Shown here: one piece after another, positions 1-53,700 of the stretch | Numbering within the stretch: position 1 is the first letter of the stretch | Layout: every line of letters starts with the position of its first letter | Origin: a virus | Lineage: Duplodnaviria > Caudoviricetes | Virus record (IMG/VR): IMGVR_UViG_3300027779_000038 | Coordinates: 1-53,700 of that record | Length of the DNA: 53,700 nucleotides | Reading direction: 5' to 3' (one strand) | Position numbers and translations under genes: made by a program | The notes under the pieces: model-generated | Told to the model about the DNA's origin: nothing | Seen by the model: only the letters and a program-made list of their open reading frames with translations | Database searches by the model: none

Positions 1-2
1 TA

Positions 3-551
3 CCCGGTACTAAGCTTTTAAAAGGAGCAGGTAAACTTATTAAATCAGGTATGAAAGCTTTTTCTAAAACAAAAAGACCTAAACTTGCATCCATAGAAGC
101 TATTGATGGGACATTTAAACCAGGTAGTGTAAATTACGATGCAGGAAAAACTTTTAAAAGAAGAAACGAAAAAGTATTTAAGGAGTTAAGTAGTATGAAT
201 CCAGGTCCAGATGATCTACATATGAATTTGCGAAGTAAAATAAAAACAAGATCAACAAAAACAGATCCAAATTATGGCCTCCCATTAAGTGAGGTTAATT
301 TGAAGCAAAAAATTGTACCGCCTAAAACTAATCCTGCGTTTAACACTAAGATAACATCTAAAAAAGATCCTAGGTATTATAAACCAGATAGAAAATTCAG
401 TGATAGAGGAGACGGATCTCTACGCGTTGATCCTATATCTAAAAAGTCTACAGTACCAAAAGAAACTAAATATACATCTATAGATAAGGGTCCAACAAAC
501 CGAAAAAATTACTTTAACTCCCCTGATAAGCCTATAAAAAAAAAAACTTAG
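3..551 (+). CDS. Lys/Pro-rich hypothetical protein, 5'-truncated by the window; N-terminal part of a gene interrupted at an A11 run
   Basis: The frame of ORF 51..551 is open back to base 3 (PGTKLLKGAGKLIKSGM...). It stops 2 nt after the A11 homopolymer at 536-546. Confidence 0.6.
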   Translation, partial: PGTKLLKGAGKLIKSGMKAFSKTKRPKLASIEAIDGTFKPGSVNYDAGKTFKRRNEKVFKELSSMNPGPDDLHMNLRSKIKTRSTKTDPNYGLPLSEVNLKQKIVPPKTNPAFNTKITSKKDPRYYKPDRKFSDRGDGSLRVDPISKKSTVPKETKYTSIDKGPTNRKNYFNSPDKPIKKKT

Positions 552-1063
552 ATCCTAGAGGAGAAAACAATTTTTATAAACATTTTGGAGAAACAAATAA
601 TCCATCAAACCCTGGCCAAACAATTGATAATATAACTAACATAACAAGAAGTAAAGCACAACTTATAGATGGCCAAGATTTAAGTAAGGCAACTTTTACA
701 CCTTTTTCTACCAATACAGAACGCATGGGTGTTAGTGTAAAATTTGGAAATAAAGTGGAACAAAATTATTATCTATCTAGTAGTTTAGGGAATAAAAAAT
801 TTACACAAGGTCGCTTAAAAGGGCAAGACACTTTTAATAAATGGATAGCTTTTGAAGGTAAAGCAGATTATGGAAATCCTAAAAGTAAAAATTATATCAA
901 AGATTGGTTTGTTAAAGACCAAGATTTTGAAACTGGTTATGGTAGTGAGATGAATGATTATATGTTGGATAACTTAGATAAACATATAAAACCTGATATT
1001 GCTAAAGCAGCAACCGAATCAGTTAGAGCATTTAGAAATAAATATATGAAATTTAAAAAATAA
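530..1063 (+). CDS. C-terminal continuation of the preceding gene in the -1 frame (includes ORF 725..1063)
   Basis: The frame opens right after TAA at 527-529 and is stop-free from the A11 run to 1063 (KNLDPRGENNFYKHFGE...ERMGVSVKF...KFKK). Confidence 0.6.
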   Translation, partial: AYKKKNLDPRGENNFYKHFGETNNPSNPGQTIDNITNITRSKAQLIDGQDLSKATFTPFSTNTERMGVSVKFGNKVEQNYYLSSSLGNKKFTQGRLKGQDTFNKWIAFEGKADYGNPKSKNYIKDWFVKDQDFETGYGSEMNDYMLDNLDKHIKPDIAKAATESVRAFRNKYMKFKK

Positions 1064-1167
1064 TGGCAATAGATGTAAGAATAGGTACAATAACACCATC
1101 GGCATTTGCAGTTGGAGCAACGGCAATTGGACAAGTATATTTAGGTTTAATACAAGTCTACCCATAA
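1063..1167 (+). CDS. 34-aa tail-fibre-associated small protein (MAIDVRIGTITPSAFAVGATAIGQVYLGLIQVYP)
   Basis: Not in the ORF track. TAATG coupling to the upstream stop and abutting the next ATG. The C-terminal VYLG..QVYP motif is typical of phage fibre adaptor peptides. Confidence 0.7.
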   Translation: MAIDVRIGTITPSAFAVGATAIGQVYLGLIQVYP

Positions 1168-4100
1168 ATGCCACAGTCGTTTAAATACCCACAAAGTATA
1201 CTTTTATTAAGTGACTACATAATCGGTAGCGACAGTTCCCAAGAAAATGTAACCCAAAACTTTAAAGTTAATGAGGTTGTAGCAACAATGCTACATGCTC
1301 TTGGCATAGGTACTGTTAAATCAATATCAACTGCATCATCGGATTTTATAGACACAACGGGTGGAATAATAACTAATCAAGGTACAATATCAATGGCTCT
1401 TTCTGCCACTGGACTGGGGGCAACCACAGCTATTAAAGAAACACAATATTTAAGAGGCGATGGCACCTGGGATATAACCGGAGCAGTAGCCGCATCTACA
1501 TTAAAAATACAATTTAATGGGCTAACACTAACAGATAACGTTAGTTCCATAAACTTTACTGGTAATTCCGACGCTACGGCGGCTGATTTTAACGTAGCAG
1601 TAGACATGCCGGGTGTACAAGATACATTAGATAGCGTTGTAGCAGGAACAGCAATATCTATAAACCCAACAACTGGCACAGGGGTTGTACAAATTGCAAA
1701 TAATGGAGCTATCTTGGCAAAAGCCGGTGGTTTTATTACGCTCAGTGGTGGAACAGGGGCAGTAACAGTAAATACAACTAAAAATGCAGGTACAGTAACG
1801 CTAGTAAACCAAGGTATAGGTATAGATTTAATAACTAATAACACATCAAATGCCGGTATATCTGTAGATTACACAGGAATTAACAATTACATAGATGTAA
1901 GTGAGGTAATTGTACCAATAACAGAGGTAGATGTTGTTATATACAACCAAATATCGTCATCTAATGTAAAAACAACAAGAATTGGTGTTATTGATCAATC
2001 AGATCTTGTTTTAACAAAAAAAGATATAGATGATAATGATGCTGGCTCTATAAAAAACTCAACTGACAATAATTATGAAGTTTCTAGAACAAAAAACATG
2101 GTATCTTGTACTAGTGCTGAATATAATCAATTAGTTGTTGCAGGTACCACCGATCAAAACACTTTATATTTTGTAGTTAGTTCAGGTCCAGCCCCTGAGT
2201 TCACCGTTATTCCTAGTATTGTAAACAATGCGGGTGGTGTATTGGGTCAAGACTATAACTTAATTGTTTCGCCAAGCTCTGTTACCAATATAGTAGGTAC
2301 AGAATATACTTTTACTGTCACATTAGTTCTTATTGGATCTTTTCCTCGGGGAACATTTTCAGGTGAAAACCCTCAATCATTTACAGATGTAATTGTTGGT
2401 AACCTGGGTAGTACATATGAAAAATCACTAGTTTTTAATGGCACATATACACCTCCTGCCTTACCTGTATATATATCAAAATTATCTATAAGTCTACTGG
2501 GTTCTATAAGTGCTAACCAACACAGTGATTGGCAATTTAAAGCCGCGCCCAATTCTCAACCTGGAGACGAATCCAATAATGGGATAGCTACAAACACTGG
2601 GGATTTTTTTTATAATCCTATTGTAGAATTAATAAATACAAATAAACACAAATTTGTTACTGGAGAGCCTAAATACCAAACCGAATATGATCCTATAGCC
2701 ATAGCCGACGAAAGCATTACTCCAACACTTGTTTCAGAACCTGATTATACAAGTTTAGGTAATTTTACAGGATCAAGAATTACTCAAGAGGCACAAGGCC
2801 GGCAATGGTTTACTGGTATATTTATGGATCAAAATCAAACAATACAAGCTGATTATTATCTTATACAGTATTCTGCAGCATTAACTGTAGATGTAAGTAA
2901 TGTAACTATAAGTGGTGCTGGTCATGGAACACCTCAATATGATTGGAGTATAATTTCTAGTCCTGTTACAAATAACCAAGAGGCAGTAATAAATCAAAAT
3001 GGTGGAATAATAGCAGAAGCTATTACAAACTTAAATGATGGAAGCGAATTTTCATGGATTGACCCAGCTGAACCTAACCTTGATCCAGGATATAGTTGGG
3101 GTAGCACTCCTACTTATGTATTTAATCCTACTGGACCCCAAACAATAAGTGGTGGAAATAATGGTTCTGCTACTTTAACCATAACAGGTGCCATAATATT
3201 TACACCACCAGTTGCTGGTCAAATTACTTTTACTCTTGATTCTGATGCTGTCCAGTATTCGAATGGTGCTAACTCAAGCGATTGGTCAGTTTGTCCTTCT
3301 AACAATTCAAGTAGTGGACAAGCTGCTAAATTTGCCGCATATCAAGTAGGTCCAACAGGTCTTCCTTGTAATCTATCTCCTCTAGCTCCGGGCCCCTACA
3401 TTAATACGCGTCATTACCAGTATACGTGGAGTAGTGGACCTACTTTAACTATGTTAGCAGGAGATCCTCCTTTTATGGCAAGAACTGAAGCTCAAGGAGG
3501 TATGCCTTATGGTGACTACCCCACTATTCATTATGCTGAGTATAAATTAACAGGTACTTTAGTTGGGCCACCTACAATTAGTTTTAATACAAATGTAGAA
3601 TTAGTTGCAAGTCCGATAGTTAACACCTACCATAGTCCCGGCACATTTACACGAGTTGTAGCATACCAAGTAACGTACCAATGGGGAGACTCAATTGAAA
3701 ATCAATACAACGAAAATGTTGAGGTTACTAGCGTACCTGCAGAGGACGGACCTTCACAACTAACCAATTCTACGACTTATGATAATATGCCTACTTACAA
3801 CGAAAATCCTAACAAGGGTAAAGTTAAAGTATTGGTAAATAGAATTTCTGGAGGTACCTTAGGTGCAGCTTCAAATCTTGTTCCATTCGGCGGTAGGGTT
3901 GTTGTTGAGTTTTCTAGCAATAATGTTTTACTTGATACAGTTACAGTAGAGCAGGGGCAAAGTGTTTATGACTCGGCACAATATGCATACGATAATATAG
4001 TTGAAAATGTTAATCCAGCATACCCATTAATTCAAGTTAAAATAACAGAAACAATATTTACAGCAGGAAAATTAATAGCAACTTTACTACGATGTGGTAA

Positions 4101-4632
4101 TGCTAATATTCCACTTAAACCTGATGGTTCACCTGGAGAATTTAGTATAACATTTCAAGGTGGATTTATAAGTGAAACTTATAATTGGGATTACAGCCCA
4201 ACAGCAAATCCAGATAAACAATCATTCACTTTTATAGGACCATTTAGTTTAAGTGAAACTGGTATGATAACTGCAAAACCAAATATATCTAATGTTTCTA
4301 TTTCAGAACACCACGCAAGATGGTTTACGTTTAATATACAGAATAATACACGTACAATGCCTGGAACTGGACTTCCAACCCCTATTGAAACTATGTCGGC
4401 AAATTGTACTAGTAATTTTAACTCATGTTGGGAGGTTGCAGGTGATCCTAGATTCACATTAGATATATGCCAACCGATTTACGATACTCAACCTGAATTT
4501 ACTTGCAATGACCCTTCAAATGCAGGTGATGTCTACGAGGCAACTTTTGTGTGGAGGGATTGTGATACACAAACCGGTTGTGTTTGTGGGTCACTTGGTA
4601 ACAATGGTTCAGTAACTACTTGTGGGTGTTAA
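1168..4632 (+). CDS. Tail fibre / receptor-binding protein (1154 aa)
   Basis: T/G/S/N-rich. Contains YLRGDGTW and SAEYNQL...DQNTLYFV fibre motifs. First about 330 aa are paralogous to 4683..6251. Cys-rich variable C-terminus. Confidence 0.75.
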   Translation: MPQSFKYPQSILLLSDYIIGSDSSQENVTQNFKVNEVVATMLHALGIGTVKSISTASSDFIDTTGGIITNQGTISMALSATGLGATTAIKETQYLRGDGTWDITGAVAASTLKIQFNGLTLTDNVSSINFTGNSDATAADFNVAVDMPGVQDTLDSVVAGTAISINPTTGTGVVQIANNGAILAKAGGFITLSGGTGAVTVNTTKNAGTVTLVNQGIGIDLITNNTSNAGISVDYTGINNYIDVSEVIVPITEVDVVIYNQISSSNVKTTRIGVIDQSDLVLTKKDIDDNDAGSIKNSTDNNYEVSRTKNMVSCTSAEYNQLVVAGTTDQNTLYFVVSSGPAPEFTVIPSIVNNAGGVLGQDYNLIVSPSSVTNIVGTEYTFTVTLVLIGSFPRGTFSGENPQSFTDVIVGNLGSTYEKSLVFNGTYTPPALPVYISKLSISLLGSISANQHSDWQFKAAPNSQPGDESNNGIATNTGDFFYNPIVELINTNKHKFVTGEPKYQTEYDPIAIADESITPTLVSEPDYTSLGNFTGSRITQEAQGRQWFTGIFMDQNQTIQADYYLIQYSAALTVDVSNVTISGAGHGTPQYDWSIISSPVTNNQEAVINQNGGIIAEAITNLNDGSEFSWIDPAEPNLDPGYSWGSTPTYVFNPTGPQTISGGNNGSATLTITGAIIFTPPVAGQITFTLDSDAVQYSNGANSSDWSVCPSNNSSSGQAAKFAAYQVGPTGLPCNLSPLAPGPYINTRHYQYTWSSGPTLTMLAGDPPFMARTEAQGGMPYGDYPTIHYAEYKLTGTLVGPPTISFNTNVELVASPIVNTYHSPGTFTRVVAYQVTYQWGDSIENQYNENVEVTSVPAEDGPSQLTNSTTYDNMPTYNENPNKGKVKVLVNRISGGTLGAASNLVPFGGRVVVEFSSNNVLLDTVTVEQGQSVYDSAQYAYDNIVENVNPAYPLIQVKITETIFTAGKLIATLLRCGNANIPLKPDGSPGEFSITFQGGFISETYNWDYSPTANPDKQSFTFIGPFSLSETGMITAKPNISNVSISEHHARWFTFNIQNNTRTMPGTGLPTPIETMSANCTSNFNSCWEVAGDPRFTLDICQPIYDTQPEFTCNDPSNAGDVYEATFVWRDCDTQTGCVCGSLGNNGSVTTCGC

Positions 4633-4682
4633 TAGTAATTTTAGTATATAGATTAATAAAAATAACAATTTAAAAATAAATA

Positions 4683-6251
4683 ATGGCAATAATATATAGT
4701 TATCCAATAGACACAACACCAGAAACAGGTGATCTATTGATTGGAACTTCCATAGCTGATGGTAATGCCACCAAAAGTTATACAATAGCTAGTCTTGTAG
4801 GACTTACTAATACTCAGGGTGGTACAGGTACCGTGCAATCTGTATCTACCACAGATTCTACATTTATAACCATACAAGGAGGGCCAATAACTGGTGACGG
4901 TACATTGGTGGCTTTATTATCCGCAGCTGGTACACCATCTGAAACTACTTTTTTACGTGGTGATAATAAATGGATGCCAGCCACATCAACTGGAAGTGCT
5001 CAAATAACAGTATCTAATAAAGGTGACCAAATAACTTCAGATGTTGATTCAATCAATTTTACTGGTCTAGGTGTTACGGCTGAATTAACAACTGGTACTA
5101 ATGATGTTGTTGTAAATATTGAAGAAGCCACAAGTGCTGTTACATCTCTAGCACCAGTTATTCCAGGTATAGCTCTTAGTTCTACAGTTGGTAACGTAAC
5201 AATAACTAATACAGGTGTAACTTCTATAGTTGCGGGTGCAAATGTAACCATAGCATCTACAGGTGTTAGCGGAACAGGTACTGTAACTTTAAATGCAATA
5301 AATAATCCCGGTACAGTGCAAAGTGTAATAGCTGGTGATGGTTTACAGGTAACCGCTGGAACTAATACAGTTAACCCTAGTATTGGAGTTGAAACAACAG
5401 GTTCTAATAATTATATATTACGAAGTAAAGTTAATACCCCTATAATAAGTACAGATTTTATACCTTATAACCAAACATCTAGTAACAATATAAAAACAAC
5501 TACATTATCTACTATACCTATAACGGCACTTCCTTTAATAAAAACATATATAGATGCTGGTGATGCTGGCTCTATAAAAAACTCAACAGATACTTATACA
5601 TCAACAGCTGTAATAAATAACGTTGTTACAATACTAGCATCAACATACAATGCTGGTAGTTTTGTACCAAACCCTAACACTTTATATATATTAGATGCTG
5701 GGGCTGGAACAACACCAGTAACTGTTACACTGAATACTGTTAATGGTATATCCGGTGGAGTTGCTGGAACCGCATACGATATAACTGGAAATGTAACTGG
5801 AAATCAATTATCTGGTGTACCAGGAGAAGCATATACATTCACTTCTATAATAACACCAAAAGAAGATTTTTACTTTACAGTACCAGCTAGTGGTATGGTT
5901 GTACAAGGTGTATTTCCAGGAGCAAGTGCAACAGTAACTCAAAATTTAGGTGGAACAGTTGCAGCTGCACCAATCCCATCAATAACAGCTACACTTTTAG
6001 TTGTAGCAAATATACAAGGTGGACCAGCTGACGGTTCAGGATTTACAATAACTGGTAGTCAAACTAATGCAATAAGTGTTGCACCCGCAAATTCTGCATC
6101 ACTAGATGTTACAGGTTTATTTACAACAGGGTGCAGTGCAAATACCGGGTTTACTTTTCCTGTTGCACCTACAATTACACCACCTACAAATACAATAAAC
6201 GGATCACAAACAGTGGTAACAACAATAACAGGAACACTACAAGCAACTTAA
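4683..6251 (+). CDS. Tail fibre protein (522 aa)
   Basis: MAIIYSYP N-terminus shared with 6267..9014; FLRGDNKW; repeated VTSI.AG..I beta-repeats; PNPNTLYIL motif. Confidence 0.75.
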   Translation: MAIIYSYPIDTTPETGDLLIGTSIADGNATKSYTIASLVGLTNTQGGTGTVQSVSTTDSTFITIQGGPITGDGTLVALLSAAGTPSETTFLRGDNKWMPATSTGSAQITVSNKGDQITSDVDSINFTGLGVTAELTTGTNDVVVNIEEATSAVTSLAPVIPGIALSSTVGNVTITNTGVTSIVAGANVTIASTGVSGTGTVTLNAINNPGTVQSVIAGDGLQVTAGTNTVNPSIGVETTGSNNYILRSKVNTPIISTDFIPYNQTSSNNIKTTTLSTIPITALPLIKTYIDAGDAGSIKNSTDTYTSTAVINNVVTILASTYNAGSFVPNPNTLYILDAGAGTTPVTVTLNTVNGISGGVAGTAYDITGNVTGNQLSGVPGEAYTFTSIITPKEDFYFTVPASGMVVQGVFPGASATVTQNLGGTVAAAPIPSITATLLVVANIQGGPADGSGFTITGSQTNAISVAPANSASLDVTGLFTTGCSANTGFTFPVAPTITPPTNTINGSQTVVTTITGTLQAT

Positions 6252-6266
6252 TAGAAAAACAAAAAC

Positions 6267-9014
6267 ATGGCAATAATATATAGTTATCCATCAGAGACCA
6301 ATATACAATCATCAGATTTATTAGTAGGTACTTCAACTATAGTTCAAAATGGAATAAAAGAAAACGTAACAAGAAATTTTTCTGTAGGTAATCTTGCTGC
6401 TTATTTAAATACTATAATAACATCAGTAACTCAAATAACATTTACAGCTCCACTTACTGGTGGTACTATAACTAAAACAGGCACTGTTGGTATTACTGAG
6501 GCCAATGGTACAACAGATGGTTATTTAAGTGCTGTTGATTGGACTAGATTTGATAATAAAATGTCTGGTCAATCTGGTACACCTAATAGTATACCTGTTT
6601 TTAATACTCCACAAACTACAGTTGATTCATCTCTTACAGATATAACAGCAGGCGTATTTTCAGCCAAACCTTTTTCACCTTTAACAAATGCTACTTCAGA
6701 TTTAGGTATTACAAATACAAATTCTTGGAGAAATTTATTTTTATCAGGAACAGCTAACGCTGTAGATTTTACAGGTACAAATTTAAGTTTAACTGGAACA
6801 CTCAGTGCGAACGGTACGGTTGGTACTAATGGTTTTATATTACAATCACAGGGTGTTGGACAACCAGCTGTATGGATTGCTAATGCTGTTGGTGATATAA
6901 CAGAAATTGATACTACAACTACTGCTGCTTTAAACATAACAAATGGAGCTGGTCCAGGGACTGTTACGGTTGATGCTATAACTGGAACAATAACCGGTGC
7001 TGGTACCGGTGCATTAGCTACTAGTGCTGAAATAGTAACATATTTAGCTAATAATGTTGGTACTGTTACTGATGTAATATCAAATTCGCAACAGCAATTA
7101 ACAGTTACTCAATCTCAAACTACCCCAACACTTAACGTAATTACAGGAGCAATAACAGGCACTGGTACAACTGCACTAGCAACATCAGCTGAAGTAGTAA
7201 CATATGTTACAGGCCTAGGGTATGGTGTAGGTACACTTACTGGTGTTAATGGAACTACAAATAAAATAACAATTGATAATAGTACTCCGGCTGTACCAGT
7301 AATAAATGCTGATACAAGTGGAGGTGTTGCAGCAGGTTCAGCTACATTGGCAACTGGTGATCAAATACAAACAGCTATTTCTGATGCTTTGGTAGGATTT
7401 TTAGAGTTTAAAGGTGGATTTAGAGCCGATTCTGGTATTATTACTTCAGGTGTGAATGCAGGTTCGTTTTTATATAATTGTCCTGGAGGCGCGGGTACAA
7501 GAATAGCAATAGACATTGGAGATTTTTATATAGTAGAAACAGCTGGTGGTGATTTTTATTGTTCTGCTCAAGACACTCTAGCTATAGGTGATCAAATAGT
7601 ATGTTCTACCGCCGCGGCAGCTAACGCATCTTTAATTACCTCTTGGACACAAATACAACAAAATATAGGTGTAGCAACAGCTACAGCTCTTGGTATAGCT
7701 AATTTTCCAACAGCTGGAGGATTAACTATTGCTGCTGGTGCGGTATCAGCTGTAGGTTTTGCTAGTGTAGCAATTGCTGGTAATGCTGGTTATGTACCAG
7801 ATGCTACTGGCGCGGCTGCAAATACATTTTTATCAAAAAGTGGGACTTGGACAACCGGACCTACTGTTGGTATTACAAGTGTAGCAACAGGTAATGGACT
7901 TGTTGGTGGACCTATAGACGTTGCTAGTCCAACTGGTACAATATCTCCAGATTATACGGCTAATGCTAATAATATTATTTTAGCCGCACCAAACACAATA
8001 ACAACTGTTGAGAATAATGATTCTTTATTAATTAATGATGATTCTGGCGGAGGAGTTAAGGATGTTTCTCTTAGTTCTATAAAAACTTATATTGCTGCTG
8101 GTGGCGGTACAGTTACAAGCGTTGGTCTTGCTATGCCAGCAGCTTTTACTGTTACATCTGATACCTTTAATCCAATAGTTGGACTTGGTACATTTACCGT
8201 AACGGGTGCTGGATCAAATTCTGAAGTTATATTAGGTGATGGTACTTTAGGTAATCTTACAACAGGTACTGTTACTACAAATGGTACTCCTACTGCTAAT
8301 ACAATACCTGTATTTTCAAATAGTACTACAATTGGTGATTCAATGATAGCTCAAAATGGAGCTGGAACTACAGCAACAGTGACAGGAGCATTAACAGCAA
8401 CAGGTCTTATAACTGGTGCTAATTTAACTTCTCAGGGTACTTTAATAGCTGCAACTATAACTGATAGTCTTGGTAATACAGGTGGTGCTAATGAAGTGTT
8501 AACTGCTACAGCGAGTGGAGGTTCTTTAGAATGGGATACTGCTGCCGCAAGTTATACTAATTGGAATTTAGCTGGAGATAGCGGAACACCTATAGCTATA
8601 ACAGATAGTACAACTGCAAATATAAAAGGTAGTGCAGCTGCTAGTCCTGGTGGTGCTGGTATTGTGACTGTTGTTGGTGCAACTCCTGTAAAAGGTACTA
8701 TAACAATTTCTTTAGTTGGTCAAGCAACTGCAACTGCTACAAATTTTTACAGAGGTGATGGTACTTTTGCAGCTATACCATCTAGTGCAGCAACAAGAGT
8801 AGTAAATAGAACTACAGCTGGCGCATCAACAAATAGCCACGTGTGCGGAACAGTTAGTCAAACTAATACAGATTTTATTGATGTATATGTGACTGGGGTT
8901 TATCAAAACAAAGATTTATATACCGCCGCTGTTGCTAGTGGTGTAACCACAATAACACTAACAAGTGGAACTTATCCAAATGGAGCCATAATAGAATCTA
9001 TAACAACAACATAA
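6267..9014 (+). CDS. Tail fibre protein (915 aa)
   Basis: MAIIYSYP N-terminus; GYLSAVDWTRFDNK, GTVTSVGL and FYRGDGTF fibre motifs; internal repeat TG.ITG.GT.ALATSAE.VTY; C-terminal DVYVTGVYQ adaptor-like domain. Confidence 0.75.
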   Translation: MAIIYSYPSETNIQSSDLLVGTSTIVQNGIKENVTRNFSVGNLAAYLNTIITSVTQITFTAPLTGGTITKTGTVGITEANGTTDGYLSAVDWTRFDNKMSGQSGTPNSIPVFNTPQTTVDSSLTDITAGVFSAKPFSPLTNATSDLGITNTNSWRNLFLSGTANAVDFTGTNLSLTGTLSANGTVGTNGFILQSQGVGQPAVWIANAVGDITEIDTTTTAALNITNGAGPGTVTVDAITGTITGAGTGALATSAEIVTYLANNVGTVTDVISNSQQQLTVTQSQTTPTLNVITGAITGTGTTALATSAEVVTYVTGLGYGVGTLTGVNGTTNKITIDNSTPAVPVINADTSGGVAAGSATLATGDQIQTAISDALVGFLEFKGGFRADSGIITSGVNAGSFLYNCPGGAGTRIAIDIGDFYIVETAGGDFYCSAQDTLAIGDQIVCSTAAAANASLITSWTQIQQNIGVATATALGIANFPTAGGLTIAAGAVSAVGFASVAIAGNAGYVPDATGAAANTFLSKSGTWTTGPTVGITSVATGNGLVGGPIDVASPTGTISPDYTANANNIILAAPNTITTVENNDSLLINDDSGGGVKDVSLSSIKTYIAAGGGTVTSVGLAMPAAFTVTSDTFNPIVGLGTFTVTGAGSNSEVILGDGTLGNLTTGTVTTNGTPTANTIPVFSNSTTIGDSMIAQNGAGTTATVTGALTATGLITGANLTSQGTLIAATITDSLGNTGGANEVLTATASGGSLEWDTAAASYTNWNLAGDSGTPIAITDSTTANIKGSAAASPGGAGIVTVVGATPVKGTITISLVGQATATATNFYRGDGTFAAIPSSAATRVVNRTTAGASTNSHVCGTVSQTNTDFIDVYVTGVYQNKDLYTAAVASGVTTITLTSGTYPNGAIIESITTT

Positions 9015-9017
9015 AAT

Positions 9018-11771
9018 ATGGCATTAACTAAACTCTCCACAGACGTAATAGATCTTAGTGGTAACACTGAAGCTTTACTAATACCTAAAGGTACAAGTAA
9101 TTCTACTGCATCTGTAGAATACCTTGTTGTTGCCGGCGGTGGTGGTGGAGCTGGTAATAGTTCAGGTGGAGGTGGTGGTGGTGCCGGTGGCTTATTGACC
9201 GCAACTGCTGATTTTGCTATTTCAGCTGCTTTAGATATAAGTGTAGGTGTTGGTGGAGCAGGTACAACAAATGAAACAAGTGGTGCTGTTGGTGTTAATG
9301 GTGGAGATTCTATTTTTTCGACTATAACAGCTACAGGTGGTGGTGGAGCAAAAAATACAGGCTCTGGAGGAAGTAGTTCTGATGGAGGATCTGGTGGTGG
9401 TGCTTCAGGTGGAACAAGTGTAGGTGCTGGAAGTGCAAACCCCACCGGTCAAGGAAATAATGGTGGTATAGGTTCTAATCCTAGTGATATAGGTGGAGGT
9501 GGAGGTGGAGCTGGTGGTGTAGGTCAACCAGGTGGAAATAGATCAGGTTCAACTGATGGTCAAGGTGGTGCCGCAATATCTAATAGTATAGCTGGAACTT
9601 CTTTATTATATGCTGGTGGAGGTGGTGGTGGAGTTTGTGATTTTACTTATAATAGTACGCCAGCCACTGCTGGTCTTGGAGGTGCTGGTGTTTTTGGAAC
9701 TGGAGGAAATGGTGGTCAAAGTGGAGATCAAGGAACTGATCCATATACAGCTGATGGTGGAGTTGGAGTTACTAACACTGGTGGAGGTGGTGGTGGTGGT
9801 TCTAGAAGTGCTGGTGGAACAAATGCAAACGGTGGTGCTGGGGGTTCTGGTGTTGTAATTTTAAGATACCCAACAGCAAATCCAATAACTATAAGTTCTG
9901 GTTTATATGGTAATTATGATTATGGTACAATAGGTCAATGTCATTACCCAGTAACAGCAACTGCTTTGTATAGATTAGAGAATGCCATGAGTGATACTTG
10001 TGGGACTTATAGTGGAACATCTACTAGTTCTCCGTCATATAGTAATACAGCACCTAAATATGGAACCTATAATGCTGTTTTTAATGGGACTAGTAATTAT
10101 ATAAGTACAGGAATAAATTTTTCCACGCTTACTAATGCTAAAAGTATTTCTATGTGGATAAAGTCAACTGGAAGTTCTTCTATTGGATTTGGTGGTATGG
10201 ATGGCTCAAGTGCTAATAATGGATTGTTTTCATTTGATGAATCAGCAGGCAACGTTGCTTATATTCCAGTATTTGGTGGGTATCATACTGGTGATGCAAG
10301 CACGGTTGTAACTAATCAATGGAATCATTTTGTAGTTACAGATACTAATGTTAACGGAAATGTAAAAATTTACATAAATGGTTCGGAAGTTGTTGTTACA
10401 AAGCTTAATAGTAGCTCATACGTTAATAACACCAATATGCAAATTGGTAAACAAATGAGAAATACTGGAACTGCGTTTTTTCAAACTGGTTCAATAGATC
10501 AAATTAGAATATTTCCAAGTGAATTAGATGCAGATCAAGTACAGGCTTTATATTCTGAAACTAATGAAGCTACAACCGGTACAATTGGAACAGAAACTTG
10601 GTCTCAGTTTATTGCCGGTACTGGAACTGTTAGTTTTAGTGGTACTGGTACAGGTAGACCATCCTCACCTACTGAAGGATTAATGAGGGAAAATACTACT
10701 ACAAGTAAAATGGAATTTTATGATGGATCATTATGGCAAGAGATAACAGATACAGCTAGTACATATTCAAATAGTGTAATACCATCTGCTAATTTTAATA
10801 CAGTTATATATTCAAACCCCGGACTTAGTACACCTATTTCAGTTGGTTTTGGCCCTGATATGGTTTTATTTAAAGAAAGGAATGGAATAAACAGTTGGCA
10901 ACTTTATGATACTGTAAGAGGTGATGATTATGCTCTTTATACTAATGATTCTCAAGCTCAATATAATTATAGTACCCACCCAAATGGAGACTTGTCTCCT
11001 ACAATTACATCAACTGGTTTTACTACTCCTCCTGTTACAAACAATGGTATTAATAATTCATCTAACTTTGTATCATATAGCTGGAAAGCCGGAGGCGCAG
11101 CGGTATCAAACACAGATGGTACAATAACAAGCCAAGTATCTGCTAATGTAGATGCAGGATTTAGTATTGTTGAGTGGACTGACCCAAGTGATAACTCCAC
11201 TTATACTGTAGGTCACGGATTAAGCTCAGCACCTGAACTTATTATAACTAAAGAAACCAACGATACAGGTTCTTGGTTAGTTTTTGTTAATGGTATAACT
11301 AGCATAAACCAGTATTTACTTCTTAATAGTACTGGGACAACTGGAACTCTAGCTAACGTTTGGGGAGCTGCTTTACCTAATAGCACCACTTTTGGTTTAA
11401 AATCGGGACAATCTATAACTCTAGGAAAAAATGTTATTGCTTACTGCTTCCATTCAGTAGCAGGATACAGTAAAATAGGTTTTTATGTTGGTAACGGAAG
11501 TACTACAGGACCTGAAATTTATACAGGATTTAAACCCGCATTTATAATAATGAAGAAAACAAATGCTACTTCAAATTGGTATATACATGATAATAAAAGA
11601 AATGGATCAAGTGGTAATGTTGATGGTATTTTGTTTGCTAATCTTTCCGATGCTGAAGATACAACATATAATTATATTGATTTTACTAGTACTGGCTTTG
11701 TATTAAAATTTACTAATTCAGACTATAATACAAACGGAGGAACATATATTTACATGGCAATTGCTGAATAA
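9018..11771 (+). CDS. Gly-rich / LamG (concanavalin-like) virion adhesin (917 aa)
   Basis: VEYLVVAGGGGG...GGSGVVILRY Gly-rich domain; LamG-like SISMWIK...WNHFVVT...KIYING...GSIDQIRIF; C-terminal SNTDGTITSQVSAN..AGFSIV...GHGL domain ending YIYMAIAE, typical of marine phage fibres. Confidence 0.75.
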   Translation: MALTKLSTDVIDLSGNTEALLIPKGTSNSTASVEYLVVAGGGGGAGNSSGGGGGGAGGLLTATADFAISAALDISVGVGGAGTTNETSGAVGVNGGDSIFSTITATGGGGAKNTGSGGSSSDGGSGGGASGGTSVGAGSANPTGQGNNGGIGSNPSDIGGGGGGAGGVGQPGGNRSGSTDGQGGAAISNSIAGTSLLYAGGGGGGVCDFTYNSTPATAGLGGAGVFGTGGNGGQSGDQGTDPYTADGGVGVTNTGGGGGGGSRSAGGTNANGGAGGSGVVILRYPTANPITISSGLYGNYDYGTIGQCHYPVTATALYRLENAMSDTCGTYSGTSTSSPSYSNTAPKYGTYNAVFNGTSNYISTGINFSTLTNAKSISMWIKSTGSSSIGFGGMDGSSANNGLFSFDESAGNVAYIPVFGGYHTGDASTVVTNQWNHFVVTDTNVNGNVKIYINGSEVVVTKLNSSSYVNNTNMQIGKQMRNTGTAFFQTGSIDQIRIFPSELDADQVQALYSETNEATTGTIGTETWSQFIAGTGTVSFSGTGTGRPSSPTEGLMRENTTTSKMEFYDGSLWQEITDTASTYSNSVIPSANFNTVIYSNPGLSTPISVGFGPDMVLFKERNGINSWQLYDTVRGDDYALYTNDSQAQYNYSTHPNGDLSPTITSTGFTTPPVTNNGINNSSNFVSYSWKAGGAAVSNTDGTITSQVSANVDAGFSIVEWTDPSDNSTYTVGHGLSSAPELIITKETNDTGSWLVFVNGITSINQYLLLNSTGTTGTLANVWGAALPNSTTFGLKSGQSITLGKNVIAYCFHSVAGYSKIGFYVGNGSTTGPEIYTGFKPAFIIMKKTNATSNWYIHDNKRNGSSGNVDGILFANLSDAEDTTYNYIDFTSTGFVLKFTNSDYNTNGGTYIYMAIAE

Positions 11772-11779
11772 AATAAAAT

Positions 11780-14314
11780 ATGGCTACAACTAAAATAATA
11801 AATGATCTTATCGATTTAAATCAGACTGGTAATACTACGGCTTTAAAAGGTTGTGTTGGTACAAATGCTCAACAACCTACTACACCTACTATAAGTGTAG
11901 AATACTTAGTTGTAGGTGGCGGTGGCGGCGGCGGTGGATTTGGCCAAGCTGGTGGAGGCGGTGCTGGTGGTTTATCTACTGCCACAATTGGAGTTCCAAA
12001 TAATACAGATCTTAGTATAGTTGTAGGTCAGGGTGGTGCTGGTGGAACAGGTGCTTTACCAGCTACAGGAGCAAACGGTCAAGATTCAGGTTTTTATCAA
12101 ATCCAAGGCCAAGGAGGTGGTGGCAGTCAAGGGCATGAAGGTGGTGGTCTTCCTGGAGGATCAGGTGGTGGTAGTGCTACTTTATCTACGGGTAGTAATA
12201 CTGGTGGCGCTGGAGTTTCAGGGCAAGGTAATGCTGGGGGTACAGCGGTTGTAGCAAATTATGGTGCTCCACATTCAGGTTCAGGCGGTGGTGGTGCAGG
12301 TGCACCAGGCACAGGCGGTAATAATTTTGATGGTGATGGTGGTTCCGGATCAGATGCTGTAGCTTTAGGAATAATAACACAAGCAAATGCAGCAACTGCA
12401 GGTGTTGGAGAAACAAATGGTGCTGAGAGAAATTTTGCTGGAGGAGGCGGAGGTGGCGCTTATGGAGTTACATGCGGCGACGGTGGTGATGGAGGCGGTG
12501 GTGATGGAAATGTTGGTGGCGGAACCCACCCTGTAGCAAATAATGGGTATCCTGGAACAATAAACACCGGCGGTGGCGGTGGTGGAGTTGGATCATATGG
12601 ACCTGATACTAATATTGGCGGATCAGGCGGTTCAGGTGTAGTAATACTTAAATATGCAAATGCTGATGTAGGTAGTATTACAATAGGTGGAAGTTTGATT
12701 GGAGGATTAAGTACTGCAACAGAAACAGATAATGCTTATCCAATAGCAAACACAGCTTTTTATACATTGAATGGAAACTCTACAGATACTAGTAGCACTG
12801 GAAGTTATAATGGTGTTGATGGTAGTAGTATAAGTTATGCTTCTGGATATTTAAATCAAGGAGCTGTTTTTACTCAAGTAACAACCTCTAAAATAGTGAC
12901 ACCTAGTCCAATACCCACAACAACTGATAATGATTTTTCAATATCAATATGGTTTAAATATAATAGTGATTTTACTACAGGTTATATCTCATTATGTGGT
13001 GGTTCTGGTTGGGTTAGTGGAGCTTATCCTACAATATATTTACTTCTTAGATCCACTGGTATTAGTGGGGAATATACAATAAATGGCGCTAGAGGTTTTG
13101 GTGGAACTTTTTATTATGGCCCTCCCGGTAGTGCTTGTCCTTTAATGCATTCAGGAGAATGGTATAATTTAGCAAGCGTTTATACTTCTAGTAATAAAAC
13201 ATTTACTCATTATTTAAACGGATCAGTATTACCAATACCCCAAGCATTAATAAGTTCAGCATCAGGTTCTATAGTTACAAACTTCTGTTATGGTCAATAT
13301 GAGGATAGTGGAAGTTATAGTGCTTACGCATGGGACGGAATGATGGATCAAATTAGAGTATTTAATAATACTGCATTATCAGCTAGTCAAGTTTTATTAT
13401 TATATCAAGACACATTTAAGACTAAATTTGATGATAGTACAAATACAACTTTAGTATTTAAAGGTGGATCTGGAACTATTAATTTAATTGGTTCATCTGT
13501 ACTAGGACCTAAAGTAGGTGATTTAAGAACAAATACAGATCAGACATCAACTAATTACGCAGCAAGTGCAATGGAACATTATATGTCTACAGGGTGGAGA
13601 GTATTTGATAATTCAACCTTAGCTACTTGTAATTATCCTACTACAGCAACAGCTTTGTATCAATTAAATAGCGATGGTGGAACTACAAATAATGTTCCTG
13701 ATACATGCGGAACTTATGATGGTACAGCAACAAGTATTACATATACCACAGGATCAGGAGGTGAGTTTGGTGAGGCTGCAATTTTTAACGGAAGTACAAG
13801 TAAAATAGTAGTACCATCAGCAATCAGTATCTCTACAGATGCAACTGATTTTAATCGTTCTATGTGGATATATACAGATGCTGCATTTACTAGTTTTAGG
13901 GGTATTATTGGAACTAATGATTCTTATTATAATGCTCCCTCAGAACTTTATATTTCAAATGTTAGCGGAAATACCTATAATGCAACTTTTGTAAGAAGAT
14001 ACGGTGGGACTTATTATGGCTTTGCAAACACTAGTAATTTTACACTATTACCTACTACATTTTATCACCTATCTCTAAATTATAGGTATTCTCCACAATC
14101 AATTGATTTATACATTAATGAGTCATTGGTTAGTACAACAACCACAATTGCATTCACAGGTTCTCAATCCGTTTATGCGTATGAATGTCTAGGGCAATAT
14201 AATGGGAACGGGAGTTATTCATCATACGCTTGGGATGGTAGAATAGATCAAGTAAGATTTTTTAATTCAGCTTTAACAAGCGCTCAAGTAACCTTATTAT
14301 ATAACGAACAATAA
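11780..14314 (+). CDS. Gly-rich protein with two LamG-like domains (844 aa), virion adhesin
   Basis: VEYLVVGGGGGG...GGSGVVILKY, then two domains ending WDGMMDQIRVFN and WDGRIDQVRFFN. Confidence 0.75.
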   Translation: MATTKIINDLIDLNQTGNTTALKGCVGTNAQQPTTPTISVEYLVVGGGGGGGGFGQAGGGGAGGLSTATIGVPNNTDLSIVVGQGGAGGTGALPATGANGQDSGFYQIQGQGGGGSQGHEGGGLPGGSGGGSATLSTGSNTGGAGVSGQGNAGGTAVVANYGAPHSGSGGGGAGAPGTGGNNFDGDGGSGSDAVALGIITQANAATAGVGETNGAERNFAGGGGGGAYGVTCGDGGDGGGGDGNVGGGTHPVANNGYPGTINTGGGGGGVGSYGPDTNIGGSGGSGVVILKYANADVGSITIGGSLIGGLSTATETDNAYPIANTAFYTLNGNSTDTSSTGSYNGVDGSSISYASGYLNQGAVFTQVTTSKIVTPSPIPTTTDNDFSISIWFKYNSDFTTGYISLCGGSGWVSGAYPTIYLLLRSTGISGEYTINGARGFGGTFYYGPPGSACPLMHSGEWYNLASVYTSSNKTFTHYLNGSVLPIPQALISSASGSIVTNFCYGQYEDSGSYSAYAWDGMMDQIRVFNNTALSASQVLLLYQDTFKTKFDDSTNTTLVFKGGSGTINLIGSSVLGPKVGDLRTNTDQTSTNYAASAMEHYMSTGWRVFDNSTLATCNYPTTATALYQLNSDGGTTNNVPDTCGTYDGTATSITYTTGSGGEFGEAAIFNGSTSKIVVPSAISISTDATDFNRSMWIYTDAAFTSFRGIIGTNDSYYNAPSELYISNVSGNTYNATFVRRYGGTYYGFANTSNFTLLPTTFYHLSLNYRYSPQSIDLYINESLVSTTTTIAFTGSQSVYAYECLGQYNGNGSYSSYAWDGRIDQVRFFNSALTSAQVTLLYNEQ

Positions 14315-16158
14315 TGGCAATAACAAAAGTAATAACACCAGATCTTATAGATCTTCCTACGACAATATCAAGTGTAGAGACCAATACAGATGGAGTAGTA
14401 TTAGCTAAAGGTTCAACTAGTGGTACCGCATCTGTAGAATACCTTGTTGTAGCCGGTGGTGGTGCTGGTGGTGGTTGGTATCGAGGAGGTGGAGGTGGAG
14501 CTGGTGAATTAAAAGAAAGTACAATAGCTGTAGATATTGGTGTTCAACTTAATTTAACTGTTGGTACAGGTGGTGGTGGTGTGTTTGTAAATAGCAGCGG
14601 TGGATCTAATGGTAACAACGGAATTAATTCTACTTTTGATAGTATAACTTCTTTAGGTGGTGGCGGTGGATCGCCTGGAAACAGTGCTTCTGGAATTATT
14701 GGATCTGACGGAGGATCTGGAGGAGGATCTGGAGGTAACTGGGTTGGAACCACTGCTAGTGGAGGATCTGCTATAGGGACTGGTTCAGGAAATAATGGAG
14801 GAAATGGAGGACCTGGATCTAGTAGTTTTCAGTGCGGTGGAGGAGGTGGTGGTGCTACTCAAGTAGGATTTAATGCTGGTGCATCAAACACTGATGGATA
14901 CGGTGGGGCTGGAAAAACATATTCAAACGTAACAAGTATAACTGGCTCTGCTTTTGACATTGCTGGTGGAGGTGGTGGAGCAAACTACGATTTAGGAAAT
15001 GTAACGCAAGGTGGAACAGGTGGTGGAGCTGCTGGAGCTTCAGGAAGTTCTCCCTATGCAAATGGGCCTTCCGCAGCAAATAACACTGGAAGTGGTGGTG
15101 GTGGTGGAAATGGAGATGTACAACCAAGTAGTGGATCAGGTGGAGCCGGTGGGTCTGGTGTTGTAATTTTAAGAACGGTAAGTACAACTACAGCTACTTT
15201 TGTTAATGCTACTACATCACTAACTCAAGTTGGTGGAGGTGCGTGGACTAGTGGTGATAAAGTTTATACAATTACAGAAACCACAGGTACTGCTACTGTA
15301 ACTTTTTCATCAACAGCTTCAGGTGGTAGACCAGTAACAGGGGGTTCATATATTTTAAAAGATGGTGAATTTAGATACAACACTACAACTAAAAAAGTAG
15401 AGTATTACGATGGAGCTAGTTGGTTTACTTTAATAAGTACAACAGCGGTTCCACAAGCAGGGACAACAGGTGCTTGTAATTATCCAACTACAGCAACTGC
15501 TTTATATCAATTTGAAGATAATGTTAATGATACTTGTCCTGGAGGATTAGACGGAACTATCACGGGAAGTTTATCTTATTCTGCAAGTGGTAAATATGGT
15601 AAAGCATTATCAGGTTTTTCTGGTAACAATTTTGTTGATTTCCCAGGCATAACAGGCGTTTTAGATAATGCTACAAATACAGATTTTACATTTTCTATAT
15701 GGGTAAAATTAAATACTATACCCTCAGTATTTTATGCTGTAACTGGTAAATCAAGTCCTTTTAGTGGAAGTGAATATCAAATGTTTGATTTAATCATATT
15801 TCCAGTATCAGGTAATACAATATCAATTCATACAAGAAGAGGTTATGGGGGTTATAATTACGATCCCTCATCATATGCCGCTACATCAACAATAGTATTA
15901 GGTAATTGGTTTAATATAACTTGTGCTTATACAGCATCAACAAAAGTTAATCAAATATATATTGATGGCACATTATCAGGTAGTGATATTTTAAGTACTC
16001 AAAGTTCAGTAAGAACAATTACATCGGGATACAATATAGGTGCTTATGATTCTACTAGTACATACGCACTTGATGGTGATGTAGATCAAATAAGAATATT
16101 CCCATCTGTATTAACAAGCGCTCAAGTAACAGCTTTAGCAGAAGAAACTGCACCATAA
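14314..16158 (+). CDS. Gly-rich / LamG-like virion adhesin (614 aa)
   Basis: Same Gly-rich domain; GEFRYNTTTKKVEYYDGASW motif; LamG-like FTFSIWVK...DGDVDQIRIF. Confidence 0.75.
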   Translation: MAITKVITPDLIDLPTTISSVETNTDGVVLAKGSTSGTASVEYLVVAGGGAGGGWYRGGGGGAGELKESTIAVDIGVQLNLTVGTGGGGVFVNSSGGSNGNNGINSTFDSITSLGGGGGSPGNSASGIIGSDGGSGGGSGGNWVGTTASGGSAIGTGSGNNGGNGGPGSSSFQCGGGGGGATQVGFNAGASNTDGYGGAGKTYSNVTSITGSAFDIAGGGGGANYDLGNVTQGGTGGGAAGASGSSPYANGPSAANNTGSGGGGGNGDVQPSSGSGGAGGSGVVILRTVSTTTATFVNATTSLTQVGGGAWTSGDKVYTITETTGTATVTFSSTASGGRPVTGGSYILKDGEFRYNTTTKKVEYYDGASWFTLISTTAVPQAGTTGACNYPTTATALYQFEDNVNDTCPGGLDGTITGSLSYSASGKYGKALSGFSGNNFVDFPGITGVLDNATNTDFTFSIWVKLNTIPSVFYAVTGKSSPFSGSEYQMFDLIIFPVSGNTISIHTRRGYGGYNYDPSSYAATSTIVLGNWFNITCAYTASTKVNQIYIDGTLSGSDILSTQSSVRTITSGYNIGAYDSTSTYALDGDVDQIRIFPSVLTSAQVTALAEETAP

Positions 16159-16226
16159 CTTAAAAAACCAAAAAAACAAGTGATAATATATTATAAACCT
16201 ATTGTCAAACATTAAAACCAAAACCA

Positions 16227-16514
16227 ATGACACTATTTTACCAGACTCAATCGTGGGGTAGTCAACCACAAAATTCAGAAGAAACCATTAACCTTTGGAA
16301 ACATCTTGCTAGTAAAAAACACTGGCGGATTGTTCAATTACCTAACGGTTTTTATCAAACTGAATACCAAGATCCACAAGAAGATAAATGGATTGACGTG
16401 ACCAGAAGAGAAACAATGGATGGTGCTGAAAGTGCTATCGACGCATCAGTCGAGCATTACAGCAAGAAAGTTGAATTCTTAAATGGCCCAAAAGTCGTTA
16501 AGACCTTTAAATAG
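16227..16514 (+). CDS. Hypothetical protein (95 aa) directly upstream of groEL
   Basis: Clean ORF with an A/C-rich leader and a globular composition (WRIVQLPNGFYQTE, DVTRRET). Confidence 0.75.
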   Translation: MTLFYQTQSWGSQPQNSEETINLWKHLASKKHWRIVQLPNGFYQTEYQDPQEDKWIDVTRRETMDGAESAIDASVEHYSKKVEFLNGPKVVKTFK

Positions 16515-16545
16515 AACACTACAATATAATCAAATTTAATCAAAT

Positions 16546-18090
16546 ATGTCAGACTTAATAGTCAAGAATCTTAATTTTGGGCAAAGTGCTCAAAATCAAG
16601 TGTTTAAAGGAATTGATAAACTCACACAAGCTGTTAGCTCCACATTAGGGGCTAGCGGTAAATGTGTACTACTAGAAGATGATGCAGGTAGACCATTAAT
16701 TACAAAAGATGGGGTTACAGTTGCAAACTCAATAGTCTTATTAGATCCAGTAGAAAATATGGGGGCCACCCTTTTAAAAGAAGCAGCCCGCAAAACAGTA
16801 AATGAAGCAGGAGACGGTACCACAACCGCAACTGTATTAGCCCATGCAATTCTTAAAGAAGCATCAGAAATAGGTGTAGAAGTAAGTTCTAGGGCACTTA
16901 AAGATGGTATTAACTCAGCTACTAAGAAAGTAGTTAAGTATTTAGAGAAAAATAGCTTACCTGTTAAGGGCGATATGATAGATCATATAGCTACGATATC
17001 AACCAACAATGATCCTGAACTTGGAAAAATTATTGGTGATGCATTTAGATCTGTTGGTCAAACAGGTATAGTTATGATGGATTATTCTCCTGAAGCAGAA
17101 ACAGAAGTAGAGATAGTTGATGGGGTACAATATGATAAAGGGATGGCTAATCCTCATTTTGTAAACAATCCAGAGAAGAAATCATGTGAATTAGAAAATC
17201 CGGCAGTATTATTAATAGAATCACCGGTTGAAAACATAAGACAGATACAATCTGTTTTAGAATATGTTATTAAAAACAAAAAACCTTTACTTATTATAGC
17301 AGACGTAGAAACGCCAGTGGCCGCTACATTAGCTATGAATAAAACAAAAGGCAACATTAAAGTAAATATAATAGGTGCTCCTACTTATGGTGTAAACAAA
17401 CGAGAACAACTCGATGATTTAGCTATGTTAACCGGGGCCACAGTTATAAATGAAGATCTAGGTGATGATATGGATCTTATACAACCAGAAATGTTGGGTA
17501 CATGCTTAAGATCTACTACTACAGAAAAAGATACTGTAATACAAGTGGGTGAACCTTCAGAAGAAATCTTAAGTATTATTACCCAAATTAAAAAAGAATT
17601 ATCAGATGGGCCAATAGCCAGTAAGATAATTATGTTAGAAAAAAGACTCGCAAGACTATCAGCTAAAATAGCGATAGTAAAAGTAGGGGCTAATTCTGAT
17701 ATAGAACTTAAAGAAAAGTCCGATAGAGTAGAAGATGCTATTTGTGCTACAAAAGCAGCAATAAAAGAAGGGATTGTACCCGGTGGTGGTATTGCTCTTT
17801 TAAATGCTATGCAAAATATAAAAGCTAAAAATAAAGGTGAACAAGTATTGCTTAATGCAATTAAATCACCATTTAAAGTAATATTAGACAATGCCGGTAT
17901 TAAATTCCCGGATATATTACCAAAAATAAAAGGTGTAGGATTAAATGTAGTTACAGGTAACTCTGTAGATATGATTACAAATGGTATTATAGATCCTTTA
18001 CTTGTTACTAAAAGTGCATTAATAAATGCGGTATCTGTAGCTACAACAATATTGTCAACTGATTGTGTTATAAACAACTTAAGACAATGA
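16546..18090 (+). CDS. groEL: Phage-encoded chaperonin GroEL (Cpn60)
   Basis: ITKDGVTVA, AGDGTTTATVLA ATP-binding motif, EGIVPGGGIALL and GIIDP..VT. No GGM tail. Confidence 0.97.
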   Translation: MSDLIVKNLNFGQSAQNQVFKGIDKLTQAVSSTLGASGKCVLLEDDAGRPLITKDGVTVANSIVLLDPVENMGATLLKEAARKTVNEAGDGTTTATVLAHAILKEASEIGVEVSSRALKDGINSATKKVVKYLEKNSLPVKGDMIDHIATISTNNDPELGKIIGDAFRSVGQTGIVMMDYSPEAETEVEIVDGVQYDKGMANPHFVNNPEKKSCELENPAVLLIESPVENIRQIQSVLEYVIKNKKPLLIIADVETPVAATLAMNKTKGNIKVNIIGAPTYGVNKREQLDDLAMLTGATVINEDLGDDMDLIQPEMLGTCLRSTTTEKDTVIQVGEPSEEILSIITQIKKELSDGPIASKIIMLEKRLARLSAKIAIVKVGANSDIELKEKSDRVEDAICATKAAIKEGIVPGGGIALLNAMQNIKAKNKGEQVLLNAIKSPFKVILDNAGIKFPDILPKIKGVGLNVVTGNSVDMITNGIIDPLLVTKSALINAVSVATTILSTDCVINNLRQ

Positions 18091-18347
18091 AAGCTATAGG
18101 GAACAATATAATAATTAAAAGTGAGAAAGTAACCACTGATGAAACAAAAGGTGGTTTAATTCTTATTGAAAAAGATAGGGAGGACATAAGATATAAAAAA
18201 GCCCGTGTTGTCTCTGTTAGTAATGATATAAAAGGTCTTAAAGAAAAAGATGAAATATATTATGATAAACATGCTGGTCATGGTATAGAGTTTAACAAAG
18301 AAAAGTTTACTGTTATAAAATTACAGGATGTCGTAGTGGTATTATGA
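18087..18347 (+). CDS. groES: Co-chaperonin GroES (Cpn10), 86 aa
   Basis: Start chosen at the ATGA overlap with the groEL stop (MKAIGNNIII...). Mobile loop TKGGLIL; ARVVSV...DEIYY...DVVVVL. Confidence 0.9.
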   Translation: MKAIGNNIIIKSEKVTTDETKGGLILIEKDREDIRYKKARVVSVSNDIKGLKEKDEIYYDKHAGHGIEFNKEKFTVIKLQDVVVVL

Positions 18348-18790
18348 GTAAATTAACTGCTAGCGATATTAAAGAACTTAATCTTATAAAACACTATAGA
18401 TTAATTAGAAAATGGGCTTGCAGAAATAATAGTTTAAACGATGCAGATTTAGAATTACTTATATATTTTGATTGCATGGGTTTATTTAGTAAACAAGACT
18501 TCAAAGTCGGTACTTATGCTTACAGTTGGGACAACAGACGCTGGAACAAAATGATAAAAAACGATTGGATAGTCGTGTGGAGAGAACGAAACAGAACTAC
18601 CCAGAAGTACAATATCTATAAAGTTTCTTTCAAGTGTAAACAACTAATAGCTAGAATGTACCGAATTATGTTAGGTGATGAAGATGTGCCTATTAGTAAG
18701 AGAAGGAATAAAATAATGCGAGGGGAAACCTACACAGATAAGGTTTTAATAGCAGCAATAAAAAACGTTAATAACGATAAAACAAGATGA
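18344..18790 (+). CDS. Basic hypothetical protein, possible winged-helix DNA-binding protein
   Basis: LNDADLELLIYF...WNKMIKNDWIVV...IYKVSFKCKQL pattern resembles a wHTH; ATGA-coupled on both sides. Confidence 0.55.
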   Translation: MSKLTASDIKELNLIKHYRLIRKWACRNNSLNDADLELLIYFDCMGLFSKQDFKVGTYAYSWDNRRWNKMIKNDWIVVWRERNRTTQKYNIYKVSFKCKQLIARMYRIMLGDEDVPISKRRNKIMRGETYTDKVLIAAIKNVNNDKTR

Positions 18791-19179
18791 ACGATAAACT
18801 AGGAAGATATAAATCTATAACACCACTAGCACACAATACTGAAAATGGTGAGCAAGACAATGGTTTTTTATATGATGGTGTAGAAGATACTACAACTGGA
18901 TTAGAAGATCAAGATTCCGGAGAGTCTATTGTTGCGGATGGACCTACAACTCCAAAAATTAAACCACCTAAAGAAGAAAATCCTTTAAACCCTATAGAAG
19001 ACATAGTTAAAACATCTCAAAATGAAAGCCAAATGTATAGTCCAGCTTTAGAAGATGTTAATTATGGTCTTGGTTTAGGACCAAATTCAGGTGACCAAGT
19101 ACAAAAAAGTATAGATAATCTTCAAACTTCATATGGAAAAGGTGCTGCGTTTATGAAAAAAGGCAGATTTAGAAAATAA
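18787..19179 (+). CDS. Acidic low-complexity hypothetical protein (possible internal virion protein)
   Basis: 130-aa ORF ending AAFMKKGRFRK. Confidence 0.65.
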   Translation: MNDKLGRYKSITPLAHNTENGEQDNGFLYDGVEDTTTGLEDQDSGESIVADGPTTPKIKPPKEENPLNPIEDIVKTSQNESQMYSPALEDVNYGLGLGPNSGDQVQKSIDNLQTSYGKGAAFMKKGRFRK

Positions 19180-19234
19180 ACAAAGTGACACAAAATTAAC
19201 AACGCAAAAAATTCAACACATAAAAATAATAATT

Positions 19235-19459
19235 ATGCATAACGATAAAGCACATCAAAAAGCAAGTAAAGGTCAAAAAATTGGAGTAGTAGGTGAATCT
19301 CATATATGGGATGGACCATTAAATCAAGGTGGAAGATTGCATGGATCTGGATCTAGTTCCGGTATAACAGGTATGCAAGTATCTAAGTTTCCTGAATCAA
19401 GAGCTTCAATGCAGGTAAAATACCCTGTTACTGCTTTGGCTCAAGGTAAGAAGATTTAA
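19235..19459 (+). CDS. Small hypothetical protein (74 aa)
   Basis: A-rich leader; GVVGESHIWDGPL...GSSSGITGM. Confidence 0.7.
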   Translation: MHNDKAHQKASKGQKIGVVGESHIWDGPLNQGGRLHGSGSSSGITGMQVSKFPESRASMQVKYPVTALAQGKKI

Positions 19460-19468
19460 CAAATTAAA

Positions 19469-19621
19469 ATGGAAATGACAGATATAAAACTACTTGTTAT
19501 AAACGGTGTAGCGTTAGCTATAACCATGACTGAATTAGAAGTATCATTAAAAATTATACTTTTACTTGTAACTATTGGATATACAGTATTTAAATGGGTA
19601 AAACTTAAAGAAAAGAAGTAA
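19469..19621 (+). CDS. 50-aa membrane protein, holin-like (MEMTDIKLLVINGVALAITMTELEVSLKIILLLVTIGYTVFKWVKLKEKK)
   Basis: Not in the ORF track. Fills the intergenic gap, with 1-2 hydrophobic helices and a basic C-terminus. Confidence 0.65.
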   Translation: MEMTDIKLLVINGVALAITMTELEVSLKIILLLVTIGYTVFKWVKLKEKK

Positions 19622-19646
19622 TAATTAAACTATAATCATAAACAAA

Positions 19647-19880
19647 ATGGAAAAAGGACACTTTGGGGGTTACACCGGTAACGCTAGACATTCAAAAGTA
19701 ACATCAAGCAACGTACACGCGTCTGAACGTGACGACGCTGCTCATATATCTTATCTTAAAAGAGATGTATTAGATGATCAAAAATATGGTGGTAGCCATA
19801 AAGATGAAAATCAAACAGCTGATGAAAAACATATTTCTAAATTAGCCGGAGATATGAAATATGATAAAGATCATCACTAA
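19647..19880 (+). CDS. Small His/Asp-rich hypothetical protein (77 aa)
   Basis: Internal repeat DDAAHISYLKRDVLDD / ADEKHISKLAGDMKYD. Confidence 0.7.
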   Translation: MEKGHFGGYTGNARHSKVTSSNVHASERDDAAHISYLKRDVLDDQKYGGSHKDENQTADEKHISKLAGDMKYDKDHH

Positions 19881-21688
19881 TGAAAAAACAACCATTTTAT
19901 AAAAAAGGTAGTCCTTTAAATCAATTTCCTGATCCTATTAAATTATTAAGAACAAAATTTGGAGGTAAATCTAATCCAGGAGATTTAAATAATTCAACAT
20001 CTCCTAGAGGTGCACTTGCCTCGCATAGATATCATAATACCCCACCTACATCTTCTTTTGGAGAGCGAGTTACAAACACTATTAATAGTTTGTTTAATCT
20101 TAACAATGAAGCACCAAGAACACAAGGTAAAACTTTAGAAGTTGATACCTGGAGGAATGAAAATGTTCGCAAAGAAGAAAAAAAGCCAGTTGTTTCAGGT
20201 AATCCAGTTACTCCAGTTGTTTTAGGTAATCCAGAGAAAAAGACAGTTATCAAAAACAAAAAGCCAGTTGAATCACAATACAAAGATGAAGGTTCTGGTG
20301 GTGGTGGTGGTATTAATACATCATTCATGAAAGATTATAGCCTTGGTGAAGATTCAAATATTAAAAACGCAGGTATTAATCTTGTTAAAAATTCAGCTAA
20401 AGGTATATTAACAAGGCATGGTGGTTCTACAACGCGAGATGGTAAGCTTATGAAAACTTATGATAGTGATGTTTCTGCTAGTGGTAAAGCTGGTAGAAAA
20501 GCTAGAAAGCAAATGAAGAAAGATGATAAAATGGCTGGGCTTACTCGCCCAGAAAGAAGAGAAAGAAAACTAATGGCTAAAGCTATGGCCAGTCAAAGGG
20601 CTGCCGGTTTAAACTTTACAGCGGGTGATAATATGAGTGCTGAAATAGGTGAAGTAGGTCAAGCTATGTTATCCCCATCTCAAAGTAGTTTTACGACAGA
20701 AAGAGAAGCTGGTCTTGATTATGGTGGCAAAGCTAGAAAAAAAGGTATGAGATTGATTAATAAAACTAATCAATTTATAGATAGACAAAGAGGTCAAGTA
20801 TCTCAAGGTTCATCTATGGAGCCGGGTATAAGAAAACCACAAACAGCAACACAATCATTAACTGAAGAAATAAGTAATAGGGGTGATAATCCTACTCAAT
20901 CTATTGAAATAAATAAAATATCTAGTGCAGGCCAGAAAATTCAAGATAAAATTGCAGCAGGATCAAGTTATAAACCTACATCCCCAAAAATAAATCCAGA
21001 AGATGTTATAAATAAAATTCAGCCAGGAAGAAAAGAAATACAACTACCTGGTTCCAGTATTTCAAGGGGAGATATAGGCTCAGGAATTTATAAAACTGGT
21101 CCAATTAAAAATCTTAGTACAGGTGTAGTTAAAGGTAAAGTACCTACTCAACAAGTCAAACAAAAACAAGCTTTCTATAAAAAAGGTCCTCTTCTTCACG
21201 TAAACCCTAATGACCCTGGTCATGATCCAAGTATTAAACATAAACAAAATGTTGAGGGTGTTGATGTGGGTGGTAATGATTCTACTACATATGATTCTAA
21301 AAGTGATGGGTATGGTATAGATAATAAAGCGGTAACAAATAATCCGGCTTTTAAAAATAAAAATTTATCTGATTTTCCTATGAATTCTCAGTTGCGTAAA
21401 GACTATTATACAGCTAGAGGTCTGGCGCAAGATTATACTACTGAATTAAAAATTAATTCTGGAGGTGAAGATTCCCCGGATTCTTCCTCCCAAACCAAAA
21501 ATGTCGAAATGGAAGAAAAAAATACAGGAGTAGAGAAAGAAAATACAGAAGTGGTAGAACCACAAACAAATAAAAACACAAACCAAAAACCTAAAAAACA
21601 AAAAATGGGTCTTATATCTGAAGAACAAGCCGGTGTATTCTTTAAAAAAGGTCCATTAAATACAATTAAAAAAATAGTTAGAAGATAA
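19880..21688 (+). CDS. Basic, largely disordered protein (602 aa), possible internal head protein
   Basis: K/S/G/Q-rich with three F(Y/F)KKG(S)PL motifs; TAATG-coupled to the upstream gene. Confidence 0.7.
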   Translation: MKKQPFYKKGSPLNQFPDPIKLLRTKFGGKSNPGDLNNSTSPRGALASHRYHNTPPTSSFGERVTNTINSLFNLNNEAPRTQGKTLEVDTWRNENVRKEEKKPVVSGNPVTPVVLGNPEKKTVIKNKKPVESQYKDEGSGGGGGINTSFMKDYSLGEDSNIKNAGINLVKNSAKGILTRHGGSTTRDGKLMKTYDSDVSASGKAGRKARKQMKKDDKMAGLTRPERRERKLMAKAMASQRAAGLNFTAGDNMSAEIGEVGQAMLSPSQSSFTTEREAGLDYGGKARKKGMRLINKTNQFIDRQRGQVSQGSSMEPGIRKPQTATQSLTEEISNRGDNPTQSIEINKISSAGQKIQDKIAAGSSYKPTSPKINPEDVINKIQPGRKEIQLPGSSISRGDIGSGIYKTGPIKNLSTGVVKGKVPTQQVKQKQAFYKKGPLLHVNPNDPGHDPSIKHKQNVEGVDVGGNDSTTYDSKSDGYGIDNKAVTNNPAFKNKNLSDFPMNSQLRKDYYTARGLAQDYTTELKINSGGEDSPDSSSQTKNVEMEEKNTGVEKENTEVVEPQTNKNTNQKPKKQKMGLISEEQAGVFFKKGPLNTIKKIVRR

Positions 21689-21759
21689 CAGAATAGAACT
21701 GTATAAAATCTAACCAAACATTAAAACAATAAAACAATAAACATTAAAACAAAAACAAA

Positions 21760-22179
21760 ATGGCAAAATTTATAAAATTTCCGTGTACTAATACAGCTGT
21801 AGCGGCACCGCTATCACCTATAAATAATATATTAGTAAACGTTGAAGACATTACAACAGTTGTAGCAACAGGAGCTACAGGTGGTACTGCAAAAACTGTA
21901 GTTATCGGTTTAACTGGTAGAGCTGCTCAAGCTGCTGCTGCTGGAGGTGCTGGTGGTAGAACATTAACATTAACAGTAAGCACAAACACCGCGCTTCCAT
22001 TGGTTAATCCAACACTTAACACTGGTCAACAAAATCCATTAGTTGCAGCTGTAAGAGGAGCAATGACTGCTAATCCAGGAGGCGTTGTAACTACTTGCTC
22101 ACCGGGATTTGATGACATAGCAACTGCTGCAAATCCAAGTGGAATTAGAATGTATTGGGCTACAGCTACATATGCATAG
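21760..22179 (+). CDS. Ala/Thr/Gly-rich putative virion structural protein (139 aa)
   Basis: Composition resembles the capsid and decoration proteins; long A/C-rich leader. Confidence 0.65.
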   Translation: MAKFIKFPCTNTAVAAPLSPINNILVNVEDITTVVATGATGGTAKTVVIGLTGRAAQAAAAGGAGGRTLTLTVSTNTALPLVNPTLNTGQQNPLVAAVRGAMTANPGGVVTTCSPGFDDIATAANPSGIRMYWATATYA

Positions 22180-22330
22180 TAGTAAAGGTCTTGGTGATAG
22201 TATAGAGAAATTTACCACTAAAACTGGGATTAAAAGTATTGTTGACAAAGTATCGCAGGGGCTTAATGTTCCCTGCGGTTGTCAGCAAAGAAAAAATGTG
22301 TTAAACGAAATGTTTCCTTATAAAAAATAA
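22172..22330 (+). CDS. Small conserved phage protein (52 aa) with SKGLGD...CGC..RK..LN..FPY motif
   Basis: Start reassigned to ATG 22172, same frame as track ORF 22139..22330. Recognisable phage motif. Confidence 0.7.
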   Translation: MHSSKGLGDSIEKFTTKTGIKSIVDKVSQGLNVPCGCQQRKNVLNEMFPYKK

Positions 22331-22331
22331 T

Positions 22332-22658
22332 ATGGCTTTTAAATTAAATAATCCTCCATATACAAAATTTGTAACGCCAGTTCATGAAATGGATTTAGAT
22401 GATGGTATTTTAGGTAAAGCAGATAAAAATGGAAATATATTAATAAATAAAAAAATAAAAGATCCAAAACAAAGAGAGGAAGTTATTAATCATGAAGATA
22501 TACATATACAACAAATGAAAGATGGTATATTAGATTATGATGATGATAATGTGTACTATAAAGGCAAAACATATCCTCGTTCAGAAATGAAGGAAGGTAG
22601 TCCAGCTTTAGCTTGGGAAAAAACAGCATATAAAAAAGAAAATATTAAAAACACATAA
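22332..22658 (+). CDS. Putative zincin-type metallopeptidase (HExxH)
   Basis: ILGKADKNGNILIN...VINHEDIHIQQ...AWEK.AY. Confidence 0.6.
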   Translation: MAFKLNNPPYTKFVTPVHEMDLDDGILGKADKNGNILINKKIKDPKQREEVINHEDIHIQQMKDGILDYDDDNVYYKGKTYPRSEMKEGSPALAWEKTAYKKENIKNT

Positions 22659-22659
22659 A

Positions 22660-22791
22660 ATGGGATACGGGAGTAAAGAAGTAACAAGTGATTCATGGAT
22701 AAAAAAACATACTCGAGATTTATATAAATATAACCCTGTTGTTAATAAAGCAAGCGCTTTAAATAAACGAGGTAATATTAATAAAAAATAG
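22660..22791 (+). CDS. 43-aa basic hypothetical protein (MGYGSKEVTSDSWIKKHTRDLYKYNPVVNKASALNKRGNINKK)
   Basis: Not in the ORF track; exactly fills the gap between its neighbours. Confidence 0.55.
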   Translation: MGYGSKEVTSDSWIKKHTRDLYKYNPVVNKASALNKRGNINKK

Positions 22792-22797
22792 TAATAA

Positions 22798-23178
22798 ATG
22801 TTTAAATTCTTACTAGGTCTTTTAGGCAAAGGTAACGGAGATAAAACCGTTGCTGGTAACTTGGCTTGGGATATAAGAGAAGCAATAAAAGGTAAAGAGT
22901 TAGACCCTGAAAAATTAATAGAATTACAAACAAAGATCAATGCAGTTGAAGCTCAGCACCGTACATTATTCGTTGCTGGGTGGAGACCGTTTATTGGTTG
23001 GATATGTGGAGTAGCATTGGCCTATAATTTTGTCATAAGAGACTTATTTATATGGGTTACAAAAACTACCGAAGCTCCACCCGCTTTACAGATGGATCAT
23101 TTAATGACCGTATTGTTAGGTATGTTAGGCTTAGGTGGATTAAGAACTTACGAAAAAATTAAAGGAAAAGATAAATAA
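22798..23178 (+). CDS. Holin, 3TM / GTA-holin family
   Basis: FVAGWRPFIGWICG and LLGMLGLGGLRTYEKIKG signature motifs. Confidence 0.85.
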   Translation: MFKFLLGLLGKGNGDKTVAGNLAWDIREAIKGKELDPEKLIELQTKINAVEAQHRTLFVAGWRPFIGWICGVALAYNFVIRDLFIWVTKTTEAPPALQMDHLMTVLLGMLGLGGLRTYEKIKGKDK

Positions 23179-23190
23179 ATAAAAATAAAT

Positions 23191-23922
23191 ATGTATCAAC
23201 AAAATCAAAGTGATATGTTCACAAATGCAGTAGAAGTAGAATTAGCTGCAACATTATCAAATGTAACAATTCCTGGTGCTAGGTTTGTTGGAGCTAATAC
23301 CTCTGCAAACATAACCGCTAGCGCTTCTGCGGTAGCATACCCATCAATTGGTGCGGCTGCTGGTGGAACTTTTTTAGGTTCTGCAAGACCTAGTGTTAGA
23401 GGTGTAGGGACTGGTGAACAAAATGATCGAATAGGTGTTTCATATACACTTGTGGCAGATGCTACCGGAGTAATTACCAGTATAACTCCAGTTCAAACAA
23501 GACGTAATGGAAACATACAAGGAGCAGCAACAAGTGTACCATTAAATCCAGGTGTAGGTCCAAACATAGGACTAGGTACTATTATATTTGATACCGCATG
23601 TTTAATACAAGCTTTTGGTGCTTTAACTCCGGCTATAACAGGTTCTGTTACTTGTACAATGGTAGCAGGGGATTTTCAAGTTCCTAGAAGTGGTACAGTT
23701 GCAGGTGCAGTAGAAAGTGTCTATGAATTTGATTCACGATCAGGTGGAGATAGTTTTGGCATATGGATAGGTGTTGCCGGTACTATTAAACTAGAATTAG
23801 CAGGTGCTCCAGCTAATCAATTTGTTACCATAACAGCTCCAGTTGGACCTATGGATTTACAAGCTAGAAAAATATATATAGGAGCCAATACTACAGCAAC
23901 GGGAATACTAGCCCTTTACTAG
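23191..23922 (+). CDS. Head spike base-like structural protein with a large insertion
   Basis: C-terminal IWIGVAGTIKLEL...V.I..PVG..DLQARKIY...TTATGILALY matches the RcGTA Rcc01079-type spike-base pattern. Confidence 0.6.
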   Translation: MYQQNQSDMFTNAVEVELAATLSNVTIPGARFVGANTSANITASASAVAYPSIGAAAGGTFLGSARPSVRGVGTGEQNDRIGVSYTLVADATGVITSITPVQTRRNGNIQGAATSVPLNPGVGPNIGLGTIIFDTACLIQAFGALTPAITGSVTCTMVAGDFQVPRSGTVAGAVESVYEFDSRSGGDSFGIWIGVAGTIKLELAGAPANQFVTITAPVGPMDLQARKIYIGANTTATGILALY

Positions 23923-23947
23923 TAAAAATTAAATCAAATTAAATTAA

Positions 23948-24220
23948 ATGAAAAAAGTAAAATCAATAAAAGCCGAAGAGGCTAAGGTTCAAATTACAAT
24001 AGATCAATTAGCTAAAATCAAAAAACAGCAAGAAGACCTAGGTGGTCTATTAAGAGACATAGGTTATCTTGAAACTCAAAAGCATGAATTAAATCATAAA
24101 TACGCTATATTAGTTGAAGAAATTGAAAAGTTAAAAACAGAGTTAGAAAAAGAATATGGCGCTGTTAATATTAGTTTAGAAGACGGCACTTGTACTCCTA
24201 TAGATAAAAAAAGTGAGTAG
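23948..24220 (+). CDS. Coiled-coil hypothetical protein (90 aa)
   Basis: Heptad-rich helix followed by EKEYGAVNISLEDGT. Confidence 0.75.
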   Translation: MKKVKSIKAEEAKVQITIDQLAKIKKQQEDLGGLLRDIGYLETQKHELNHKYAILVEEIEKLKTELEKEYGAVNISLEDGTCTPIDKKSE

Positions 24221-24443
24221 TAAAGTTATAAGAAAAATCAGCATTGGTTCTGATTATAAAAATGATGCCATGCACTATGCTATAGGACAGCAAGTGTATG
24301 GTGGTCACACAATCTCTCATGTGCTATATGATGAAGAAGAATCATCTTATAATATTTTTATTAAAAAAGAAGATGAGGTATTACCATGGAAAAAATTTAA
24401 TTCCAATATGGCTATATCGGTCGAATATGATCTAGAATACTAA
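24213..24443 (+). CDS. Conserved hypothetical protein (76 aa, GTG start)
   Basis: IRKISIGSDYKNDAMHY..GQ.VYGGH...WKKFN.NMAISVEY; coupled to both neighbours. Confidence 0.75.
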   Translation: MSSKVIRKISIGSDYKNDAMHYAIGQQVYGGHTISHVLYDEEESSYNIFIKKEDEVLPWKKFNSNMAISVEYDLEY

Positions 24444-25060
24444 TGAACAGCATTTACCAGTTTATAATACAGCCTATTGGTAAAAGATATAATAATAAAA
24501 TAAATGTTGATGATAAAGAATTAATTATTAATTCTAGTATTTCAGATCATAAATTCATTAATAGAACTGCTAAAGTTATCGGTGTTCCACTTGGAATAAA
24601 AACTTATATTAAAAAAGGAGACATAGTTATAGTACATCATAACATATTTAGAAGATACTATGATATGAAAGGCAAATCAGTAAATGGATCTAAGTTTTTT
24701 AAAGATGATTTATACTTTGCAATGCCTTCTCAAATATATTTATATAAAAGAAATGATGAGTGGAAAACAAATGAAAATTTTTGTTTTGTAAAACCACTTT
24801 ATGAAAAGAATGAATTTAAGGATAATAAATTAAAAAAGAACATTGGTATATTAAAGTATAGTAATAGTTCATTAGAAGTGCTAGAAATAACAGAAGGAGA
24901 CGTGGTAGGATTTAAACCTAAGCGAGAATTTGAGTTTGTTATTGATAAGCAACTTTTATATTGTATGGAATCAAATGATATTGTAATTAAATATGAACAC
25001 AAAGGAAACGAAATTAAATATAATCCAAGCTGGGCAAAAAGCAGTAGAGGAATTAATTAA
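24443..25060 (+). CDS. Tandem GroES-like (two Cpn10-fold repeats) protein
   Basis: Repeat 1: FIIQP...AKVIGVP...IKKGDIVIV. Repeat 2: FCFVKP...GILKY...ITEGDVVGF...EFEFVID..LLY.M..NDIV. Confidence 0.55.
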   Translation: MNSIYQFIIQPIGKRYNNKINVDDKELIINSSISDHKFINRTAKVIGVPLGIKTYIKKGDIVIVHHNIFRRYYDMKGKSVNGSKFFKDDLYFAMPSQIYLYKRNDEWKTNENFCFVKPLYEKNEFKDNKLKKNIGILKYSNSSLEVLEITEGDVVGFKPKREFEFVIDKQLLYCMESNDIVIKYEHKGNEIKYNPSWAKSSRGIN

Positions 25061-25265
25061 AGTTGCAAAAGAAAAAATTGTAGATTCAGAAGAAGATATT
25101 TCTGCTGATAGATTAAAAAATGCAGCGGCTACAAAAAAATTAGCTATCTTTGATGCTTTTGAAATACTAACACGTATAGAAGAAGAGGAAAGTATGTTAA
25201 AAGAAAGTTCTAAAAAAGATAAAGGCGCAAACTTTAAAGGTTTTGCAGAGGGGAGATCTAAATAA
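24993..25265 (+). CDS. Probable terminase small subunit
   Basis: 90-aa helical protein immediately upstream of and TAATG-coupled to terL; overlaps the previous gene by 68 nt. Confidence 0.55.
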   Translation: MNTKETKLNIIQAGQKAVEELIKVAKEKIVDSEEDISADRLKNAAATKKLAIFDAFEILTRIEEEESMLKESSKKDKGANFKGFAEGRSK

Positions 25266-27496
25266 TGTATCAACAAACTCTATATAAAATTTTACCAGAC
25301 CATATTAAATCTAAAGTACTTAAAAGAAATAATAGATATAAAAAATGGGAGACAGGTTACAATGAAGAATATGATATTATTGTTATTAGTAAAACTGGTC
25401 AAATTGGTGAAGTATATGAAATACAAGGTCTCAAAGTGGCACTTCCATTAGAAAAGGACATTTATAAAAGATCAGGCAAAAAAGATGAACAATATTGGGA
25501 ATCTCATAGTTATCCATCAGAATTATCAAAAATTAAAACAGTTTTTGATTGGAATAATTATCCTTCCCTTTTTAAAGATAAATGGTATGATTACATTGAT
25601 GAAGAGTTTAAAAGACGCGATGAAGGGTTCTGGTTCTATAACAAAGGTAATCCTAGTTATATTACTGGTTCTCATTACATGTACCTGCAATGGACCAAGA
25701 TTGATGTTGGGCAACCAGATTTTAGGGAGTCAAACAGGATCTTTTACATTTTCTGGGAGGCATGCAAGTTGGACACCCGATCTTACGGATTGTGTTACCT
25801 TAAGAACAGACGTTCTGGATTTTCATTCATGGCATCTTCGGAACTTGTACACCAGGCAACCATCTCTTCGGATTCCAGATATGGGATATTATCGAAGACT
25901 GGAGCTGATGCAAAGAAGATGTTTACCGATAAAGTTGTACCCATATCAGTCAATTACCCCTTTTTCTTCAAACCGATCCAGGACGGTATGGACCGTCCCA
26001 AGACCGAACTCGCCTATAGGATCCCTGCCTCGAAACTCACACGGCGAAAACTTGATAAGAACGAACGTCCCGAGGACCTTGTCGGGTTGGACACCACAAT
26101 CGATTGGAAGAACACAGGGGACAACTCGTATGACGGTGAGAAACTTAAGATCCTTGCCCACGACGAATCCGGGAAATGGGAGCGTCCAGACAACATCCTC
26201 AATAACTGGCGTGTCACGAAAACAACGTTAAGATTAGGTAGCAGAATAATTGGTAGATGCATGATGGGTTCAACATCCAATGCACTAGATAAAGGAGGGA
26301 CTAATTTTAAAAAACTATATGATTCATCAAACGTCACAAATAGAAACCGTAATGGTCAGACTAACTCAGGACTATATAGTTTGTTCATACCTATGGAATG
26401 GAATTACGAAGGATACATCGATATGCATGGATTTCCTGTATTCGACACTCCAAAAAAACCCGTCGCCGGCATTGATGGATCCAAGATTCAGATCGGAGTT
26501 ATCTCGCATTGGGAAAACGAAGTTGATGGTTTAAAAGATGATCAAGATAGTTTAAACGAATTTTATCGTCAGTTTCCACGAACAGAAAAACATGCTTTTA
26601 GAGATGAAGCAAAACAATCTTTATTTAATTTAACTAAGATTTATGAACAAATAGATTATAATGAAGATTTAAGAAATACAAATATTTTAACACAAGGTAG
26701 CTTTCAATGGGAAGGAGGGGTTAAAGATACAAGAGTCATGTTTTATCCTAATAAAAATGGAAGATTTTTAATATCATGGATTCCACCATCGCAGTTACAA
26801 AATAAATATTTAATTAAAAATGGTATAAAATATCCAGGTAACGATCATACTGGTGCGTTTGGCTGTGATTCTTATGATATATCAGGAACAGTAGACGGTA
26901 GAGGTTCAAATGGATCTCTTCATGGTTTAACTAAGTTTTCTATGGAGGATGTTCCTCCTAATAGTTTTTTTTTAGAATACATAGCAAGACCCCAAACTTC
27001 TGATATATTTTTTGAAGAAGTATTAATGGCTTTAGTTTTTTATGGTATGCCAATATTAGCTGAAAATAACAAACCAAGATTGTTATACTACTTAAAAAGA
27101 AGAGGATACAGGGGATATTCTATAAATAGACCAGACAAAACATATAATAAACTATCTGTAACAGAAAGAGAAATAGGTGGTATACCTAATTCAAGTGAAG
27201 ATATAAAGCAAGCTCACGCAGCTGCTGTAGAGGATTATATAGAAAATTTTGTTGGTCAAGTAAACGAAGGATATGGAGACATGTATTTTCAAAGAACACT
27301 AGAAGATTGGGCTAAGTTTAATATAAATAACAGAACAAAACATGATGCGTCTATTAGTTCGGGGTTAGCAATAATGGCGTGTAATAAAAATAGATATGCA
27401 CCATATGCTGAAAGGATAATATCAAAAGTCCCAGTTGGTATTAAAAGATATGACAATAAAGGGTACAATTCAAAAATAATGAAAATAAATGGTTAA
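25265..27496 (+). CDS. terL: Terminase large subunit
   Basis: Walker A-like LKNRRSGFS, Walker B LAHDESGKW, coupling motif MGSTS, RNase H-like nuclease FGCDSYD and terminal HDASISSG; precedes the portal gene. Confidence 0.92.
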   Translation: MYQQTLYKILPDHIKSKVLKRNNRYKKWETGYNEEYDIIVISKTGQIGEVYEIQGLKVALPLEKDIYKRSGKKDEQYWESHSYPSELSKIKTVFDWNNYPSLFKDKWYDYIDEEFKRRDEGFWFYNKGNPSYITGSHYMYLQWTKIDVGQPDFRESNRIFYIFWEACKLDTRSYGLCYLKNRRSGFSFMASSELVHQATISSDSRYGILSKTGADAKKMFTDKVVPISVNYPFFFKPIQDGMDRPKTELAYRIPASKLTRRKLDKNERPEDLVGLDTTIDWKNTGDNSYDGEKLKILAHDESGKWERPDNILNNWRVTKTTLRLGSRIIGRCMMGSTSNALDKGGTNFKKLYDSSNVTNRNRNGQTNSGLYSLFIPMEWNYEGYIDMHGFPVFDTPKKPVAGIDGSKIQIGVISHWENEVDGLKDDQDSLNEFYRQFPRTEKHAFRDEAKQSLFNLTKIYEQIDYNEDLRNTNILTQGSFQWEGGVKDTRVMFYPNKNGRFLISWIPPSQLQNKYLIKNGIKYPGNDHTGAFGCDSYDISGTVDGRGSNGSLHGLTKFSMEDVPPNSFFLEYIARPQTSDIFFEEVLMALVFYGMPILAENNKPRLLYYLKRRGYRGYSINRPDKTYNKLSVTEREIGGIPNSSEDIKQAHAAAVEDYIENFVGQVNEGYGDMYFQRTLEDWAKFNINNRTKHDASISSGLAIMACNKNRYAPYAERIISKVPVGIKRYDNKGYNSKIMKING
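25620..26231 (+). CDS. Putative lipoprotein overprinted in the +1 frame of terL (203 aa from Met at 25620; frame open from 25485)
   Basis: 248 stop-free codons in +1. MKGSGSITKVILVILLVLITC|TC signal-peptide/lipobox-like N-terminus. Coincides with a sharp GC rise in terL. Confidence 0.65.
   Translation: MKGSGSITKVILVILLVLITCTCNGPRLMLGNQILGSQTGSFTFSGRHASWTPDLTDCVTLRTDVLDFHSWHLRNLYTRQPSLRIPDMGYYRRLELMQRRCLPIKLYPYQSITPFSSNRSRTVWTVPRPNSPIGSLPRNSHGENLIRTNVPRTLSGWTPQSIGRTQGTTRMTVRNLRSLPTTNPGNGSVQTTSSITGVSRKQR
26427..26534 (+). CDS. Possible second overprinted peptide in terL +1 frame (MDFLYSTLQKNPSPALMDPRFRSELSRIGKTKLMV; ORF open from 26319)
   Basis: Same +1 frame; a local GC-rich island at about 26400-26530 ends at its stop codon. 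Confidence 0.4.
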   Translation: MDFLYSTLQKNPSPALMDPRFRSELSRIGKTKLMV

Positions 27497-29900
27497 CATT
27501 AACTATAACAGCACTTTTCCAAATCAGGTAGTACCTGAAGAAGAGAAAAAAACCTACAAGTATGGTTTAGCCGTTGCGCAAGCTATAGAACACGAATGGT
27601 TTAGAAACAATAGTGGACAAAATAGATTTATTGATAATTTTCAAAATTTTAATAGATTAAGATTATATGCAAGAGGCGAACAGCCAATACAAAAATATAA
27701 AGATGAGTTGTCTATAAATGGAGATTTATCTTATTTAAATTTAGATTGGAAACCAGTACCTGTTTTAGCTAAGTTTGTAGATATAGTAGTTAATGGTATG
27801 ACTGAAAAAGGTTATCAAATAAAAACTTTTGCTCAAGATCCTTTTGCTTTAAAACAAAAAACTCAATTTGCTCAAAATGCAATAAGAGATATAGAAAACA
27901 AAGAAGCTATAAATTCTTTACAATCTAAGCTAGGTCCTAATGCTAACTTATTTGCATCAGCTAATCCAGATAGTTTACCTGGAACAACAGAGGAATTAGA
28001 TTTATATTTACAATTAAACTTTAAGCAAGCTGTTGAGATAGCTGAAGAAGAAGTTTTAGAAAACATATTACAATATAATAAATTTGATGAAACTAAAAAA
28101 AGGTTAGCTCAAGATTTAACAATACTAGGTATAAGTTGTGTTAAAACAAGTTTTAATTTATCAGAAGGAGTTACAATTGATTATGTTAATCCAGCAAATA
28201 TTGTTTATTCATACACTGATGATCCTAATTTTGAAGATATATATTATGTAGGAGAAGTTAAAAGTATGACTTTAGCTGAAGTTAAAAGACAATTTCCTAG
28301 TTTAACAGACCAAGAATTAGAAAAAATTCAAAAATACCCTGGTAGAAGTTCACATACAAGTAACTTCTGGGGTCAACAAACTCAAGATCAAGTACAAATT
28401 TTGTTCTTTGAATATAAAACGTATCACGATCAAGTATTTAAAATAAAACAAACTGAGCAAGGTTTAGAAAAAACTTTAGAAAAACCAGATACTTTTAATC
28501 CACCACCTAATGATAATTTTGAAAGAATATCAAGATCTATAGAGGTTTTATATTCTGGAGCTAAGGTTTTAGGTATGGGTAGTGAAATTTTAGAATGGAA
28601 GTTATGTGAAAATATGACTAGACCCTTTGCTGATACTACTAAGGTTAATATGAATTATGTAATTTCTGCACCTAGAATGTATCAAGGAAGAATAGATTCA
28701 TTAGTAAGTAGAATAACTGGTTTTGCTGATATGATTCAAATTACTCATTTAAAATTACAACAAGTATTATCTCGTATTGTTCCAGATGGTGTTTATTTAG
28801 ATGTTGATGGTTTAGCTGAAGTAGATTTAGGTAATGGAACAAACTATAATCCTCAGGAAGCATTAAACATGTATTTTCAAACTGGTAGTATAGTTGGTAG
28901 ATCATTAACACAAGATGGGGATCCTAACAGGGGTAAAGTACCAATACAGGAACTACAAAGTTCTAATGGTATGTCTAAGGTTCAATCAATGATACAAACT
29001 TATCAATATTATTTACAAATGATAAGAGATGTCACTGGTCTTAATGAAGCTAGAGATGGAAGTTCACCAGATAAAAATGCGCTAGTAGGTTTACAAAAAA
29101 TGGCTGCTGCTAATTCTAATACAGCAACTAGACACATATTACAATCATTAATGTATTCTACAGTTAGAACTTGTGAGAATATAAGTTTAAGAGTAGCTGA
29201 TATGCTACAATTTCCAACAACTAAAGCATCGCTAATAGGTAGTATAAATGGATTTAATGTTGCTACCTTGGGCGAAATAGAAAAACTTGCTCTTCATGAT
29301 TTTGGTATATTTTTAGAATTAGAACCTGACGAAGAAGAAAAAGCACAACTAGAACAAAGTATACAAATAGCTCTTCAGCAAAAAACAATTGGGTTAGAAG
29401 ATGCAATTGATTTAAGAGAGGTCAAAAACCTCAAGCTTGCTAATCAAATGCTTAAATTTAGACAAAAGAAAAAAGAAGAAAAAGACAGGGCTCAACAATT
29501 AGAAAATATACAGGCTCAAGCTCAAGCTAATTCTCAATCAGCTGAAAAAGCAGCTATGGCTGAAGTTCAAAAAAACCAAGCATTAGCAGAAACAGAAGTT
29601 CAAATAGAACAAGCTAAATCTCAGTTTGAAATTCAAAGAATGGAACAAGAGGTTATGAATAAAAAACAATTGATGGCTGAAGAGTTTAGTTATCAAATGC
29701 AATTAGCTCAAATGGAACAACAAGGCCAAAGACAAAAAGAACAATCAGTAGAAGATCGTAAAGACAATAGAGTGCAAATACAAGGTACACAACAAAGTGA
29801 ACTTATAGACCAACGACAAAACAATTTATTACCTAAAAATTTTGAATCAAGTAATGATAGTTTAGATGGTTTTGGATTAGAGCAATTTAATCCTAGTTAA
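27489..29900 (+). CDS. Portal protein
   Basis: 803 aa between terL and scaffold/MCP; LNLDWKPVPVLAKFVDIVVNG; IRDVTGLNEARDG; Gln/Glu-rich C-terminal coiled-coil barrel as in P22/crAss-type portals. Confidence 0.88.
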   Translation: MVNINYNSTFPNQVVPEEEKKTYKYGLAVAQAIEHEWFRNNSGQNRFIDNFQNFNRLRLYARGEQPIQKYKDELSINGDLSYLNLDWKPVPVLAKFVDIVVNGMTEKGYQIKTFAQDPFALKQKTQFAQNAIRDIENKEAINSLQSKLGPNANLFASANPDSLPGTTEELDLYLQLNFKQAVEIAEEEVLENILQYNKFDETKKRLAQDLTILGISCVKTSFNLSEGVTIDYVNPANIVYSYTDDPNFEDIYYVGEVKSMTLAEVKRQFPSLTDQELEKIQKYPGRSSHTSNFWGQQTQDQVQILFFEYKTYHDQVFKIKQTEQGLEKTLEKPDTFNPPPNDNFERISRSIEVLYSGAKVLGMGSEILEWKLCENMTRPFADTTKVNMNYVISAPRMYQGRIDSLVSRITGFADMIQITHLKLQQVLSRIVPDGVYLDVDGLAEVDLGNGTNYNPQEALNMYFQTGSIVGRSLTQDGDPNRGKVPIQELQSSNGMSKVQSMIQTYQYYLQMIRDVTGLNEARDGSSPDKNALVGLQKMAAANSNTATRHILQSLMYSTVRTCENISLRVADMLQFPTTKASLIGSINGFNVATLGEIEKLALHDFGIFLELEPDEEEKAQLEQSIQIALQQKTIGLEDAIDLREVKNLKLANQMLKFRQKKKEEKDRAQQLENIQAQAQANSQSAEKAAMAEVQKNQALAETEVQIEQAKSQFEIQRMEQEVMNKKQLMAEEFSYQMQLAQMEQQGQRQKEQSVEDRKDNRVQIQGTQQSELIDQRQNNLLPKNFESSNDSLDGFGLEQFNPS

Positions 29901-29924
29901 TTATTATTAATTTTATATTATATT

Positions 29925-31175
29925 ATGTCAAATCAAGAAACACAAATAAAAGAAAAAGAAGAGATTAAATTAGAAACTAAAAATCTTTCACCTACCAAAA
30001 CAGAAGGTGAATTTAAAATAAAGTCTGCTAAAAAGATGAAAAATCTTGGAGAAAAATCAACTCCTAAAATAATAAAAGTAGATTTAACAAAAACAAAAGA
30101 AGATGCCATTCAAACACAGGAGACAAATGATAGCAATGTTGTTGTCAAAAAACTCGAAGACAGTAAAAACAGCGAAGGATTGGTTAAGGAAATACGGACC
30201 ACCGAAGAAAAAGTAGAAGAAACATCTGATTCACCAATACAAGAAATAACTGATGAAGAAAGTAACATTGACGAGAGCGGAGTGGCAGGAAGCAATGAAA
30301 TTACCCACGCCGTATCAGAACAAAAAGAAATACCAAAGGAAGTTGAAGCACAAAAACTACCTGAAAATATAGAAAAATTAATTAAATTCATGAAAGACAC
30401 CGGTGGTGATGTGAACGATTATGCACGTTTAAACGCTGATTATACAAACATAGACAGTGAGTCTTTATTACATGAATATTACAAAACAGCTAAACCACAT
30501 CTTAATGCAGAAGAAAGAGGATTTATAATTGAAGACTCTTTCCATTTTGATGAGGAATTAGATGAGGCAAGAGACATTCGTAAGAAAAAACTTGCCTATA
30601 AAGAAGAAGTTGCAAAAGCTAAAAACTATTTAGAGGGATTGAAAACAAAATATTACGACGAAATCAAGTTGAGACCCGGCGTAACTCAAGACCAACAAAA
30701 AGCTACAGATTTTTTCAACCGATTTAATGAGGAAAAAAAAGCAGGTGATGCTAGACACGTGGAGTTTATAGCCAAAACTAAATCGCTCCTTAACGATGAT
30801 TTCAAAGGTTTTGATTTTAAAGTAGGGGACAAAAAATTTAGATATGGTATTAAAGATCCTTCAAGTGTTGCTGATAATCAAGGTGATATTTCTAATTTCA
30901 TTAAGACGTTCTTAAATGATAAAGGAGAAATAGGAGATCACAAAGGTTATCACAAAGCTTTATATGCGGCCAAGAATGCTGATACAATAGCCCAACATTT
31001 TTATGATCAAGGTAAAACTGATTCAATAAAAGATCAATTAGCTAAGTCTAAAAATATAAGTACTCAACCTAGAAAAACATCTGAAGGTAATGTATTTGTT
31101 CAAGGTTTAAAAGTAAAAGCAATTAGTGGACTTGATTCTTCACAATTAAAAATCAAAAAAAAGAAATTTAACTAA
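29925..31175 (+). CDS. Capsid scaffolding protein (acidic)
   Basis: Glu/Lys-rich disordered N-terminus with a helical C-terminus; located between portal and MCP. Confidence 0.7.
   Translation: MSNQETQIKEKEEIKLETKNLSPTKTEGEFKIKSAKKMKNLGEKSTPKIIKVDLTKTKEDAIQTQETNDSNVVVKKLEDSKNSEGLVKEIRTTEEKVEETSDSPIQEITDEESNIDESGVAGSNEITHAVSEQKEIPKEVEAQKLPENIEKLIKFMKDTGGDVNDYARLNADYTNIDSESLLHEYYKTAKPHLNAEERGFIIEDSFHFDEELDEARDIRKKKLAYKEEVAKAKNYLEGLKTKYYDEIKLRPGVTQDQQKATDFFNRFNEEKKAGDARHVEFIAKTKSLLNDDFKGFDFKVGDKKFRYGIKDPSSVADNQGDISNFIKTFLNDKGEIGDHKGYHKALYAAKNADTIAQHFYDQGKTDSIKDQLAKSKNISTQPRKTSEGNVFVQGLKVKAISGLDSSQLKIKKKKFN
30103..30216 (+). CDS. 37-aa basic peptide overprinted in scaffold +1 frame (MPFKHRRQMIAMLLSKNSKTVKTAKDWLRKYGPPKKK)
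   Basis: A-rich leader (TTAACAAAAACAAAAGAAG-ATG). Resembles the widespread phage MPFKS..Q...M.......A..W..KYG small-protein pattern. Atypical scaffold codons over this stretch. Confidence 0.6.
   Translation: MPFKHRRQMIAMLLSKNSKTVKTAKDWLRKYGPPKKK
30253..30372 (+). CDS. 39-aa basic peptide overprinted in scaffold +1 frame (MKKVTLTRAEWQEAMKLPTPYQNKKKYQRKLKHKNYLKI)
   Basis: NKKKYxRKxKHK motif as in small phage proteins and ArfA-like tails. Local GC is 24/60 at 30241-30300 versus 14/60 at 29941-30000. Confidence 0.6.
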   Translation: MKKVTLTRAEWQEAMKLPTPYQNKKKYQRKLKHKNYLKI

Positions 31176-31187
31176 AAAAATTAAAAA

Positions 31188-32669
31188 ATGAGTTTAATAC
31201 CACAATTTGGTACGATAGTACCTTCGCAAACACAACAATTATTAGCTAGTGCATATCTAGCTTTTGATGGTGCTGCTGGAGGTAACTTCGCACAACAATA
31301 TCTACCTGAGTTATACGAACAAGAAGTAGAGCGTTATGGAAACAGAACGTTATCAGGCTTCTTACGTATGGTAGGGGCAGAAATGCCTATGACATCCGAT
31401 CAAGTTATTTGGTCAGAACAAAACAGATTACACATAGCTTACACTAATTGTGTTAATAATCAAGGTGCTGCTAACCCAACAATTACTATTCCTGTAACTG
31501 CTGCTGGTGTTGTACCTGCTATTGCTAACGTAATTAGTCCAGGTCAAACAATAGTAGTAATGGATAATGCGGGTAACGAAGCAAAATGTTATGTATCTGC
31601 AAGTAATACGGCAACAGCAGGTGCTGGTGCTGGTGCTTTAACTGTACAACCATATTTAACTGCTGGTCTTCCAGCGGCTACAATGGGTGCCACTGTTAAG
31701 ATATTTGTATACGGTTCGGAATTTACTAAAGGTGCTGCTACTGCAAATGCAGGCGCGGGTGCTTTAGCAAACAACAATGCCTTACAACCACAAGTAACTA
31801 TTACTCCTACTTTTACACAATTCTCTAACTCTCCTATTATCATAAGAAACGTTTATACAATAAATGGATCTGATATGGCACAAATAGGTTGGGTTGAAGT
31901 TGCTACAGAAGATGGAACAACTGGATACTTATGGTACTTAAAAGCTGAATCTGAAACAAGATTACGTTTTGAAGATTACTTAGAAATGGTATGTGTTGAA
32001 GGTGAACAAACTGCTGCGGCATCTGGAGTTGCTGTTTTAGCAGCTGGTCTTGGTGGTACTCAGGGTTTATTCTCTGCAATTTCTGCTAGAGGTAACGTTG
32101 AAATTGGATTTGCTGGCGCAGCTGGTTTAGACGACTTTGATGAAATTCTTAAGAATTTAGATACTCAAGGAGCTATCGAAGAAAATATGCTTTTCTTAAA
32201 TAGATCAACTTCTTTAGAATTCGATAACATGCTTTCGCAAGTATCTATGGGTTCTGCTGGAGGTACTGCTTATGGATTATTTGAAAACTCTGAAGAAATG
32301 GCATTAAATCTTGGATTTAGTGGTTTTCGCAGAGGATCTTATGACTTTTATAAAACTGACTGGAAATACCTAAATGATGCATCAACTCGTGGAGCTCAAT
32401 CAGGACCATCTTCTATTGAAGGTGTTTTAGTACCTGCTGGAACTTCAACAGTTTATGACCAAATTTTAGGAACAAACATCAGACGACCATTTTTACACGT
32501 TAGATATAGAGCTTCTCAAACAGAAGACAGACGTATGAAGTCTTGGTTAACTGGTTCTGCTGGTGGTGCGTATACTTCAAATCTTGATGCTATGGAAGTT
32601 AACTTCCTATCTGAAAGATGTTTAGTAACACAGGCTGCTAACAACTTCGTTTTATTCCAAGGAGTTTAA
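31188..32669 (+). CDS. Major capsid protein
   Basis: 493 aa after the scaffold; FAQQYLPELYEQEVERYGNRT...SDQVIWSEQ.RLH; LNLGFSGFRRGSYDFYKTDWKYLND; strongly biased codons; followed by a terminator. Confidence 0.88.
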   Translation: MSLIPQFGTIVPSQTQQLLASAYLAFDGAAGGNFAQQYLPELYEQEVERYGNRTLSGFLRMVGAEMPMTSDQVIWSEQNRLHIAYTNCVNNQGAANPTITIPVTAAGVVPAIANVISPGQTIVVMDNAGNEAKCYVSASNTATAGAGAGALTVQPYLTAGLPAATMGATVKIFVYGSEFTKGAATANAGAGALANNNALQPQVTITPTFTQFSNSPIIIRNVYTINGSDMAQIGWVEVATEDGTTGYLWYLKAESETRLRFEDYLEMVCVEGEQTAAASGVAVLAAGLGGTQGLFSAISARGNVEIGFAGAAGLDDFDEILKNLDTQGAIEENMLFLNRSTSLEFDNMLSQVSMGSAGGTAYGLFENSEEMALNLGFSGFRRGSYDFYKTDWKYLNDASTRGAQSGPSSIEGVLVPAGTSTVYDQILGTNIRRPFLHVRYRASQTEDRRMKSWLTGSAGGAYTSNLDAMEVNFLSERCLVTQAANNFVLFQGV

Positions 32670-32676
32670 TATTAAT

Positions 32677-32719
32677 GTAAAGACAAGGGTGTCGTTTGGC
32701 ACCCTTACTTTACTATTTT
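32677..32719 (+). terminator. Rho-independent terminator after the MCP gene
   Basis: GTAAAG-AC-AAGGGTGTC-gttt-GGCACCCTT-A-CTTTAC hairpin followed by TATTTT. Confidence 0.75.
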
Positions 32720-32741
32720 AACTATTTAATTATATTATATT

Positions 32742-33506
32742 ATGACAACAAAAACAAAAACTCAACAACAAGGTTGGGAAATAAAAGATAGAACATATTT
32801 AGTAAAAGGTGTTAATCAACCTTTAACTTTAAAAATACCATCAAGACACACAACTAAGCATGCTTTACTGTGGTTTGATGAAAAATTAAATGAGCAAAGA
32901 GAGATAAGATATGCTACAAACCAAAATTCACCATTTAAGGATGAACAAAAAGGTGAAGCCACTCTTGGTCATATAATATTTAAAGATGGTTCTTTGACAG
33001 TAAGAAAGAAAGAACAAGCTTTACAAAAAATACTATCATTATACCATCCTTTAAAAGGTAACAAGTATAATGAACTAAACGTTATAGAGGATGCTAAGGA
33101 TGAATTAGTAAATTTAGAATTAGAAATAGATGCTTTAAACATAGCTAGAGGTTTAGATGTTGACGAAGCAGAGGCAATATTAAGAGTTGAAATGGGATCT
33201 AAAGTATCAGAGATGAGTTCTAAGGAGATCAAAAGAGATTTACTTATGTTTGCTAAAGATAACGCAGAATTGTTTCTAAACTTAGCTAAAGATGATAATG
33301 TTCAATTAAGAAATTTTGCTATAAAAGCAACAGAGGCTGGAATTATTAAACTAGCTTCAGATCAAAAAACATTCCAATGGGCTACAAACGGTAAAAAGCT
33401 AATGACTGTACCTTTTGATGAACATCCATATGCTGCTATGGCTTCTTTCTTTAAAACAGATGAAGGTTTAGATATTTATAAATCAATAGAGAAAAAACTT
33501 TCTTAA
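32742..33506 (+). CDS. Conserved hypothetical protein downstream of MCP (254 aa)
   Basis: WEIKDRTY...REIRYATNQNSPF.DEQ...LGHIIF.DG.L; syntenic position within the head module. Confidence 0.75.
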   Translation: MTTKTKTQQQGWEIKDRTYLVKGVNQPLTLKIPSRHTTKHALLWFDEKLNEQREIRYATNQNSPFKDEQKGEATLGHIIFKDGSLTVRKKEQALQKILSLYHPLKGNKYNELNVIEDAKDELVNLELEIDALNIARGLDVDEAEAILRVEMGSKVSEMSSKEIKRDLLMFAKDNAELFLNLAKDDNVQLRNFAIKATEAGIIKLASDQKTFQWATNGKKLMTVPFDEHPYAAMASFFKTDEGLDIYKSIEKKLS

Positions 33507-33516
33507 TGTGTAATAC

Positions 33517-33547
33517 TAATAAGGGAGGTGTAATGCCTCCTTTATTA
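33517..33547 (+). terminator. Hairpin / probable terminator
   Basis: TAATAAGGGAGGT-gtaat-GCCTCCTTTATTA inverted repeat in the intergenic gap. Confidence 0.6.
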
Positions 33548-33562
33548 TAATAAAAATAACAA

Positions 33563-34342
33563 ATGGCTATATCCGTAAATACCGTATATCAAACGGTTTT
33601 ATTAATATTAAACAAAGAACAAAGAGGTTATATAACCCCTGAAGAGTTTAATAAAATTAGTAATCAAGTGCAACTTGAAATATTTGAAAAGTATTTTGAA
33701 GATATTAATCAGCAAATAAGAGTACCGCAAACCGATACAGATTATGCTGATAGGGTTGTTAATCTTGATGAAAAAATAGCTATATTTAAAACATTTGGTA
33801 ATGCTCTTCCAACAACCCTACCTGATGGTATAACAAACTATTGGAATCTTCCTGTTGTAGATGCATTTGGAAATGATGTTCAATCGACATCTAGTACGCC
33901 TTTTTATAGACTAGGTACCGTGTTGTATAATAATGAAATAGAAGTGGAGCGAATAGATCGTTCTGATTTTTATCATGTAAATAGTTCTTTACTTACTAAG
34001 CCTACAAAAACTTATCCAGTTTATTTATATGAAAACGAAAAATTATTTGTAAAACCTAATTCTATAAATAACCCAGGAGACATACAAATTGACTTTATAA
34101 GAAAACCGGCGCCACCAATTTGGGCTTTTAGCGTAGGTTCTTTAGGTCAATATATATTTAACTCAAACGTAAAGTCAGCTGCTTTGCCTAGTGGTCATGT
34201 TGATTTTGAACTTCACAAATCTGAACAAACTAGTTTAATAATAGAAATATTAATGTATGCTGGTATAATAATAAGAGATCCTCAAATAATACAAGCAGCA
34301 GCTCAAGAATCAGCTACAAATGAACAAAACTCAAAAAGTTAA
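33563..34342 (+). CDS. Tail ring / head-tail adaptor protein
   Basis: VNTVYQTVLLILNKEQRGYITPEEFN..., IDFIRKP..P.W, FELH.SE; crAss-like ring protein pattern and position. Confidence 0.7.
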   Translation: MAISVNTVYQTVLLILNKEQRGYITPEEFNKISNQVQLEIFEKYFEDINQQIRVPQTDTDYADRVVNLDEKIAIFKTFGNALPTTLPDGITNYWNLPVVDAFGNDVQSTSSTPFYRLGTVLYNNEIEVERIDRSDFYHVNSSLLTKPTKTYPVYLYENEKLFVKPNSINNPGDIQIDFIRKPAPPIWAFSVGSLGQYIFNSNVKSAALPSGHVDFELHKSEQTSLIIEILMYAGIIIRDPQIIQAAAQESATNEQNSKS

Positions 34343-34348
34343 TAAACT

Positions 34349-35587
34349 ATGGCAACACCTAATGGAGGTTTAATAACAGAAACTAACGCTCAGTATTTCA
34401 CCGGTACACAAGTAGTAATAGCAGTTAATCCAAGCGCGGGCGTAGGACAAACTGTTTTTAAAACCACTTTTAATACAGCACTTACTTTTGGTTCCAACGA
34501 CCCAACTAATCCTCTTTATAATAATAACAACTTTAGACTGTATACAAGCACATCTGGAGCCACGGGAACTTTTACCGAATATATACAATCCTATACCGTA
34601 TTAAATAGCATTATAACTTTAGCAGCCACAATTGCTGCTGGAACCTATGTTGTTATACAATTACTTAGTGAAAGTGGTGGAAAGTTTGGAAACAAAGATG
34701 CACTAGGCACTGTAGTGGAAGAAAACTATGCTAATTACCAATACATAAAAATAAAAGATGTAGTTAATAATTTTTTAGTAGCCTATGTTGGCACTGGTAA
34801 GCTTATTTCAAGTGTAAAACGAACAGATTTAATGTTTCATGCAAAAAGAGCTTTACAGGAATTTAGTTATGATACATTAAGAAGTATTCATTCTCAAGAA
34901 CTAAATATACCAGTAAACTTAAGTGTTCCTTTACCTCAAGACTATGTAAATTATGTTAACGTTTCGTGGGTTGACGCTCAAGGCATTAAACATATTATTT
35001 ATCCTACTACATTAACCTCAAATCCTTACACAAAACCTATACAAGACGCTCAAGGAATACCAACTCAAACAAACCAAGGAGAAAACATAACAGGAACATC
35101 TTTAATTGAGGCTCGTTGGGCTTCTAATAATCTTAATATAATTAATGAAATAAGAGACGATATTGTTGGTAGACTTATAGCGGATGGATTATATGGTTTT
35201 TATGGAGAGTCTTTAGCTTATGGTCAAAGATATGGCATGCAACCAGAAATTTCTCAGATTAATGGATGGTTTACTATAAATGAAAGAGAAGGTAAAATGT
35301 CTTTTTCTAGTGATTTACAAGATAAATTAATAATATTAGAATATATATCTGATGGTTTAGCTTATGATCAAGACATGCAGGTACCTAAGCTAGCAGAAGA
35401 AGCTATATATGCCTATATTATGCATGCGGTTTTAGCTAGTAGAATAAACCAGCCTGAGTATATAATACAAAGATTGCGTAAAGAAAAAAGTGCAAAATTA
35501 AGAAATGCTAAAATAAGATTATCTAACATTAAATCTAATGAGTTTATTCAGATTATGAGAGGTAAATCTAAGTGGATTAAATCATAA
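34349..35587 (+). CDS. Tail ring / tail tubular protein
   Basis: FHAKRALQEFSYD, LPQDYVNYV, ILEYISDGL, VPKLAEEAIYAYI...LRNAKIRLSN. Confidence 0.7.
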   Translation: MATPNGGLITETNAQYFTGTQVVIAVNPSAGVGQTVFKTTFNTALTFGSNDPTNPLYNNNNFRLYTSTSGATGTFTEYIQSYTVLNSIITLAATIAAGTYVVIQLLSESGGKFGNKDALGTVVEENYANYQYIKIKDVVNNFLVAYVGTGKLISSVKRTDLMFHAKRALQEFSYDTLRSIHSQELNIPVNLSVPLPQDYVNYVNVSWVDAQGIKHIIYPTTLTSNPYTKPIQDAQGIPTQTNQGENITGTSLIEARWASNNLNIINEIRDDIVGRLIADGLYGFYGESLAYGQRYGMQPEISQINGWFTINEREGKMSFSSDLQDKLIILEYISDGLAYDQDMQVPKLAEEAIYAYIMHAVLASRINQPEYIIQRLRKEKSAKLRNAKIRLSNIKSNEFIQIMRGKSKWIKS

Positions 35588-35592
35588 ATTAA

Positions 35593-38500
35593 ATGGCAGA
35601 AGTTAAAAACTCTTTCATTAAGTCTAAAATGAATAAAGACCTAGATGCTAGGTTGTTACCAAACGGCGAATATCGTGAAGGACTTAATATACAAGTAAGT
35701 AGATCAGAGGGTGCCGACGTTGGAGCGTTAGAAAATGTTTTAGGTAACGAAGAAATAGTTAATTTTAAAACAATAAGTGGTTGTAATCCTGTAACTAGTG
35801 GTGATTGTAATTTAAAAACAATAGGTGTATTTACAGATAAAGTAAATGATAATATTTATATATTTTTAACAGACTATACTGACTCAGGGTTTGAAACATC
35901 GATAACATATAATAATGAATCACATAATTATATTTATATACACAATGTATTAAGTAGAGAATCTAATTTATTATTAACTGGTTCTTTTTTAAACTTTTCT
36001 ACAACTAATCCTATTTATGGTATAAATATATTAGAAGGAGTGTTGTTTTGGACCGATAACAGAAATCAACCAAGAAAAATAGACGTAAGTAGGGCTTCTA
36101 CAAACTCAACAGAACAAACTTCTAATAATTATTACACAACTGAAGAACAAATTTCAGTTGCTACTTACAACCCTTATCAAACTATAGATTTATATTTTAA
36201 TAAATGGGGTAGTGGTGTTGTTAAATCTACTGTTACAGCTGGAACTACAATAAGTTTTGTTACAGATAGTTTAACAGGTATACCATCTGTAGGATCAAGT
36301 GTTGCAAAAGCTGATAACACGGTTATAGGGACCATACTATCTTTTAGTTCTTCCGGTAATTCTATTGTTGTAAGTGCAGCAACTACTTTATCCGTTGGTG
36401 ATGTTTTAAGATTTTTTGTTGCTAGTAATTTTGCCGCAAGTACTGCCACGCATTATTCAAGTATGTATAATGCTACTGATAAATTTGCAGCAGATGGCAC
36501 AACACTTAATCCTACTTTTCAAACAGCAGGACCGGATATTAATGGCAACACTGTAACCAATTATCCTGGTGATCCTGACTTTTTAAAAGATAAATTTGTA
36601 CGCTTTAGTTATAGATTTAAATTTGATGGAGGGGAAAATTCAATATTTGCTCCATTTACTCAACCTGCTTTTATACCTAAACAAGATGGTTATTTTTTAG
36701 ACAATGATTCAGCTCTTTCAGGTAATACAAAAGATGAAAATTCAACATATAGAAGTACTATTGTTGCTTTTATGGAAAATCAAGTAAATAACATATTACT
36801 TCAAATTCCACTACCTTGTCAAGCAAATGAACTTTATGATAAATTTAAAGTAATAGAAATTGATATTCTTTATAAAGAATCTGATGGTTTAGCTGTTCAA
36901 TTGGTAGATAAAATATCTAGAGATGGTATTGAAGGTTTTGAACAATTAGGTGGTACTGATAATGTAGTTGTTTACAACTATCAAGGCGATAAACCATATA
37001 GAACACTTCCCTCCGCTGACTTAATAAGAGTATTTGATAAGGTACCTGTTAGAGCTTACGGTCAAGAAATAATAGGTAATAGAATTGTATATAGTAATTT
37101 TCAAACACAACATACTCCTCCTGAATCTTTAAATTATAACGTAGGTATATATGATAAAAATGCTTTTTCATTAGCCACCAGCGATGATGAGGCAGTACCA
37201 AGCTCTAGTATAGTAGAATATCCTATGCATACTGTTAAACAAAACAGAAATTACCAAGTTGGTGTTGTTTTATCTGATAAGTTTGGTAGACAGTCAACAG
37301 TATTACTTTCTTCGGCTGTTGTACAAAATTTTGAATCTGGAAATATAAATGCTTTTGGTGGATCTACTGTTTATTTTCCTTATAGAAAAGATAAAGGAAC
37401 CACTAATAATGATATTAACTCTTGGCCCGGTGATTCAATAAAAATATTATTTAATCAAGCTATAGGCACCACTGGTATTTATGCTGGTAATGCTGCTAAT
37501 TTTATTAATGGATGGCCTGGTATTTACAATGGAGATATTACTAATGCTGATTATAATCCTTTAGGTTGGTATTCATATAAAGTTGTTATTAAACAGCAAG
37601 AACAAGAATACTATAACGTTTATTTACCAGGTATATTAAACGGTTATCCTAATAATCCAGCTACCCCACCAGACCCTCAAGATACTGTGGCTTTTATAAC
37701 TTTATTAGGTGATAATATAAATAAAGTTCCTAGAGACCTTACAGACGTGGGGCCGGTACAAGTACAGTTTAGAAGTTCAGTACCAATATTTGGTAGAGTA
37801 ACTCCTCAACAAACTGCACCTGGAACCGTTCCGGTATTCAATACGCAATTTTATCCTACTATAGAGCCTGATGTTGTTAATACTATAGGCGTAGAAGATA
37901 ATCTATTAGGAACAAATATTGCCTACAGTGACATTTATCAAACAGAAAGTAATCCAAACATGGGTAGGGTGTCTCAATCTTCAATCACTAATCCTATAGG
38001 CTCTGGTCCTTTAGCTAGTGGTACTTATAATTTTTTATTAGGTATATATGAAACAGCGCCAGTAGATTCAAGATTAAATATATTTTGGGAAACATCTACA
38101 TCTGGTCTTATATCTGATTTAAATTTAGCTATAGAGCAAGAAAGTCCAGGTATAAAAGGTTTTACAACTGCTCCTGGACAAAATACTACTTGGACTTATT
38201 CTCAAAATGAAAATATGACCACAGGCACTGGTGTTGCTAAGAATTTTTATCCTTATCAACAAACAGTAACAAATGGTCCTATGGTTCAAGTTGATAATTC
38301 TATAATTGATAATTGGTGGGTGGAAGATGGAGAAGGTGCTACTAGAACAAATGATTTTACTTTAACTAAACAAGAAGGCTCTCCAGATACATATACTATT
38401 TCCACAGCTAATACTTTTTATTTTGGTAGTAATGCTTCTACAAAAGAAAGTTATCAATTTTTCTTTGAAGTAATTAATGAAGATACTAGTATAATTAGTG

Positions 38501-40590
38501 TTGTTACAGCAAGTGGTTTGTTAGAAAATTCTAAACCAATTATAACAAATTGTCCTAGCAATATAAATCCAGCGGCTGGAGCGGCGGTTTTGTTTACTTA
38601 CCAAGGAAGTAATGGAAGTGTTGATTCTGAGGGTAAGACTTTAGATTTAACTTGGTCTATTGCAAGTCAAGATTCAACAAATCCTAACAACCCAGAATTA
38701 ACAATAGTAAAAATAGAAGATTTAAATCAAGAATCAAGAGCAGAATTAAGAGATGATACTGGTAGCTTAAATGGTACAATAAGTGTGGTTGTTAAACTTG
38801 AAGATGCCAATGGTTCTGTACAAAGTTTATCTTCAACGTGCGAAACTGGGGCGGATGGTAGCCAAGCATATAACACCACATCAACTAACGGTAGTTGGTA
38901 TAATGGGGAAAAACAAATTAATGAAGGACCAGAATCTTCTGGTTTTTACTGGAGTACTGATAAAACTAATGAAGTTACATCAACACCTTTACCGGAAGTT
39001 ACTAGAGCACCTATTGATGGTCAACCTACCCCAAATCCCATAATAGGCCAATCTGGATCACAAACAGCTTCATTAGATGCAGAAGGTGTCTGTGGTTCGG
39101 GCGATTTTACTTGGATCTGGAAAAACTCAAATAGAAATGCTTTATCTATGGGCTCGTCAAACACAAATCCTAGTGGCTTAACAGCTGGTACTGGTTACAT
39201 AATGGTTGATTTTGAGTTTGATTTATCGAATCTTACATCGCCTCAGAATGATAATCCATCTTTAATATATCCTGCATATTTACAATATAGAAATACAAAT
39301 AATGGAAACTATCCTAATAACTGGACAACTGCAATTGATATAGAAGGACAGGTTATAAAATTTGGAGGTACATCTATTAATAATTATGATATATCTAATA
39401 ATAACCTACTTGATTTTACTAGCACGGGCATTACAGACAAAGCAAATACGGCTACTTCTGAAACTGACAATGGCTATAATAACACAGATGCTATTCAAGT
39501 TAAAACAGCAACCATAACATCACAAAACCAAACACCACTACTGTCTGTAAAAGGTACAAGAATATTTGCTTTTGGTAAAGATCAAGGTTATTCCACAACA
39601 CCAGATTATTTTGGCGATTACAGGTTAATTGTTAGATATCCTTATGGTGACAATACAAGTGATAAACCCATACCCGTATTAACTAGTACCAGTTGTCCAC
39701 CTATAGACTCCGTATATAACAACTACTTTGCAGGTATGAGTCAAAAAGTAAAATTAACATACGGTGATTTTTATAAACCTTTAATGGATGGCGCTAACCC
39801 TCCAAGCTATTTTGGATATTTTATAAGCAGCAATGGTAATGTTGATATAGAAAATGCTAAACTTGTTGTACCTGAAAACCCAGTTTATGCTAGAGAGTGG
39901 GCTCTTAGATATGTAACACAATTTTATACTAATCCAGAAATGACCACTAAATATACTGATACGGTTAATAATCAGTATTACTCTTATTCTTCTTCATCAA
40001 ATGATGATTTAAATGCAAAATATGGTAATGAAAATTCTAATAGTGCAAAGTATCAAAAACCTAATGGAGAAAGTGTTCCAGAGTTTGGGAGCACAAATAA
40101 AAACAGAAAATGGGTTGGTAAGTTTAATAGTGAAGGCCAAAAAATAAAAGGAACGGCACAGCCTACTACATATACCGCCGGTCTACCCTTACCACCACCT
40201 ACGCCTAATCACCCAGATGGAGTTATAATGACTGGGGTTAGTGCAAGGATTATTGATGGCCAAAGGATTCAGCTCCTAAATGAAACTTTTAGGAACACTT
40301 CTGAAGCTGGTGAATGGGTAAATAAAATAGCTCAAAACTTTACTAATCGCCCTGGTCCTCAAGAAAATATTCCGTTTGAAGGTACATTTTTAAAGTTTTA
40401 TTCAACTGATTCACCATACAACCTAGTTTATCAAGTGCAAGCAATCCCTAGTCCCTTCATTTCTAGTGTGTCTTCGTATGCTTATTATAATACTGGAAAG
40501 GTTGTAATATCAAATATTGATTGGAGGAATTCCGGATTTCCAAACACCCTTGGAGTGGGTGACTATTATTATAACTGGGATGTGGTGTAA
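35593..40590 (+). CDS. Tail muzzle/nozzle (P22 gp10-like stabilisation) protein, N-terminal part plus variable extension
   Basis: KMNKDLDARLLPNGEYREGLNIQVSRSEG.DVGALENVLGN; LFWTDNRNQPRKI; FVRFSYRFKF; VKQNRNYQVGVVLSDKFGRQS; IFWETSTSGLI. Confidence 0.75.
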   Translation: MAEVKNSFIKSKMNKDLDARLLPNGEYREGLNIQVSRSEGADVGALENVLGNEEIVNFKTISGCNPVTSGDCNLKTIGVFTDKVNDNIYIFLTDYTDSGFETSITYNNESHNYIYIHNVLSRESNLLLTGSFLNFSTTNPIYGINILEGVLFWTDNRNQPRKIDVSRASTNSTEQTSNNYYTTEEQISVATYNPYQTIDLYFNKWGSGVVKSTVTAGTTISFVTDSLTGIPSVGSSVAKADNTVIGTILSFSSSGNSIVVSAATTLSVGDVLRFFVASNFAASTATHYSSMYNATDKFAADGTTLNPTFQTAGPDINGNTVTNYPGDPDFLKDKFVRFSYRFKFDGGENSIFAPFTQPAFIPKQDGYFLDNDSALSGNTKDENSTYRSTIVAFMENQVNNILLQIPLPCQANELYDKFKVIEIDILYKESDGLAVQLVDKISRDGIEGFEQLGGTDNVVVYNYQGDKPYRTLPSADLIRVFDKVPVRAYGQEIIGNRIVYSNFQTQHTPPESLNYNVGIYDKNAFSLATSDDEAVPSSSIVEYPMHTVKQNRNYQVGVVLSDKFGRQSTVLLSSAVVQNFESGNINAFGGSTVYFPYRKDKGTTNNDINSWPGDSIKILFNQAIGTTGIYAGNAANFINGWPGIYNGDITNADYNPLGWYSYKVVIKQQEQEYYNVYLPGILNGYPNNPATPPDPQDTVAFITLLGDNINKVPRDLTDVGPVQVQFRSSVPIFGRVTPQQTAPGTVPVFNTQFYPTIEPDVVNTIGVEDNLLGTNIAYSDIYQTESNPNMGRVSQSSITNPIGSGPLASGTYNFLLGIYETAPVDSRLNIFWETSTSGLISDLNLAIEQESPGIKGFTTAPGQNTTWTYSQNENMTTGTGVAKNFYPYQQTVTNGPMVQVDNSIIDNWWVEDGEGATRTNDFTLTKQEGSPDTYTISTANTFYFGSNASTKESYQFFFEVINEDTSIISVVTASGLLENSKPIITNCPSNINPAAGAAVLFTYQGSNGSVDSEGKTLDLTWSIASQDSTNPNNPELTIVKIEDLNQESRAELRDDTGSLNGTISVVVKLEDANGSVQSLSSTCETGADGSQAYNTTSTNGSWYNGEKQINEGPESSGFYWSTDKTNEVTSTPLPEVTRAPIDGQPTPNPIIGQSGSQTASLDAEGVCGSGDFTWIWKNSNRNALSMGSSNTNPSGLTAGTGYIMVDFEFDLSNLTSPQNDNPSLIYPAYLQYRNTNNGNYPNNWTTAIDIEGQVIKFGGTSINNYDISNNNLLDFTSTGITDKANTATSETDNGYNNTDAIQVKTATITSQNQTPLLSVKGTRIFAFGKDQGYSTTPDYFGDYRLIVRYPYGDNTSDKPIPVLTSTSCPPIDSVYNNYFAGMSQKVKLTYGDFYKPLMDGANPPSYFGYFISSNGNVDIENAKLVVPENPVYAREWALRYVTQFYTNPEMTTKYTDTVNNQYYSYSSSSNDDLNAKYGNENSNSAKYQKPNGESVPEFGSTNKNRKWVGKFNSEGQKIKGTAQPTTYTAGLPLPPPTPNHPDGVIMTGVSARIIDGQRIQLLNETFRNTSEAGEWVNKIAQNFTNRPGPQENIPFEGTFLKFYSTDSPYNLVYQVQAIPSPFISSVSSYAYYNTGKVVISNIDWRNSGFPNTLGVGDYYYNWDVV

Positions 40591-40619
40591 CAATATAAAT
40601 AAATAAGTAATAATAAATT

Positions 40620-42110
40620 ATGGCAGCATTAATAGAAGTTAAGTATTTTAACAGTTTTATTTTACGCAAAACCCTTAATGATAATACAGGAGGAGAAGCT
40701 GTGTGGAATGGATCTAGAGGTAATAATACTTATCCAAAAACAGCTGTTGCTAACGACAATAATTGGGCCATAGAAGAAGCGAGAATAAGAGGTGGATATA
40801 ATAATGTATCTACTGATTACGGCGCTAAAGCATATGTAGTTGACGATAATCCTATTGCTTCTATTAGAAAAAACTCTTTAATATATTCTGGTATATTTAA
40901 CTCAAGAACAAGCATAAATGATACTAATGTATTTTCAGTAGGTACAGACATAACAAGAAGTGTAGATCCTATAAATGGTTCAATTCAAAAATTATTTGCA
41001 GAAGATACAAATTTAATTATTTTTCAAGAGAAAAAAGTTAGTAACGCTTTAATAGATAAAGATGCTATATATACAGCTGAAGGTCAATCTTTAACAACTT
41101 CAGGCACACAAGTTATAGGTCAAGTAAGAGCTTACGCTGGTAACTTTGGTATAAGTAAAAATCCAGAAAGTTTTGCTGTATATGGTACTAGAAAATATTT
41201 TACTGATAAAGATAGAAATGCAGTACTTAGATTATCACAAGATGGAATAACAGAAATATCTAACTATGGTATGATTGATTTTTTTAGAGATCAATTTGGT
41301 AGTTTAAATGGCGGAAAATTAATAGGTGGTTGGGATATATATAACAAACAATATGTAGTTTCTATTCAACCTAAATCTACAACTCTTCCATATAAAACAT
41401 TATCATTTGACGAAATGGTGCAGGGTTGGACAAGCTTATATAGTTACAAGCCAGCAACTATGCTTAGTTTAAAAAGTAAATTTTACAGTAGTGGTCCAAC
41501 AACCAAAGAAGCTAATGATTCAGGTTCTTTATACCAACACTATGTTGCTACACAGCCTAGATCTTATTTTTATGGGGGACAATATGGTTCTAGTGTAGAA
41601 TTTGTGTTTAATCCTAAAGTTAGTATGTCTAAAGTATTTAAGACTGTTAACTATGAAGGTAGTAATGGCTGGCAAATTGATTCATTTGTTTCTGATTTTA
41701 CAGGTATTGGTTATCCTAACACAGATTTTGAATTATATCAAACCGTTAATACTCAAGATAAAACAGGTGAAAAAATACCATCTGTATTAAGTTATAATGA
41801 AGGTACATATGATAGTTCTAATCCCGCACAAGAGTTTGCAAATATAAATACAATACCTTTTACACAAAAAAATGTTACTTTAGTTCCACCTTTATTTCAT
41901 GCTGGATTTACTAGAAAAGAAAATAAATATATGGCAAACTTGGTTAACACAAGTGTTGCTGCACCTGGAGAAGTTATATTTGGTAATAAAATGACAGGTA
42001 TAAAAGGTTATTTTGCTACAGTAAAAATATCAACAGACACTTTAACTGATCCTGGAGGAATGAAAGAATTATTTGCAGCATCTTCAGATTATGTAGAATC
42101 TGCATATTAA
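40620..42110 (+). CDS. Tail muzzle/nozzle protein, C-terminal part
   Basis: IEEARIRGGYNN; LIYSGIFNSRT; GSIQKL..EDTNL; FGISKNPESFA; YFTDKDRNAVLRLSQDGITEIS; KVFKTVNYEG. Confidence 0.75.
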   Translation: MAALIEVKYFNSFILRKTLNDNTGGEAVWNGSRGNNTYPKTAVANDNNWAIEEARIRGGYNNVSTDYGAKAYVVDDNPIASIRKNSLIYSGIFNSRTSINDTNVFSVGTDITRSVDPINGSIQKLFAEDTNLIIFQEKKVSNALIDKDAIYTAEGQSLTTSGTQVIGQVRAYAGNFGISKNPESFAVYGTRKYFTDKDRNAVLRLSQDGITEISNYGMIDFFRDQFGSLNGGKLIGGWDIYNKQYVVSIQPKSTTLPYKTLSFDEMVQGWTSLYSYKPATMLSLKSKFYSSGPTTKEANDSGSLYQHYVATQPRSYFYGGQYGSSVEFVFNPKVSMSKVFKTVNYEGSNGWQIDSFVSDFTGIGYPNTDFELYQTVNTQDKTGEKIPSVLSYNEGTYDSSNPAQEFANINTIPFTQKNVTLVPPLFHAGFTRKENKYMANLVNTSVAAPGEVIFGNKMTGIKGYFATVKISTDTLTDPGGMKELFAASSDYVESAY

Positions 42111-42125
42111 ATTAAATTAAATTAA

Positions 42126-42530
42126 ATGGAATTAAAAGTCAGACAAATAAAGTCTAGTGATTGGGAGATGCTTGTTAGTTGGTGGAAAGGTCATAATTGG
42201 TCTATAATAAACAAAGATGCATTACCAGATAATGGCACCGGTGGTTTTATTGTAGAAGAAAATAATAAACCAGTTTTAGCTGGATTTTTATTTCAAACCA
42301 ACTCTAAAGGATGTTGGTTAGAATTTATAATATCTGATCCTAAATATAAAAAAGACAGAAAAAAAATAATAGAAAAACTTGTAAATACAGCGCAAGACTT
42401 GGCTATTAAACTAGGTTATAAATATATGTTGTTTATAGGTAAAAGTAATGGACTTAGAAAAGTAATGAAAGAATTAGGTTGGTTTGAAGATCCAACCCCA
42501 ACGTTTGAATTAATGAAAAAAATAAATTAA
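42126..42530 (+). CDS. GNAT-fold protein (T7 gp13 / P22 gp14-like position before the ejection proteins)
   Basis: GFIVEENNKPVLAGFL...WLEFIISDP...LVNTAQDLAIKLGYKY...MKELGW acetyltransferase-like pattern. Confidence 0.6.
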   Translation: MELKVRQIKSSDWEMLVSWWKGHNWSIINKDALPDNGTGGFIVEENNKPVLAGFLFQTNSKGCWLEFIISDPKYKKDRKKIIEKLVNTAQDLAIKLGYKYMLFIGKSNGLRKVMKELGWFEDPTPTFELMKKIN

Positions 42531-42531
42531 T

Positions 42532-43365
42532 ATGGGAGTAATAACAACTGGTGTGATGTTGGGCGCCGCGGCTATAGGTGCTGCGGGAACTATAGCTAGT
42601 ACCGCAATAGCAACAAGTGCTGCGGGTAAAGCAGAAAAAAGAGCTAGAAGAGATAAAGAAGGTTTAATGATTCAATTAGAAGGATTAGAAGACGAGAGGC
42701 AAAATGTTATAAACCCTTACGAAGGAATAACAGATTTATCAGGAATGATAGAAGGTTTAGGTGATAGTTTTTCTGATACATCTCAAGATCTTAGCAATCC
42801 TTTTGCTAATTTAAGTGTAGCTACTTCAGCTGCTGAATTTCAAGCAGAAGAACAAGATATATCACTAGCAAACACATTAGACACTTTAATGGCTAGTGGC
42901 GCTAGCGCTGGTGGAGCCACGGCTTTAGCTCAAGCAGCATTACAAGGCAAAAGAGGCATAAGTGCTAGTATACAGCAGCAAGAGTCTAGCAATGAAAAAA
43001 TGAGGGCACAAGGTGAAGTAGGATTAATGCAAGCTAAACAAGCTGAAGCTATTAGATTACAAAACGCAGATTATGGTGAAGGGTTACGTATGCAAGAAAA
43101 CCTAAGAGGTGAGGCAGAAAGAATGCAAAATGCTGATGTATTAGGTAAAGAATTTGTGTTTGACGCAACTGAAAGAAGACAAACAGCAGAAATGAATAGA
43201 GTGCAATCTAGTATAAATCAAAGTGCATATCAAGAAGCATCAGCTAGTCAAGCTAAAACATCCGCTTTAACAAGTGGTATAAGAGGTCTATCAAATATTG
43301 GTATTGGGATGATGAACTCTTCAACTACAAAACCCCCAGGTGGTAATGTTTTAACCGGACCCTAA
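42532..43365 (+). CDS. Internal virion / DNA-ejection protein (small)
   Basis: Hydrophobic Gly/Ala N-terminus, GASAGGATALAQAA and Gln-rich coiled coils; position after nozzle and GNAT genes. Confidence 0.7.
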   Translation: MGVITTGVMLGAAAIGAAGTIASTAIATSAAGKAEKRARRDKEGLMIQLEGLEDERQNVINPYEGITDLSGMIEGLGDSFSDTSQDLSNPFANLSVATSAAEFQAEEQDISLANTLDTLMASGASAGGATALAQAALQGKRGISASIQQQESSNEKMRAQGEVGLMQAKQAEAIRLQNADYGEGLRMQENLRGEAERMQNADVLGKEFVFDATERRQTAEMNRVQSSINQSAYQEASASQAKTSALTSGIRGLSNIGIGMMNSSTTKPPGGNVLTGP

Positions 43366-43380
43366 TTAACAAAATAGATC

Positions 43381-45120
43381 ATGGCAGAACAAAGAAAATC
43401 TAGATATCAATCTAGAAATTTACCAAGATTTGGTAATAAAAAATATGATACAAAGATTTATGAACAAGGAGGACCTGACTTATCTTCTTTCACTAGGCAA
43501 CAAGGTAGAGACTTTGCTGCTATAACATCACAAGCTGCAGCTAATACTCAAAAAGCTTTTGATAATCTTGAAGCTCAAAAAACAGCTAGGCAAGAAAAAA
43601 GTCAAGCCTACATGGATTGGACTATGGCTTTTCAAATTCAAAACACAGATGCGGTTACTCAGTTAGTATCAAAGTCTGGAGCTAATAACCCTCAATTAGC
43701 AGAAGCTGCTATGTGGCAACTTGATGGACTTAACATGGCGGGTGAAGCTGCTAAAAGAGCTGAAACACCTGAAGAGCAAAGAATTGCATTAAAACAATTA
43801 CAAGGGTTTAAAACTAGAATTTCAAGTTTAGGTGTGAATATTGATCGTCAAAATATCTCTATAAAACAATTTGCAGAAGACGCTCAAGCTAGGTTACTTA
43901 ACACACAAGGGGGATTAAACTTAAATAGTCCAAAAGGGCTAGTATACGGAAAACAAATGGCAATTACCGTTGGTATGAATCCAGGTGAAATGACTTGGTT
44001 AGTAGACGAAGATGGTGATTGGGCTGTTAGGCATGATGGTCCTTTAATGGATGAACCTACAATAACTAAAGCTTCTACTTTTTTTGAAGAAGAACCAGGT
44101 ATAATACCAGAAAGCAATAAAGCTATTCAAAAAATAATGCAAGATAGTTTAGGTTTAATAGATGATAAAGGAAGAGTTATTGATGATTTTGTTTTAGGAA
44201 ATAAATCAAAGTTGGTTTCTATAGGTCAAGGAATGATGCAAGAACAAACAGTAACTAATGAAGCTCTTATTGCTCAAAGAATGCAACCATATCTTAAGTC
44301 TTATGCTTTAAGTTATGCTTCTAATTATGATACGGCTGAAGCTTATTGGGATAGTTTACCTGAAAATATAAGAACAGATGTTAGAAATTTAATGAAAGAG
44401 CAAGGGCTTGAAGATCCAGGTGATGATTTAACCCCAGGTTTAATAACAGTTGGTTCATCTTCTTTACAAGTAAATAAAAATTCTTGGTTTGCTATGGAAA
44501 ATGCTTTATACGCACAAGCTAAAGCAATGGTACCTAAGGTTAGAAAAGGTAGAATAATGCAAGATAAAAATTACATTAAATCTGGAAGTAGTTCTAATGG
44601 CTTAGGTGGTCAAAACGATATGTTTAGTATGTTGAAAAATATAGTTGATCTACCTCCACAGCAACAATTAGACATGTTAAAACTCAATGCTAATGATTCA
44701 CAGAGTTTTAAATATAACCCACCTAGCGCTAATGATTTAAAAATAAACCCTCAAGCAAAAGGAGTTATAACTATTGAAACAAAAAGAGATGCTAACATAG
44801 ATCCACCAAATCAAGAAAAAATGATTGGATTTGAAAATTCAGTAGGATTTATAAAAGGAGGAAGTCCAGGAGATGAAGGTTATGATGAACAAATTGCAAA
44901 TGCTAACATAATGGAAGTATTTAATTTAAGTGAACGTGATAGCAAGGGTGAAACTGGTGGATTAAATGCTTGGTATAATAGAATAGCTGATCTTTATTTA
45001 GGTAATACTGCTGCTGATAGAAAAGTTAGAGCACGATTTCAAGCATTTTTAACAGATGGAAGAGGTCAAGGAAACTCAAGTGCTCCTGCTGTTGAAAGAG
45101 GATTTTTAAATGTAAATTAA
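43381..45120 (+). CDS. Internal virion / DNA-ejection protein (middle, 579 aa)
   Basis: Helical Gln/Ala-rich N-half; located between the small and giant ejection-type genes. Confidence 0.6.
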   Translation: MAEQRKSRYQSRNLPRFGNKKYDTKIYEQGGPDLSSFTRQQGRDFAAITSQAAANTQKAFDNLEAQKTARQEKSQAYMDWTMAFQIQNTDAVTQLVSKSGANNPQLAEAAMWQLDGLNMAGEAAKRAETPEEQRIALKQLQGFKTRISSLGVNIDRQNISIKQFAEDAQARLLNTQGGLNLNSPKGLVYGKQMAITVGMNPGEMTWLVDEDGDWAVRHDGPLMDEPTITKASTFFEEEPGIIPESNKAIQKIMQDSLGLIDDKGRVIDDFVLGNKSKLVSIGQGMMQEQTVTNEALIAQRMQPYLKSYALSYASNYDTAEAYWDSLPENIRTDVRNLMKEQGLEDPGDDLTPGLITVGSSSLQVNKNSWFAMENALYAQAKAMVPKVRKGRIMQDKNYIKSGSSSNGLGGQNDMFSMLKNIVDLPPQQQLDMLKLNANDSQSFKYNPPSANDLKINPQAKGVITIETKRDANIDPPNQEKMIGFENSVGFIKGGSPGDEGYDEQIANANIMEVFNLSERDSKGETGGLNAWYNRIADLYLGNTAADRKVRARFQAFLTDGRGQGNSSAPAVERGFLNVN

Positions 45121-48100
45121 TGGAAGAATTATATACTATTTTAAACGAAAGAGGGGATTATGTTGGTAGTTTTGAAGAATTTGAAAAAGATTATGCTAAA
45201 GATAATTATAAAACTCTTCACAAAAAACTAGCTCAAGCTGAATATTATACAAATCCCTATGAGGATTTTGTTCAAGATTATAAACCAGTAAAGAGCTCAA
45301 CCACAACGCCGGATACGGTTGTGGAGACAGAAGAAATCGTGTCCGATCCTTTAAAATCTTCGGATACAGAATCTGCATTAGTAAGCAATGTAATAAGCAA
45401 AGTTACTCCTAAAGGTAAAGAAGACGAAGGTATATTTGCTTCAAGTTTAAGATCTTTTATGCAGGGATTAGAAGGCGTAGAACTAGGCCAAGAGTCAGCT
45501 GAATTAATGCAAGCTTTTGAAGACGGCACTTTATCTAAAAGAGATTATCAAGAATATATAGCAGCAAATAATAACGTACAAGATAATAAAGAAATTGCTA
45601 GTATTGGTCGATATGAAAAAGCATATTCACAATATATAGCAAAAGGTGAAAATGGAACCATAGCAACATTGAAAGCTTTATGGGATAATCCAGATGCTGG
45701 GTTTCCAATGGCTATGAATTCTATTGCAACTGTTGGTAGCGCTCCTTTTCTTTCGAAAGCAGTTGGAAAAGCAGCACTTAAATATGGCGCTGCTGGTGCT
45801 ACTGCTGGAGCGGGTGTTTCTGCTGCGGCTGGTGCTTTAGGTGGGCCAGTTGGAAGTGCCGTAGCTGGTCTCACTGGTGGTGTTTCAGGTGGAATTAATG
45901 GTTTAATGTTTGGTGCTATGAAACAACTTGAAACTCAATTGTTTTTTAGTGAAGAATTAAACAATGGAATTAAAGGTGAGCTAACAGAAGAAAAAATAAG
46001 TAGGTTTTTTAGCAATAAAAAAAATGTAGAAGAAATAATAAACAACGCTGAATTAAGAGGTATTGGTGTTGCTGCTATAGAAACAATGTTTAAAATGCTA
46101 CCTGTAAAAGCGGGTGGTGCAGCATTAAAAATGATAAGTAAACGAACCGGCGCTGGTGTTGCTGGCAAGGTTGTTGCTGTTGCAGGAGGAGCTGTTGCCG
46201 CAGCTGGAACAGAAGCAGCTGTAGGTATGACCGGTGAAGCTACTGGTATGATTATGTCAGGTAAAGAGCTTGATGCTAAACAAATAATTGAAGAAGGTAT
46301 TTTAGGTCCTTACGGTAAAGTTGTTGGGGTTGCTGGTTATATAGGAAAAGTAAGAATGATGCAAGATGAAGTTAAAGCTTCTAGTTTGTTAAAAAATTCT
46401 AACTTAGATTCAAGTGCAGCTAAAGCATTTGACCCAAATCTAAAAGTAGGAGAAGCTCAAGTTGGTATATCTAAACTTAAAAATGGTCAAAAAATAGTAG
46501 ACTACGAGGTAGATAGGATGGTTAATAGAAGTGACATATCAGAACAAGAAGGCAAAGATATAAAACAAAATTTTAGAGATGTACAGGGTGGCTCAAACAG
46601 ATTAAAAAGTTTAAAACTTGACAATGCGGCAGAAGCAGAGGCTATAAATAAATTAAGAATTATTAATAAGCTTAAGCAGGATATAAAAGAAATAGATAAT
46701 AAGGCTTTATCTGCACAAAAACAAGCACAATTAGATACATTAAATGAAGAATTAAACACAAGTGATAGTGAATTATTTAATGTTATTAAAAAAGACGCCG
46801 CACAAAAAGTAGAAAAAGATGTAAGTTTTGTAAAAAAAGCAGCAGAAGCATTAAAATTTAAAGTTGTAGATAATTTATCAACTACAGAAATATTACAAAA
46901 ATTTGGAAAAAAAGAAGCTGCCGCTAATGGATTTTTTAGAGATGGCACTATATATATAAACAAAGAAGTTGCTGCTGAAACAAGAGCCGTAACTGTTGGT
47001 AGTCACGAATTATTGCACGGTATATTAGCTAATGCAGCTAAAATAGATGAAAAAATAATTGAACAGTTTAAAAGTAAACTAACTGAAGATCAAATTAAGT
47101 TAGTTGATAAAAAACTTACAGATAATTATGAAGCTGATTATATAAAAGATAATCCTGATGAGTTTATAACACAATTTTCTGATCTTATAGCTGAAGATAA
47201 AATTAAATACAATGATACTTTAGGAACAATGTTATTAGATGTAGTAACTCCTATACTTAGAGCAGCTGGTTTTAAAAATATTAAGTTTGATAGTGGTGAA
47301 CAAATATATGATTTCATGCGAGAATACAGTAAAAGCATGAAGTCAGGTAATTTAAGTGGTGCTATAATAAAAGCAGTACCAGGTGGTGTTAAAATAAAAG
47401 ATACAAAAACTACTGAATCAAGATCTAAACGCTTTGATACTAAAGAAATATTAAGTACTAATACTGATACTATAAATGAATTAGCTACTGAAAATAAAAC
47501 TACTCCATTTAAACAAAACTCTACACAAGAAAAAGATTTATTAAGACAATATACTAATGTTGCTTTAAAAGCTTTAGGTTATAGAAAAGGAGCAGGTACT
47601 ATAGCGCCGCAAGAGGCGGTAAGCTTTGTTAATTCTAAGTTTAAAGGCATAATGAATAGGTTTAATCCTAAAGAATCTAAGTTTTCTACGTGGGTTACTA
47701 GTAATATTACTCCTAAACGAATGGAATTCTATGACAGTCAAATAGGTGATGCCGCTGTAACAACTAGCATAGATGATGAAAGAGCAGGTCAAATAGCGGA
47801 TATACCTACTGAAACTAAAACAAATAAAAAAAGAGATGTTAAGCCTACTACAAATCCTTTAAAATTATTTGGTTCAGATGATAAAGCTAGGGAGTCTTTT
47901 ATAAAAAATACTATAGATAAAATAAAAGAGCTAGGTTCATTAGATTTAATTAACTCTGTATTTGGCTTAGGTTTGCCTTCAAATATAGATAACTTAACAT
48001 ATAAAACATTAAAAACTTTAGACGAGCAGGGTATTGCAGATCTAACTGGTATACCTGTTAATAAAATATTTCAAAAAGCAGATAATTTAAATCAAGACGC

Positions 48101-51100
48101 TATAAACGCTTTGATGTATATTAATAAAAATGCTCAAGCAATATTAAACATGCTTCCTGATAGTCACACTGAAATAAAAAGTGTTGTATCAAAATCAAAT
48201 CCTAACAAAATGGTTAAGATTGGTGGAGAATCAACCGGTGTGCCTCAAAATGTTCTTAATAAATTTTATGATAAGGGCAAAAGAGTTGGTAATAACACAC
48301 AGTGGACAAAAAAACCAAACTTAACTGTTGAAAAGCTTAGGGATGAATTAGGTATGGAGGGCACTATTAAAGACCCTACATTTAAAGCTAGAACAAATAC
48401 ATCACAATCATTAAAAGGCATACTAGAATTAGTTGGTAGAGGTATGACTAATACTGTTGCTAGAAATTATTTAGAGTCTATAGGATATAACCCATTGGTT
48501 ATAAACAATATAGCAGAGGGTAAAAATCCTTCTATGTTTAGTACCACTAAAGTAAAAGAAATAAGTGGTATAAATATATTTCAGCAAGCTGCTTTAGAAT
48601 CTGCTAAAGATGATTTTAATAGTTTTAATACTTCATCTTGGAAACCTTTTTATGATAAAATGGGTGTTAGTCCTCTTGATCCTAGTAGTTGGGCTGATAA
48701 AATGGAAATGGTAGATTTCTTTCAAAAGGTTTTACCACAATATTTACCACAAGAAATAATAGCATTACTTGGACCTACTATGACAAATGGTCCTGCTAGT
48801 TATTACAAAGCTAATAGTGATAAATTTAATGAAGCTGCAAAAGCAAATCCTAAAAAATACCCTACACAAATATTAAACTCTAATGAAGAGTTAGTAAATA
48901 ATGACAAACTAAGAGCTGCTAGTAAAGAAAAGTTTGTATTAGAAGCACTAGGCATAAAAAATATTGATGAGACTGTAGATTATAAAAAAGCAGACTGGAG
49001 CAAAATAAGTAATAGTGAGTCTTTCTTTTTTAAAGATTCTAAACAGGCGGGCAATGAAGGAGCAAAATATCAAGCTAAAAAAGATCATAAAAGTCCAACT
49101 GTGTCTAAACAACAACTAGCAGACATGAAAGTTATGTTTTATAAGCAAGGTTTTACTTCTGGTAAAGGAAACAAAAGAACCGTACAGAATAAGTTTTTAG
49201 AAACATTATGGCAAAGCAACGAGCTTAAAGCGCAAAACGCAGCTAAGTTAAGAGGTTTAAAGGCTATGTTTGAAGTGTTTGAACAAATGATGAAAGATGA
49301 TTCTAAAAATGCTAAATATATCATTGGTATTTTATCTAAAACTAGTGGTCATCAAAATGGTTTTGTTAGAGTTTCAGCTCCTATGAAGTTTATAGCTAAA
49401 AATATACTTGGTGTAGAGATAGTAGAAGAACACACACTACCAGCTTCTTTAGCTGCTAAATATTTATTTCAACAAGCCGTTAGTGGAACAGTTAATAAAA
49501 ACTTCAAAGGTATAGAAAGAAATTACATGCAAGGTATTTTATCTAAACTTGATGATAATAAATTAAAAGGTATAGGTATTGATGGAAAACCTTTTAATTA
49601 CATAAAAAGTACCCCAGAAGGTTTTACTTTAAATGATAATATATGGGCTAGGTATTTTAATCTTAATGTAGCTACTATTGAAAACGGATTTGGTATTGAT
49701 CCTAATAATTTAGAATTAGAAACAGGTAAAACTGTTGCAGAAACTTTTGGTGTAAATAATGCTGGTGCGGATATTGCAGGTATAAAAAGTGTTGAAAGAC
49801 TTAAAGCGGAATACAATAAAAAAATAGGTCCTGCTATTGTACCTCAAGAAGTACAAGAAGAATCGTTATATAGTAAGTCACCTAAATTTTCTACTAGTGA
49901 AATATTAAATAATTTTAATTTAATTGATAAGTTTAATAATAAACAAGAATCAAATTTTACTAATTCATTGAGTCTTGATAAAGATTTTAACGATATAATT
50001 GAAAATAAAACTGGTATTGCATCAGAAAAAACATACTCTAAAGTTAAAGCAGAAGTAGTAGGCTCTAGTAAAGGTAAGTTTGATTGGTTTATACCACCAT
50101 CAGCTGAAGATTTTGTAGGTTTATTATATAAAACACTAGGTAAGGGTAAAATAGGTGATAGTCAAATGGCTTGGTATAAAGCTCATTTATTAAATCCATT
50201 TTCAAGAGCAATGGATAATATATCAAGATCTAGAGTTGCGCTTGGTAATGATTTTAAAGCTCTTAAAAATAAATTAAATGTTGTACCTAAAACATTAAAG
50301 AAAAAATTACCTGGTGAAAATTTTACACAAGAACAAGCTATTAGAGTTTACATATGGAATAAGCAAGGTACAAATATTCCAGGTATGTCTGAAACAGATA
50401 TAAAAGAACTTAAAAATTTTATAGAAAATAATAATGAATTAAGATCTTTTGCAGATGAACTAATGCAACTACAAAAAGGTGATCAATATGCAAAACCTAG
50501 CGAAAGTTGGTTAGCTGGTAATATTACTACAGACTTAATGGAAGGTATTAATACTATTAAAAGAGCTAAGTTTTTAGAGCAATGGCAACAAAACGTTGAT
50601 AAAATATTTACCGAAGCTAATTTAAACAAACTAGAGGCTGCTTATGGTAAGTCTTATCGTAATGCTTTAGAAAGTAGTTTACAAAGAATGAAAACTGGTA
50701 AAAACAGATCATTTGGCGGTGATACTTTAACAGGTAGAGTTACAGACTGGTTAACAAACTCTATTGGTGCTATTATGTTTTTTAACACTAGATCAGCTGT
50801 ACTTCAAACTATATCAGCAATTAACTTTATAAACTTTGGAGATAATAATATATATGCAGCTGGTAAAGCTTTTGCTAATCAAAAACAATATTGGTCTGAT
50901 TTTAAGAAATTATTTAACTCAGACTTTTTAGTTGAAAGACGTGATGGTTTAAAACTTAACGTAAACGAAGCTGATATAGCCGAAATGGCTAAAAAAGGTG
51001 GACCAAAAGGGGTTATTGCTGGTTTACTTAGATTAGGATTTTTACCTACACAAATAGCAGATAGTTTTGCTATAGCTTCAGGAGGTTCTACTTTTTATAG

Positions 51101-51956
51101 AAACAGATTGGAAGCTTTAGAAAAACAAGGTATGTCTAAAAAAGATGCTGAAACTCAGGCTTTTCAAGATTTTAGAGAGACCGCAGAAGAATCTCAGCAG
51201 TCTAGTAGACCTGATAGAATTAGTCAACAACAAGCTGGTCCGCTAGGGCGTATTATACTAGCCTTTGCTAACACTCCAGCTCAGTATGCTAGATTAATAA
51301 AAAAAGCTGCTATTGATCTTAAGAATCGGCGAGGTGATGCTAAAACAAACATATCTAAAATAATATACTATGGTATTGCACAGAATTTAATATTTAATGC
51401 TATGCAGCAAGCTTTGTTTGCTTTAGCTTTTGAAGATGAAGATGAAGATGAAAAAGAAAAAAGAGCTGTTAACGTAGCTAACGGTATGGCTGATAGTGTT
51501 CTACGTGGTACAGGACTTGCTGGTGCTGTTGTTTCAGTGTTAAAAAATGTAGCTTTAAGATTAAATCAAGAATCAGGTAAAAAATCGCCTAAGTATCAAG
51601 ATGTGTTACAAAAAGAGATTTTACAAATATCACCACCTATATCTTCTAAAGTAGGTAAATTAAGATCAGCGGGTCGGTCATTCTCATGGAATAAAAAAGA
51701 TATGATGACAAAAGGTTGGTCTATTGAAAATCCAGCATATCTTGCTGCCGGTCAAATAATAGCCGCAACAACTAACGTTCCTTTAGATAGAGTAATTAAG
51801 AAAATAAATAATATTAAAAATTCAAGTGATTCAAAACTACAGGTTTGGCAAAGAATAGCATCTTTAGCTGGTTGGTCTGAGTGGGAGCTTGGTATACAAA
51901 AATCTAAACAAAGAAAAACTAAAATAAAAAAATATAAAGTTAAAAAAAGAGTTTAA
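45120..51956 (+). CDS. Giant multidomain internal virion / ejection protein (2278 aa)
   Basis: Gly/Ala hydrophobic segments at about aa 200-400; zincin HELLH (47004-47018); sigma-like segment; EEHTLP domain; conserved C-terminal helical region (MFFNTRSAVLQTIS, QQSSRPDRISQQQ, LAFANTPAQY). Confidence 0.8.
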   Translation: MEELYTILNERGDYVGSFEEFEKDYAKDNYKTLHKKLAQAEYYTNPYEDFVQDYKPVKSSTTTPDTVVETEEIVSDPLKSSDTESALVSNVISKVTPKGKEDEGIFASSLRSFMQGLEGVELGQESAELMQAFEDGTLSKRDYQEYIAANNNVQDNKEIASIGRYEKAYSQYIAKGENGTIATLKALWDNPDAGFPMAMNSIATVGSAPFLSKAVGKAALKYGAAGATAGAGVSAAAGALGGPVGSAVAGLTGGVSGGINGLMFGAMKQLETQLFFSEELNNGIKGELTEEKISRFFSNKKNVEEIINNAELRGIGVAAIETMFKMLPVKAGGAALKMISKRTGAGVAGKVVAVAGGAVAAAGTEAAVGMTGEATGMIMSGKELDAKQIIEEGILGPYGKVVGVAGYIGKVRMMQDEVKASSLLKNSNLDSSAAKAFDPNLKVGEAQVGISKLKNGQKIVDYEVDRMVNRSDISEQEGKDIKQNFRDVQGGSNRLKSLKLDNAAEAEAINKLRIINKLKQDIKEIDNKALSAQKQAQLDTLNEELNTSDSELFNVIKKDAAQKVEKDVSFVKKAAEALKFKVVDNLSTTEILQKFGKKEAAANGFFRDGTIYINKEVAAETRAVTVGSHELLHGILANAAKIDEKIIEQFKSKLTEDQIKLVDKKLTDNYEADYIKDNPDEFITQFSDLIAEDKIKYNDTLGTMLLDVVTPILRAAGFKNIKFDSGEQIYDFMREYSKSMKSGNLSGAIIKAVPGGVKIKDTKTTESRSKRFDTKEILSTNTDTINELATENKTTPFKQNSTQEKDLLRQYTNVALKALGYRKGAGTIAPQEAVSFVNSKFKGIMNRFNPKESKFSTWVTSNITPKRMEFYDSQIGDAAVTTSIDDERAGQIADIPTETKTNKKRDVKPTTNPLKLFGSDDKARESFIKNTIDKIKELGSLDLINSVFGLGLPSNIDNLTYKTLKTLDEQGIADLTGIPVNKIFQKADNLNQDAINALMYINKNAQAILNMLPDSHTEIKSVVSKSNPNKMVKIGGESTGVPQNVLNKFYDKGKRVGNNTQWTKKPNLTVEKLRDELGMEGTIKDPTFKARTNTSQSLKGILELVGRGMTNTVARNYLESIGYNPLVINNIAEGKNPSMFSTTKVKEISGINIFQQAALESAKDDFNSFNTSSWKPFYDKMGVSPLDPSSWADKMEMVDFFQKVLPQYLPQEIIALLGPTMTNGPASYYKANSDKFNEAAKANPKKYPTQILNSNEELVNNDKLRAASKEKFVLEALGIKNIDETVDYKKADWSKISNSESFFFKDSKQAGNEGAKYQAKKDHKSPTVSKQQLADMKVMFYKQGFTSGKGNKRTVQNKFLETLWQSNELKAQNAAKLRGLKAMFEVFEQMMKDDSKNAKYIIGILSKTSGHQNGFVRVSAPMKFIAKNILGVEIVEEHTLPASLAAKYLFQQAVSGTVNKNFKGIERNYMQGILSKLDDNKLKGIGIDGKPFNYIKSTPEGFTLNDNIWARYFNLNVATIENGFGIDPNNLELETGKTVAETFGVNNAGADIAGIKSVERLKAEYNKKIGPAIVPQEVQEESLYSKSPKFSTSEILNNFNLIDKFNNKQESNFTNSLSLDKDFNDIIENKTGIASEKTYSKVKAEVVGSSKGKFDWFIPPSAEDFVGLLYKTLGKGKIGDSQMAWYKAHLLNPFSRAMDNISRSRVALGNDFKALKNKLNVVPKTLKKKLPGENFTQEQAIRVYIWNKQGTNIPGMSETDIKELKNFIENNNELRSFADELMQLQKGDQYAKPSESWLAGNITTDLMEGINTIKRAKFLEQWQQNVDKIFTEANLNKLEAAYGKSYRNALESSLQRMKTGKNRSFGGDTLTGRVTDWLTNSIGAIMFFNTRSAVLQTISAINFINFGDNNIYAAGKAFANQKQYWSDFKKLFNSDFLVERRDGLKLNVNEADIAEMAKKGGPKGVIAGLLRLGFLPTQIADSFAIASGGSTFYRNRLEALEKQGMSKKDAETQAFQDFRETAEESQQSSRPDRISQQQAGPLGRIILAFANTPAQYARLIKKAAIDLKNRRGDAKTNISKIIYYGIAQNLIFNAMQQALFALAFEDEDEDEKEKRAVNVANGMADSVLRGTGLAGAVVSVLKNVALRLNQESGKKSPKYQDVLQKEILQISPPISSKVGKLRSAGRSFSWNKKDMMTKGWSIENPAYLAAGQIIAATTNVPLDRVIKKINNIKNSSDSKLQVWQRIASLAGWSEWELGIQKSKQRKTKIKKYKVKKRV
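45288..45345 (+). promoter_or_regulatory. Putative -1 programmed ribosomal frameshift signal (A_AAG, 7-nt spacer, H-type pseudoknot)
   Basis: Stem 1 CCACAAC(45301-07)/GTTGTGG(45318-24); stem 2 CGGATACG(45310-17)/CGTGTCCG(45338-45); the -1 frame stays open for 39 codons to TAA 45410-12. Confidence 0.7.
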
Positions 51957-51957
51957 T

Positions 51958-52335
51958 ATGGAAAATGAAAAAAAAGAAATGCGTCATTACATCGGTGCGG
52001 CCGGTATATTTACTTTAATCATATTATTATTAATGTTTTTAAGTTATGTAGAAATACCACCAGTTAATAAAGACTTATTCGTGGCGATCGTGGGAACTTT
52101 AGTTTCCAGTTTAGGAATCGTCGTTTATGTCATAATTGGACAACAGCCGGATGAAGTTACTAAATTACAAAAGAAAAACGAGTCATTAGAATCAATAACT
52201 CATCAAATGGAAAAACGTAATGATCAACTTGAAGAAATGATCATTGAAATGCAAGCAAAGATGATACAAAAATTAACTTTTTTTGGTGATCAATGTTCTT
52301 GCGGGAAAGATAATTGTGATTGTAAAACTAAATAA
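51958..52335 (+). CDS. Two-TM membrane protein with coiled coil and Cys-rich tail (possible lysis accessory)
   Basis: Two hydrophobic helices, a heptad region and a CSCGKDNCDC end; lies upstream of the endolysin. Confidence 0.65.
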   Translation: MENEKKEMRHYIGAAGIFTLIILLLMFLSYVEIPPVNKDLFVAIVGTLVSSLGIVVYVIIGQQPDEVTKLQKKNESLESITHQMEKRNDQLEEMIIEMQAKMIQKLTFFGDQCSCGKDNCDCKTK

Positions 52336-52341
52336 CTAAAT

Positions 52342-52422
52342 ATGACATCAAATGAAATTACTATAGTAATATTGATTGTTATTATAGTTGGTTTTTTAGT
52401 TGGAATTAAACTAAATAAATAA
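52342..52422 (+). CDS. 26-aa single-TM peptide (MTSNEITIVILIVIIVGFLVGIKLNK)
   Basis: Not in the ORF track; TAATG-coupled to the endolysin start. Confidence 0.5.
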   Translation: MTSNEITIVILIVIIVGFLVGIKLNK

Positions 52423-52775
52423 TGCAATATTTTAACATAACAGAATTTGATAGTCCAGATCACCTAGGTAGTGGTAAGGCTATGAAGCAGCATGTATTAG
52501 ATATGTTGGATGAAGCTCGTGGAAAGTTTGACAAAGCTATAGTTATAACCTCAGGTTATAGAACTAAATCTCATAATGAGAAAGTTGGTGGAGTAAAAAA
52601 TAGCGCTCACCTTGGTGGATGGGCTGCTGATATTTCTTGTAGAACTTCAAGAGATAGATATCATTTAGTAAATTGCTTACTAGACGTTGGGTTTAATCGT
52701 ATAGGGGTAGCGGGTACATTTATTCATGTTGACGCAGACCCAGATAAAGACCCAGACATAATGTGGACATATTAA
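52422..52775 (+). CDS. Peptidase M15A-family endolysin (Zn peptidase)
   Basis: ITSGYRT..HN..VGG...SAH..G.AADI...GF.RIGV...FIHVD. Confidence 0.88.
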   Translation: MQYFNITEFDSPDHLGSGKAMKQHVLDMLDEARGKFDKAIVITSGYRTKSHNEKVGGVKNSAHLGGWAADISCRTSRDRYHLVNCLLDVGFNRIGVAGTFIHVDADPDKDPDIMWTY

Positions 52776-52823
52776 ATAAGGAACACGAAAAAATGGGCTT
52801 CCACCCCCAAAAGTTCCTGCAAT

Positions 52824-52860
52824 TGAAGGGAGATCATAACGGTCTCCCTTCATTATTTTT
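52824..52860 (+). terminator. Terminator between the convergent structural and nrdA transcription units
   Basis: TGAAGGGAGATC-ataac-GGTCTCCCTTCA 12-bp hairpin followed by TTATTTTT. Confidence 0.8.
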
Positions 52861-53698
52861 ACCCGTCACAGGACAAACACTCTTCGTCCATCGCAGCAGC
52901 CGCTATGTCACCTCTAAGGACAGATTCTGTCCTCATATAGTATAAGGTCTTAATACCTTTTTTCCATGCATCTAAGTGTACCTTATTGATCCATTTAGGT
53001 GTAGCCTCTGAAGGAAAAGCTAGGTTTAAACTAACAGACTGATCTATATACTGTTGCCTAATTCCTGCTTGATTTACTAATTCTAATTGATTTATCTCTT
53101 TAAATGTTTTAAATACATCTTTAGCTGGGACATCATTAGTAAATGTAAGATCATTTAGTTCTTTTATACCTTGAACTGATCCACCATCTCTTAATATCTT
53201 ATCCCATATTTTTTCAGTATTTAATTTATGTTTACGTAAAAACTTAACTAAAGTAGGATTCTTTCTAATAAAAGTACCTTTAGCTGATTGCTCTGTAAAT
53301 ACATTAGCTGCCCAAGGCTCTATACCGGGTGATATATTACCAGACAACTTACTGTTACTAACTGTAGGTGCTATAGCTCTTAAATGAGTGTTACGCATAC
53401 CAGTGCCTGTACACCACAGCGGTTCACCGTAAGTATCACCTAGGTTTCTACTAGCTCTATCAGACTCTATCTTGATCTGACTAAATATTCTACGCGTTTC
53501 ATACTGTGACAATAGCCCTTCAAATGGTATACCTTTTTCTTGTAAGTATGTGTGCCATCCTAAAACTCCCAAGCCTACAGCTCTACCTTTTTGAGCAGAT
53601 CTAACAGCATTTTCAAATCCCCGTAATCCTTTAGCTCTATGTATAAACTCTTCCATAACTCCATCTAAAAACCATATGCTATAATAAATAAGATTAGT
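52859..53698 (-). CDS. nrdA: Ribonucleotide reductase large subunit, class I, C-terminal part (5' end lies outside the window)
   Basis: RAVGLGVLG, MRNTHLRAIAPTVSNS, GIEP, RQQYIDQSVSLNL, GIKTLYYMR and C-terminal CLSCDG; frame open to the window edge. Confidence 0.93.
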   Translation of the reverse strand, partial: TNLIYYSIWFLDGVMEEFIHRAKGLRGFENAVRSAQKGRAVGLGVLGWHTYLQEKGIPFEGLLSQYETRRIFSQIKIESDRASRNLGDTYGEPLWCTGTGMRNTHLRAIAPTVSNSKLSGNISPGIEPWAANVFTEQSAKGTFIRKNPTLVKFLRKHKLNTEKIWDKILRDGGSVQGIKELNDLTFTNDVPAKDVFKTFKEINQLELVNQAGIRQQYIDQSVSLNLAFPSEATPKWINKVHLDAWKKGIKTLYYMRTESVLRGDIAAAAMDEECLSCDG

Positions 53699-53700
53699 GT

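What the first reader, a model, noticed from the sequence alone, without database searches (positions are those of the whole stretch)
25485..26231. Lipoprotein-like gene overprinted in the +1 frame of the terminase ATPase domain
Seen: a 248-codon stop-free ORF in the +1 frame inside terL. In this AT-rich genome TTA/ATA/GTA codons followed by A/G normally put frequent stops in that frame. terL composition changes over this stretch (35/60 GC at 25981-26040 versus 12/60 at 26641-26700) while the TerL motifs stay intact, so its wobble positions appear constrained by a second code. From Met 25620 the product reads MKGSGSITK-VILVILLVLIT-C-T-C, then an aromatic/Arg middle and a Ser/Thr/Pro/Arg-rich disordered tail. 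Known: lambda Rz1 is a lipoprotein embedded in the +1 frame of Rz, and no separate spanin gene is evident in this window. Inference: a hidden membrane lipoprotein (o-spanin-like, superinfection exclusion or receptor masking) co-expressed with DNA packaging.
Basis: partly seen in the sequence, partly recalled or inferred. Interest (0 to 1): 0.85.

Follow-up and report, generated by a model that had tools for sequence, protein, structure and literature searches.

The report
Hidden gene inside phage terminase gene
A second, previously unannotated protein-coding gene appears to be written in a shifted reading frame inside the DNA-packaging (terminase) gene of a family of uncultured marine phages, a clear natural example of a new gene being born on top of an old, essential one.

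Summary
terL (25265-27496) holds a 248-codon +1-frame ORF (25485-26231). Over that stretch terL GC3 rises from about 0.1-0.2 to 0.5-0.6.

It is not chance or composition. The +1 core (terL codons 112-256, first codon = 0) is stop-free in 65 of 81 family members (TerL 75-89% identical, synonymous sites near saturation). It is stop-free in 0 of 80 sister-family members despite GC3 of 0.42, and in neither of 2 annotated outgroups. Leu/Ile/Val codons avoid wobble A only where it would make a +1 stop (0 of 582, against 57% of 683 elsewhere). Four four-fold terL codons are held at T (253 of 260), which builds a Leu-rich helix. The GC3 patch ends at each lineage's own +1 stop.

The product (145-220 aa) has a basic N-terminus, one hydrophobic helix followed by C-x-C, and a basic, disordered, fast-evolving tail. 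It matches no known family.

I read it as a genuine overprinted gene for a membrane-targeted accessory protein. It probably arose once and was lost at least 4 times.

Function and translation are untested.

The parts
25265..27496 (+). terL, large terminase subunit, 743 aa; the host gene of the overlap
   Evidence: phrog_6681 'terminase large subunit', E 4.5e-163, residues 27-738. tblastn finds 87 phage records, with annotated TerL at 45-64% identity.
25485..26231 (+). +1-frame ORF as reported (248 codons, from the first ATG after the +1 stop at 25449)
   Evidence: The part from 25485 to 25586 is not conserved as open frame in most relatives, which have +1 stops at codons 86, 89, 100 or 110.
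25587..26231 (+). Proposed overprinted gene: 214 aa from the family-conserved ATG (terL codon 107) to TAA/TAG/TGA at 26229-26231. Alternative starts are 25599 (codon 111) and 25620 (codon 118).
   Evidence: ATG at codon 107 in 50 of 68 sequences. Of the 18 without it, 15 have ATG at codon 111 or 112. All 64 ORF-bearing relatives have an ATG at codons 105-128 downstream of their last +1 stop. The core is stop-free in 65 of 81.
25602..25646 (+). Positively charged N-terminal flank of the +1 product (codons 112-126)
   Evidence: K+R mean 3.51 here against 1.65 in the 15 residues after the helix. There are more on the N side in 54 of 65 sequences.
25632..25688 (+). Hydrophobic helix of the +1 product (codons 122-140). 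The Leu-rich core is 25647-25679. Cys138 is at 25680-25682 and Cys140 at 25686-25688.
   Evidence: AF2 helix at residues 16-34, pLDDT 56-66. Kyte-Doolittle 19-aa window >=1.6 in 64 of 64 relatives' products and in the window's own product; the relatives have no second such segment. terL four-fold codons 129, 130, 133 and 135 carry wobble T in 63, 62, 65 and 63 of 65 ORF-bearing sequences, against 6, 6, 2 and 8 of 13 ORF-lacking ones. Four-fold column identity is 0.785 against 0.354.
25689..26228 (+). Basic, hydrophilic, predicted-disordered tail of the +1 product (codons 141-320 in the window). Its length varies between lineages (ends at codons 257-323).
   Evidence: AF2 pLDDT <50 and no secondary structure. 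Net charge about +8 over codons 141-256; rich in L, S, Q, T and R. No positional conservation at terL four-fold sites (0.381 against 0.499 in ORF-lacking sequences). ORF ends are listed.
25640..26230 (+). GC3-rich patch of terL, read here as the compositional footprint of the +1 ORF
   Evidence: GC3 0.40-0.62 against 0.06-0.22 further along the gene. Across 65 sequences, GC3 is 0.50 in the last 60 codons inside the ORF and 0.26 in the first 60 after its stop. Spearman 0.89 between ORF end and GC3 of codons 262-320.
25802..25825 (+). terL P-loop-like motif (residues 180-187), overlapped by the +1 ORF
   Evidence: K180, R182, R183, S184, G185, F186 and S187 are invariant in 25 TerL sequences. 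Calling this motif Walker A is recalled, not tested.
22798..23178 (+). Context: holin-like gene 2.1 kb upstream of terL
   Evidence: phrog_3427 'holin', E 2e-26. PF11351 GTA_holin_3TM, 40.3 bits against cut-off 24.8.
51958..52775 (+). Context: lysis cassette at the end of the late gene block. It holds a 125-aa protein with two hydrophobic segments and a helical C-terminus, a 26-aa hydrophobic ORF (52342-52422), and a Peptidase_M15_3 endolysin candidate (52422-52775).
   Evidence: (PF08291, 65.3 bits against cut-off 23.2).

Best explanation
A real protein-coding gene is overprinted in the +1 frame of the N-terminal half of terL. That half is the presumed ATPase domain.

Shown by comparison: selection keeps this frame open. 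Selection holds a Leu-rich hydrophobic helix in place. Selection keeps the downstream part hydrophilic, which is what raises terL GC3.

Inferred mechanism: ribosomes start inside the late terL mRNA at ATG 25587, or at 25599 or 25620. The lysine-rich N-terminus stays in the cytoplasm. The single helix inserts into the inner membrane, either as a signal anchor or as a cleaved signal peptide. The basic, disordered tail of 90-180 aa lies outside the membrane.

Inferred role: a dispensable late accessory factor acting at the cell envelope. My best guess is tuning or assisting lysis, in the manner of small membrane proteins embedded in other phage genes.

History: the gene most simply arose once by overprinting at the base of this phage family, and was later lost or replaced at least four times.

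My odds: real selected coding gene about 0.85. Membrane-targeted product about 0.7. Envelope or lysis role about 0.3.
For: Codon numbers count the first terL codon as 0.

(1) Open frame. There are 0 stops in +1 codons 112-256 in 65 of 81 sequences. Thirteen sequences have 3-7 stops and 3 have 1-2. TerL identity to the window is 75-89%. Four-fold sites outside the overlap are near saturation: median pairwise identity 0.48 against 0.39 expected by composition.

(2) Controls. The sister family has 0 of 80 stop-free (2-11 stops) at core GC3 0.42. Outgroups MW202828 and NC_055854 have 6 and 11 stops. The other four frames carry stops in all 65. The window's other 13 large genes reach at most an 88-codon open run.

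(3) Stop-specific codon choice. In the ORF-bearing core, L/I/V codons before a purine-starting codon have wobble A in 0 of 582 cases. Before a pyrimidine-starting codon they have it in 57.4% of 683. Elsewhere in the same genes the two figures are 61% and 63%. In ORF-lacking cores they are 57% and 69%.

(4) Shuffle test. A synonymous shuffle that keeps each sequence's local codon usage expects 1.4-4.9 stops, with P(0) between 0 and 0.15 per sequence. Thirteen lineages separated at four-fold identity <=0.6 give a summed log10 P of -32.5.

(5) Protein-level constraint. Wobble T in 253 of 260 cells at four four-fold codons makes Leu in the +1 frame, against 22 of 52 in ORF-lacking sequences. Synonymous differences in close pairs are 0.139 in the helix against 0.207 in the C-terminal part of terL (odds ratio 0.62, p 0.001). 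The hydropathy peak is 2.3-2.5, followed by a hydrophilic tail, and this contrast is absent in ORF-lacking sequences.

(6) GC3 tracks each lineage's own +1 stop.

(7) Start codon upkeep.

(8) Product features. One TM-like segment in 64 of 64 relatives' products and in the window's own. AF2 gives a helix and then disorder. The N-flank holds more K+R in 54 of 65.

(9) No RNA-structure signal: z = +0.49.

(10) Tree. Well-supported branches force at least 4 changes of state, with ORF-lacking groups nested among ORF-bearing ones and the outgroups lacking the ORF.
Against: There is no direct evidence of translation. The RNA-library contigs show presence only, and carry no frame information.

The tail shows no positional conservation and evolves faster than the rest of terL at wobble sites. 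Only the helix, the open frame and the composition are constrained.

Much of the apparent +1 conservation is forced by TerL Met and Trp codons, not by the second gene. This covers Cys138, Gly142, Cys218 and Trp241.

Start position is not fixed. Two sequences have an ATG only at codon 126, and one (L056, among the 3 with 1-2 stops) has none.

Sixteen of 81 family members lack an intact core, so the gene is dispensable.

Per-sequence shuffle P is only 0.03-0.15 for some sequences. The sequences are phylogenetically related, so the combined P overstates independence.

The 'ORF-bearing' group was defined by having no stops, so the 0 of 582 figure is partly circular. The informative part is the contrast with the pyrimidine context and with the control groups.

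No family, fold or homologue outside terL gives a functional handle.

No promoter-like site was found just upstream. That scan uses a sigma-70 consensus only, which may not apply to this host group.
Confidence: 0.8

Rival explanations
1. One reading: the product is a Sec/SPII lipoprotein. It would act as an o-spanin-like outer-membrane lipoprotein, or as a superinfection-exclusion or receptor-masking lipoprotein. Lgt/LspA would process it at Cys138.
For: A charged N-region is followed by an 11-residue Leu-rich h-region and then directly by Cys, in all 65 sequences. Thr is preferred over Ile at -1 (46 against 19; the reverse, 4 against 9, in ORF-lacking sequences), which is the smaller of the two residues TerL allows. 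Embedding in a +1 frame is the classic o-spanin arrangement (lambda Rz1 recalled; T7 18.7 inside 18.5 is annotated). No o-spanin was recognised elsewhere in the window.
Against: The -1 residue is Thr or Ile in 65 of 65, never Ala, Gly or Ser; Ile at -1 occurs in 19. The same applies to Cys140 (-1 is Thr, Ile or Ser). The host gene is terL, not an i-spanin gene. The tail is 90-180 aa and 5% Pro. It shows no conserved residues of its own. No SPII predictor could be run here.
Confidence: 0.12
2. There is no independent gene. The +1 frame is read through a programmed ribosomal frameshift from terL, giving a TerL N-terminal domain fused to the hydrophobic helix and tail.
For: Six of the 10 database proteins I inspected are TerL/+1 chimeras, so such fusions exist in called genes. 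The confidently folded N-terminal TerL region (residues about 10-140, pLDDT 60-92) ends about where the +1 helix begins.
Against: The chimera junctions lie at different places and run in both directions, TerL to +1 and +1 to TerL. That is what indels or assembly errors would give. Thirteen ORF-bearing sequences have a +1 stop at codon 110; 11 of them have an ATG at 111/112 right after it and 2 (L010, L046) only at 126, leaving at most about 15 codons for any shift site. Reaching the +1 frame needs a +1 or -2 shift, which is rare (recalled). No 0-frame stop or hungry-codon context is present, because terL is open throughout.
Confidence: 0.05
3. Compositional or chance artefact: a GC-rich patch, for instance a recombinant segment or an effect of amino-acid composition, simply has fewer +1 stops.
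For: GC3 is high exactly where the frame is open. Minus-strand ORFs of 52-107 aa also appear in the patch. ORF-lacking relatives lack the GC3 rise.
Against: The sister family has GC3 0.42 yet 0 of 80 are stop-free. ORF-bearing relatives with core GC3 of only 0.26-0.34 (for example L074, L043, L060) are still stop-free. Wobble A is avoided only in the stop-making context. Only the +1 frame is open. Wobble T is enriched in the helix and depleted just after it. The patch is not a recent import: wobble sites are saturated between carriers, and no donor above 0.9 nucleotide identity was found.
Confidence: 0.03
4. A nucleic-acid-level element inside terL (RNA structure, packaging site, regulatory site) constrains wobble positions, and the open frame is a by-product.
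For: Wobble conservation is concentrated in a short stretch, codons 127-137. That could be a binding site.
Against: The folding energy of 25640-26230 is ordinary: z = +0.49, and 66 of 100 shuffles fold at least as well. A local element cannot explain stop avoidance over 145-260 codons, with saturated wobble sites and an end that differs by lineage. The conserved wobble letters are all T at positions that give Leu, which points to the protein level.
Confidence: 0.03

Closest known systems
Single-gene lysis proteins embedded in +1 frames (Sgl of ssRNA phages; phiX174 E inside gene D)
   Same: A small or medium protein lies fully embedded in the +1 frame of a large essential gene. It has one conserved predicted TM segment and a divergent remainder, no homologues, and arose de novo. 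In PMC7693330 (abstract and passages read), 21 of 33 active Sgl genes lie in rep in the +1 frame, and related pairs keep their TMDs but have 'highly divergent periplasmic domains'. The phiX174 E details are recalled.
   Different: Those phages have tiny genomes and no holin-endolysin system. This one is a dsDNA phage (contig 53.7 kb, estimated 83% complete) with a holin-like gene and an M15 peptidase. The product here is longer (145-220 aa). Lytic activity is untested. The host gene segment here is highly conserved, whereas that paper reports most Sgl genes in less conserved parts of rep.
Lambda Rz1 within Rz; T7 18.7 within 18.5 (o-spanin embedded in the i-spanin gene)
   Same: A late-expressed envelope protein is encoded in a shifted frame inside another late gene. 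It has an N-terminal charged and hydrophobic segment followed by Cys. The T7 pair is annotated in NC_001604.
   Different: The host gene is terL, not an i-spanin gene. The lipobox -1 position is Thr or Ile, not Ala, Gly or Ser. The product is not short and not Pro-rich. No partner was identified.
T7 genes 19.2 and 19.3
   Same: These are annotated ORFs embedded in the +1 frame of the large terminase gene (gene 19) of a podophage. I computed the frame from the coordinates.
   Different: They are 85 and 57 codons, and are labelled 'hypothetical protein' in the record. By eye they show no similarity to this product and no comparable helix-plus-tail layout. I know of no evidence that they are conserved or expressed (recalled, not searched successfully; one search failed).
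Overprinted viral genes in general (reviewed in PMC8227390; composition study PMC6195259)
   Same: De novo origin inside an older gene. The product is predicted disordered and enriched in six-fold-degenerate residues (L 12.3%, S 9.6%, R 7.2%). Taxonomic range is narrow. I saw only the search listings and abstracts of these two papers.
   Different: Most documented cases are in small RNA or ssDNA viruses. The listing shows 0 occurrences of 'terminase' in both papers.

Membership tests
Overlapping (overprinted) protein-coding gene | The alternative frame is kept open across diverged relatives beyond compositional expectation | tested here: met
   65 of 81 are stop-free in the core. The sister family has 0 of 80. 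Shuffles expect 1.4-4.9 stops. A-avoidance is context-specific.
Overlapping (overprinted) protein-coding gene | Selection on the encoded alternative-frame protein (constraint at host-gene synonymous sites) | tested here: met
   Met for the helix. Wobble T in 253 of 260 cells. Four-fold identity 0.785 against 0.354. Synonymous differences 0.139 against 0.207. Not met for the tail, where only composition and openness are constrained.
Overlapping (overprinted) protein-coding gene | Usable start codon maintained | tested here: met
   ATG at codon 107 in 50 of 68. ATG at 111/112 in 15 of the other 18. All 64 ORF-bearing relatives have an ATG at codons 105-128.
Overlapping (overprinted) protein-coding gene | Translation demonstrated (Ribo-seq, peptides, reporter) | not testable with these tools
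   Only contigs from RNA libraries were available. They show presence and give no frame or start information.
Bacterial lipoprotein (Sec/SPII) signal | Positively charged n-region followed by a short hydrophobic h-region | tested here: met
   K+R mean 3.51 in codons 112-126. Leu-rich codons 127-137.
Bacterial lipoprotein (Sec/SPII) signal | Lipobox with Ala, Gly or Ser at -1 before the lipidated Cys (consensus recalled) | tested here: not met
   The -1 position before Cys138 is Thr in 46 and Ile in 19 of 65. The -1 position before Cys140 is Thr 57, Ile 6, Ser 2.
Bacterial lipoprotein (Sec/SPII) signal | Predictor score or experimental lipidation | not testable with these tools
   SignalP and LipoP are not available here. 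No experiment is possible.
Two-component spanin, o-spanin subunit | Gene embedded in, overlapping or adjacent to an i-spanin gene of the lysis cassette | tested here: not met
   The ORF is embedded in terL. The lysis genes lie at 22798-23178 and 51958-52775.
Two-component spanin, o-spanin subunit | Small mature lipoprotein, usually Pro-rich (recalled) | tested here: not met
   Products are 145-220 aa. The tail is 5.1% Pro.
Single-gene lysis protein (Sgl/amurin) | Embedded ORF with a predicted TM domain in a phage gene | tested here: met
   +1 frame of terL. One TM-like segment in 64 of 64 relatives' products and in the window's own.
Single-gene lysis protein (Sgl/amurin) | Causes lysis when expressed alone; the phage lacks a holin-endolysin system | tested here: not met
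   The second half is not met: a holin-like gene and a Peptidase_M15_3 gene are present. Lytic activity itself is not testable here.
Large terminase subunit (host gene) | Full-length match to a TerL family profile | tested here: met
   phrog_6681, E 4.5e-163, residues 27-738 of 743. No Pfam hit and no PDB sequence hit.
Programmed ribosomal frameshift product | Conserved shift site upstream, with no independent start needed | tested here: inconclusive
   No motif search was done. A +1 stop at codon 110 is followed by ATG at 111/112 in 11 of 13 sequences, and the chimera junctions are scattered; both argue against it.

The most novel reading that the evidence does not exclude
A gene born de novo inside the ATPase-domain coding region of terL encodes a new class of late, membrane-inserted phage effector in Bacteroidota-type marine podophages. 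It could be an amurin-like inhibitor of envelope synthesis, or a spanin substitute or lysis-timing factor for hosts whose phages have no recognised spanins. Its repeated loss, and the relaxation of GC3 that follows, give a natural time series of gene birth and death on top of the most conserved phage gene.
Probability: 0.25. Interest if true: 0.9.

Novelty: new variant of a known kind. Interest (0 to 1): 0.8.

Why it matters
terL is the hallmark gene used to classify tailed phages, and it is assumed to be single-coding. Three things follow from this case.

First, a 145-220-codon second gene can be overprinted on terL's conserved N-terminal half and kept for long evolutionary times.

Second, local GC3 anomalies and skewed codon usage inside core phage genes can be the footprint of hidden genes.

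Third, standard gene callers miss such genes. In the protein database this ORF surfaced only as 32 unnamed entries, and 6 of the 10 I inspected were TerL/+1 chimeras.

The family also offers many independent carriers, at least four losses and close carrier/non-carrier pairs. That makes it a good system for studying the birth, constraint and decay of overlapping genes.

If the product acts on the envelope or on lysis, it would add a component to the poorly known lysis systems of phages of marine Bacteroidota.

Tried and rejected
- The protein-atlas search could not read the sequence.

Searches that gave nothing.
- Pfam and PHROGs on the +1 product: 0 families for the window's product. Over the 60 aligned products, only 1-2 members hit any family, at E about 0.005.
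- The search for homologous proteins with the +1 product gave 32 hits. The 10 I read look like the same terL-embedded ORF or TerL/+1 chimeras, and none carries an informative name (one is labelled 'hypothetical protein') or a Pfam domain. The other 22 were not inspected. No free-standing homologue was seen. Only 'near' lengths were searched.
- PDB sequence searches with TerL alone and with a 25-sequence profile gave nothing meaningful.

Structure predictions.
- The AF2 model of TerL was poor (mean pLDDT 46.1). I ran no fold search, so the 'ATPase domain' label rests on motifs read by eye.
- The AF2 model of the +1 product has low confidence apart from the helix. I take that as consistent with disorder, not as proof.

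Other scans.
- The sigma-70 promoter and terminator scan of 24900-26500 found 3 promoter-like sites against 5.5 expected, none just upstream of the ORF start, and no terminators.
- RNA folding of 25640-26230 gave z = +0.49.

RNA libraries. Four seawater RNA-library runs hold short contigs, some identical to the window (X1: 25609-25779, 25809-26090, 26380-26591, 27113-27293 with 0 differences). These are contigs, DNA carry-over cannot be excluded, and they give no start, strand-level or frame information.

Origin of ORF-lacking members nested among carriers. I could not separate recombination from decay. No donor core above 0.9 nucleotide identity was found. The sister pair L045/L048 is 0.88 identical in the C-terminal part, while L045 is not among L048's four best core matches (all <=0.802).

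Trees. The careful IQ-TREE run did not finish, so the quick tree was used. The other trees are FastTree.

Script failures. Scripts stopped with errors after printing the figures I cite.

T7 19.2 and 19.3. I compared them by eye only.

Literature. Searches found no report of a gene embedded in terL of these phages. One search failed on a too-short term. Supplementary files were not consulted.

Not done. I did not scan metagenome contigs or genome contigs. I did not compare whole genomes of carriers and non-carriers.

Full report
Codon numbers below count the first terL codon as 0.

WHAT IS THERE.

The window is a whole IMG/VR virus record: 53.7 kb, linear, estimated 83% complete. Its genes run almost all on the + strand.

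terL lies at 25265-27496 (743 aa). It matches phrog_6681 over nearly its full length. Its closest cultured relatives are Flavobacterium, Cellulophaga and Tenacibaculum podophages, at below 60% TerL identity.

The reported +1 ORF 25485-26231 exists. The +1 frame is open for 259 codons, between stops at 25449 and 26229.

The compositional change is at the third codon position. GC3 is 0.10-0.22 at both ends of the gene (windows starting at 25265-25490 and at 26540 onwards) and 0.40-0.62 in windows starting at 25640-26090.

Nothing comparable occurs in 13 other large genes of the window. None has a 60-codon window with GC3 >=0.42, and the longest +1 or +2 open run is 88 codons.

COMPARATIVE TEST.

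A scan of viral contigs returned 80 relatives with TerL 75-89% identical to the window's. I codon-aligned them to the window's terL.

In 64 of these 80, and in the window, the +1 frame has no stop across terL codons 112-256. Thirteen have 3-7 stops there, and three have 1-2.

In the 65 stop-free sequences, the other four alternative frames always carry stops. The minima are 8, 3, 6 and 7.

A second scan, seeded with the nearest annotated relative (MW202828, 64% identical), gave 80 members of a sister family (63-68% identical to the window's TerL). None is stop-free in the core (2-11 stops), although their GC3 there averages 0.42. MW202828 itself has 6 stops in the core, and a Flavobacterium elemo phage has 11.

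So raised GC3 alone does not open this frame.

THE SIGNATURE IS SPECIFIC TO STOP CODONS.

A +1 stop arises when a Leu, Ile or Val codon ending in A (or G) is followed by a codon starting with a purine.

In the stop-free group, such codons in the core end in A in 0 of 582 cases when the next codon starts with a purine. They end in A in 57.4% of 683 cases when it starts with a pyrimidine. In the rest of the same genes the two contexts give 61% and 63%. In the cores of the stop-bearing group they give 57% and 69%.

The zero is partly built into how I defined the group. The contrast with the harmless context and with the controls is not.

A synonymous shuffle that keeps each sequence's own local codon usage (a conservative null) expects 1.4-4.9 stops per stop-free sequence, with P(0) between 0 and 0.15. 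Stop-bearing sequences sit at expectation.

Four-fold sites outside the overlap are close to saturation among carriers: median pairwise identity 0.48, against 0.39 expected from composition. Taking 13 lineages that differ at more than 40% of four-fold sites, the summed log10 P is -32.5. This figure overstates independence but shows the scale.

PROTEIN-LEVEL CONSTRAINT.

terL wobble positions are the second codon positions of the +1 frame.

At four four-fold-degenerate terL codons (129, 130, 133, 135), the wobble base is T in 63, 62, 65 and 65... corrected: 63, 62, 65 and 63 of 65 carriers. That gives Leu in the +1 frame. The figures are 6, 6, 2 and 8 of 13 in non-carriers.

Mean four-fold column identity over codons 127-137 is 0.785 in carriers and 0.354 in non-carriers.

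In 23 non-overlapping close pairs of carriers, synonymous differences are 0.139 in the helix region against 0.207 in the C-terminal part of terL (odds ratio 0.62, p 0.001).

Immediately downstream the trend reverses. Wobble T is depleted and C and G are enriched, so the +1 product becomes hydrophilic. Hydropathy is 2.3-2.5 at codons 130-135 and then -0.3 to -1.3. In non-carriers the peak is weaker (0.35 and 1.53 at those two centres) and the downstream part is more hydrophobic.

The tail shows no positional conservation (0.381 against 0.499). It changes slightly faster than the rest of terL at synonymous sites (0.248 against 0.207).

The GC3 patch follows the ORF. GC3 is 0.50 in the last 60 codons inside each lineage's ORF and 0.26 in the 60 codons after its stop. 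ORF ends range from codon 257 to 323. The ORF end correlates with GC3 of codons 262-320 (Spearman 0.89).

I therefore read the GC-rich patch as the footprint of the second gene, not as its cause.

RNA folding of the patch is unremarkable (z = +0.49).

THE PRODUCT.

An ATG at codon 107 (25587 in the window) is present in 50 of 68 sequences. Of the 18 without it, 15 have an ATG at codon 111 or 112. Eleven of the 13 carriers with a +1 stop at codon 110 have that ATG directly after it. All 64 carrier relatives have an ATG between codons 105 and 128.

Products are 145-220 aa, median 186. Each has exactly one 19-residue window with Kyte-Doolittle mean >=1.6.

AlphaFold2 with a 60-sequence alignment gives helices at residues 2-12 and 16-34 (pLDDT 56-66) and no structure after that (mean pLDDT 40.8).

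The flank before the helix has more Lys and Arg than the flank after it in 54 of 65 sequences. By the positive-inside rule (recalled), this puts the N-terminus in the cytoplasm.

The tail is basic (net about +8 over codons 141-256) and rich in Leu, Ser, Gln, Thr and Arg.

Several 'invariant' residues, including Cys138, are forced by terL Met or Trp codons. They say nothing about the second gene.

No Pfam or PHROG family matches. A search of the large protein database found 32 unnamed entries. The 10 I read are the same embedded ORF or TerL/+1 chimeras whose junctions lie at different places. I take those to be indels in contigs.

LIPOPROTEIN AND SPANIN.

The segment looks like a lipoprotein signal at first sight. 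But the residue before Cys138 is Thr (46) or Ile (19), never Ala, Gly or Ser. The residue before Cys140 is Thr, Ile or Ser (57, 6, 2). The terL Tyr-Met codons permit only Thr or Ile at the first site.

The preference for Thr in carriers (46 to 19, against 4 to 9 in non-carriers) is a weak hint of selection for the smaller residue.

The ORF is not in or next to an i-spanin gene, and it is neither short nor Pro-rich.

The window has a holin-like gene at 22798-23178. It also has a separate cassette at 51958-52775 with a two-segment membrane protein, a 26-codon hydrophobic ORF and a Peptidase_M15_3 gene.

I therefore do not file the product as a lipoprotein or an o-spanin. I also cannot exclude non-canonical processing.

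HISTORY.

With the two outgroups, a FastTree of full-length TerL places a 16-member clade (15 carriers and 1 with a single core stop) against the remaining 65. Non-carriers form four separate groups nested among carriers: a clade of 9, L015, L048, and L019+L071. Well-supported branches force at least four changes of state. Trees of the C-terminal part and of the core agree that non-carriers are scattered.

The simplest reading is one origin by overprinting after the split from the sister family, followed by at least four losses or allelic replacements. Three further sequences have 1-2 stops and may be recent losses.

I could not decide between decay and recombination for the nested non-carriers.

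HOW IT LIKELY WORKS, AND WHAT IT RESEMBLES.

What is shown: a frame kept open by selection, a selected hydrophobic helix, a selected hydrophilic composition, and a maintained start codon.

What is inferred: internal initiation on the late terL mRNA, membrane insertion with the N-terminus inside, and a dispensable accessory role at the envelope.

The closest analogues in design are the single-gene lysis proteins embedded in +1 frames of essential genes. These have conserved TM domains and divergent remainders (PMC7693330, passages read; phiX174 E recalled). The embedded o-spanins are a second analogue. T7 even carries two annotated +1 ORFs (19.2, 19.3) inside its terminase gene, though they are short and unrelated by eye.

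Unlike Sgl-bearing phages, this phage has holin-like and endolysin candidates. A helper or timing role is therefore more plausible than sole lysis.

Four literature searches found no report of such a gene in terL.

VERDICT.

The lipoprotein/spanin label is not supported. Function and translation remain to be shown.

This is a new variant of a known kind of thing: an overprinted phage gene, here in an unexpected host gene, in a large dsDNA phage family, and with an unusually clear evolutionary record.

Noticed in passing
window 51958-52775: A lysis-type cassette sits at the end of the late gene block. It holds a 125-aa protein with two hydrophobic segments and a helical, Cys-rich C-terminus, a 26-codon hydrophobic ORF (52342-52422), and a Peptidase_M15_3 gene (52422-52775). 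The holin-like gene (PF11351, phrog_3427) lies 29 kb away at 22798-23178.
   Followed up: partly
window 16546-18347 and 24443-25060: The phage encodes a GroEL (phrog_5725, E 2.8e-132) followed by a GroES-like gene. A second GroES-like gene (phrog_13932) lies shortly upstream of terL, with one 90-codon ORF (24993-25265) between them.
   Followed up: no
window 9018-16158: Three tandem genes (917, 844 and 614 aa) share an N-terminal phrog_2295 domain. Their locally GC-rich, G-skewed patches (GC 0.45-0.51 at 9001-9600, 12001-12600 and 14401-15000) are not GC3-driven: no 60-codon window reaches GC3 0.42. So they reflect amino-acid composition, not a second frame.
   Followed up: partly
database proteins P0009, P0011, P0012, P0022, P0031, P0032: Six of the 10 inspected database entries are chimeras of the TerL frame and the +1 frame. 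Their junctions lie at different places and run in both directions. They are probably indels in metagenome contigs. They also show that gene callers report the hidden ORF mainly when terL is broken.
   Followed up: partly
L045 versus L048 (terL codons 112-322): These are sister sequences, 0.88 nucleotide-identical in the C-terminal part of terL. One carries the open +1 frame with GC3 0.42-0.62. The other has 5 core stops with GC3 0.08-0.14. This is either allelic replacement of the N-terminal half or very fast decay after loss.
   Followed up: partly
window 52859-53698 (- strand): The only sizeable minus-strand gene is a fragment matching the ribonucleotide reductase barrel domain (PF02867, E 7.4e-41). 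It runs off the end of the record.
   Followed up: no
window 17385-18077 (- strand): A 230-codon antisense ORF lies inside the GroEL gene. I did not examine it, and antisense open frames opposite chaperonin genes are a known compositional effect (recalled).
   Followed up: no

What the first reader, a model, noticed from the sequence alone, without database searches (positions are those of the whole stretch)
45288..45412. A_AAG plus H-type pseudoknot: -1 frameshift making a 97-aa isoform of the 2278-aa ejection protein
Seen: codons 57-58 are GTA AAG. Seven nt later a GC-rich island folds as a classic H-type pseudoknot: 7-bp stem 1 (CCACAAC/GTTGTGG), 2-nt loop 1, 8-bp stem 2 with one G-U (CGGATACG/CGTGTCCG), no loop 2, and a 13-nt A-rich loop 3. 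A -1 slip gives ...YKPVK-ELNHNAGYGCGDRRNRVRSFKIFGYRICISKQCNKQSYS* (58+39 aa). The 0 frame here is an acidic low-complexity linker right after a small N-terminal domain. Known: tRNA-Lys slippage on A_AAG stimulated by a pseudoknot drives IS3 transposase frameshifting. Phage frameshifts are best known in tail-assembly chaperones and capsid genes, not in ejection proteins. Inference: the signal sets the ratio of a short N-domain isoform with a basic, amphipathic beta tail to the giant protein, possibly controlling how many copies are packaged.
Basis: partly seen in the sequence, partly recalled or inferred. Interest (0 to 1): 0.85.

Follow-up and report, generated by a model that had tools for sequence, protein, structure and literature searches.

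The report
Conserved frameshift signal in giant phage gene
Near the start of a giant virion-protein gene of a marine flavobacterial phage lies a slippery site plus RNA pseudoknot that very likely makes some ribosomes shift frame and produce a short 97-residue protein, and the same signal recurs in dozens of related phages.

Summary
The window has GTA AAG (A_AAG), a 7-nt spacer, an H-type pseudoknot and a 39-codon -1 frame. That frame opens only two codons before the slip codon and has no start codon.

Of 113 non-redundant relatives of the giant gene with complete 5' ends, 60 carry a cassette at the same place. It consists of a slip motif (G_GGA_AAG 21, A_AAG 19, A-run 12, G_GGA_AAA/C 5, A_AAA_AAG 3), a -1 frame open for 25-50 codons, and a conserved -1 peptide (YGIxxGRWFFG).

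The pseudoknot covaries: 80% of cells are paired against 25-50% when slid, and 13 of 19 pairs show double changes. Substitutions in the tail peak at -1-frame third positions. Seventeen database ORFs encode an N-domain plus the tail in a single frame.

Caveat: in the window's own clade the tail motif has diverged to FKIFGYRIC, and a profile of the other tails does not detect it.

The mechanism is canonical -1 frameshifting. The gene class and the short product are new. The product's function and the shift efficiency are untested.

The parts
45120..51956 (+). Giant gene (2278 aa, P0001), 0 frame. It is the last gene of the virion module and lies before the lysis genes.
   Evidence: Upstream genes hit PHROG virion structural families. 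An M15 peptidase lies downstream.
45120..45290 (+). Codons 1-57: a small N-terminal domain shared by both products. In relatives it is replaced by at least four other unrelated small domains.
45281..45283 (+). TAA in the -1 frame. This is the 5' limit of the -1 reading frame, two codons before the slip codon.
   Evidence: The family median is 4 codons, and 1 of 64 cassettes has any start codon there.
45287..45293 (+). Shift site A_GUA_AAG. The A-site tRNA-Lys slips from AAG to AAA (A_AAG).
   Evidence: It is identical in L001, L056 and L123 although the upstream domains differ.
45294..45300 (+). 7-nt spacer.
   Evidence: Among family members with a pseudoknot <= -20, spacers are mostly 6 or 7 nt, with two of 5 and three of 10.
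45301..45324 (+). Stem 1 (45301-07 with 45318-24). It encloses loop 1 (45308-09) and the 5' arm of stem 2 (45310-17).
   Evidence: Covariation is shown (columns 18-27 with 38-44).
45325..45337 (+). Loop 3, 13 nt, A-rich.
45338..45345 (+). 3' arm of stem 2. It pairs with 45310-17.
   Evidence: columns 30-37 with 67-74.
45290..45412 (+). -1 reading frame of the tail: K plus 39 residues, then TAA.
   Evidence: Its open length lies in the top 0.18% for this gene.
45347..45376 (+). Tail residues SFKIFGYRIC, the part conserved within the window's own clade. No synonymous change is seen here against L056.

Best explanation
This is a programmed -1 ribosomal frameshift signal.

Mechanism:
- A ribosome with tRNA-Lys on AAG (codon 58) is held up by the pseudoknot, which begins 7 nt downstream.
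- In a fraction of passages the tRNA re-pairs with the overlapping AAA.
- The ribosome then reads 39 further codons in the -1 frame and stops.
- The product is a 97-aa protein: the 57-residue N-terminal domain, Lys, and a basic, aromatic tail.
- Ribosomes that do not slip make the 2278-aa protein.

The signal is one form of a portable cassette found at the start of giant virion-protein genes in many marine Flavobacteriia podoviruses.

Shown here: the anatomy, conservation of the site, covariation of both stems, a coding signature in the -1 frame across the family, and natural genes that encode the fused product in one frame.

Inferred: that shifting happens, how efficient it is, and that the short protein is functional in this particular clade. 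Possible roles are an assembly or anchoring partner, or a means of setting its ratio to the giant protein.
For: (1) Site and geometry fit known bacterial -1 signals. [quoted passage not shown]

(2) Close relatives keep GTA AAG and both stems although their upstream domains are unrelated (L001, L056, L123). Stem 1 position 6 runs A-U (window), G.U (L001), G-C (L056).

(3) Window against L056, codons 58-87: differences at codon positions 1/2/3 are 9/10/4. In the 30-codon windows covering codons 53-92, 0 of 13 and 1 of 14 unchanged codons differ synonymously. In the windows from codon 83 to 242 the rate is 0.21-0.75.

(4) Family counts: 60 of 113 non-redundant genes carry a slip motif, a -1 run of at least 25 codons and the tail motif. 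After the slip codon the -1 frame stays open for 25-47 codons in 35 genes, against null medians of 3-6.

(5) Covariation on a structure-blind MAFFT alignment of 34 sequences:
- 80.1% of cells paired, against 25-50% when slid;
- 13 of 19 pairs with changes on both sides;
- 90 such cells against a shuffled mean of 32 (0 of 500 shuffles reach it);
- covariation score 0.418 against at most 0.157 when slid.
A second pseudoknot type in 6 G_GGA_AAA sequences has 100% of 78 cells paired, against 19-49% when slid.

(6) A strict pseudoknot (<= -20) follows 14 of 19 N_NNA_AAG sites and 11 of 20 G_GGA_AAG sites. It follows 0 of 14 A-run sites. The background is 0.65% of anchors.

(7) Tail diversity at 0-frame positions 1/2/3 is 0.306/0.568/0.352 on a frame-blind alignment, so it peaks at the -1 wobble position.

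(8) The -1 frame opens a median of 4 codons before the slip codon, and 1 of 64 cassettes has a start codon there.

(9) Seventeen predicted proteins of 58-101 aa carry an N-domain fused in frame to the tail (E from 4.7e-10 to 7e-4).
Against: - No protein or ribosome data exist, so shifting is inferred.
- In the window alone, the slip site plus pseudoknot is only modestly improbable, and the nested fold is ordinary.
- A profile of the other clades' tails does not detect the window's tail. By nucleotide homology the GRWFFG half is replaced by ISKQCNK, and the -1 frame ends at different points in the four clade members (31, 32, 30 and 39 codons).
- Window against L001 shows an ordinary 0-frame substitution pattern in the overlap (0.125/0.077/0.179), although differences are few.
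- About 40 of the 113 relatives lack the cassette, so it is dispensable.
- The 17 in-frame ORFs each sit on 1-2 contigs. I did not see their DNA, so some may be indel errors.
- The 34 sequences were 34 of 64 unique cassettes, chosen because they shared the GGATGC-type core.
- A-site-only A_AAG slippage depends on the host's tRNA-Lys set, which is unknown here.
- The AlphaFold2 model of the tail has low confidence.
Confidence: 0.85

Rival explanations
1. The pseudoknot is real but serves another purpose, such as pausing translation after the N-domain, mRNA stability, or regulating downstream translation. Any -1 product would then be noise. The conserved nucleotides would reflect RNA structure plus the 0-frame linker.
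For: The Cys-rich first half of the -1 peptide overlaps the stems, so its conservation could be a by-product of structure. In the pseudoknot part all three codon positions vary alike (0.434/0.45/0.373). The window clade's tail has lost the family motif.
Against: - The tail motif lies 3' of stem 2 and varies mainly at -1 wobble positions.
- The -1 frame stays open exactly through the motif in 64 unique cassettes.
- Canonical slip motifs sit 5-7 nt before stem 1.
- In-frame N-domain-tail ORFs exist.
Confidence: 0.07
2. In the window's own clade the cassette is a decaying relic. Ribosomes may still shift, but the 97-aa product no longer has the ancestral function. The effect would be merely to lower output of the giant protein.
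For: No profile hit for the window's tail. The -1 stop positions vary among window, L001, L056 and L123. Many relatives lack the cassette altogether.
Against: Four clade members with three different N-domains keep GTA AAG, both stems and R[VI]R.F.IFGYRIC. Synonymous change is nearly absent in the overlap.
Confidence: 0.06
3. Chance co-occurrence of AAAG, two complementary stretches and an open -1 frame in a Thr/Pro/Asp/Val-rich linker. On this view no signal exists.
For: About 0.7 AAAG sites with an equally good pseudoknot are expected per window. The MFE z-score is -1.21.
Against: Covariation and conservation across dozens of genomes.
Confidence: 0.01
4. The -1 product arises from transcriptional slippage (extra A in the mRNA) and not from ribosomal slippage.
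For: Twelve of the 60 strict cassettes in relatives replace the heptamer with an A-run. The runs I read are 10 to 12 A long, and none of 14 unique A-run cassettes has a pseudoknot. A passage of PMC5009743 states that runs of 9 A or T cause slippage in bacteria. Phage Panino has A9 where A10 would restore the fusion.
Against: The window has only three A at the site, far too few, and it carries the pseudoknot that ribosomal shifting needs.
Confidence: 0.01

Closest known systems
IS3 transposase frameshift (C_CA(A)_AAG plus downstream pseudoknot)
   Same: A single-tRNA A_AAG slip of tRNA-Lys, stimulated by a 3' pseudoknot, on bacterial ribosomes (passages of PMC5009743).
   Different: In IS3 the shift joins two ORFs into a longer transposase. 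Here the shift ends translation early and gives a short isoform. The gene is a phage virion gene, not a mobile-element gene.
E. coli dnaX tau/gamma (A_AAA_AAG)
   Same: A -1 shift inside a long ORF yields a truncated second product. Some relatives here use A_AAA_AAG (3 of 60). As with dnaX, different lineages reach the same product by ribosomal or, probably, transcriptional slippage (PMC5009743 passages).
   Different: The dnaX shift lies two-thirds of the way along the gene and adds one codon, and its stimulators are a stem-loop and an SD-like element. Here the shift is at codon 58 of 2278, adds a conserved 30-45-aa tail, and uses a pseudoknot.
Phage lambda gpG/gpGT tail assembly chaperone frameshift (G_GGA_AAG)
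   Same: A dsDNA-phage morphogenesis-module gene, and the same heptamer in 21 of 60 relatives. A fixed ratio of two products sharing an N-terminus is the accepted rationale (PMC5009743 passage). That lambda uses G_GGA_AAG is my recollection.
   Different: In lambda the shift extends the protein near the 3' end of a short gene. Here it truncates a giant protein near its 5' end. The window itself has A_AAG, not the heptamer. There is no tape-measure context (podovirus relatives).
Thermus thermophilus dnaX / IS-element transcriptional slippage on A runs
   Same: It resembles the A-run members of this family and the A9 state of phage Panino.
   Different: It does not apply to the window, which has only AAA.

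Membership tests
Programmed -1 ribosomal frameshift signal | A slippery sequence on which the tRNA(s) can re-pair in the -1 frame. | tested here: met
   A_AAG at 45290-93 in frame. It is kept in L001, L056 and L123. Relatives use G_GGA_AAG, A_AAA_AAG or G_GGA_AAA/C at the same place.
Programmed -1 ribosomal frameshift signal | A 3' stimulatory RNA structure 5-9 nt downstream, supported by covariation. | tested here: met
   7-nt spacer and an H-type pseudoknot. 80.1% of cells paired against 25-50% when slid, and 13 of 19 pairs with double changes.
Programmed -1 ribosomal frameshift signal | A -1 frame that is open, reachable only through the site, and shows a coding signature. | tested here: met
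   39 codons open, in the top 0.18% for this gene. An upstream -1 stop lies 2 codons away and there is no start codon. The family tail varies at -1 wobble positions. The window clade's own tail is diverged, so the evidence at clade level is weaker.
Programmed -1 ribosomal frameshift signal | A trans-frame protein observed, and a measured efficiency. | not testable with these tools
   No proteomic or reporter data were available. The Panino paper contains neither 'mass spectrometry' nor 'frameshift'.
Tail assembly chaperone G/GT-type frameshift | The shift near the 3' end of a short chaperone gene extends it into the next ORF, upstream of a tape-measure gene. | tested here: not met
   The shift is at codon 58 of a 2278-codon gene and truncates the product. 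The relatives are podoviruses.
Transcriptional slippage site | A homopolymer run of about 9 or more A/T. | tested here: not met
   The window has AAA only. The feature is met in the A-run relatives.
Polyvalent (LPD-domain) virion proteins / ejection proteins | Recognisable LPD or effector domains, or virion or ejection evidence. | tested here: inconclusive
   - No Pfam or PHROG family for P0001.
- A weak ATLF/HExxH hit at E 0.11.
- The ESM Atlas gives a lead to LPD38/LPD39 clusters, at low recognition.
- Two relatives carry Zeta-toxin/AAA Pfam domains.
- Its position in the virion module.
Rfam families | A match at gathering score. | tested here: not met
   The best matches score 13.6-18.5 bits, against gathering scores of 44-93.

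The most novel reading that the evidence does not exclude
The cassette is a portable recoding module that has been moved behind at least five unrelated small N-terminal domains. It is kept alive through interchangeable slip devices: A_AAG, G_GGA_AAG or A_AAA_AAG with a pseudoknot, or a bare A10-12 run using polymerase slippage. Its purpose would be to make, from each giant virion-protein gene, a fixed share of a small 'N-domain plus beta-hairpin tail' protein. That protein would act as the assembly or anchoring partner (or copy-number governor) of the giant, probably ejected, protein. In some lineages the two products have been resolved into separate ordinary genes.
Probability: 0.35. Interest if true: 0.85.

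Novelty: new member of a known kind. Interest (0 to 1): 0.72.

Why it matters
Phage frameshifts are textbook cases in tail chaperone and capsid genes. This would add a large, well-conserved class in a different kind of gene: the giant, unannotated virion proteins of abundant marine Flavobacteriia phages. At least 578 relatives are present in IMG/VR.

It would give:
- a natural series of slip sites and covarying pseudoknots for studying recoding in Bacteroidota, where Shine-Dalgarno-type stimulators are not expected (my recollection);
- a hidden small protein with a conserved tail that annotation pipelines miss;
- a handle on how giant virion proteins are dosed or assembled;
- a cultured test system, Maribacter phage Panino, whose giant gene appears mis-started at exactly this cassette.

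My three literature searches listed no paper describing this signal, judged from the listed titles and abstract starts, and neither did the passages I read in PMC5009743, PMC10885494 and PMC11590407.

Tried and rejected
- Nested MFE folding of 45285-45350 is uninformative for a pseudoknot.
- Searches of cultured phages with the giant protein found nothing: blastn of 44800-46800, tblastn of the whole protein, of its C-terminus, and of a relative's N-terminus.
- Pfam, PHROGs and PDB sequence searches of P0001 gave no family.
- A pattern scan of IMG/VR for the pseudoknot core returned only the contigs of L001 and L020.
- The single metagenome scan added only P0003's contig (L056) and a duplicate of L001.
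- A profile of the other clades' tails did not detect the window's tail.
- RNAalifold on the six G_GGA_AAA sequences proposed a nested long-range helix. I re-read it as stem 2 of a pseudoknot and counted that structure separately. It was derived from these same sequences, so the count leans in its favour.
- A scan with P0016 for in-frame N-domain-tail genes in IMG/VR found frameshifted cassettes and an unrelated GC-rich group that shares only the N-domain. It found no in-frame copy.
- No standalone ORF with the tail motif occurs in any frame of the loci held.
- AlphaFold2 of the tail had low confidence, so I made no fold search.
- P0001 and the Panino giant protein show no BLASTP similarity, so only the cassette and synteny link them.
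- A first codon alignment of L056 used a start that was one base off (L056 part). I discarded it and redid it.
- Rows dropped: L024 and L030 (5' ends uncertain) from the count, and five 5'-incomplete or short genes (L081, L092, L102, L126, L127).
- received 34 of the 64 unique cassettes. Left out were the 14 A-run sequences, six G_GGA_AAA/N sequences (L009, L014, L017, L021, L024, L043), and L007, L008, L022, L047, L094, L096, L107, L134, L136 and L138.
Full report
**Observation.** The window is a 53.7-kb virus record, estimated 83% complete. ORF 45120..51956 (+) encodes 2278 aa.
- Codons 57-58 are GTA AAG.
- Seven bases later come CCACAAC / GC / CGGATACG / GTTGTGG / 13 A-rich bases / CGTGTCCG. 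This is an H-type pseudoknot with a 7-bp stem 1, a 2-nt loop 1, an 8-bp stem 2 (one G-U) and no loop 2.
- The -1 frame from 45290 reads K ELNHNAGYGCGDRRNRVRSFKIFGYRICISKQCNKQSYS and stops at 45410-12.
- I add that the -1 frame is closed by TAA at 45281-83, two codons before the slip codon, and contains no start codon. It can be entered only at this spot.

**Chance in the window alone.**
- A nested fold is unremarkable (z = -1.21).
- With a simple search for two contiguous helices in H-type arrangement, the site scores -28.7.
- 15 of 26,800 anchors on the + strand score <= -28 and 36 score <= -25.
- Of 496 AAAG sites, only this one has a pseudoknot <= -25. About 0.7 would be expected.
- The 39-codon open -1 run is matched by 0.18% of in-frame positions of the gene.
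- Alone, this is suggestive and no more.

**What the gene is.**
- P0001 has no Pfam or PHROG family and no relative among solved structures.
- Upstream genes hit PHROG 'virion structural protein' families.
- Downstream lie a small coiled-coil ORF and an M15 peptidase.
- A capsid-module protein matches podoviruses of Flavobacterium, Cellulophaga and Maribacter at 41-51% identity.
- The giant protein has no tblastn match in cultured phages.
- 'Ejection protein' is therefore a guess. Leads only: an HELLH motif with a weak ATLF hit (E 0.11), an ESM Atlas lead to LPD38/LPD39 clusters, and Zeta-toxin/AAA domains on two relatives.

**Close relatives.** L001 (85% aa identity), L056 (P0003's contig) and L123 all keep GTA AAG, the spacer and both stems. 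L056 and L123 each have a different, unrelated N-terminal domain.
- Stem 1 position 6 is A-U in the window, G.U in L001 and G-C in L056.
- Stem 2 changes keep pairing through G.U or A-U. Two terminal pairs are lost.
- Their -1 tails share G[YC]GCG...R[VI]R.F.IFGYRIC.
- Window against L056, codons 58-87: differences at codon positions 1/2/3 are 9/10/4. The two 30-codon windows covering codons 53-92 show 0 of 13 and 1 of 14 synonymous differences among unchanged codons. The windows from codon 83 to 242 show 0.21-0.75.
- Window against L001 is too similar to be informative and shows an ordinary pattern.

**The family.** Two scans of IMG/VR gave 52 and 80 loci. The second reported 578 confirmed relatives and kept the best 80.
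- Among 113 non-redundant genes with complete 5' ends, 60 meet strict criteria. The criteria are a -1 run of at least 25 codons in the first 220 codons, containing an in-frame slip motif and the tail motif.
- Slip classes: G_GGA_AAG 21, A_AAG alone 19, A-run 12, G_GGA_AAA/C 5, A_AAA_AAG 3.
- About a dozen more are near misses of my regular expression. About 40 have nothing.
- After the slip codon the -1 frame stays open for 25-47 codons in 35 genes, with null medians of 3-6.
- The -1 frame opens a median of 4 codons before the slip codon, and in 1 of 64 unique cassettes it holds a start codon.
- The cassette follows at least five unrelated N-domains.

**The pseudoknot is real.**
- MAFFT, blind to structure, aligned 34 cassettes. 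On the window's pairing scheme, extended outward by four pairs, 80.1% of 638 cells pair, against 25-50% with partners slid.
- 13 of 19 pairs show changes on both sides. 90 such cells compare with a shuffled mean of 32 (0 of 500 shuffles reach it). The covariation score is 0.418 against at most 0.157.
- Stem 2 alternates GGATGC/GCATCC with GGGTGC/GCACCC. Stem 1 is 5-11 bp of largely different sequence.
- These 34 were chosen from 64 because they share that core, which is a selection to bear in mind.
- Six G_GGA_AAA cassettes have a different pseudoknot with the same 6-nt spacer: 100% of 78 cells paired against 19-49% slid, with two compensatory pairs. I drew that structure from the same sequences.
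- By the strict finder, a pseudoknot <= -20 follows 14 of 19 N_NNA_AAG, 11 of 20 G_GGA_AAG and 1 of 3 A_AAA_AAG sites, but 0 of 14 A-run sites. The background is 0.65%.
- The A-run members read (10-12 A) therefore probably use polymerase slippage, or tandem ribosomal slippage without a structure. A passage of PMC5009743 says runs of 9 A suffice in bacteria.

**The -1 frame is translated.**
- The tails share YG[IV]x[IL]G[RK][WY]F[FI]G, 3' of stem 2.
- In a motif block of 16 sequences, pairwise differences at -1 codon positions 1/2/3 are 0.263/0.144/0.532. The Gly codon uses all four third bases while the 0-frame residue flips among D, V, G and A. This block was selected on the -1 peptide, so the test is partly circular.
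- Frame-blind nucleotide alignments give the same answer. In groups A, D and E the overlap varies most at 0-frame position 2, and downstream this flips to position 3.
- In the 34-sequence set the tail part gives 0.306/0.568/0.352.
- A profile of 44 tails, searched against 1.84 billion proteins, found 17 predicted proteins of 58-101 aa in which an N-domain is fused in frame to the tail (E from 4.7e-10 to 7e-4).
- Their junctions differ. Some are at the slip site. Others lie downstream or carry deletions that remove the pseudoknot. That pattern argues against simple read errors, but each sits on 1-2 contigs and I could not see the DNA.
- AlphaFold2 gives the tail a beta-hairpin at low confidence (pLDDT 55).

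**Against, for this window.**
- A profile built without the window's clade does not detect its tail.
- By nucleotide homology the second half of the motif is replaced (ISKQCNK for GRWFFG), and the -1 stop moves among clade members.
- The clade has its own conserved FKIFGYRIC with almost no synonymous change. I therefore read it as a diverged, still constrained form, and keep 'relic' as a rival.

**Cultured relative.**
- In Maribacter phage Panino the syntenic giant CDS, annotated 'tRNA methyltransferase', starts at a GTG just after an A9 run.
- An N-domain ORF upstream is out of frame with it, and the tail motif lies in the giant's -1 frame. One more A would recreate the metagenomic arrangement.
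- The Panino paper has no occurrence of 'frameshift' or 'mass spectrometry'.
- Panino encodes tRNA-Lys(UUU), tRNA-Val(UAC) and tRNA-Gly(UCC).

**Comparison with known systems.**
- The mechanism is that of bacterial -1 frameshifting. Passages of PMC5009743 cover A_AAG and G_GGA_AAG shiftiness in E. coli, IS3's C_CA(A)_AAG with a pseudoknot, dnaX's truncated product, and lambda G/GT ratio setting.
- It is not a tail-chaperone frameshift, not an IS element, and matches no Rfam family.
- Three literature searches and passages of PMC10885494 gave no description of it. For the other listed papers I saw only the search listings. Supplements were closed.

**Verdict.** This is a real, conserved -1 frameshift cassette (confidence 0.85). 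The mechanism is canonical. The gene class is new, and the short conserved product is hidden from ordinary annotation. The product's role and the frameshift efficiency remain to be measured.

Noticed in passing
L139:31574-31800 (Maribacter phage Panino, PP540027): An A9 run at 31716-31724 separates an N-domain ORF (from 31574) from the annotated giant CDS (31756-37245, 'tRNA methyltransferase', GTG start). One extra A would fuse them, as in metagenomic relatives with A10-A12. The tail motif (…WFIGFF…GGGWFFGISRK) lies in the giant's -1 frame. Whether this is a homopolymer error or real slippage is unresolved.
   Followed up: partly
Proteins P0015-P0031: Seventeen predicted proteins of 58-101 aa carry an N-domain and the tail motif in one frame, with different junctions. 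P0020 has the tail motif in frame with giant-like downstream sequence. Each sits on 1-2 contigs, and I did not see the DNA.
   Followed up: partly
Window 45120-45290 and the 5' ends of the giant genes in L003-L138: At least five unrelated small N-terminal domains precede the same cassette. This suggests domain shuffling upstream of a fixed recoding module. One of them (…IVQRMIDAGEPEENI…) also heads large ORFs in GC-rich phages that lack the cassette (L151-L159).
   Followed up: partly
Window about 47010-47150 (P0001 residues about 630-678): An HELLH (HExxH) motif, conserved in relatives, with a sub-threshold Pfam hit to the anthrax lethal factor N/C-terminal domain family (E 0.11). It may be a zincin-like peptidase module.
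   Followed up: no
Window 45770-45890 and 46130-46250: GC-rich islands (0.52-0.60 against about 0.3) that encode Gly/Ala-rich hydrophobic stretches of the giant protein, possibly membrane-active segments.
   Followed up: no
Window about 4489-4495, 16621-16625, 45821-45827: Three other places score as well as the finding in my helix-sum pseudoknot scan (-28.3 to -28.9). None follows an AAAG site with a score <= -25.
   Followed up: no
Window 51958-52335 and 52422-52775: A small coiled-coil/TM-like ORF, then a Peptidase_M15_3 protein (E 6.6e-18), directly after the giant gene. This is a likely lysis cassette.
   Followed up: no
L139:37200-40100: Panino's tRNA block includes tRNA-Lys(UUU), tRNA-Val(UAC) and tRNA-Gly(UCC). 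These are the tRNAs that read the family's slip-site codons AAA/AAG, GUA and GGA. This may simply reflect AT-rich codon usage.
   Followed up: no
P0005, P0006: Two relatives of the giant protein carry precomputed Zeta-toxin (PF06414) and AAA_33 (PF13671) domains. This fits a modular, effector-carrying virion protein.
   Followed up: no

Follow-up and report, generated by a model that had tools for sequence, protein, structure and literature searches.

The window is the whole stretch of DNA that was analysed, 53,700 nucleotides from the IMG/VR record IMGVR_UViG_3300027779_000038, which is 83% complete by CheckV. It covers most of the genome of a marine podophage that is uncultured and distantly crass-like. 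Terminase relatives of this phage infect Flavobacteriia, which fits the flavobacterial host guessed in the original prediction, and a search for tRNA genes aimed at host placement found none. The features of the locus are given below, with the basis of each in parentheses.

40620..42110, plus strand: muzzle-like tail protein, upstream context of the giant gene (PF25729 crAss_MUZ_C, E 6.1e-12; phrog_14478)
42126..42530, plus strand: small GNAT-like acetyltransferase, lying after the muzzle-like gene and before the giant gene (PF00583)
45120..51956, plus strand: giant ORF P0002, 2,278 aa, multidomain, in the crassvirus 'cargo' slot (ORF list, translation)
45717..46319, plus strand: Gly/Ala-rich hydrophobic stretch, about aa 200-400 (read from the translation)
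46842..47429, plus strand: zincin-like metallopeptidase module, aa 575-770, with HELLH at aa 629-633 and E681 (motif, HMM)
47472..47750, plus strand: sigma-factor domain-2-like four-helix module, aa 785-877, 93 residues (model, profiles, Atlas)
47751..47864, plus strand: TTSIDD motif, then a Thr/Glu/Lys/Pro-rich linker, aa 878-915 (alignment, AF2)
47865..48539, plus strand: 'domain X', alpha/beta, about aa 916-1140, 225 residues (AF2)
49317..49799, plus strand: region of moderate conservation; E1437 is invariant and H1438 nearly so (alignment A2)
49917..51953, plus strand: C-terminal core, aa 1600-2278, with several hydrophobic helices (alignment)

The giant gene occupies the crassvirus cargo slot, downstream of the crAss_MUZ_C protein and as the last big gene of the structural block. 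The gene had been proposed to be equivalent to the giant gene of crAss-like phages, and it does sit in the slot of the crassvirus virion cargo and virion RNA polymerase. In phicrAss001, as described in PMC10172136, the genes past the muzzle gene encode cargo and polymerase-associated proteins, which were seen in virions by mass spectrometry, and giants in the equivalent slot of Elemovirus are annotated as structural proteins. It is this gene position that suggests delivery of the giant protein into the recipient cell with the DNA. The acetyltransferase matches PF00583 with E 8.7e-4 and 20.0 bits, below the cut-off of 20.7, and an acetyltransferase is annotated at the matching position in MW202828. 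Elemovirus and MW202828 are closely related phages in which different giants fill the equivalent slot, so the lineage as a whole can do without the sigma-2-like module. Elemovirus gp18 was considered as a carrier of the module and set aside, the match being weak (domain E 0.018) and unconvincing by eye. BLASTP of the neighbouring ORFs against the phi14:2 structural proteins gave nothing informative.

The order of domains in the giant protein is a hydrophobic N-terminus, the zincin-like module, the sigma-2-like module, a disordered linker, domain X and the conserved C-terminal core. The protein matches no Pfam family at cut-off and no PHROG, and matches of the giants to VBS_C3G9, DUF6934 (in one clade) and phrog_32588 (N-terminal part) were rejected as sub-threshold or irrelevant. 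Searches of the PDB sequences with phmmer gave no match at E<=1. In tblastn searches of 50,697 phage records the giant protein had no match, and aa 575-1150 had none even at E<=1, so that no cultured relative carrying the module was found in this collection. A set of 60 homologues of 1,452-2,781 aa was collected, and relatives are encoded on at least 584 IMG/VR contigs. The most conserved, family-defining part is the C-terminal core, with a mean column identity of 53-79% per 50-residue block; it is aligned over most of its length in 78 of 80 related giants. Among the same 80 proteins, 52 are matched by the HMM of the zincin-like module, all 52 with HExxH, at least 53 carry the sigma-2-like module and 31 carry domain X. 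The residues H629, E630, H633 and E681 of the HExxH...E signature are invariant in 31 of 31 aligned sequences. The module at aa 575-770 is called a zincin by motif only because it has no PDB sequence match; it has no Pfam match either. The Gly/Ala-rich stretch at aa 200-400 is possibly membrane-active.

The peptides on which the original prediction was built, at 47535-48070, are encoded in frame +1 exactly as written and correspond to residues 806-983 of the 2,278-aa ORF. They had been read as a sigma-70 region 2 followed by a possible region 4 helix-turn-helix, to be checked by structure prediction of aa 790-1000. The two parts of that check came out differently: the sigma-2 part held, and the region 4 part found no support. 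AF2 models aa 785-877 as four helices, with block means of pLDDT of 84-96. VIA-align comparison of this model with 48,161 PDB chains ranked SigB (8x6g_H) first, with Z 8.0 and rmsd 3.0 over 86 aligned residues, although by VIA's own warning a Z of 8 is middling for a helical bundle. The first 19 rows contain 17 sigma-factor domains 2 by entry title, and the remaining two (7d7d_F and 9n9q_C) are transcription-complex chains. The rows following SigB are SigK, 7d7d_F, CnrH, SigC, BldN, sigma-32, SigW, AlgU and sigma-E region 2, and each of the rows named covers model residues 1-90. Chain 7d7d_F, from a T4 late-transcription complex by title and which we take to be gp55, has a Z of 7.3. Foldseek against the PDB gave no row at E<=0.001; of its top 20 rows, 17 are sigma factors or RNAP-sigma complexes, all with E>=0.17. 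As had been predicted, the module thus very probably has the sigma-2 fold, with the helices of regions 1.2, 2.1, 2.2 and 2.3/2.4.

At the sequence level, profile A1 of the module had a single PDB match at E<=10, which was SigB with E 0.09 in the register of regions 1.2-2.2. The wider profile A3 had 27 matches, 17 of them to sigma factors, with a best E of 0.025, and its alignments place the FDP of the module opposite the F[DN]P of the sigma factors. All single E-values in these PDB sequence searches are above 0.01 and none is significant. In hhalign comparisons with six E. coli sigmas, the type of module found in the window reached 56% (E 1.1e-4, score 28.4) and a variant type found in sister phages 68% (E 4.7e-5, score 31.3). 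The best of 60 column shuffles scored 12.1 and 12.5 for the two types, respectively, and the reversed alignments 7.1 and 9.0. A language-model search (Atlas) returned 30 named clusters, 24 of which are Sigma70_r2 with a score of 0.95, and the nearest clusters to the module are small viral sigma-2-only proteins. Pfam Sigma70_r2 (PF04542), a model that does match the E. coli sigmas and the stand-alone sigma of the relatives, had no match at E<=10 in the six-frame window or in any of 17 members of the module family. Together, these comparisons suggest a moderate profile-level likeness to region 2 in the correct register.

The pattern QY..VAL.ALGY...G....A.SFV..F..I...[FY].P....FST[WHYFL]V..NI.PK...Y is kept by 45 aligned homologues, and with it the F.P...KFSTW motif whose conservation had been the stake of the original prediction. 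The region 2 match is accordingly borne out by the AF2 fold, VIA, the 45-homologue motif and the profile searches. With the profile of the module, 549 cluster representatives were matched at E<=0.001 in a set of 1.84 billion proteins; among the best 150 of these 549 matches, most are longer than 1,000 aa and have the module in the middle of the protein. The module starts at a median of 11 residues past the zincin module, and it sits mid-chain in giants of hundreds of uncultured phages. The TTS[IL]DD motif that follows is kept in most homologues, and the linker at aa 878-915 is predicted to be disordered, with pLDDT below 50 at model residues 94-130.

The hhalign mapping brings the module into register with sigma-70 such that E832 corresponds to D403, N838 to N409, F848 to F419, F855-S-T to F427-S-T and W858 to Y430. 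The substitutions relative to sigma-70 are Q406 to S, E407 to F, Y425 to K, W433 to S, W434 to N and Q437 to P. In sigma-70, D403, Q406, E407 and N409 are the core-binding residues of region 2.2, and of these positions the module has E832 and N838 at D403 and N409 and Ser and Phe at Q406 and E407. Residues Y425, Y430, W433, W434 and Q437 serve melting and -10 reading in regions 2.3/2.4; here an aromatic residue is found only at the Y430 position (W858), the other four being Lys, Ser, Asn and Pro. The aromatic residue at the Y430 position and the F-S-T motif contact flipped promoter bases in sigma-70, and they are the best-conserved residues of the module. The variant type of the sister phages keeps D.IE.G..G[IL], which resembles the DLIQEGNIGL of region 2.2. 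Because the module falls short of Pfam Sigma70_r2 and several key residues of sigma-70 are missing from it, it is called sigma-2-like and not a filed member of the family. Common ancestry with the sigma-70 factors is probable. That the module was recently copied from the sigma of the phage group itself was rejected, because the hhalign probability against that sigma is only 0.2% for the type in the window and 2.4% for the variant.

In contrast to region 2, the predicted region 4 helix-turn-helix was not supported. The stretch in question, LTYKTLKTLDEQGIADLTGIPVNKI, falls inside domain X and is modelled as part of aa 905-1150, which AF2 predicts as one compact alpha/beta domain with pLDDT 82 and pTM 0.80. 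The best Foldseek E against the PDB is 0.28, with no sigma factor among the rows; the wide VIA search gave a best Z of 4.5, no row at 5 or above and no sigma factor, and the profile search of the PDB with domain X returned no sigma factor. The single BFVD match (E 3.4e-4, TMq 0.64) is a piece of a large protein from an uncultured virus and not a sigma factor. An hhalign comparison with the phage group's own full-length sigma yielded no region 4 alignment, and in five complete relatives only the stand-alone sigma ORF matches PF04545. Foldseek also aligned the first model with whole sigma factors over about 237 columns, but these alignments were not used as support for region 4, because their rmsd is 12-24 A and they lean on the low-confidence half of the model.

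The absence of a DxDxD polymerase motif that had been noted holds apart from one low-complexity case: the giant protein has DxDxD only once, as DEDED at residue 2106, within an acidic stretch of low complexity. The more specific pattern D-[FYWLIVM]-D-x-D occurs in none of the long ORFs of the window and has a single match in a 117-codon frame. The crAss-like virion RNA polymerase carries DFDxD in a double-psi beta-barrel, and a model of phi14:2 gp66 is deposited as 6VR4 according to the preprint of Drobysheva et al.; with this entry in the PDB as the preprint states, the phmmer search with the giant protein gave no match at E<=1. The giant family aligned with phi14:2 gp65, gp66 and gp67 at hhalign probabilities of no more than 0.9%, the value for gp66 being 0.9%. 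No relation between the giant protein and the virion RNA polymerase of crAss-like phages was thus detectable, in agreement with the original suggestion of an alternative to a virion RNA polymerase. Two RNA polymerase Pfam families, PF00623 and PF00940, are matched in none of the five complete relatives, with 14 of 14 positive controls detected for PF00623. Each of the five encodes one stand-alone sigma with Sigma70_r2 and Sigma70_r4 matches, in an ORF of 253-256 codons in four relatives and split in the fifth. From these two results, the phages appear to depend on the host core RNA polymerase throughout.

If a phage brings no polymerase, transcription of its first genes falls to the host enzyme. 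The strategies known for early transcription are strong host-like early promoters, injected polymerases (N4, crAss-like) and injected enzymes that modify the host polymerase (T4 Alt). From the fold, the gene position and the apparent dependence on the host polymerase, we infer that the virion delivers a minimal sigma module of the gp55 type, or a competitor of sigma, which would engage the host core RNA polymerase as infection begins. The best explanation as a whole, held tentatively and with slightly less than even confidence, is a virion-delivered gp55-like module that starts the host polymerase on the entering DNA. In the manner of crassvirus cargo proteins, the giant protein would travel inside the virion and leave it together with the DNA or before it, and its own peptidase module may cut it. 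The sigma-2-like module would then dock on the beta-prime clamp helices of the host core polymerase and work as a minimal, sigma-4-less sigma of the T4 gp55 type. Promoter use on the entering phage DNA would in this way begin ahead of any phage gene expression, and the ordinary stand-alone sigma, encoded by the complete relatives, would take over later. The parts of this proposal differ in strength: action of the module on host RNA polymerase in any way is evenly balanced in our judgement, and a role as a positive initiation factor is somewhat doubtful. About equally doubtful is the evolutionary proposal that marine Flavobacteriia phages swapped the injected polymerase of crass-like and N4-like phages for an injected sigma-2-only module freed by a zincin peptidase. 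A complex prediction of the module (alignment A3) with residues 200-420 of F. johnsoniae beta-prime, a piece whose limits were guessed, scored 0.01 and weighs neither for nor against binding.

T4 gp55, the late sigma, is the closest functional model, being sigma-2-only and sigma-4-less and letting the host core polymerase start at a -10-like element. However, gp55 is a free 185-aa protein that is made post-infection and works with gp33 and the sliding clamp, whereas the module described here is part of a presumed virion protein and is not known to have partners. With the sigma-70 domain sigma-2 (regions 1.2-2.4; S. aureus SigB 8x6g_H and the ECF sigmas SigK and CnrH) it shares the four-helix fold over about 86-90 residues at Z 6-8, the F-[DN]-P turn followed by F-S-T-aromatic at the opening of the long region 2.3/2.4 helix, and an acidic residue and Asn at the D403 and N409 positions. 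It differs in lacking sigma-3 and sigma-4, in scoring below every Pfam threshold and in not keeping W433, W434, Q437, Q406 and E407; moreover, domain 2 lies in the N-terminal half of a 20-70 kDa factor in the sigma-70 proteins, but mid-chain in a 2,278-aa protein here.

The substitutions leave room for a competitor or decoy, a distinctly unlikely alternative in which the module could bind the clamp helices of beta-prime, or some other partner of sigma-2, but could not melt promoters. Host sigma would then be displaced or blocked and host transcription shut off on entry, with the phage promoters served later by the stand-alone sigma, a sequence of events that we hold to be just as improbable. 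The same fold evidence (AF2, VIA, profiles, hhalign and Atlas) fits a decoy, the melting and wedge residues (W433, W434) are replaced, as is Q437, which reads the -10 element, no sigma-4 was found, and a separate complete sigma exists in the relatives. Against this, the strongest conservation in the module falls on the aromatic residue at the Y430 position and on the F-S-T motif, neither of which a pure decoy would need, and a decoy would also be a competitor of the phage's own sigma.

Also unlikely is a sigma-2-derived domain with a job other than RNA polymerase binding, such as holding single-stranded or end DNA of the entering genome, or serving as a packing or adaptor module. The replacement of several region 2.2 core-binding residues in the window's type speaks for this, as do the constant embedding of the module in the giant, between the peptidase module and domain X, and the related phages that manage with unrelated giants in the slot. 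Against it, the variant type retains the region 2.2-like D.IE.G..G[IL], the nearest language-model clusters are small viral sigma-2-only proteins, and the phages appear dependent on the host polymerase.

Very improbable is a built-in specificity module of an unrecognised virion RNA polymerase, acting in cis with a catalytic C-terminal 680 residues or E1437/H1438 region: the gene lies in the slot where crassviruses encode the virion polymerase and the C-terminal core is very strongly conserved, but DEDED is the only motif of the DxDxD type, hhalign stays at or below 0.9% with phi14:2 gp66, gp65 and gp67, PF00623 and PF00940 are absent in five of five complete relatives, the core looks helical and hydrophobic by eye, and the phages' own sigma only makes sense with a host core polymerase. 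Chance resemblance of a generic four-helix bundle to sigma-2 would agree with PDB sequence E-values above 0.01, a Z of 8 within VIA's reported range for unrelated helical bundles and the lack of a Pfam match, but is highly improbable given that VIA, the Foldseek ranking, the HMM and hhalign profiles and the language-model features converge on one family and one register, with shuffled and reversed controls scoring far lower.

If the preferred reading of an injected sigma is true, it would be the first virion-delivered sigma, and such a particle-borne sigma-type module would add a fourth strategy for early transcription. The sigma-70 family would also gain a setting new to it, in the middle of chains of 2,000-3,600 residues. 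Such a mechanism could be widespread in the ocean, since hundreds of lineages of uncultured marine phages carry the module. Should the module prove to be a decoy instead, it would represent a new kind of host shut-off factor. The module is in addition the first functional handle on the giants of this slot, which Pfam and PHROG leave unannotated.

The virion polymerases of crAss-like (phi14:2 gp66) and N4-like phages are likewise giant proteins at the end of the structural block and are presumed to be ejected to jump-start early transcription. The giant protein described here has no polymerase domain or DFDxD motif, and the proposed logic is reversed, in that a specificity factor would be brought along and the host enzyme borrowed. 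A zincin-like peptidase module is present in it as in the N4-like virion polymerases, which are described as always fused to such a module (Iyer et al. 2017, PMC5512222). The protein further resembles the polyvalent proteins of Iyer, Burroughs, Anand, de Souza and Aravind (2017), which are very large, have a zincin-like HExxH...E hub and variable effector modules and are predicted to act on entry. Jump-starting of transcription is one theme named there for polyvalent proteins, and the word 'sigma' occurs 0 times in the main text (PMC5512222). The combination of unrelated domains in one polypeptide, variable between relatives, is seen among the 80 giants as a trait of the polyvalent type; in contrast to polyvalent proteins, none of the LPD domains of Pfam is matched in the giant protein. 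The nearest Atlas clusters to the C-terminal core are unnamed viral proteins, with LPD39 (28% of members) and LPD38 clusters as weak leads only.

The original prediction had placed a sigma-70 region 2, with a possible region 4 helix-turn-helix behind it, at 47535-48070 of the window, and the peptides it quoted were recovered exactly in the in-frame translation of this interval. The interval corresponds to residues 806-983 of a single giant ORF of 2,278 aa (45120-51956, + strand). A search with residues 720-1120 returned 60 homologues, all of them 1,452-2,781 aa long. The motif QY..VAL.ALGY...G....A.SFV..F..I...[FY].P....FST[WHYFL]V..NI.PK...Y is kept in the 45 homologues aligned here, as is the TTS[IL]DD that follows it. 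Conservation of this motif had been named beforehand as a point on which the region 2 prediction could fail; the observation thus proved to be real and conserved. Among 1.84 billion proteins, A3, the wider of two family profiles of the module (residues 785-877), matched 549 cluster representatives at E<=0.001, 243 of them at E<=1e-10. The best 150 of the 549 matches mostly exceed 1,000 aa in length (the longest reaching 3,636 aa) and carry the module in mid-chain, and the shorter proteins among the matches listed may be fragments.

The Pfam Sigma70_r2 model did not match the module. Against the Protein Data Bank, the narrower profile A1 gave SigB as its sole match at E<=10 (E 0.09), and A3 gave 27 matches, 17 of them to sigma factors (best E 0.025), with the conserved F-[DN]-P aligned with the FD/FN-P turn of region 2.2. 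An hhalign comparison of the module with region 1.2-2.4 pieces of six E. coli sigma factors reached 56% (E 1.1e-4, 61 columns), and the real score of 28.4 compares with at most 12.1 in 60 column-shuffled versions and 7.1 for the reversed alignment. When only named clusters of a language-model Atlas were considered, 24 of 30 matches were to clusters bearing Sigma70_r2 (score 0.95), the nearest being viral proteins of about 100-120 aa. In the hhalign mapping, E832, N838, F848, F855-S856-T857, W858, and I863 match sigma-70 residues D403, N409, F419, F427-S428-T429, Y430, and I435, respectively, whereas Q406, E407, Y425, W433, W434, and Q437 of sigma-70 are replaced by S, F, K, S, N, and P.

An AlphaFold2 model of residues 785-1015, built from 17 aligned sequences, showed four helices in model residues 1-90 (block means of pLDDT 84-96); the linker that follows is disordered, and the remainder is poorly predicted. 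VIA-align, which is independent of Foldseek and was run against 48,161 PDB representatives, ranked S. aureus SigB first with Z 8.0 (rmsd 3.0, 86 residues), a value that is middling for helical bundles according to the program's own warning. Its first 19 rows all span model residues 1 to about 90; by entry title 17 are sigma factors, and the remaining two are 7d7d_F, from a T4 late-transcription complex, and 9n9q_C, from an RNA-guided transcription complex. Among the Foldseek rows for this model, none reached E<=0.001, yet 17 of the best 20 belong to sigma factors or RNAP-sigma complexes. The predicted fold of the module is assigned as sigma-2 because of this one-family ranking and its agreement with the sequence evidence, not because of Z alone.

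The region 4 part of the prediction was not supported. The stretch concerned, LTYKTLKTLDEQGIADLTGIPVNKI, forms short helices within residues 905-1150, which were modelled from a 23-sequence alignment and are predicted to be one compact alpha/beta domain (pLDDT 82, pTM 0.80). No sigma factor turned up for this downstream domain in a Foldseek search of the PDB (best E 0.28), in 50 rows of a wide VIA search (all below Z 5, the highest being 4.5), or in a PDB profile search. In BFVD its one match lies within a large protein from an uncultured virus (E 3.4e-4, TMq 0.64). A small helix-turn-helix-like sub-motif may lie within the stretch.

With the conserved C-terminal core as query, at least 584 IMG/VR contigs were retrieved, and 80 loci were retained. 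Seeded with the window's module, a jackhmmer search detected it in 14 of these 80 giants. In many others, the corresponding slot holds a variant module, for example FDRQLLTDEIETGKRGILDLIKEYKPESGVPLAAYINKFLPARAIEAS; jackhmmer seeded with the variant detected 42 of the 80, three giants being common to both searches. The sigma-2-like module is thus present in at least 53 of 80 giants; this count is a lower bound because an [FY]-[DN]-P...aromatic variant was seen by eye in eight of nine additional giants with the downstream domain and no HMM match. The variant is nearer to the classical region 2.2 (D.IE.G..G[IL] versus DLIQEGNIGL) and, in hhalign with the E. coli sigmas, reached 68% (E 4.7e-5). 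The module order is fixed: the sigma-2-like module begins a median of 11 residues past the zincin module (38 giants), and the downstream domain a median of 35 residues past the sigma-2-like module (21 giants).

The zincin module itself has no PDB or Pfam match, and its HExxH...E signature (H629, E630, H633, and E681) is invariant in 31 of 31 sequences. The C-terminal 680 residues form the family core; 78 of 80 giants have it, its blocks show 53-79% column identity, and its Atlas leads to LPD39 and LPD38 clusters are weak. The domains between the conserved parts are variable. The giant proteins show the pattern of the polyvalent proteins, whose most frequent hub is a zincin-like peptidase with a predicted role in polypeptide processing (Iyer et al. 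2017, PMC5512222). A moderately conserved region at 49317-49799 (+ strand, residues 1400-1560) has an invariant E1437 and a nearly invariant H1438 (VEEHTLPAS). Inside the core, an acidic EDEDEDE run (51432-51452, + strand, residues 2105-2111) holds the sole DxDxD string of the giant protein and does not represent a polymerase motif; an acidic patch also occurs at this position in homologues.

On the + strand of the window, tail-fibre-like genes and GroEL are followed by the genes for large terminase and portal, for capsid and virion proteins, for a tail protein of 1,665 aa, and for a protein whose C-terminal domain is that of the crassvirus muzzle (PF25729, E 6.1e-12). Next come a small GNAT, two ORFs (277 and 579 codons), the giant ORF, and an M15 peptidase. 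Two related phages have other giants at the same slot:

L093:28852-39936 (+), 3,694-aa gp18 of Elemovirus, a 60-kb Flavobacterium phage, annotated as a structural protein
L094:741-12320 (-), unrelated 3,859-aa giant with two HExxH motifs in MW202828, whose terminase is 64% identical to that of the window

Elemovirus gp18 has only the zincin module in common with the window's giant protein (E 1.4e-12), not the core. Module swapping seems to be concentrated at this slot.

Five complete relatives (CheckV 99-100%, 64-71 kb) were searched for polymerase domains and sigma genes. PF00623 was found in none of the five and in 14 of 14 control genomes; PF00940, for which there was no positive control genome, was also found in none. 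Each relative has one stand-alone sigma gene, which in four is a single ORF of 253-256 codons and in the fifth, G004, appears as region 2 and region 4 matches in adjacent frames (95 and 164 codons). Sigma70_r2 is above its cut-off in four of the five, Sigma70_r4 matches the same gene, and all four translated ORFs have the canonical DLIQEGNAGL:

L089:692-1456 (+), conventional stand-alone sigma-70-family factor, about 255 aa, including a region 4
L090:438-1196 (-), the same
L091:413-1177 (-), the same
L092:371-1138 (-), the same

A conserved ORF of 208-211 codons with a helix-turn-helix-looking C-terminus precedes the sigma gene. Both genes are absent from the window, a linear 53.7-kb whole IMG/VR virus record that is 83% complete (CheckV), and presumably sit in the missing 17% of the genome. 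Comparison with the stand-alone sigma rejected the idea that the module is a recent copy of it. The phage group apparently lacks its own polymerase, yet uses a sigma factor, and would rely on the polymerase of the host.

In phicrAss001, genes past the muzzle gene encode cargo and polymerase-associated proteins that were detected in virions by mass spectrometry and for which the authors proposed extrusion through the tail (PMC10172136). By gene position, the giant protein would be a cargo protein. Because the group apparently lacks a polymerase but has a sigma factor, the embedded module is proposed to act on the host core polymerase at phage entry. Possibly it is a gp55-like minimal initiation factor, a reading preferred over that of a sigma competitor at the same polymerase, itself possible, because the F-S-T-aromatic motif is best kept. 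A role unrelated to polymerase is less likely. So is a polymerase hidden in the giant protein: as originally noted, no crAss-type polymerase motif was found in it, nor in the window's long ORFs, and this, hhalign probabilities of at most 0.9% for a 15-sequence full-length giant family against phi14:2 gp66, gp65, and gp67, and the Pfam results in the relatives speak against a crAss-type identity. The sigma-70 family is known; new is a sigma-70-type domain 2 in this architectural, and presumably functional, setting. The literature searches turned up no account of a sigma-like domain within virion, cargo, or polyvalent proteins. The word 'sigma' is absent from the main text of Iyer et al. 2017, whose supplementary domain lists might bear on the point, and a jumbo-phage survey, in the parts consulted, has free phage sigma factors only.

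The window has a GC content of about 33% and no tRNA genes. Its terminase matched 87 phage records, and since all named hosts are Flavobacteriia genera (Flavobacterium 68, Cellulophaga 15, Tenacibaculum 2, Maribacter 1), the proposed flavobacterial host is reasonable, though indirect. The GNAT-like acetyltransferase between the muzzle-like and giant genes (42126-42530, + strand; 20.0 bits versus a Pfam cut-off of 20.7) could be another virion-carried host-modifying enzyme, and MW202828 has an acetyltransferase annotated at the matching position. Three adjacent paralogues (9018-11771, 11780-14314, and 14314-16158, + strand) share an N-terminal Gly_rich_2 domain (phrog_2295) and differ at their C-termini (DUF7483 tail-fibre-like, Laminin_G_3, and none), suggestive of alternative receptor-binding proteins arranged as a cassette. 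A GroEL-type chaperonin is encoded at 16546-18090 (+ strand; PF00118, E 2.1e-62), and Elemovirus also has GroEL and GroES. At 52859-53656 (- strand), a ribonucleotide reductase large subunit, of which the record end leaves the C-terminal part, starts an oppositely oriented replication or early block.
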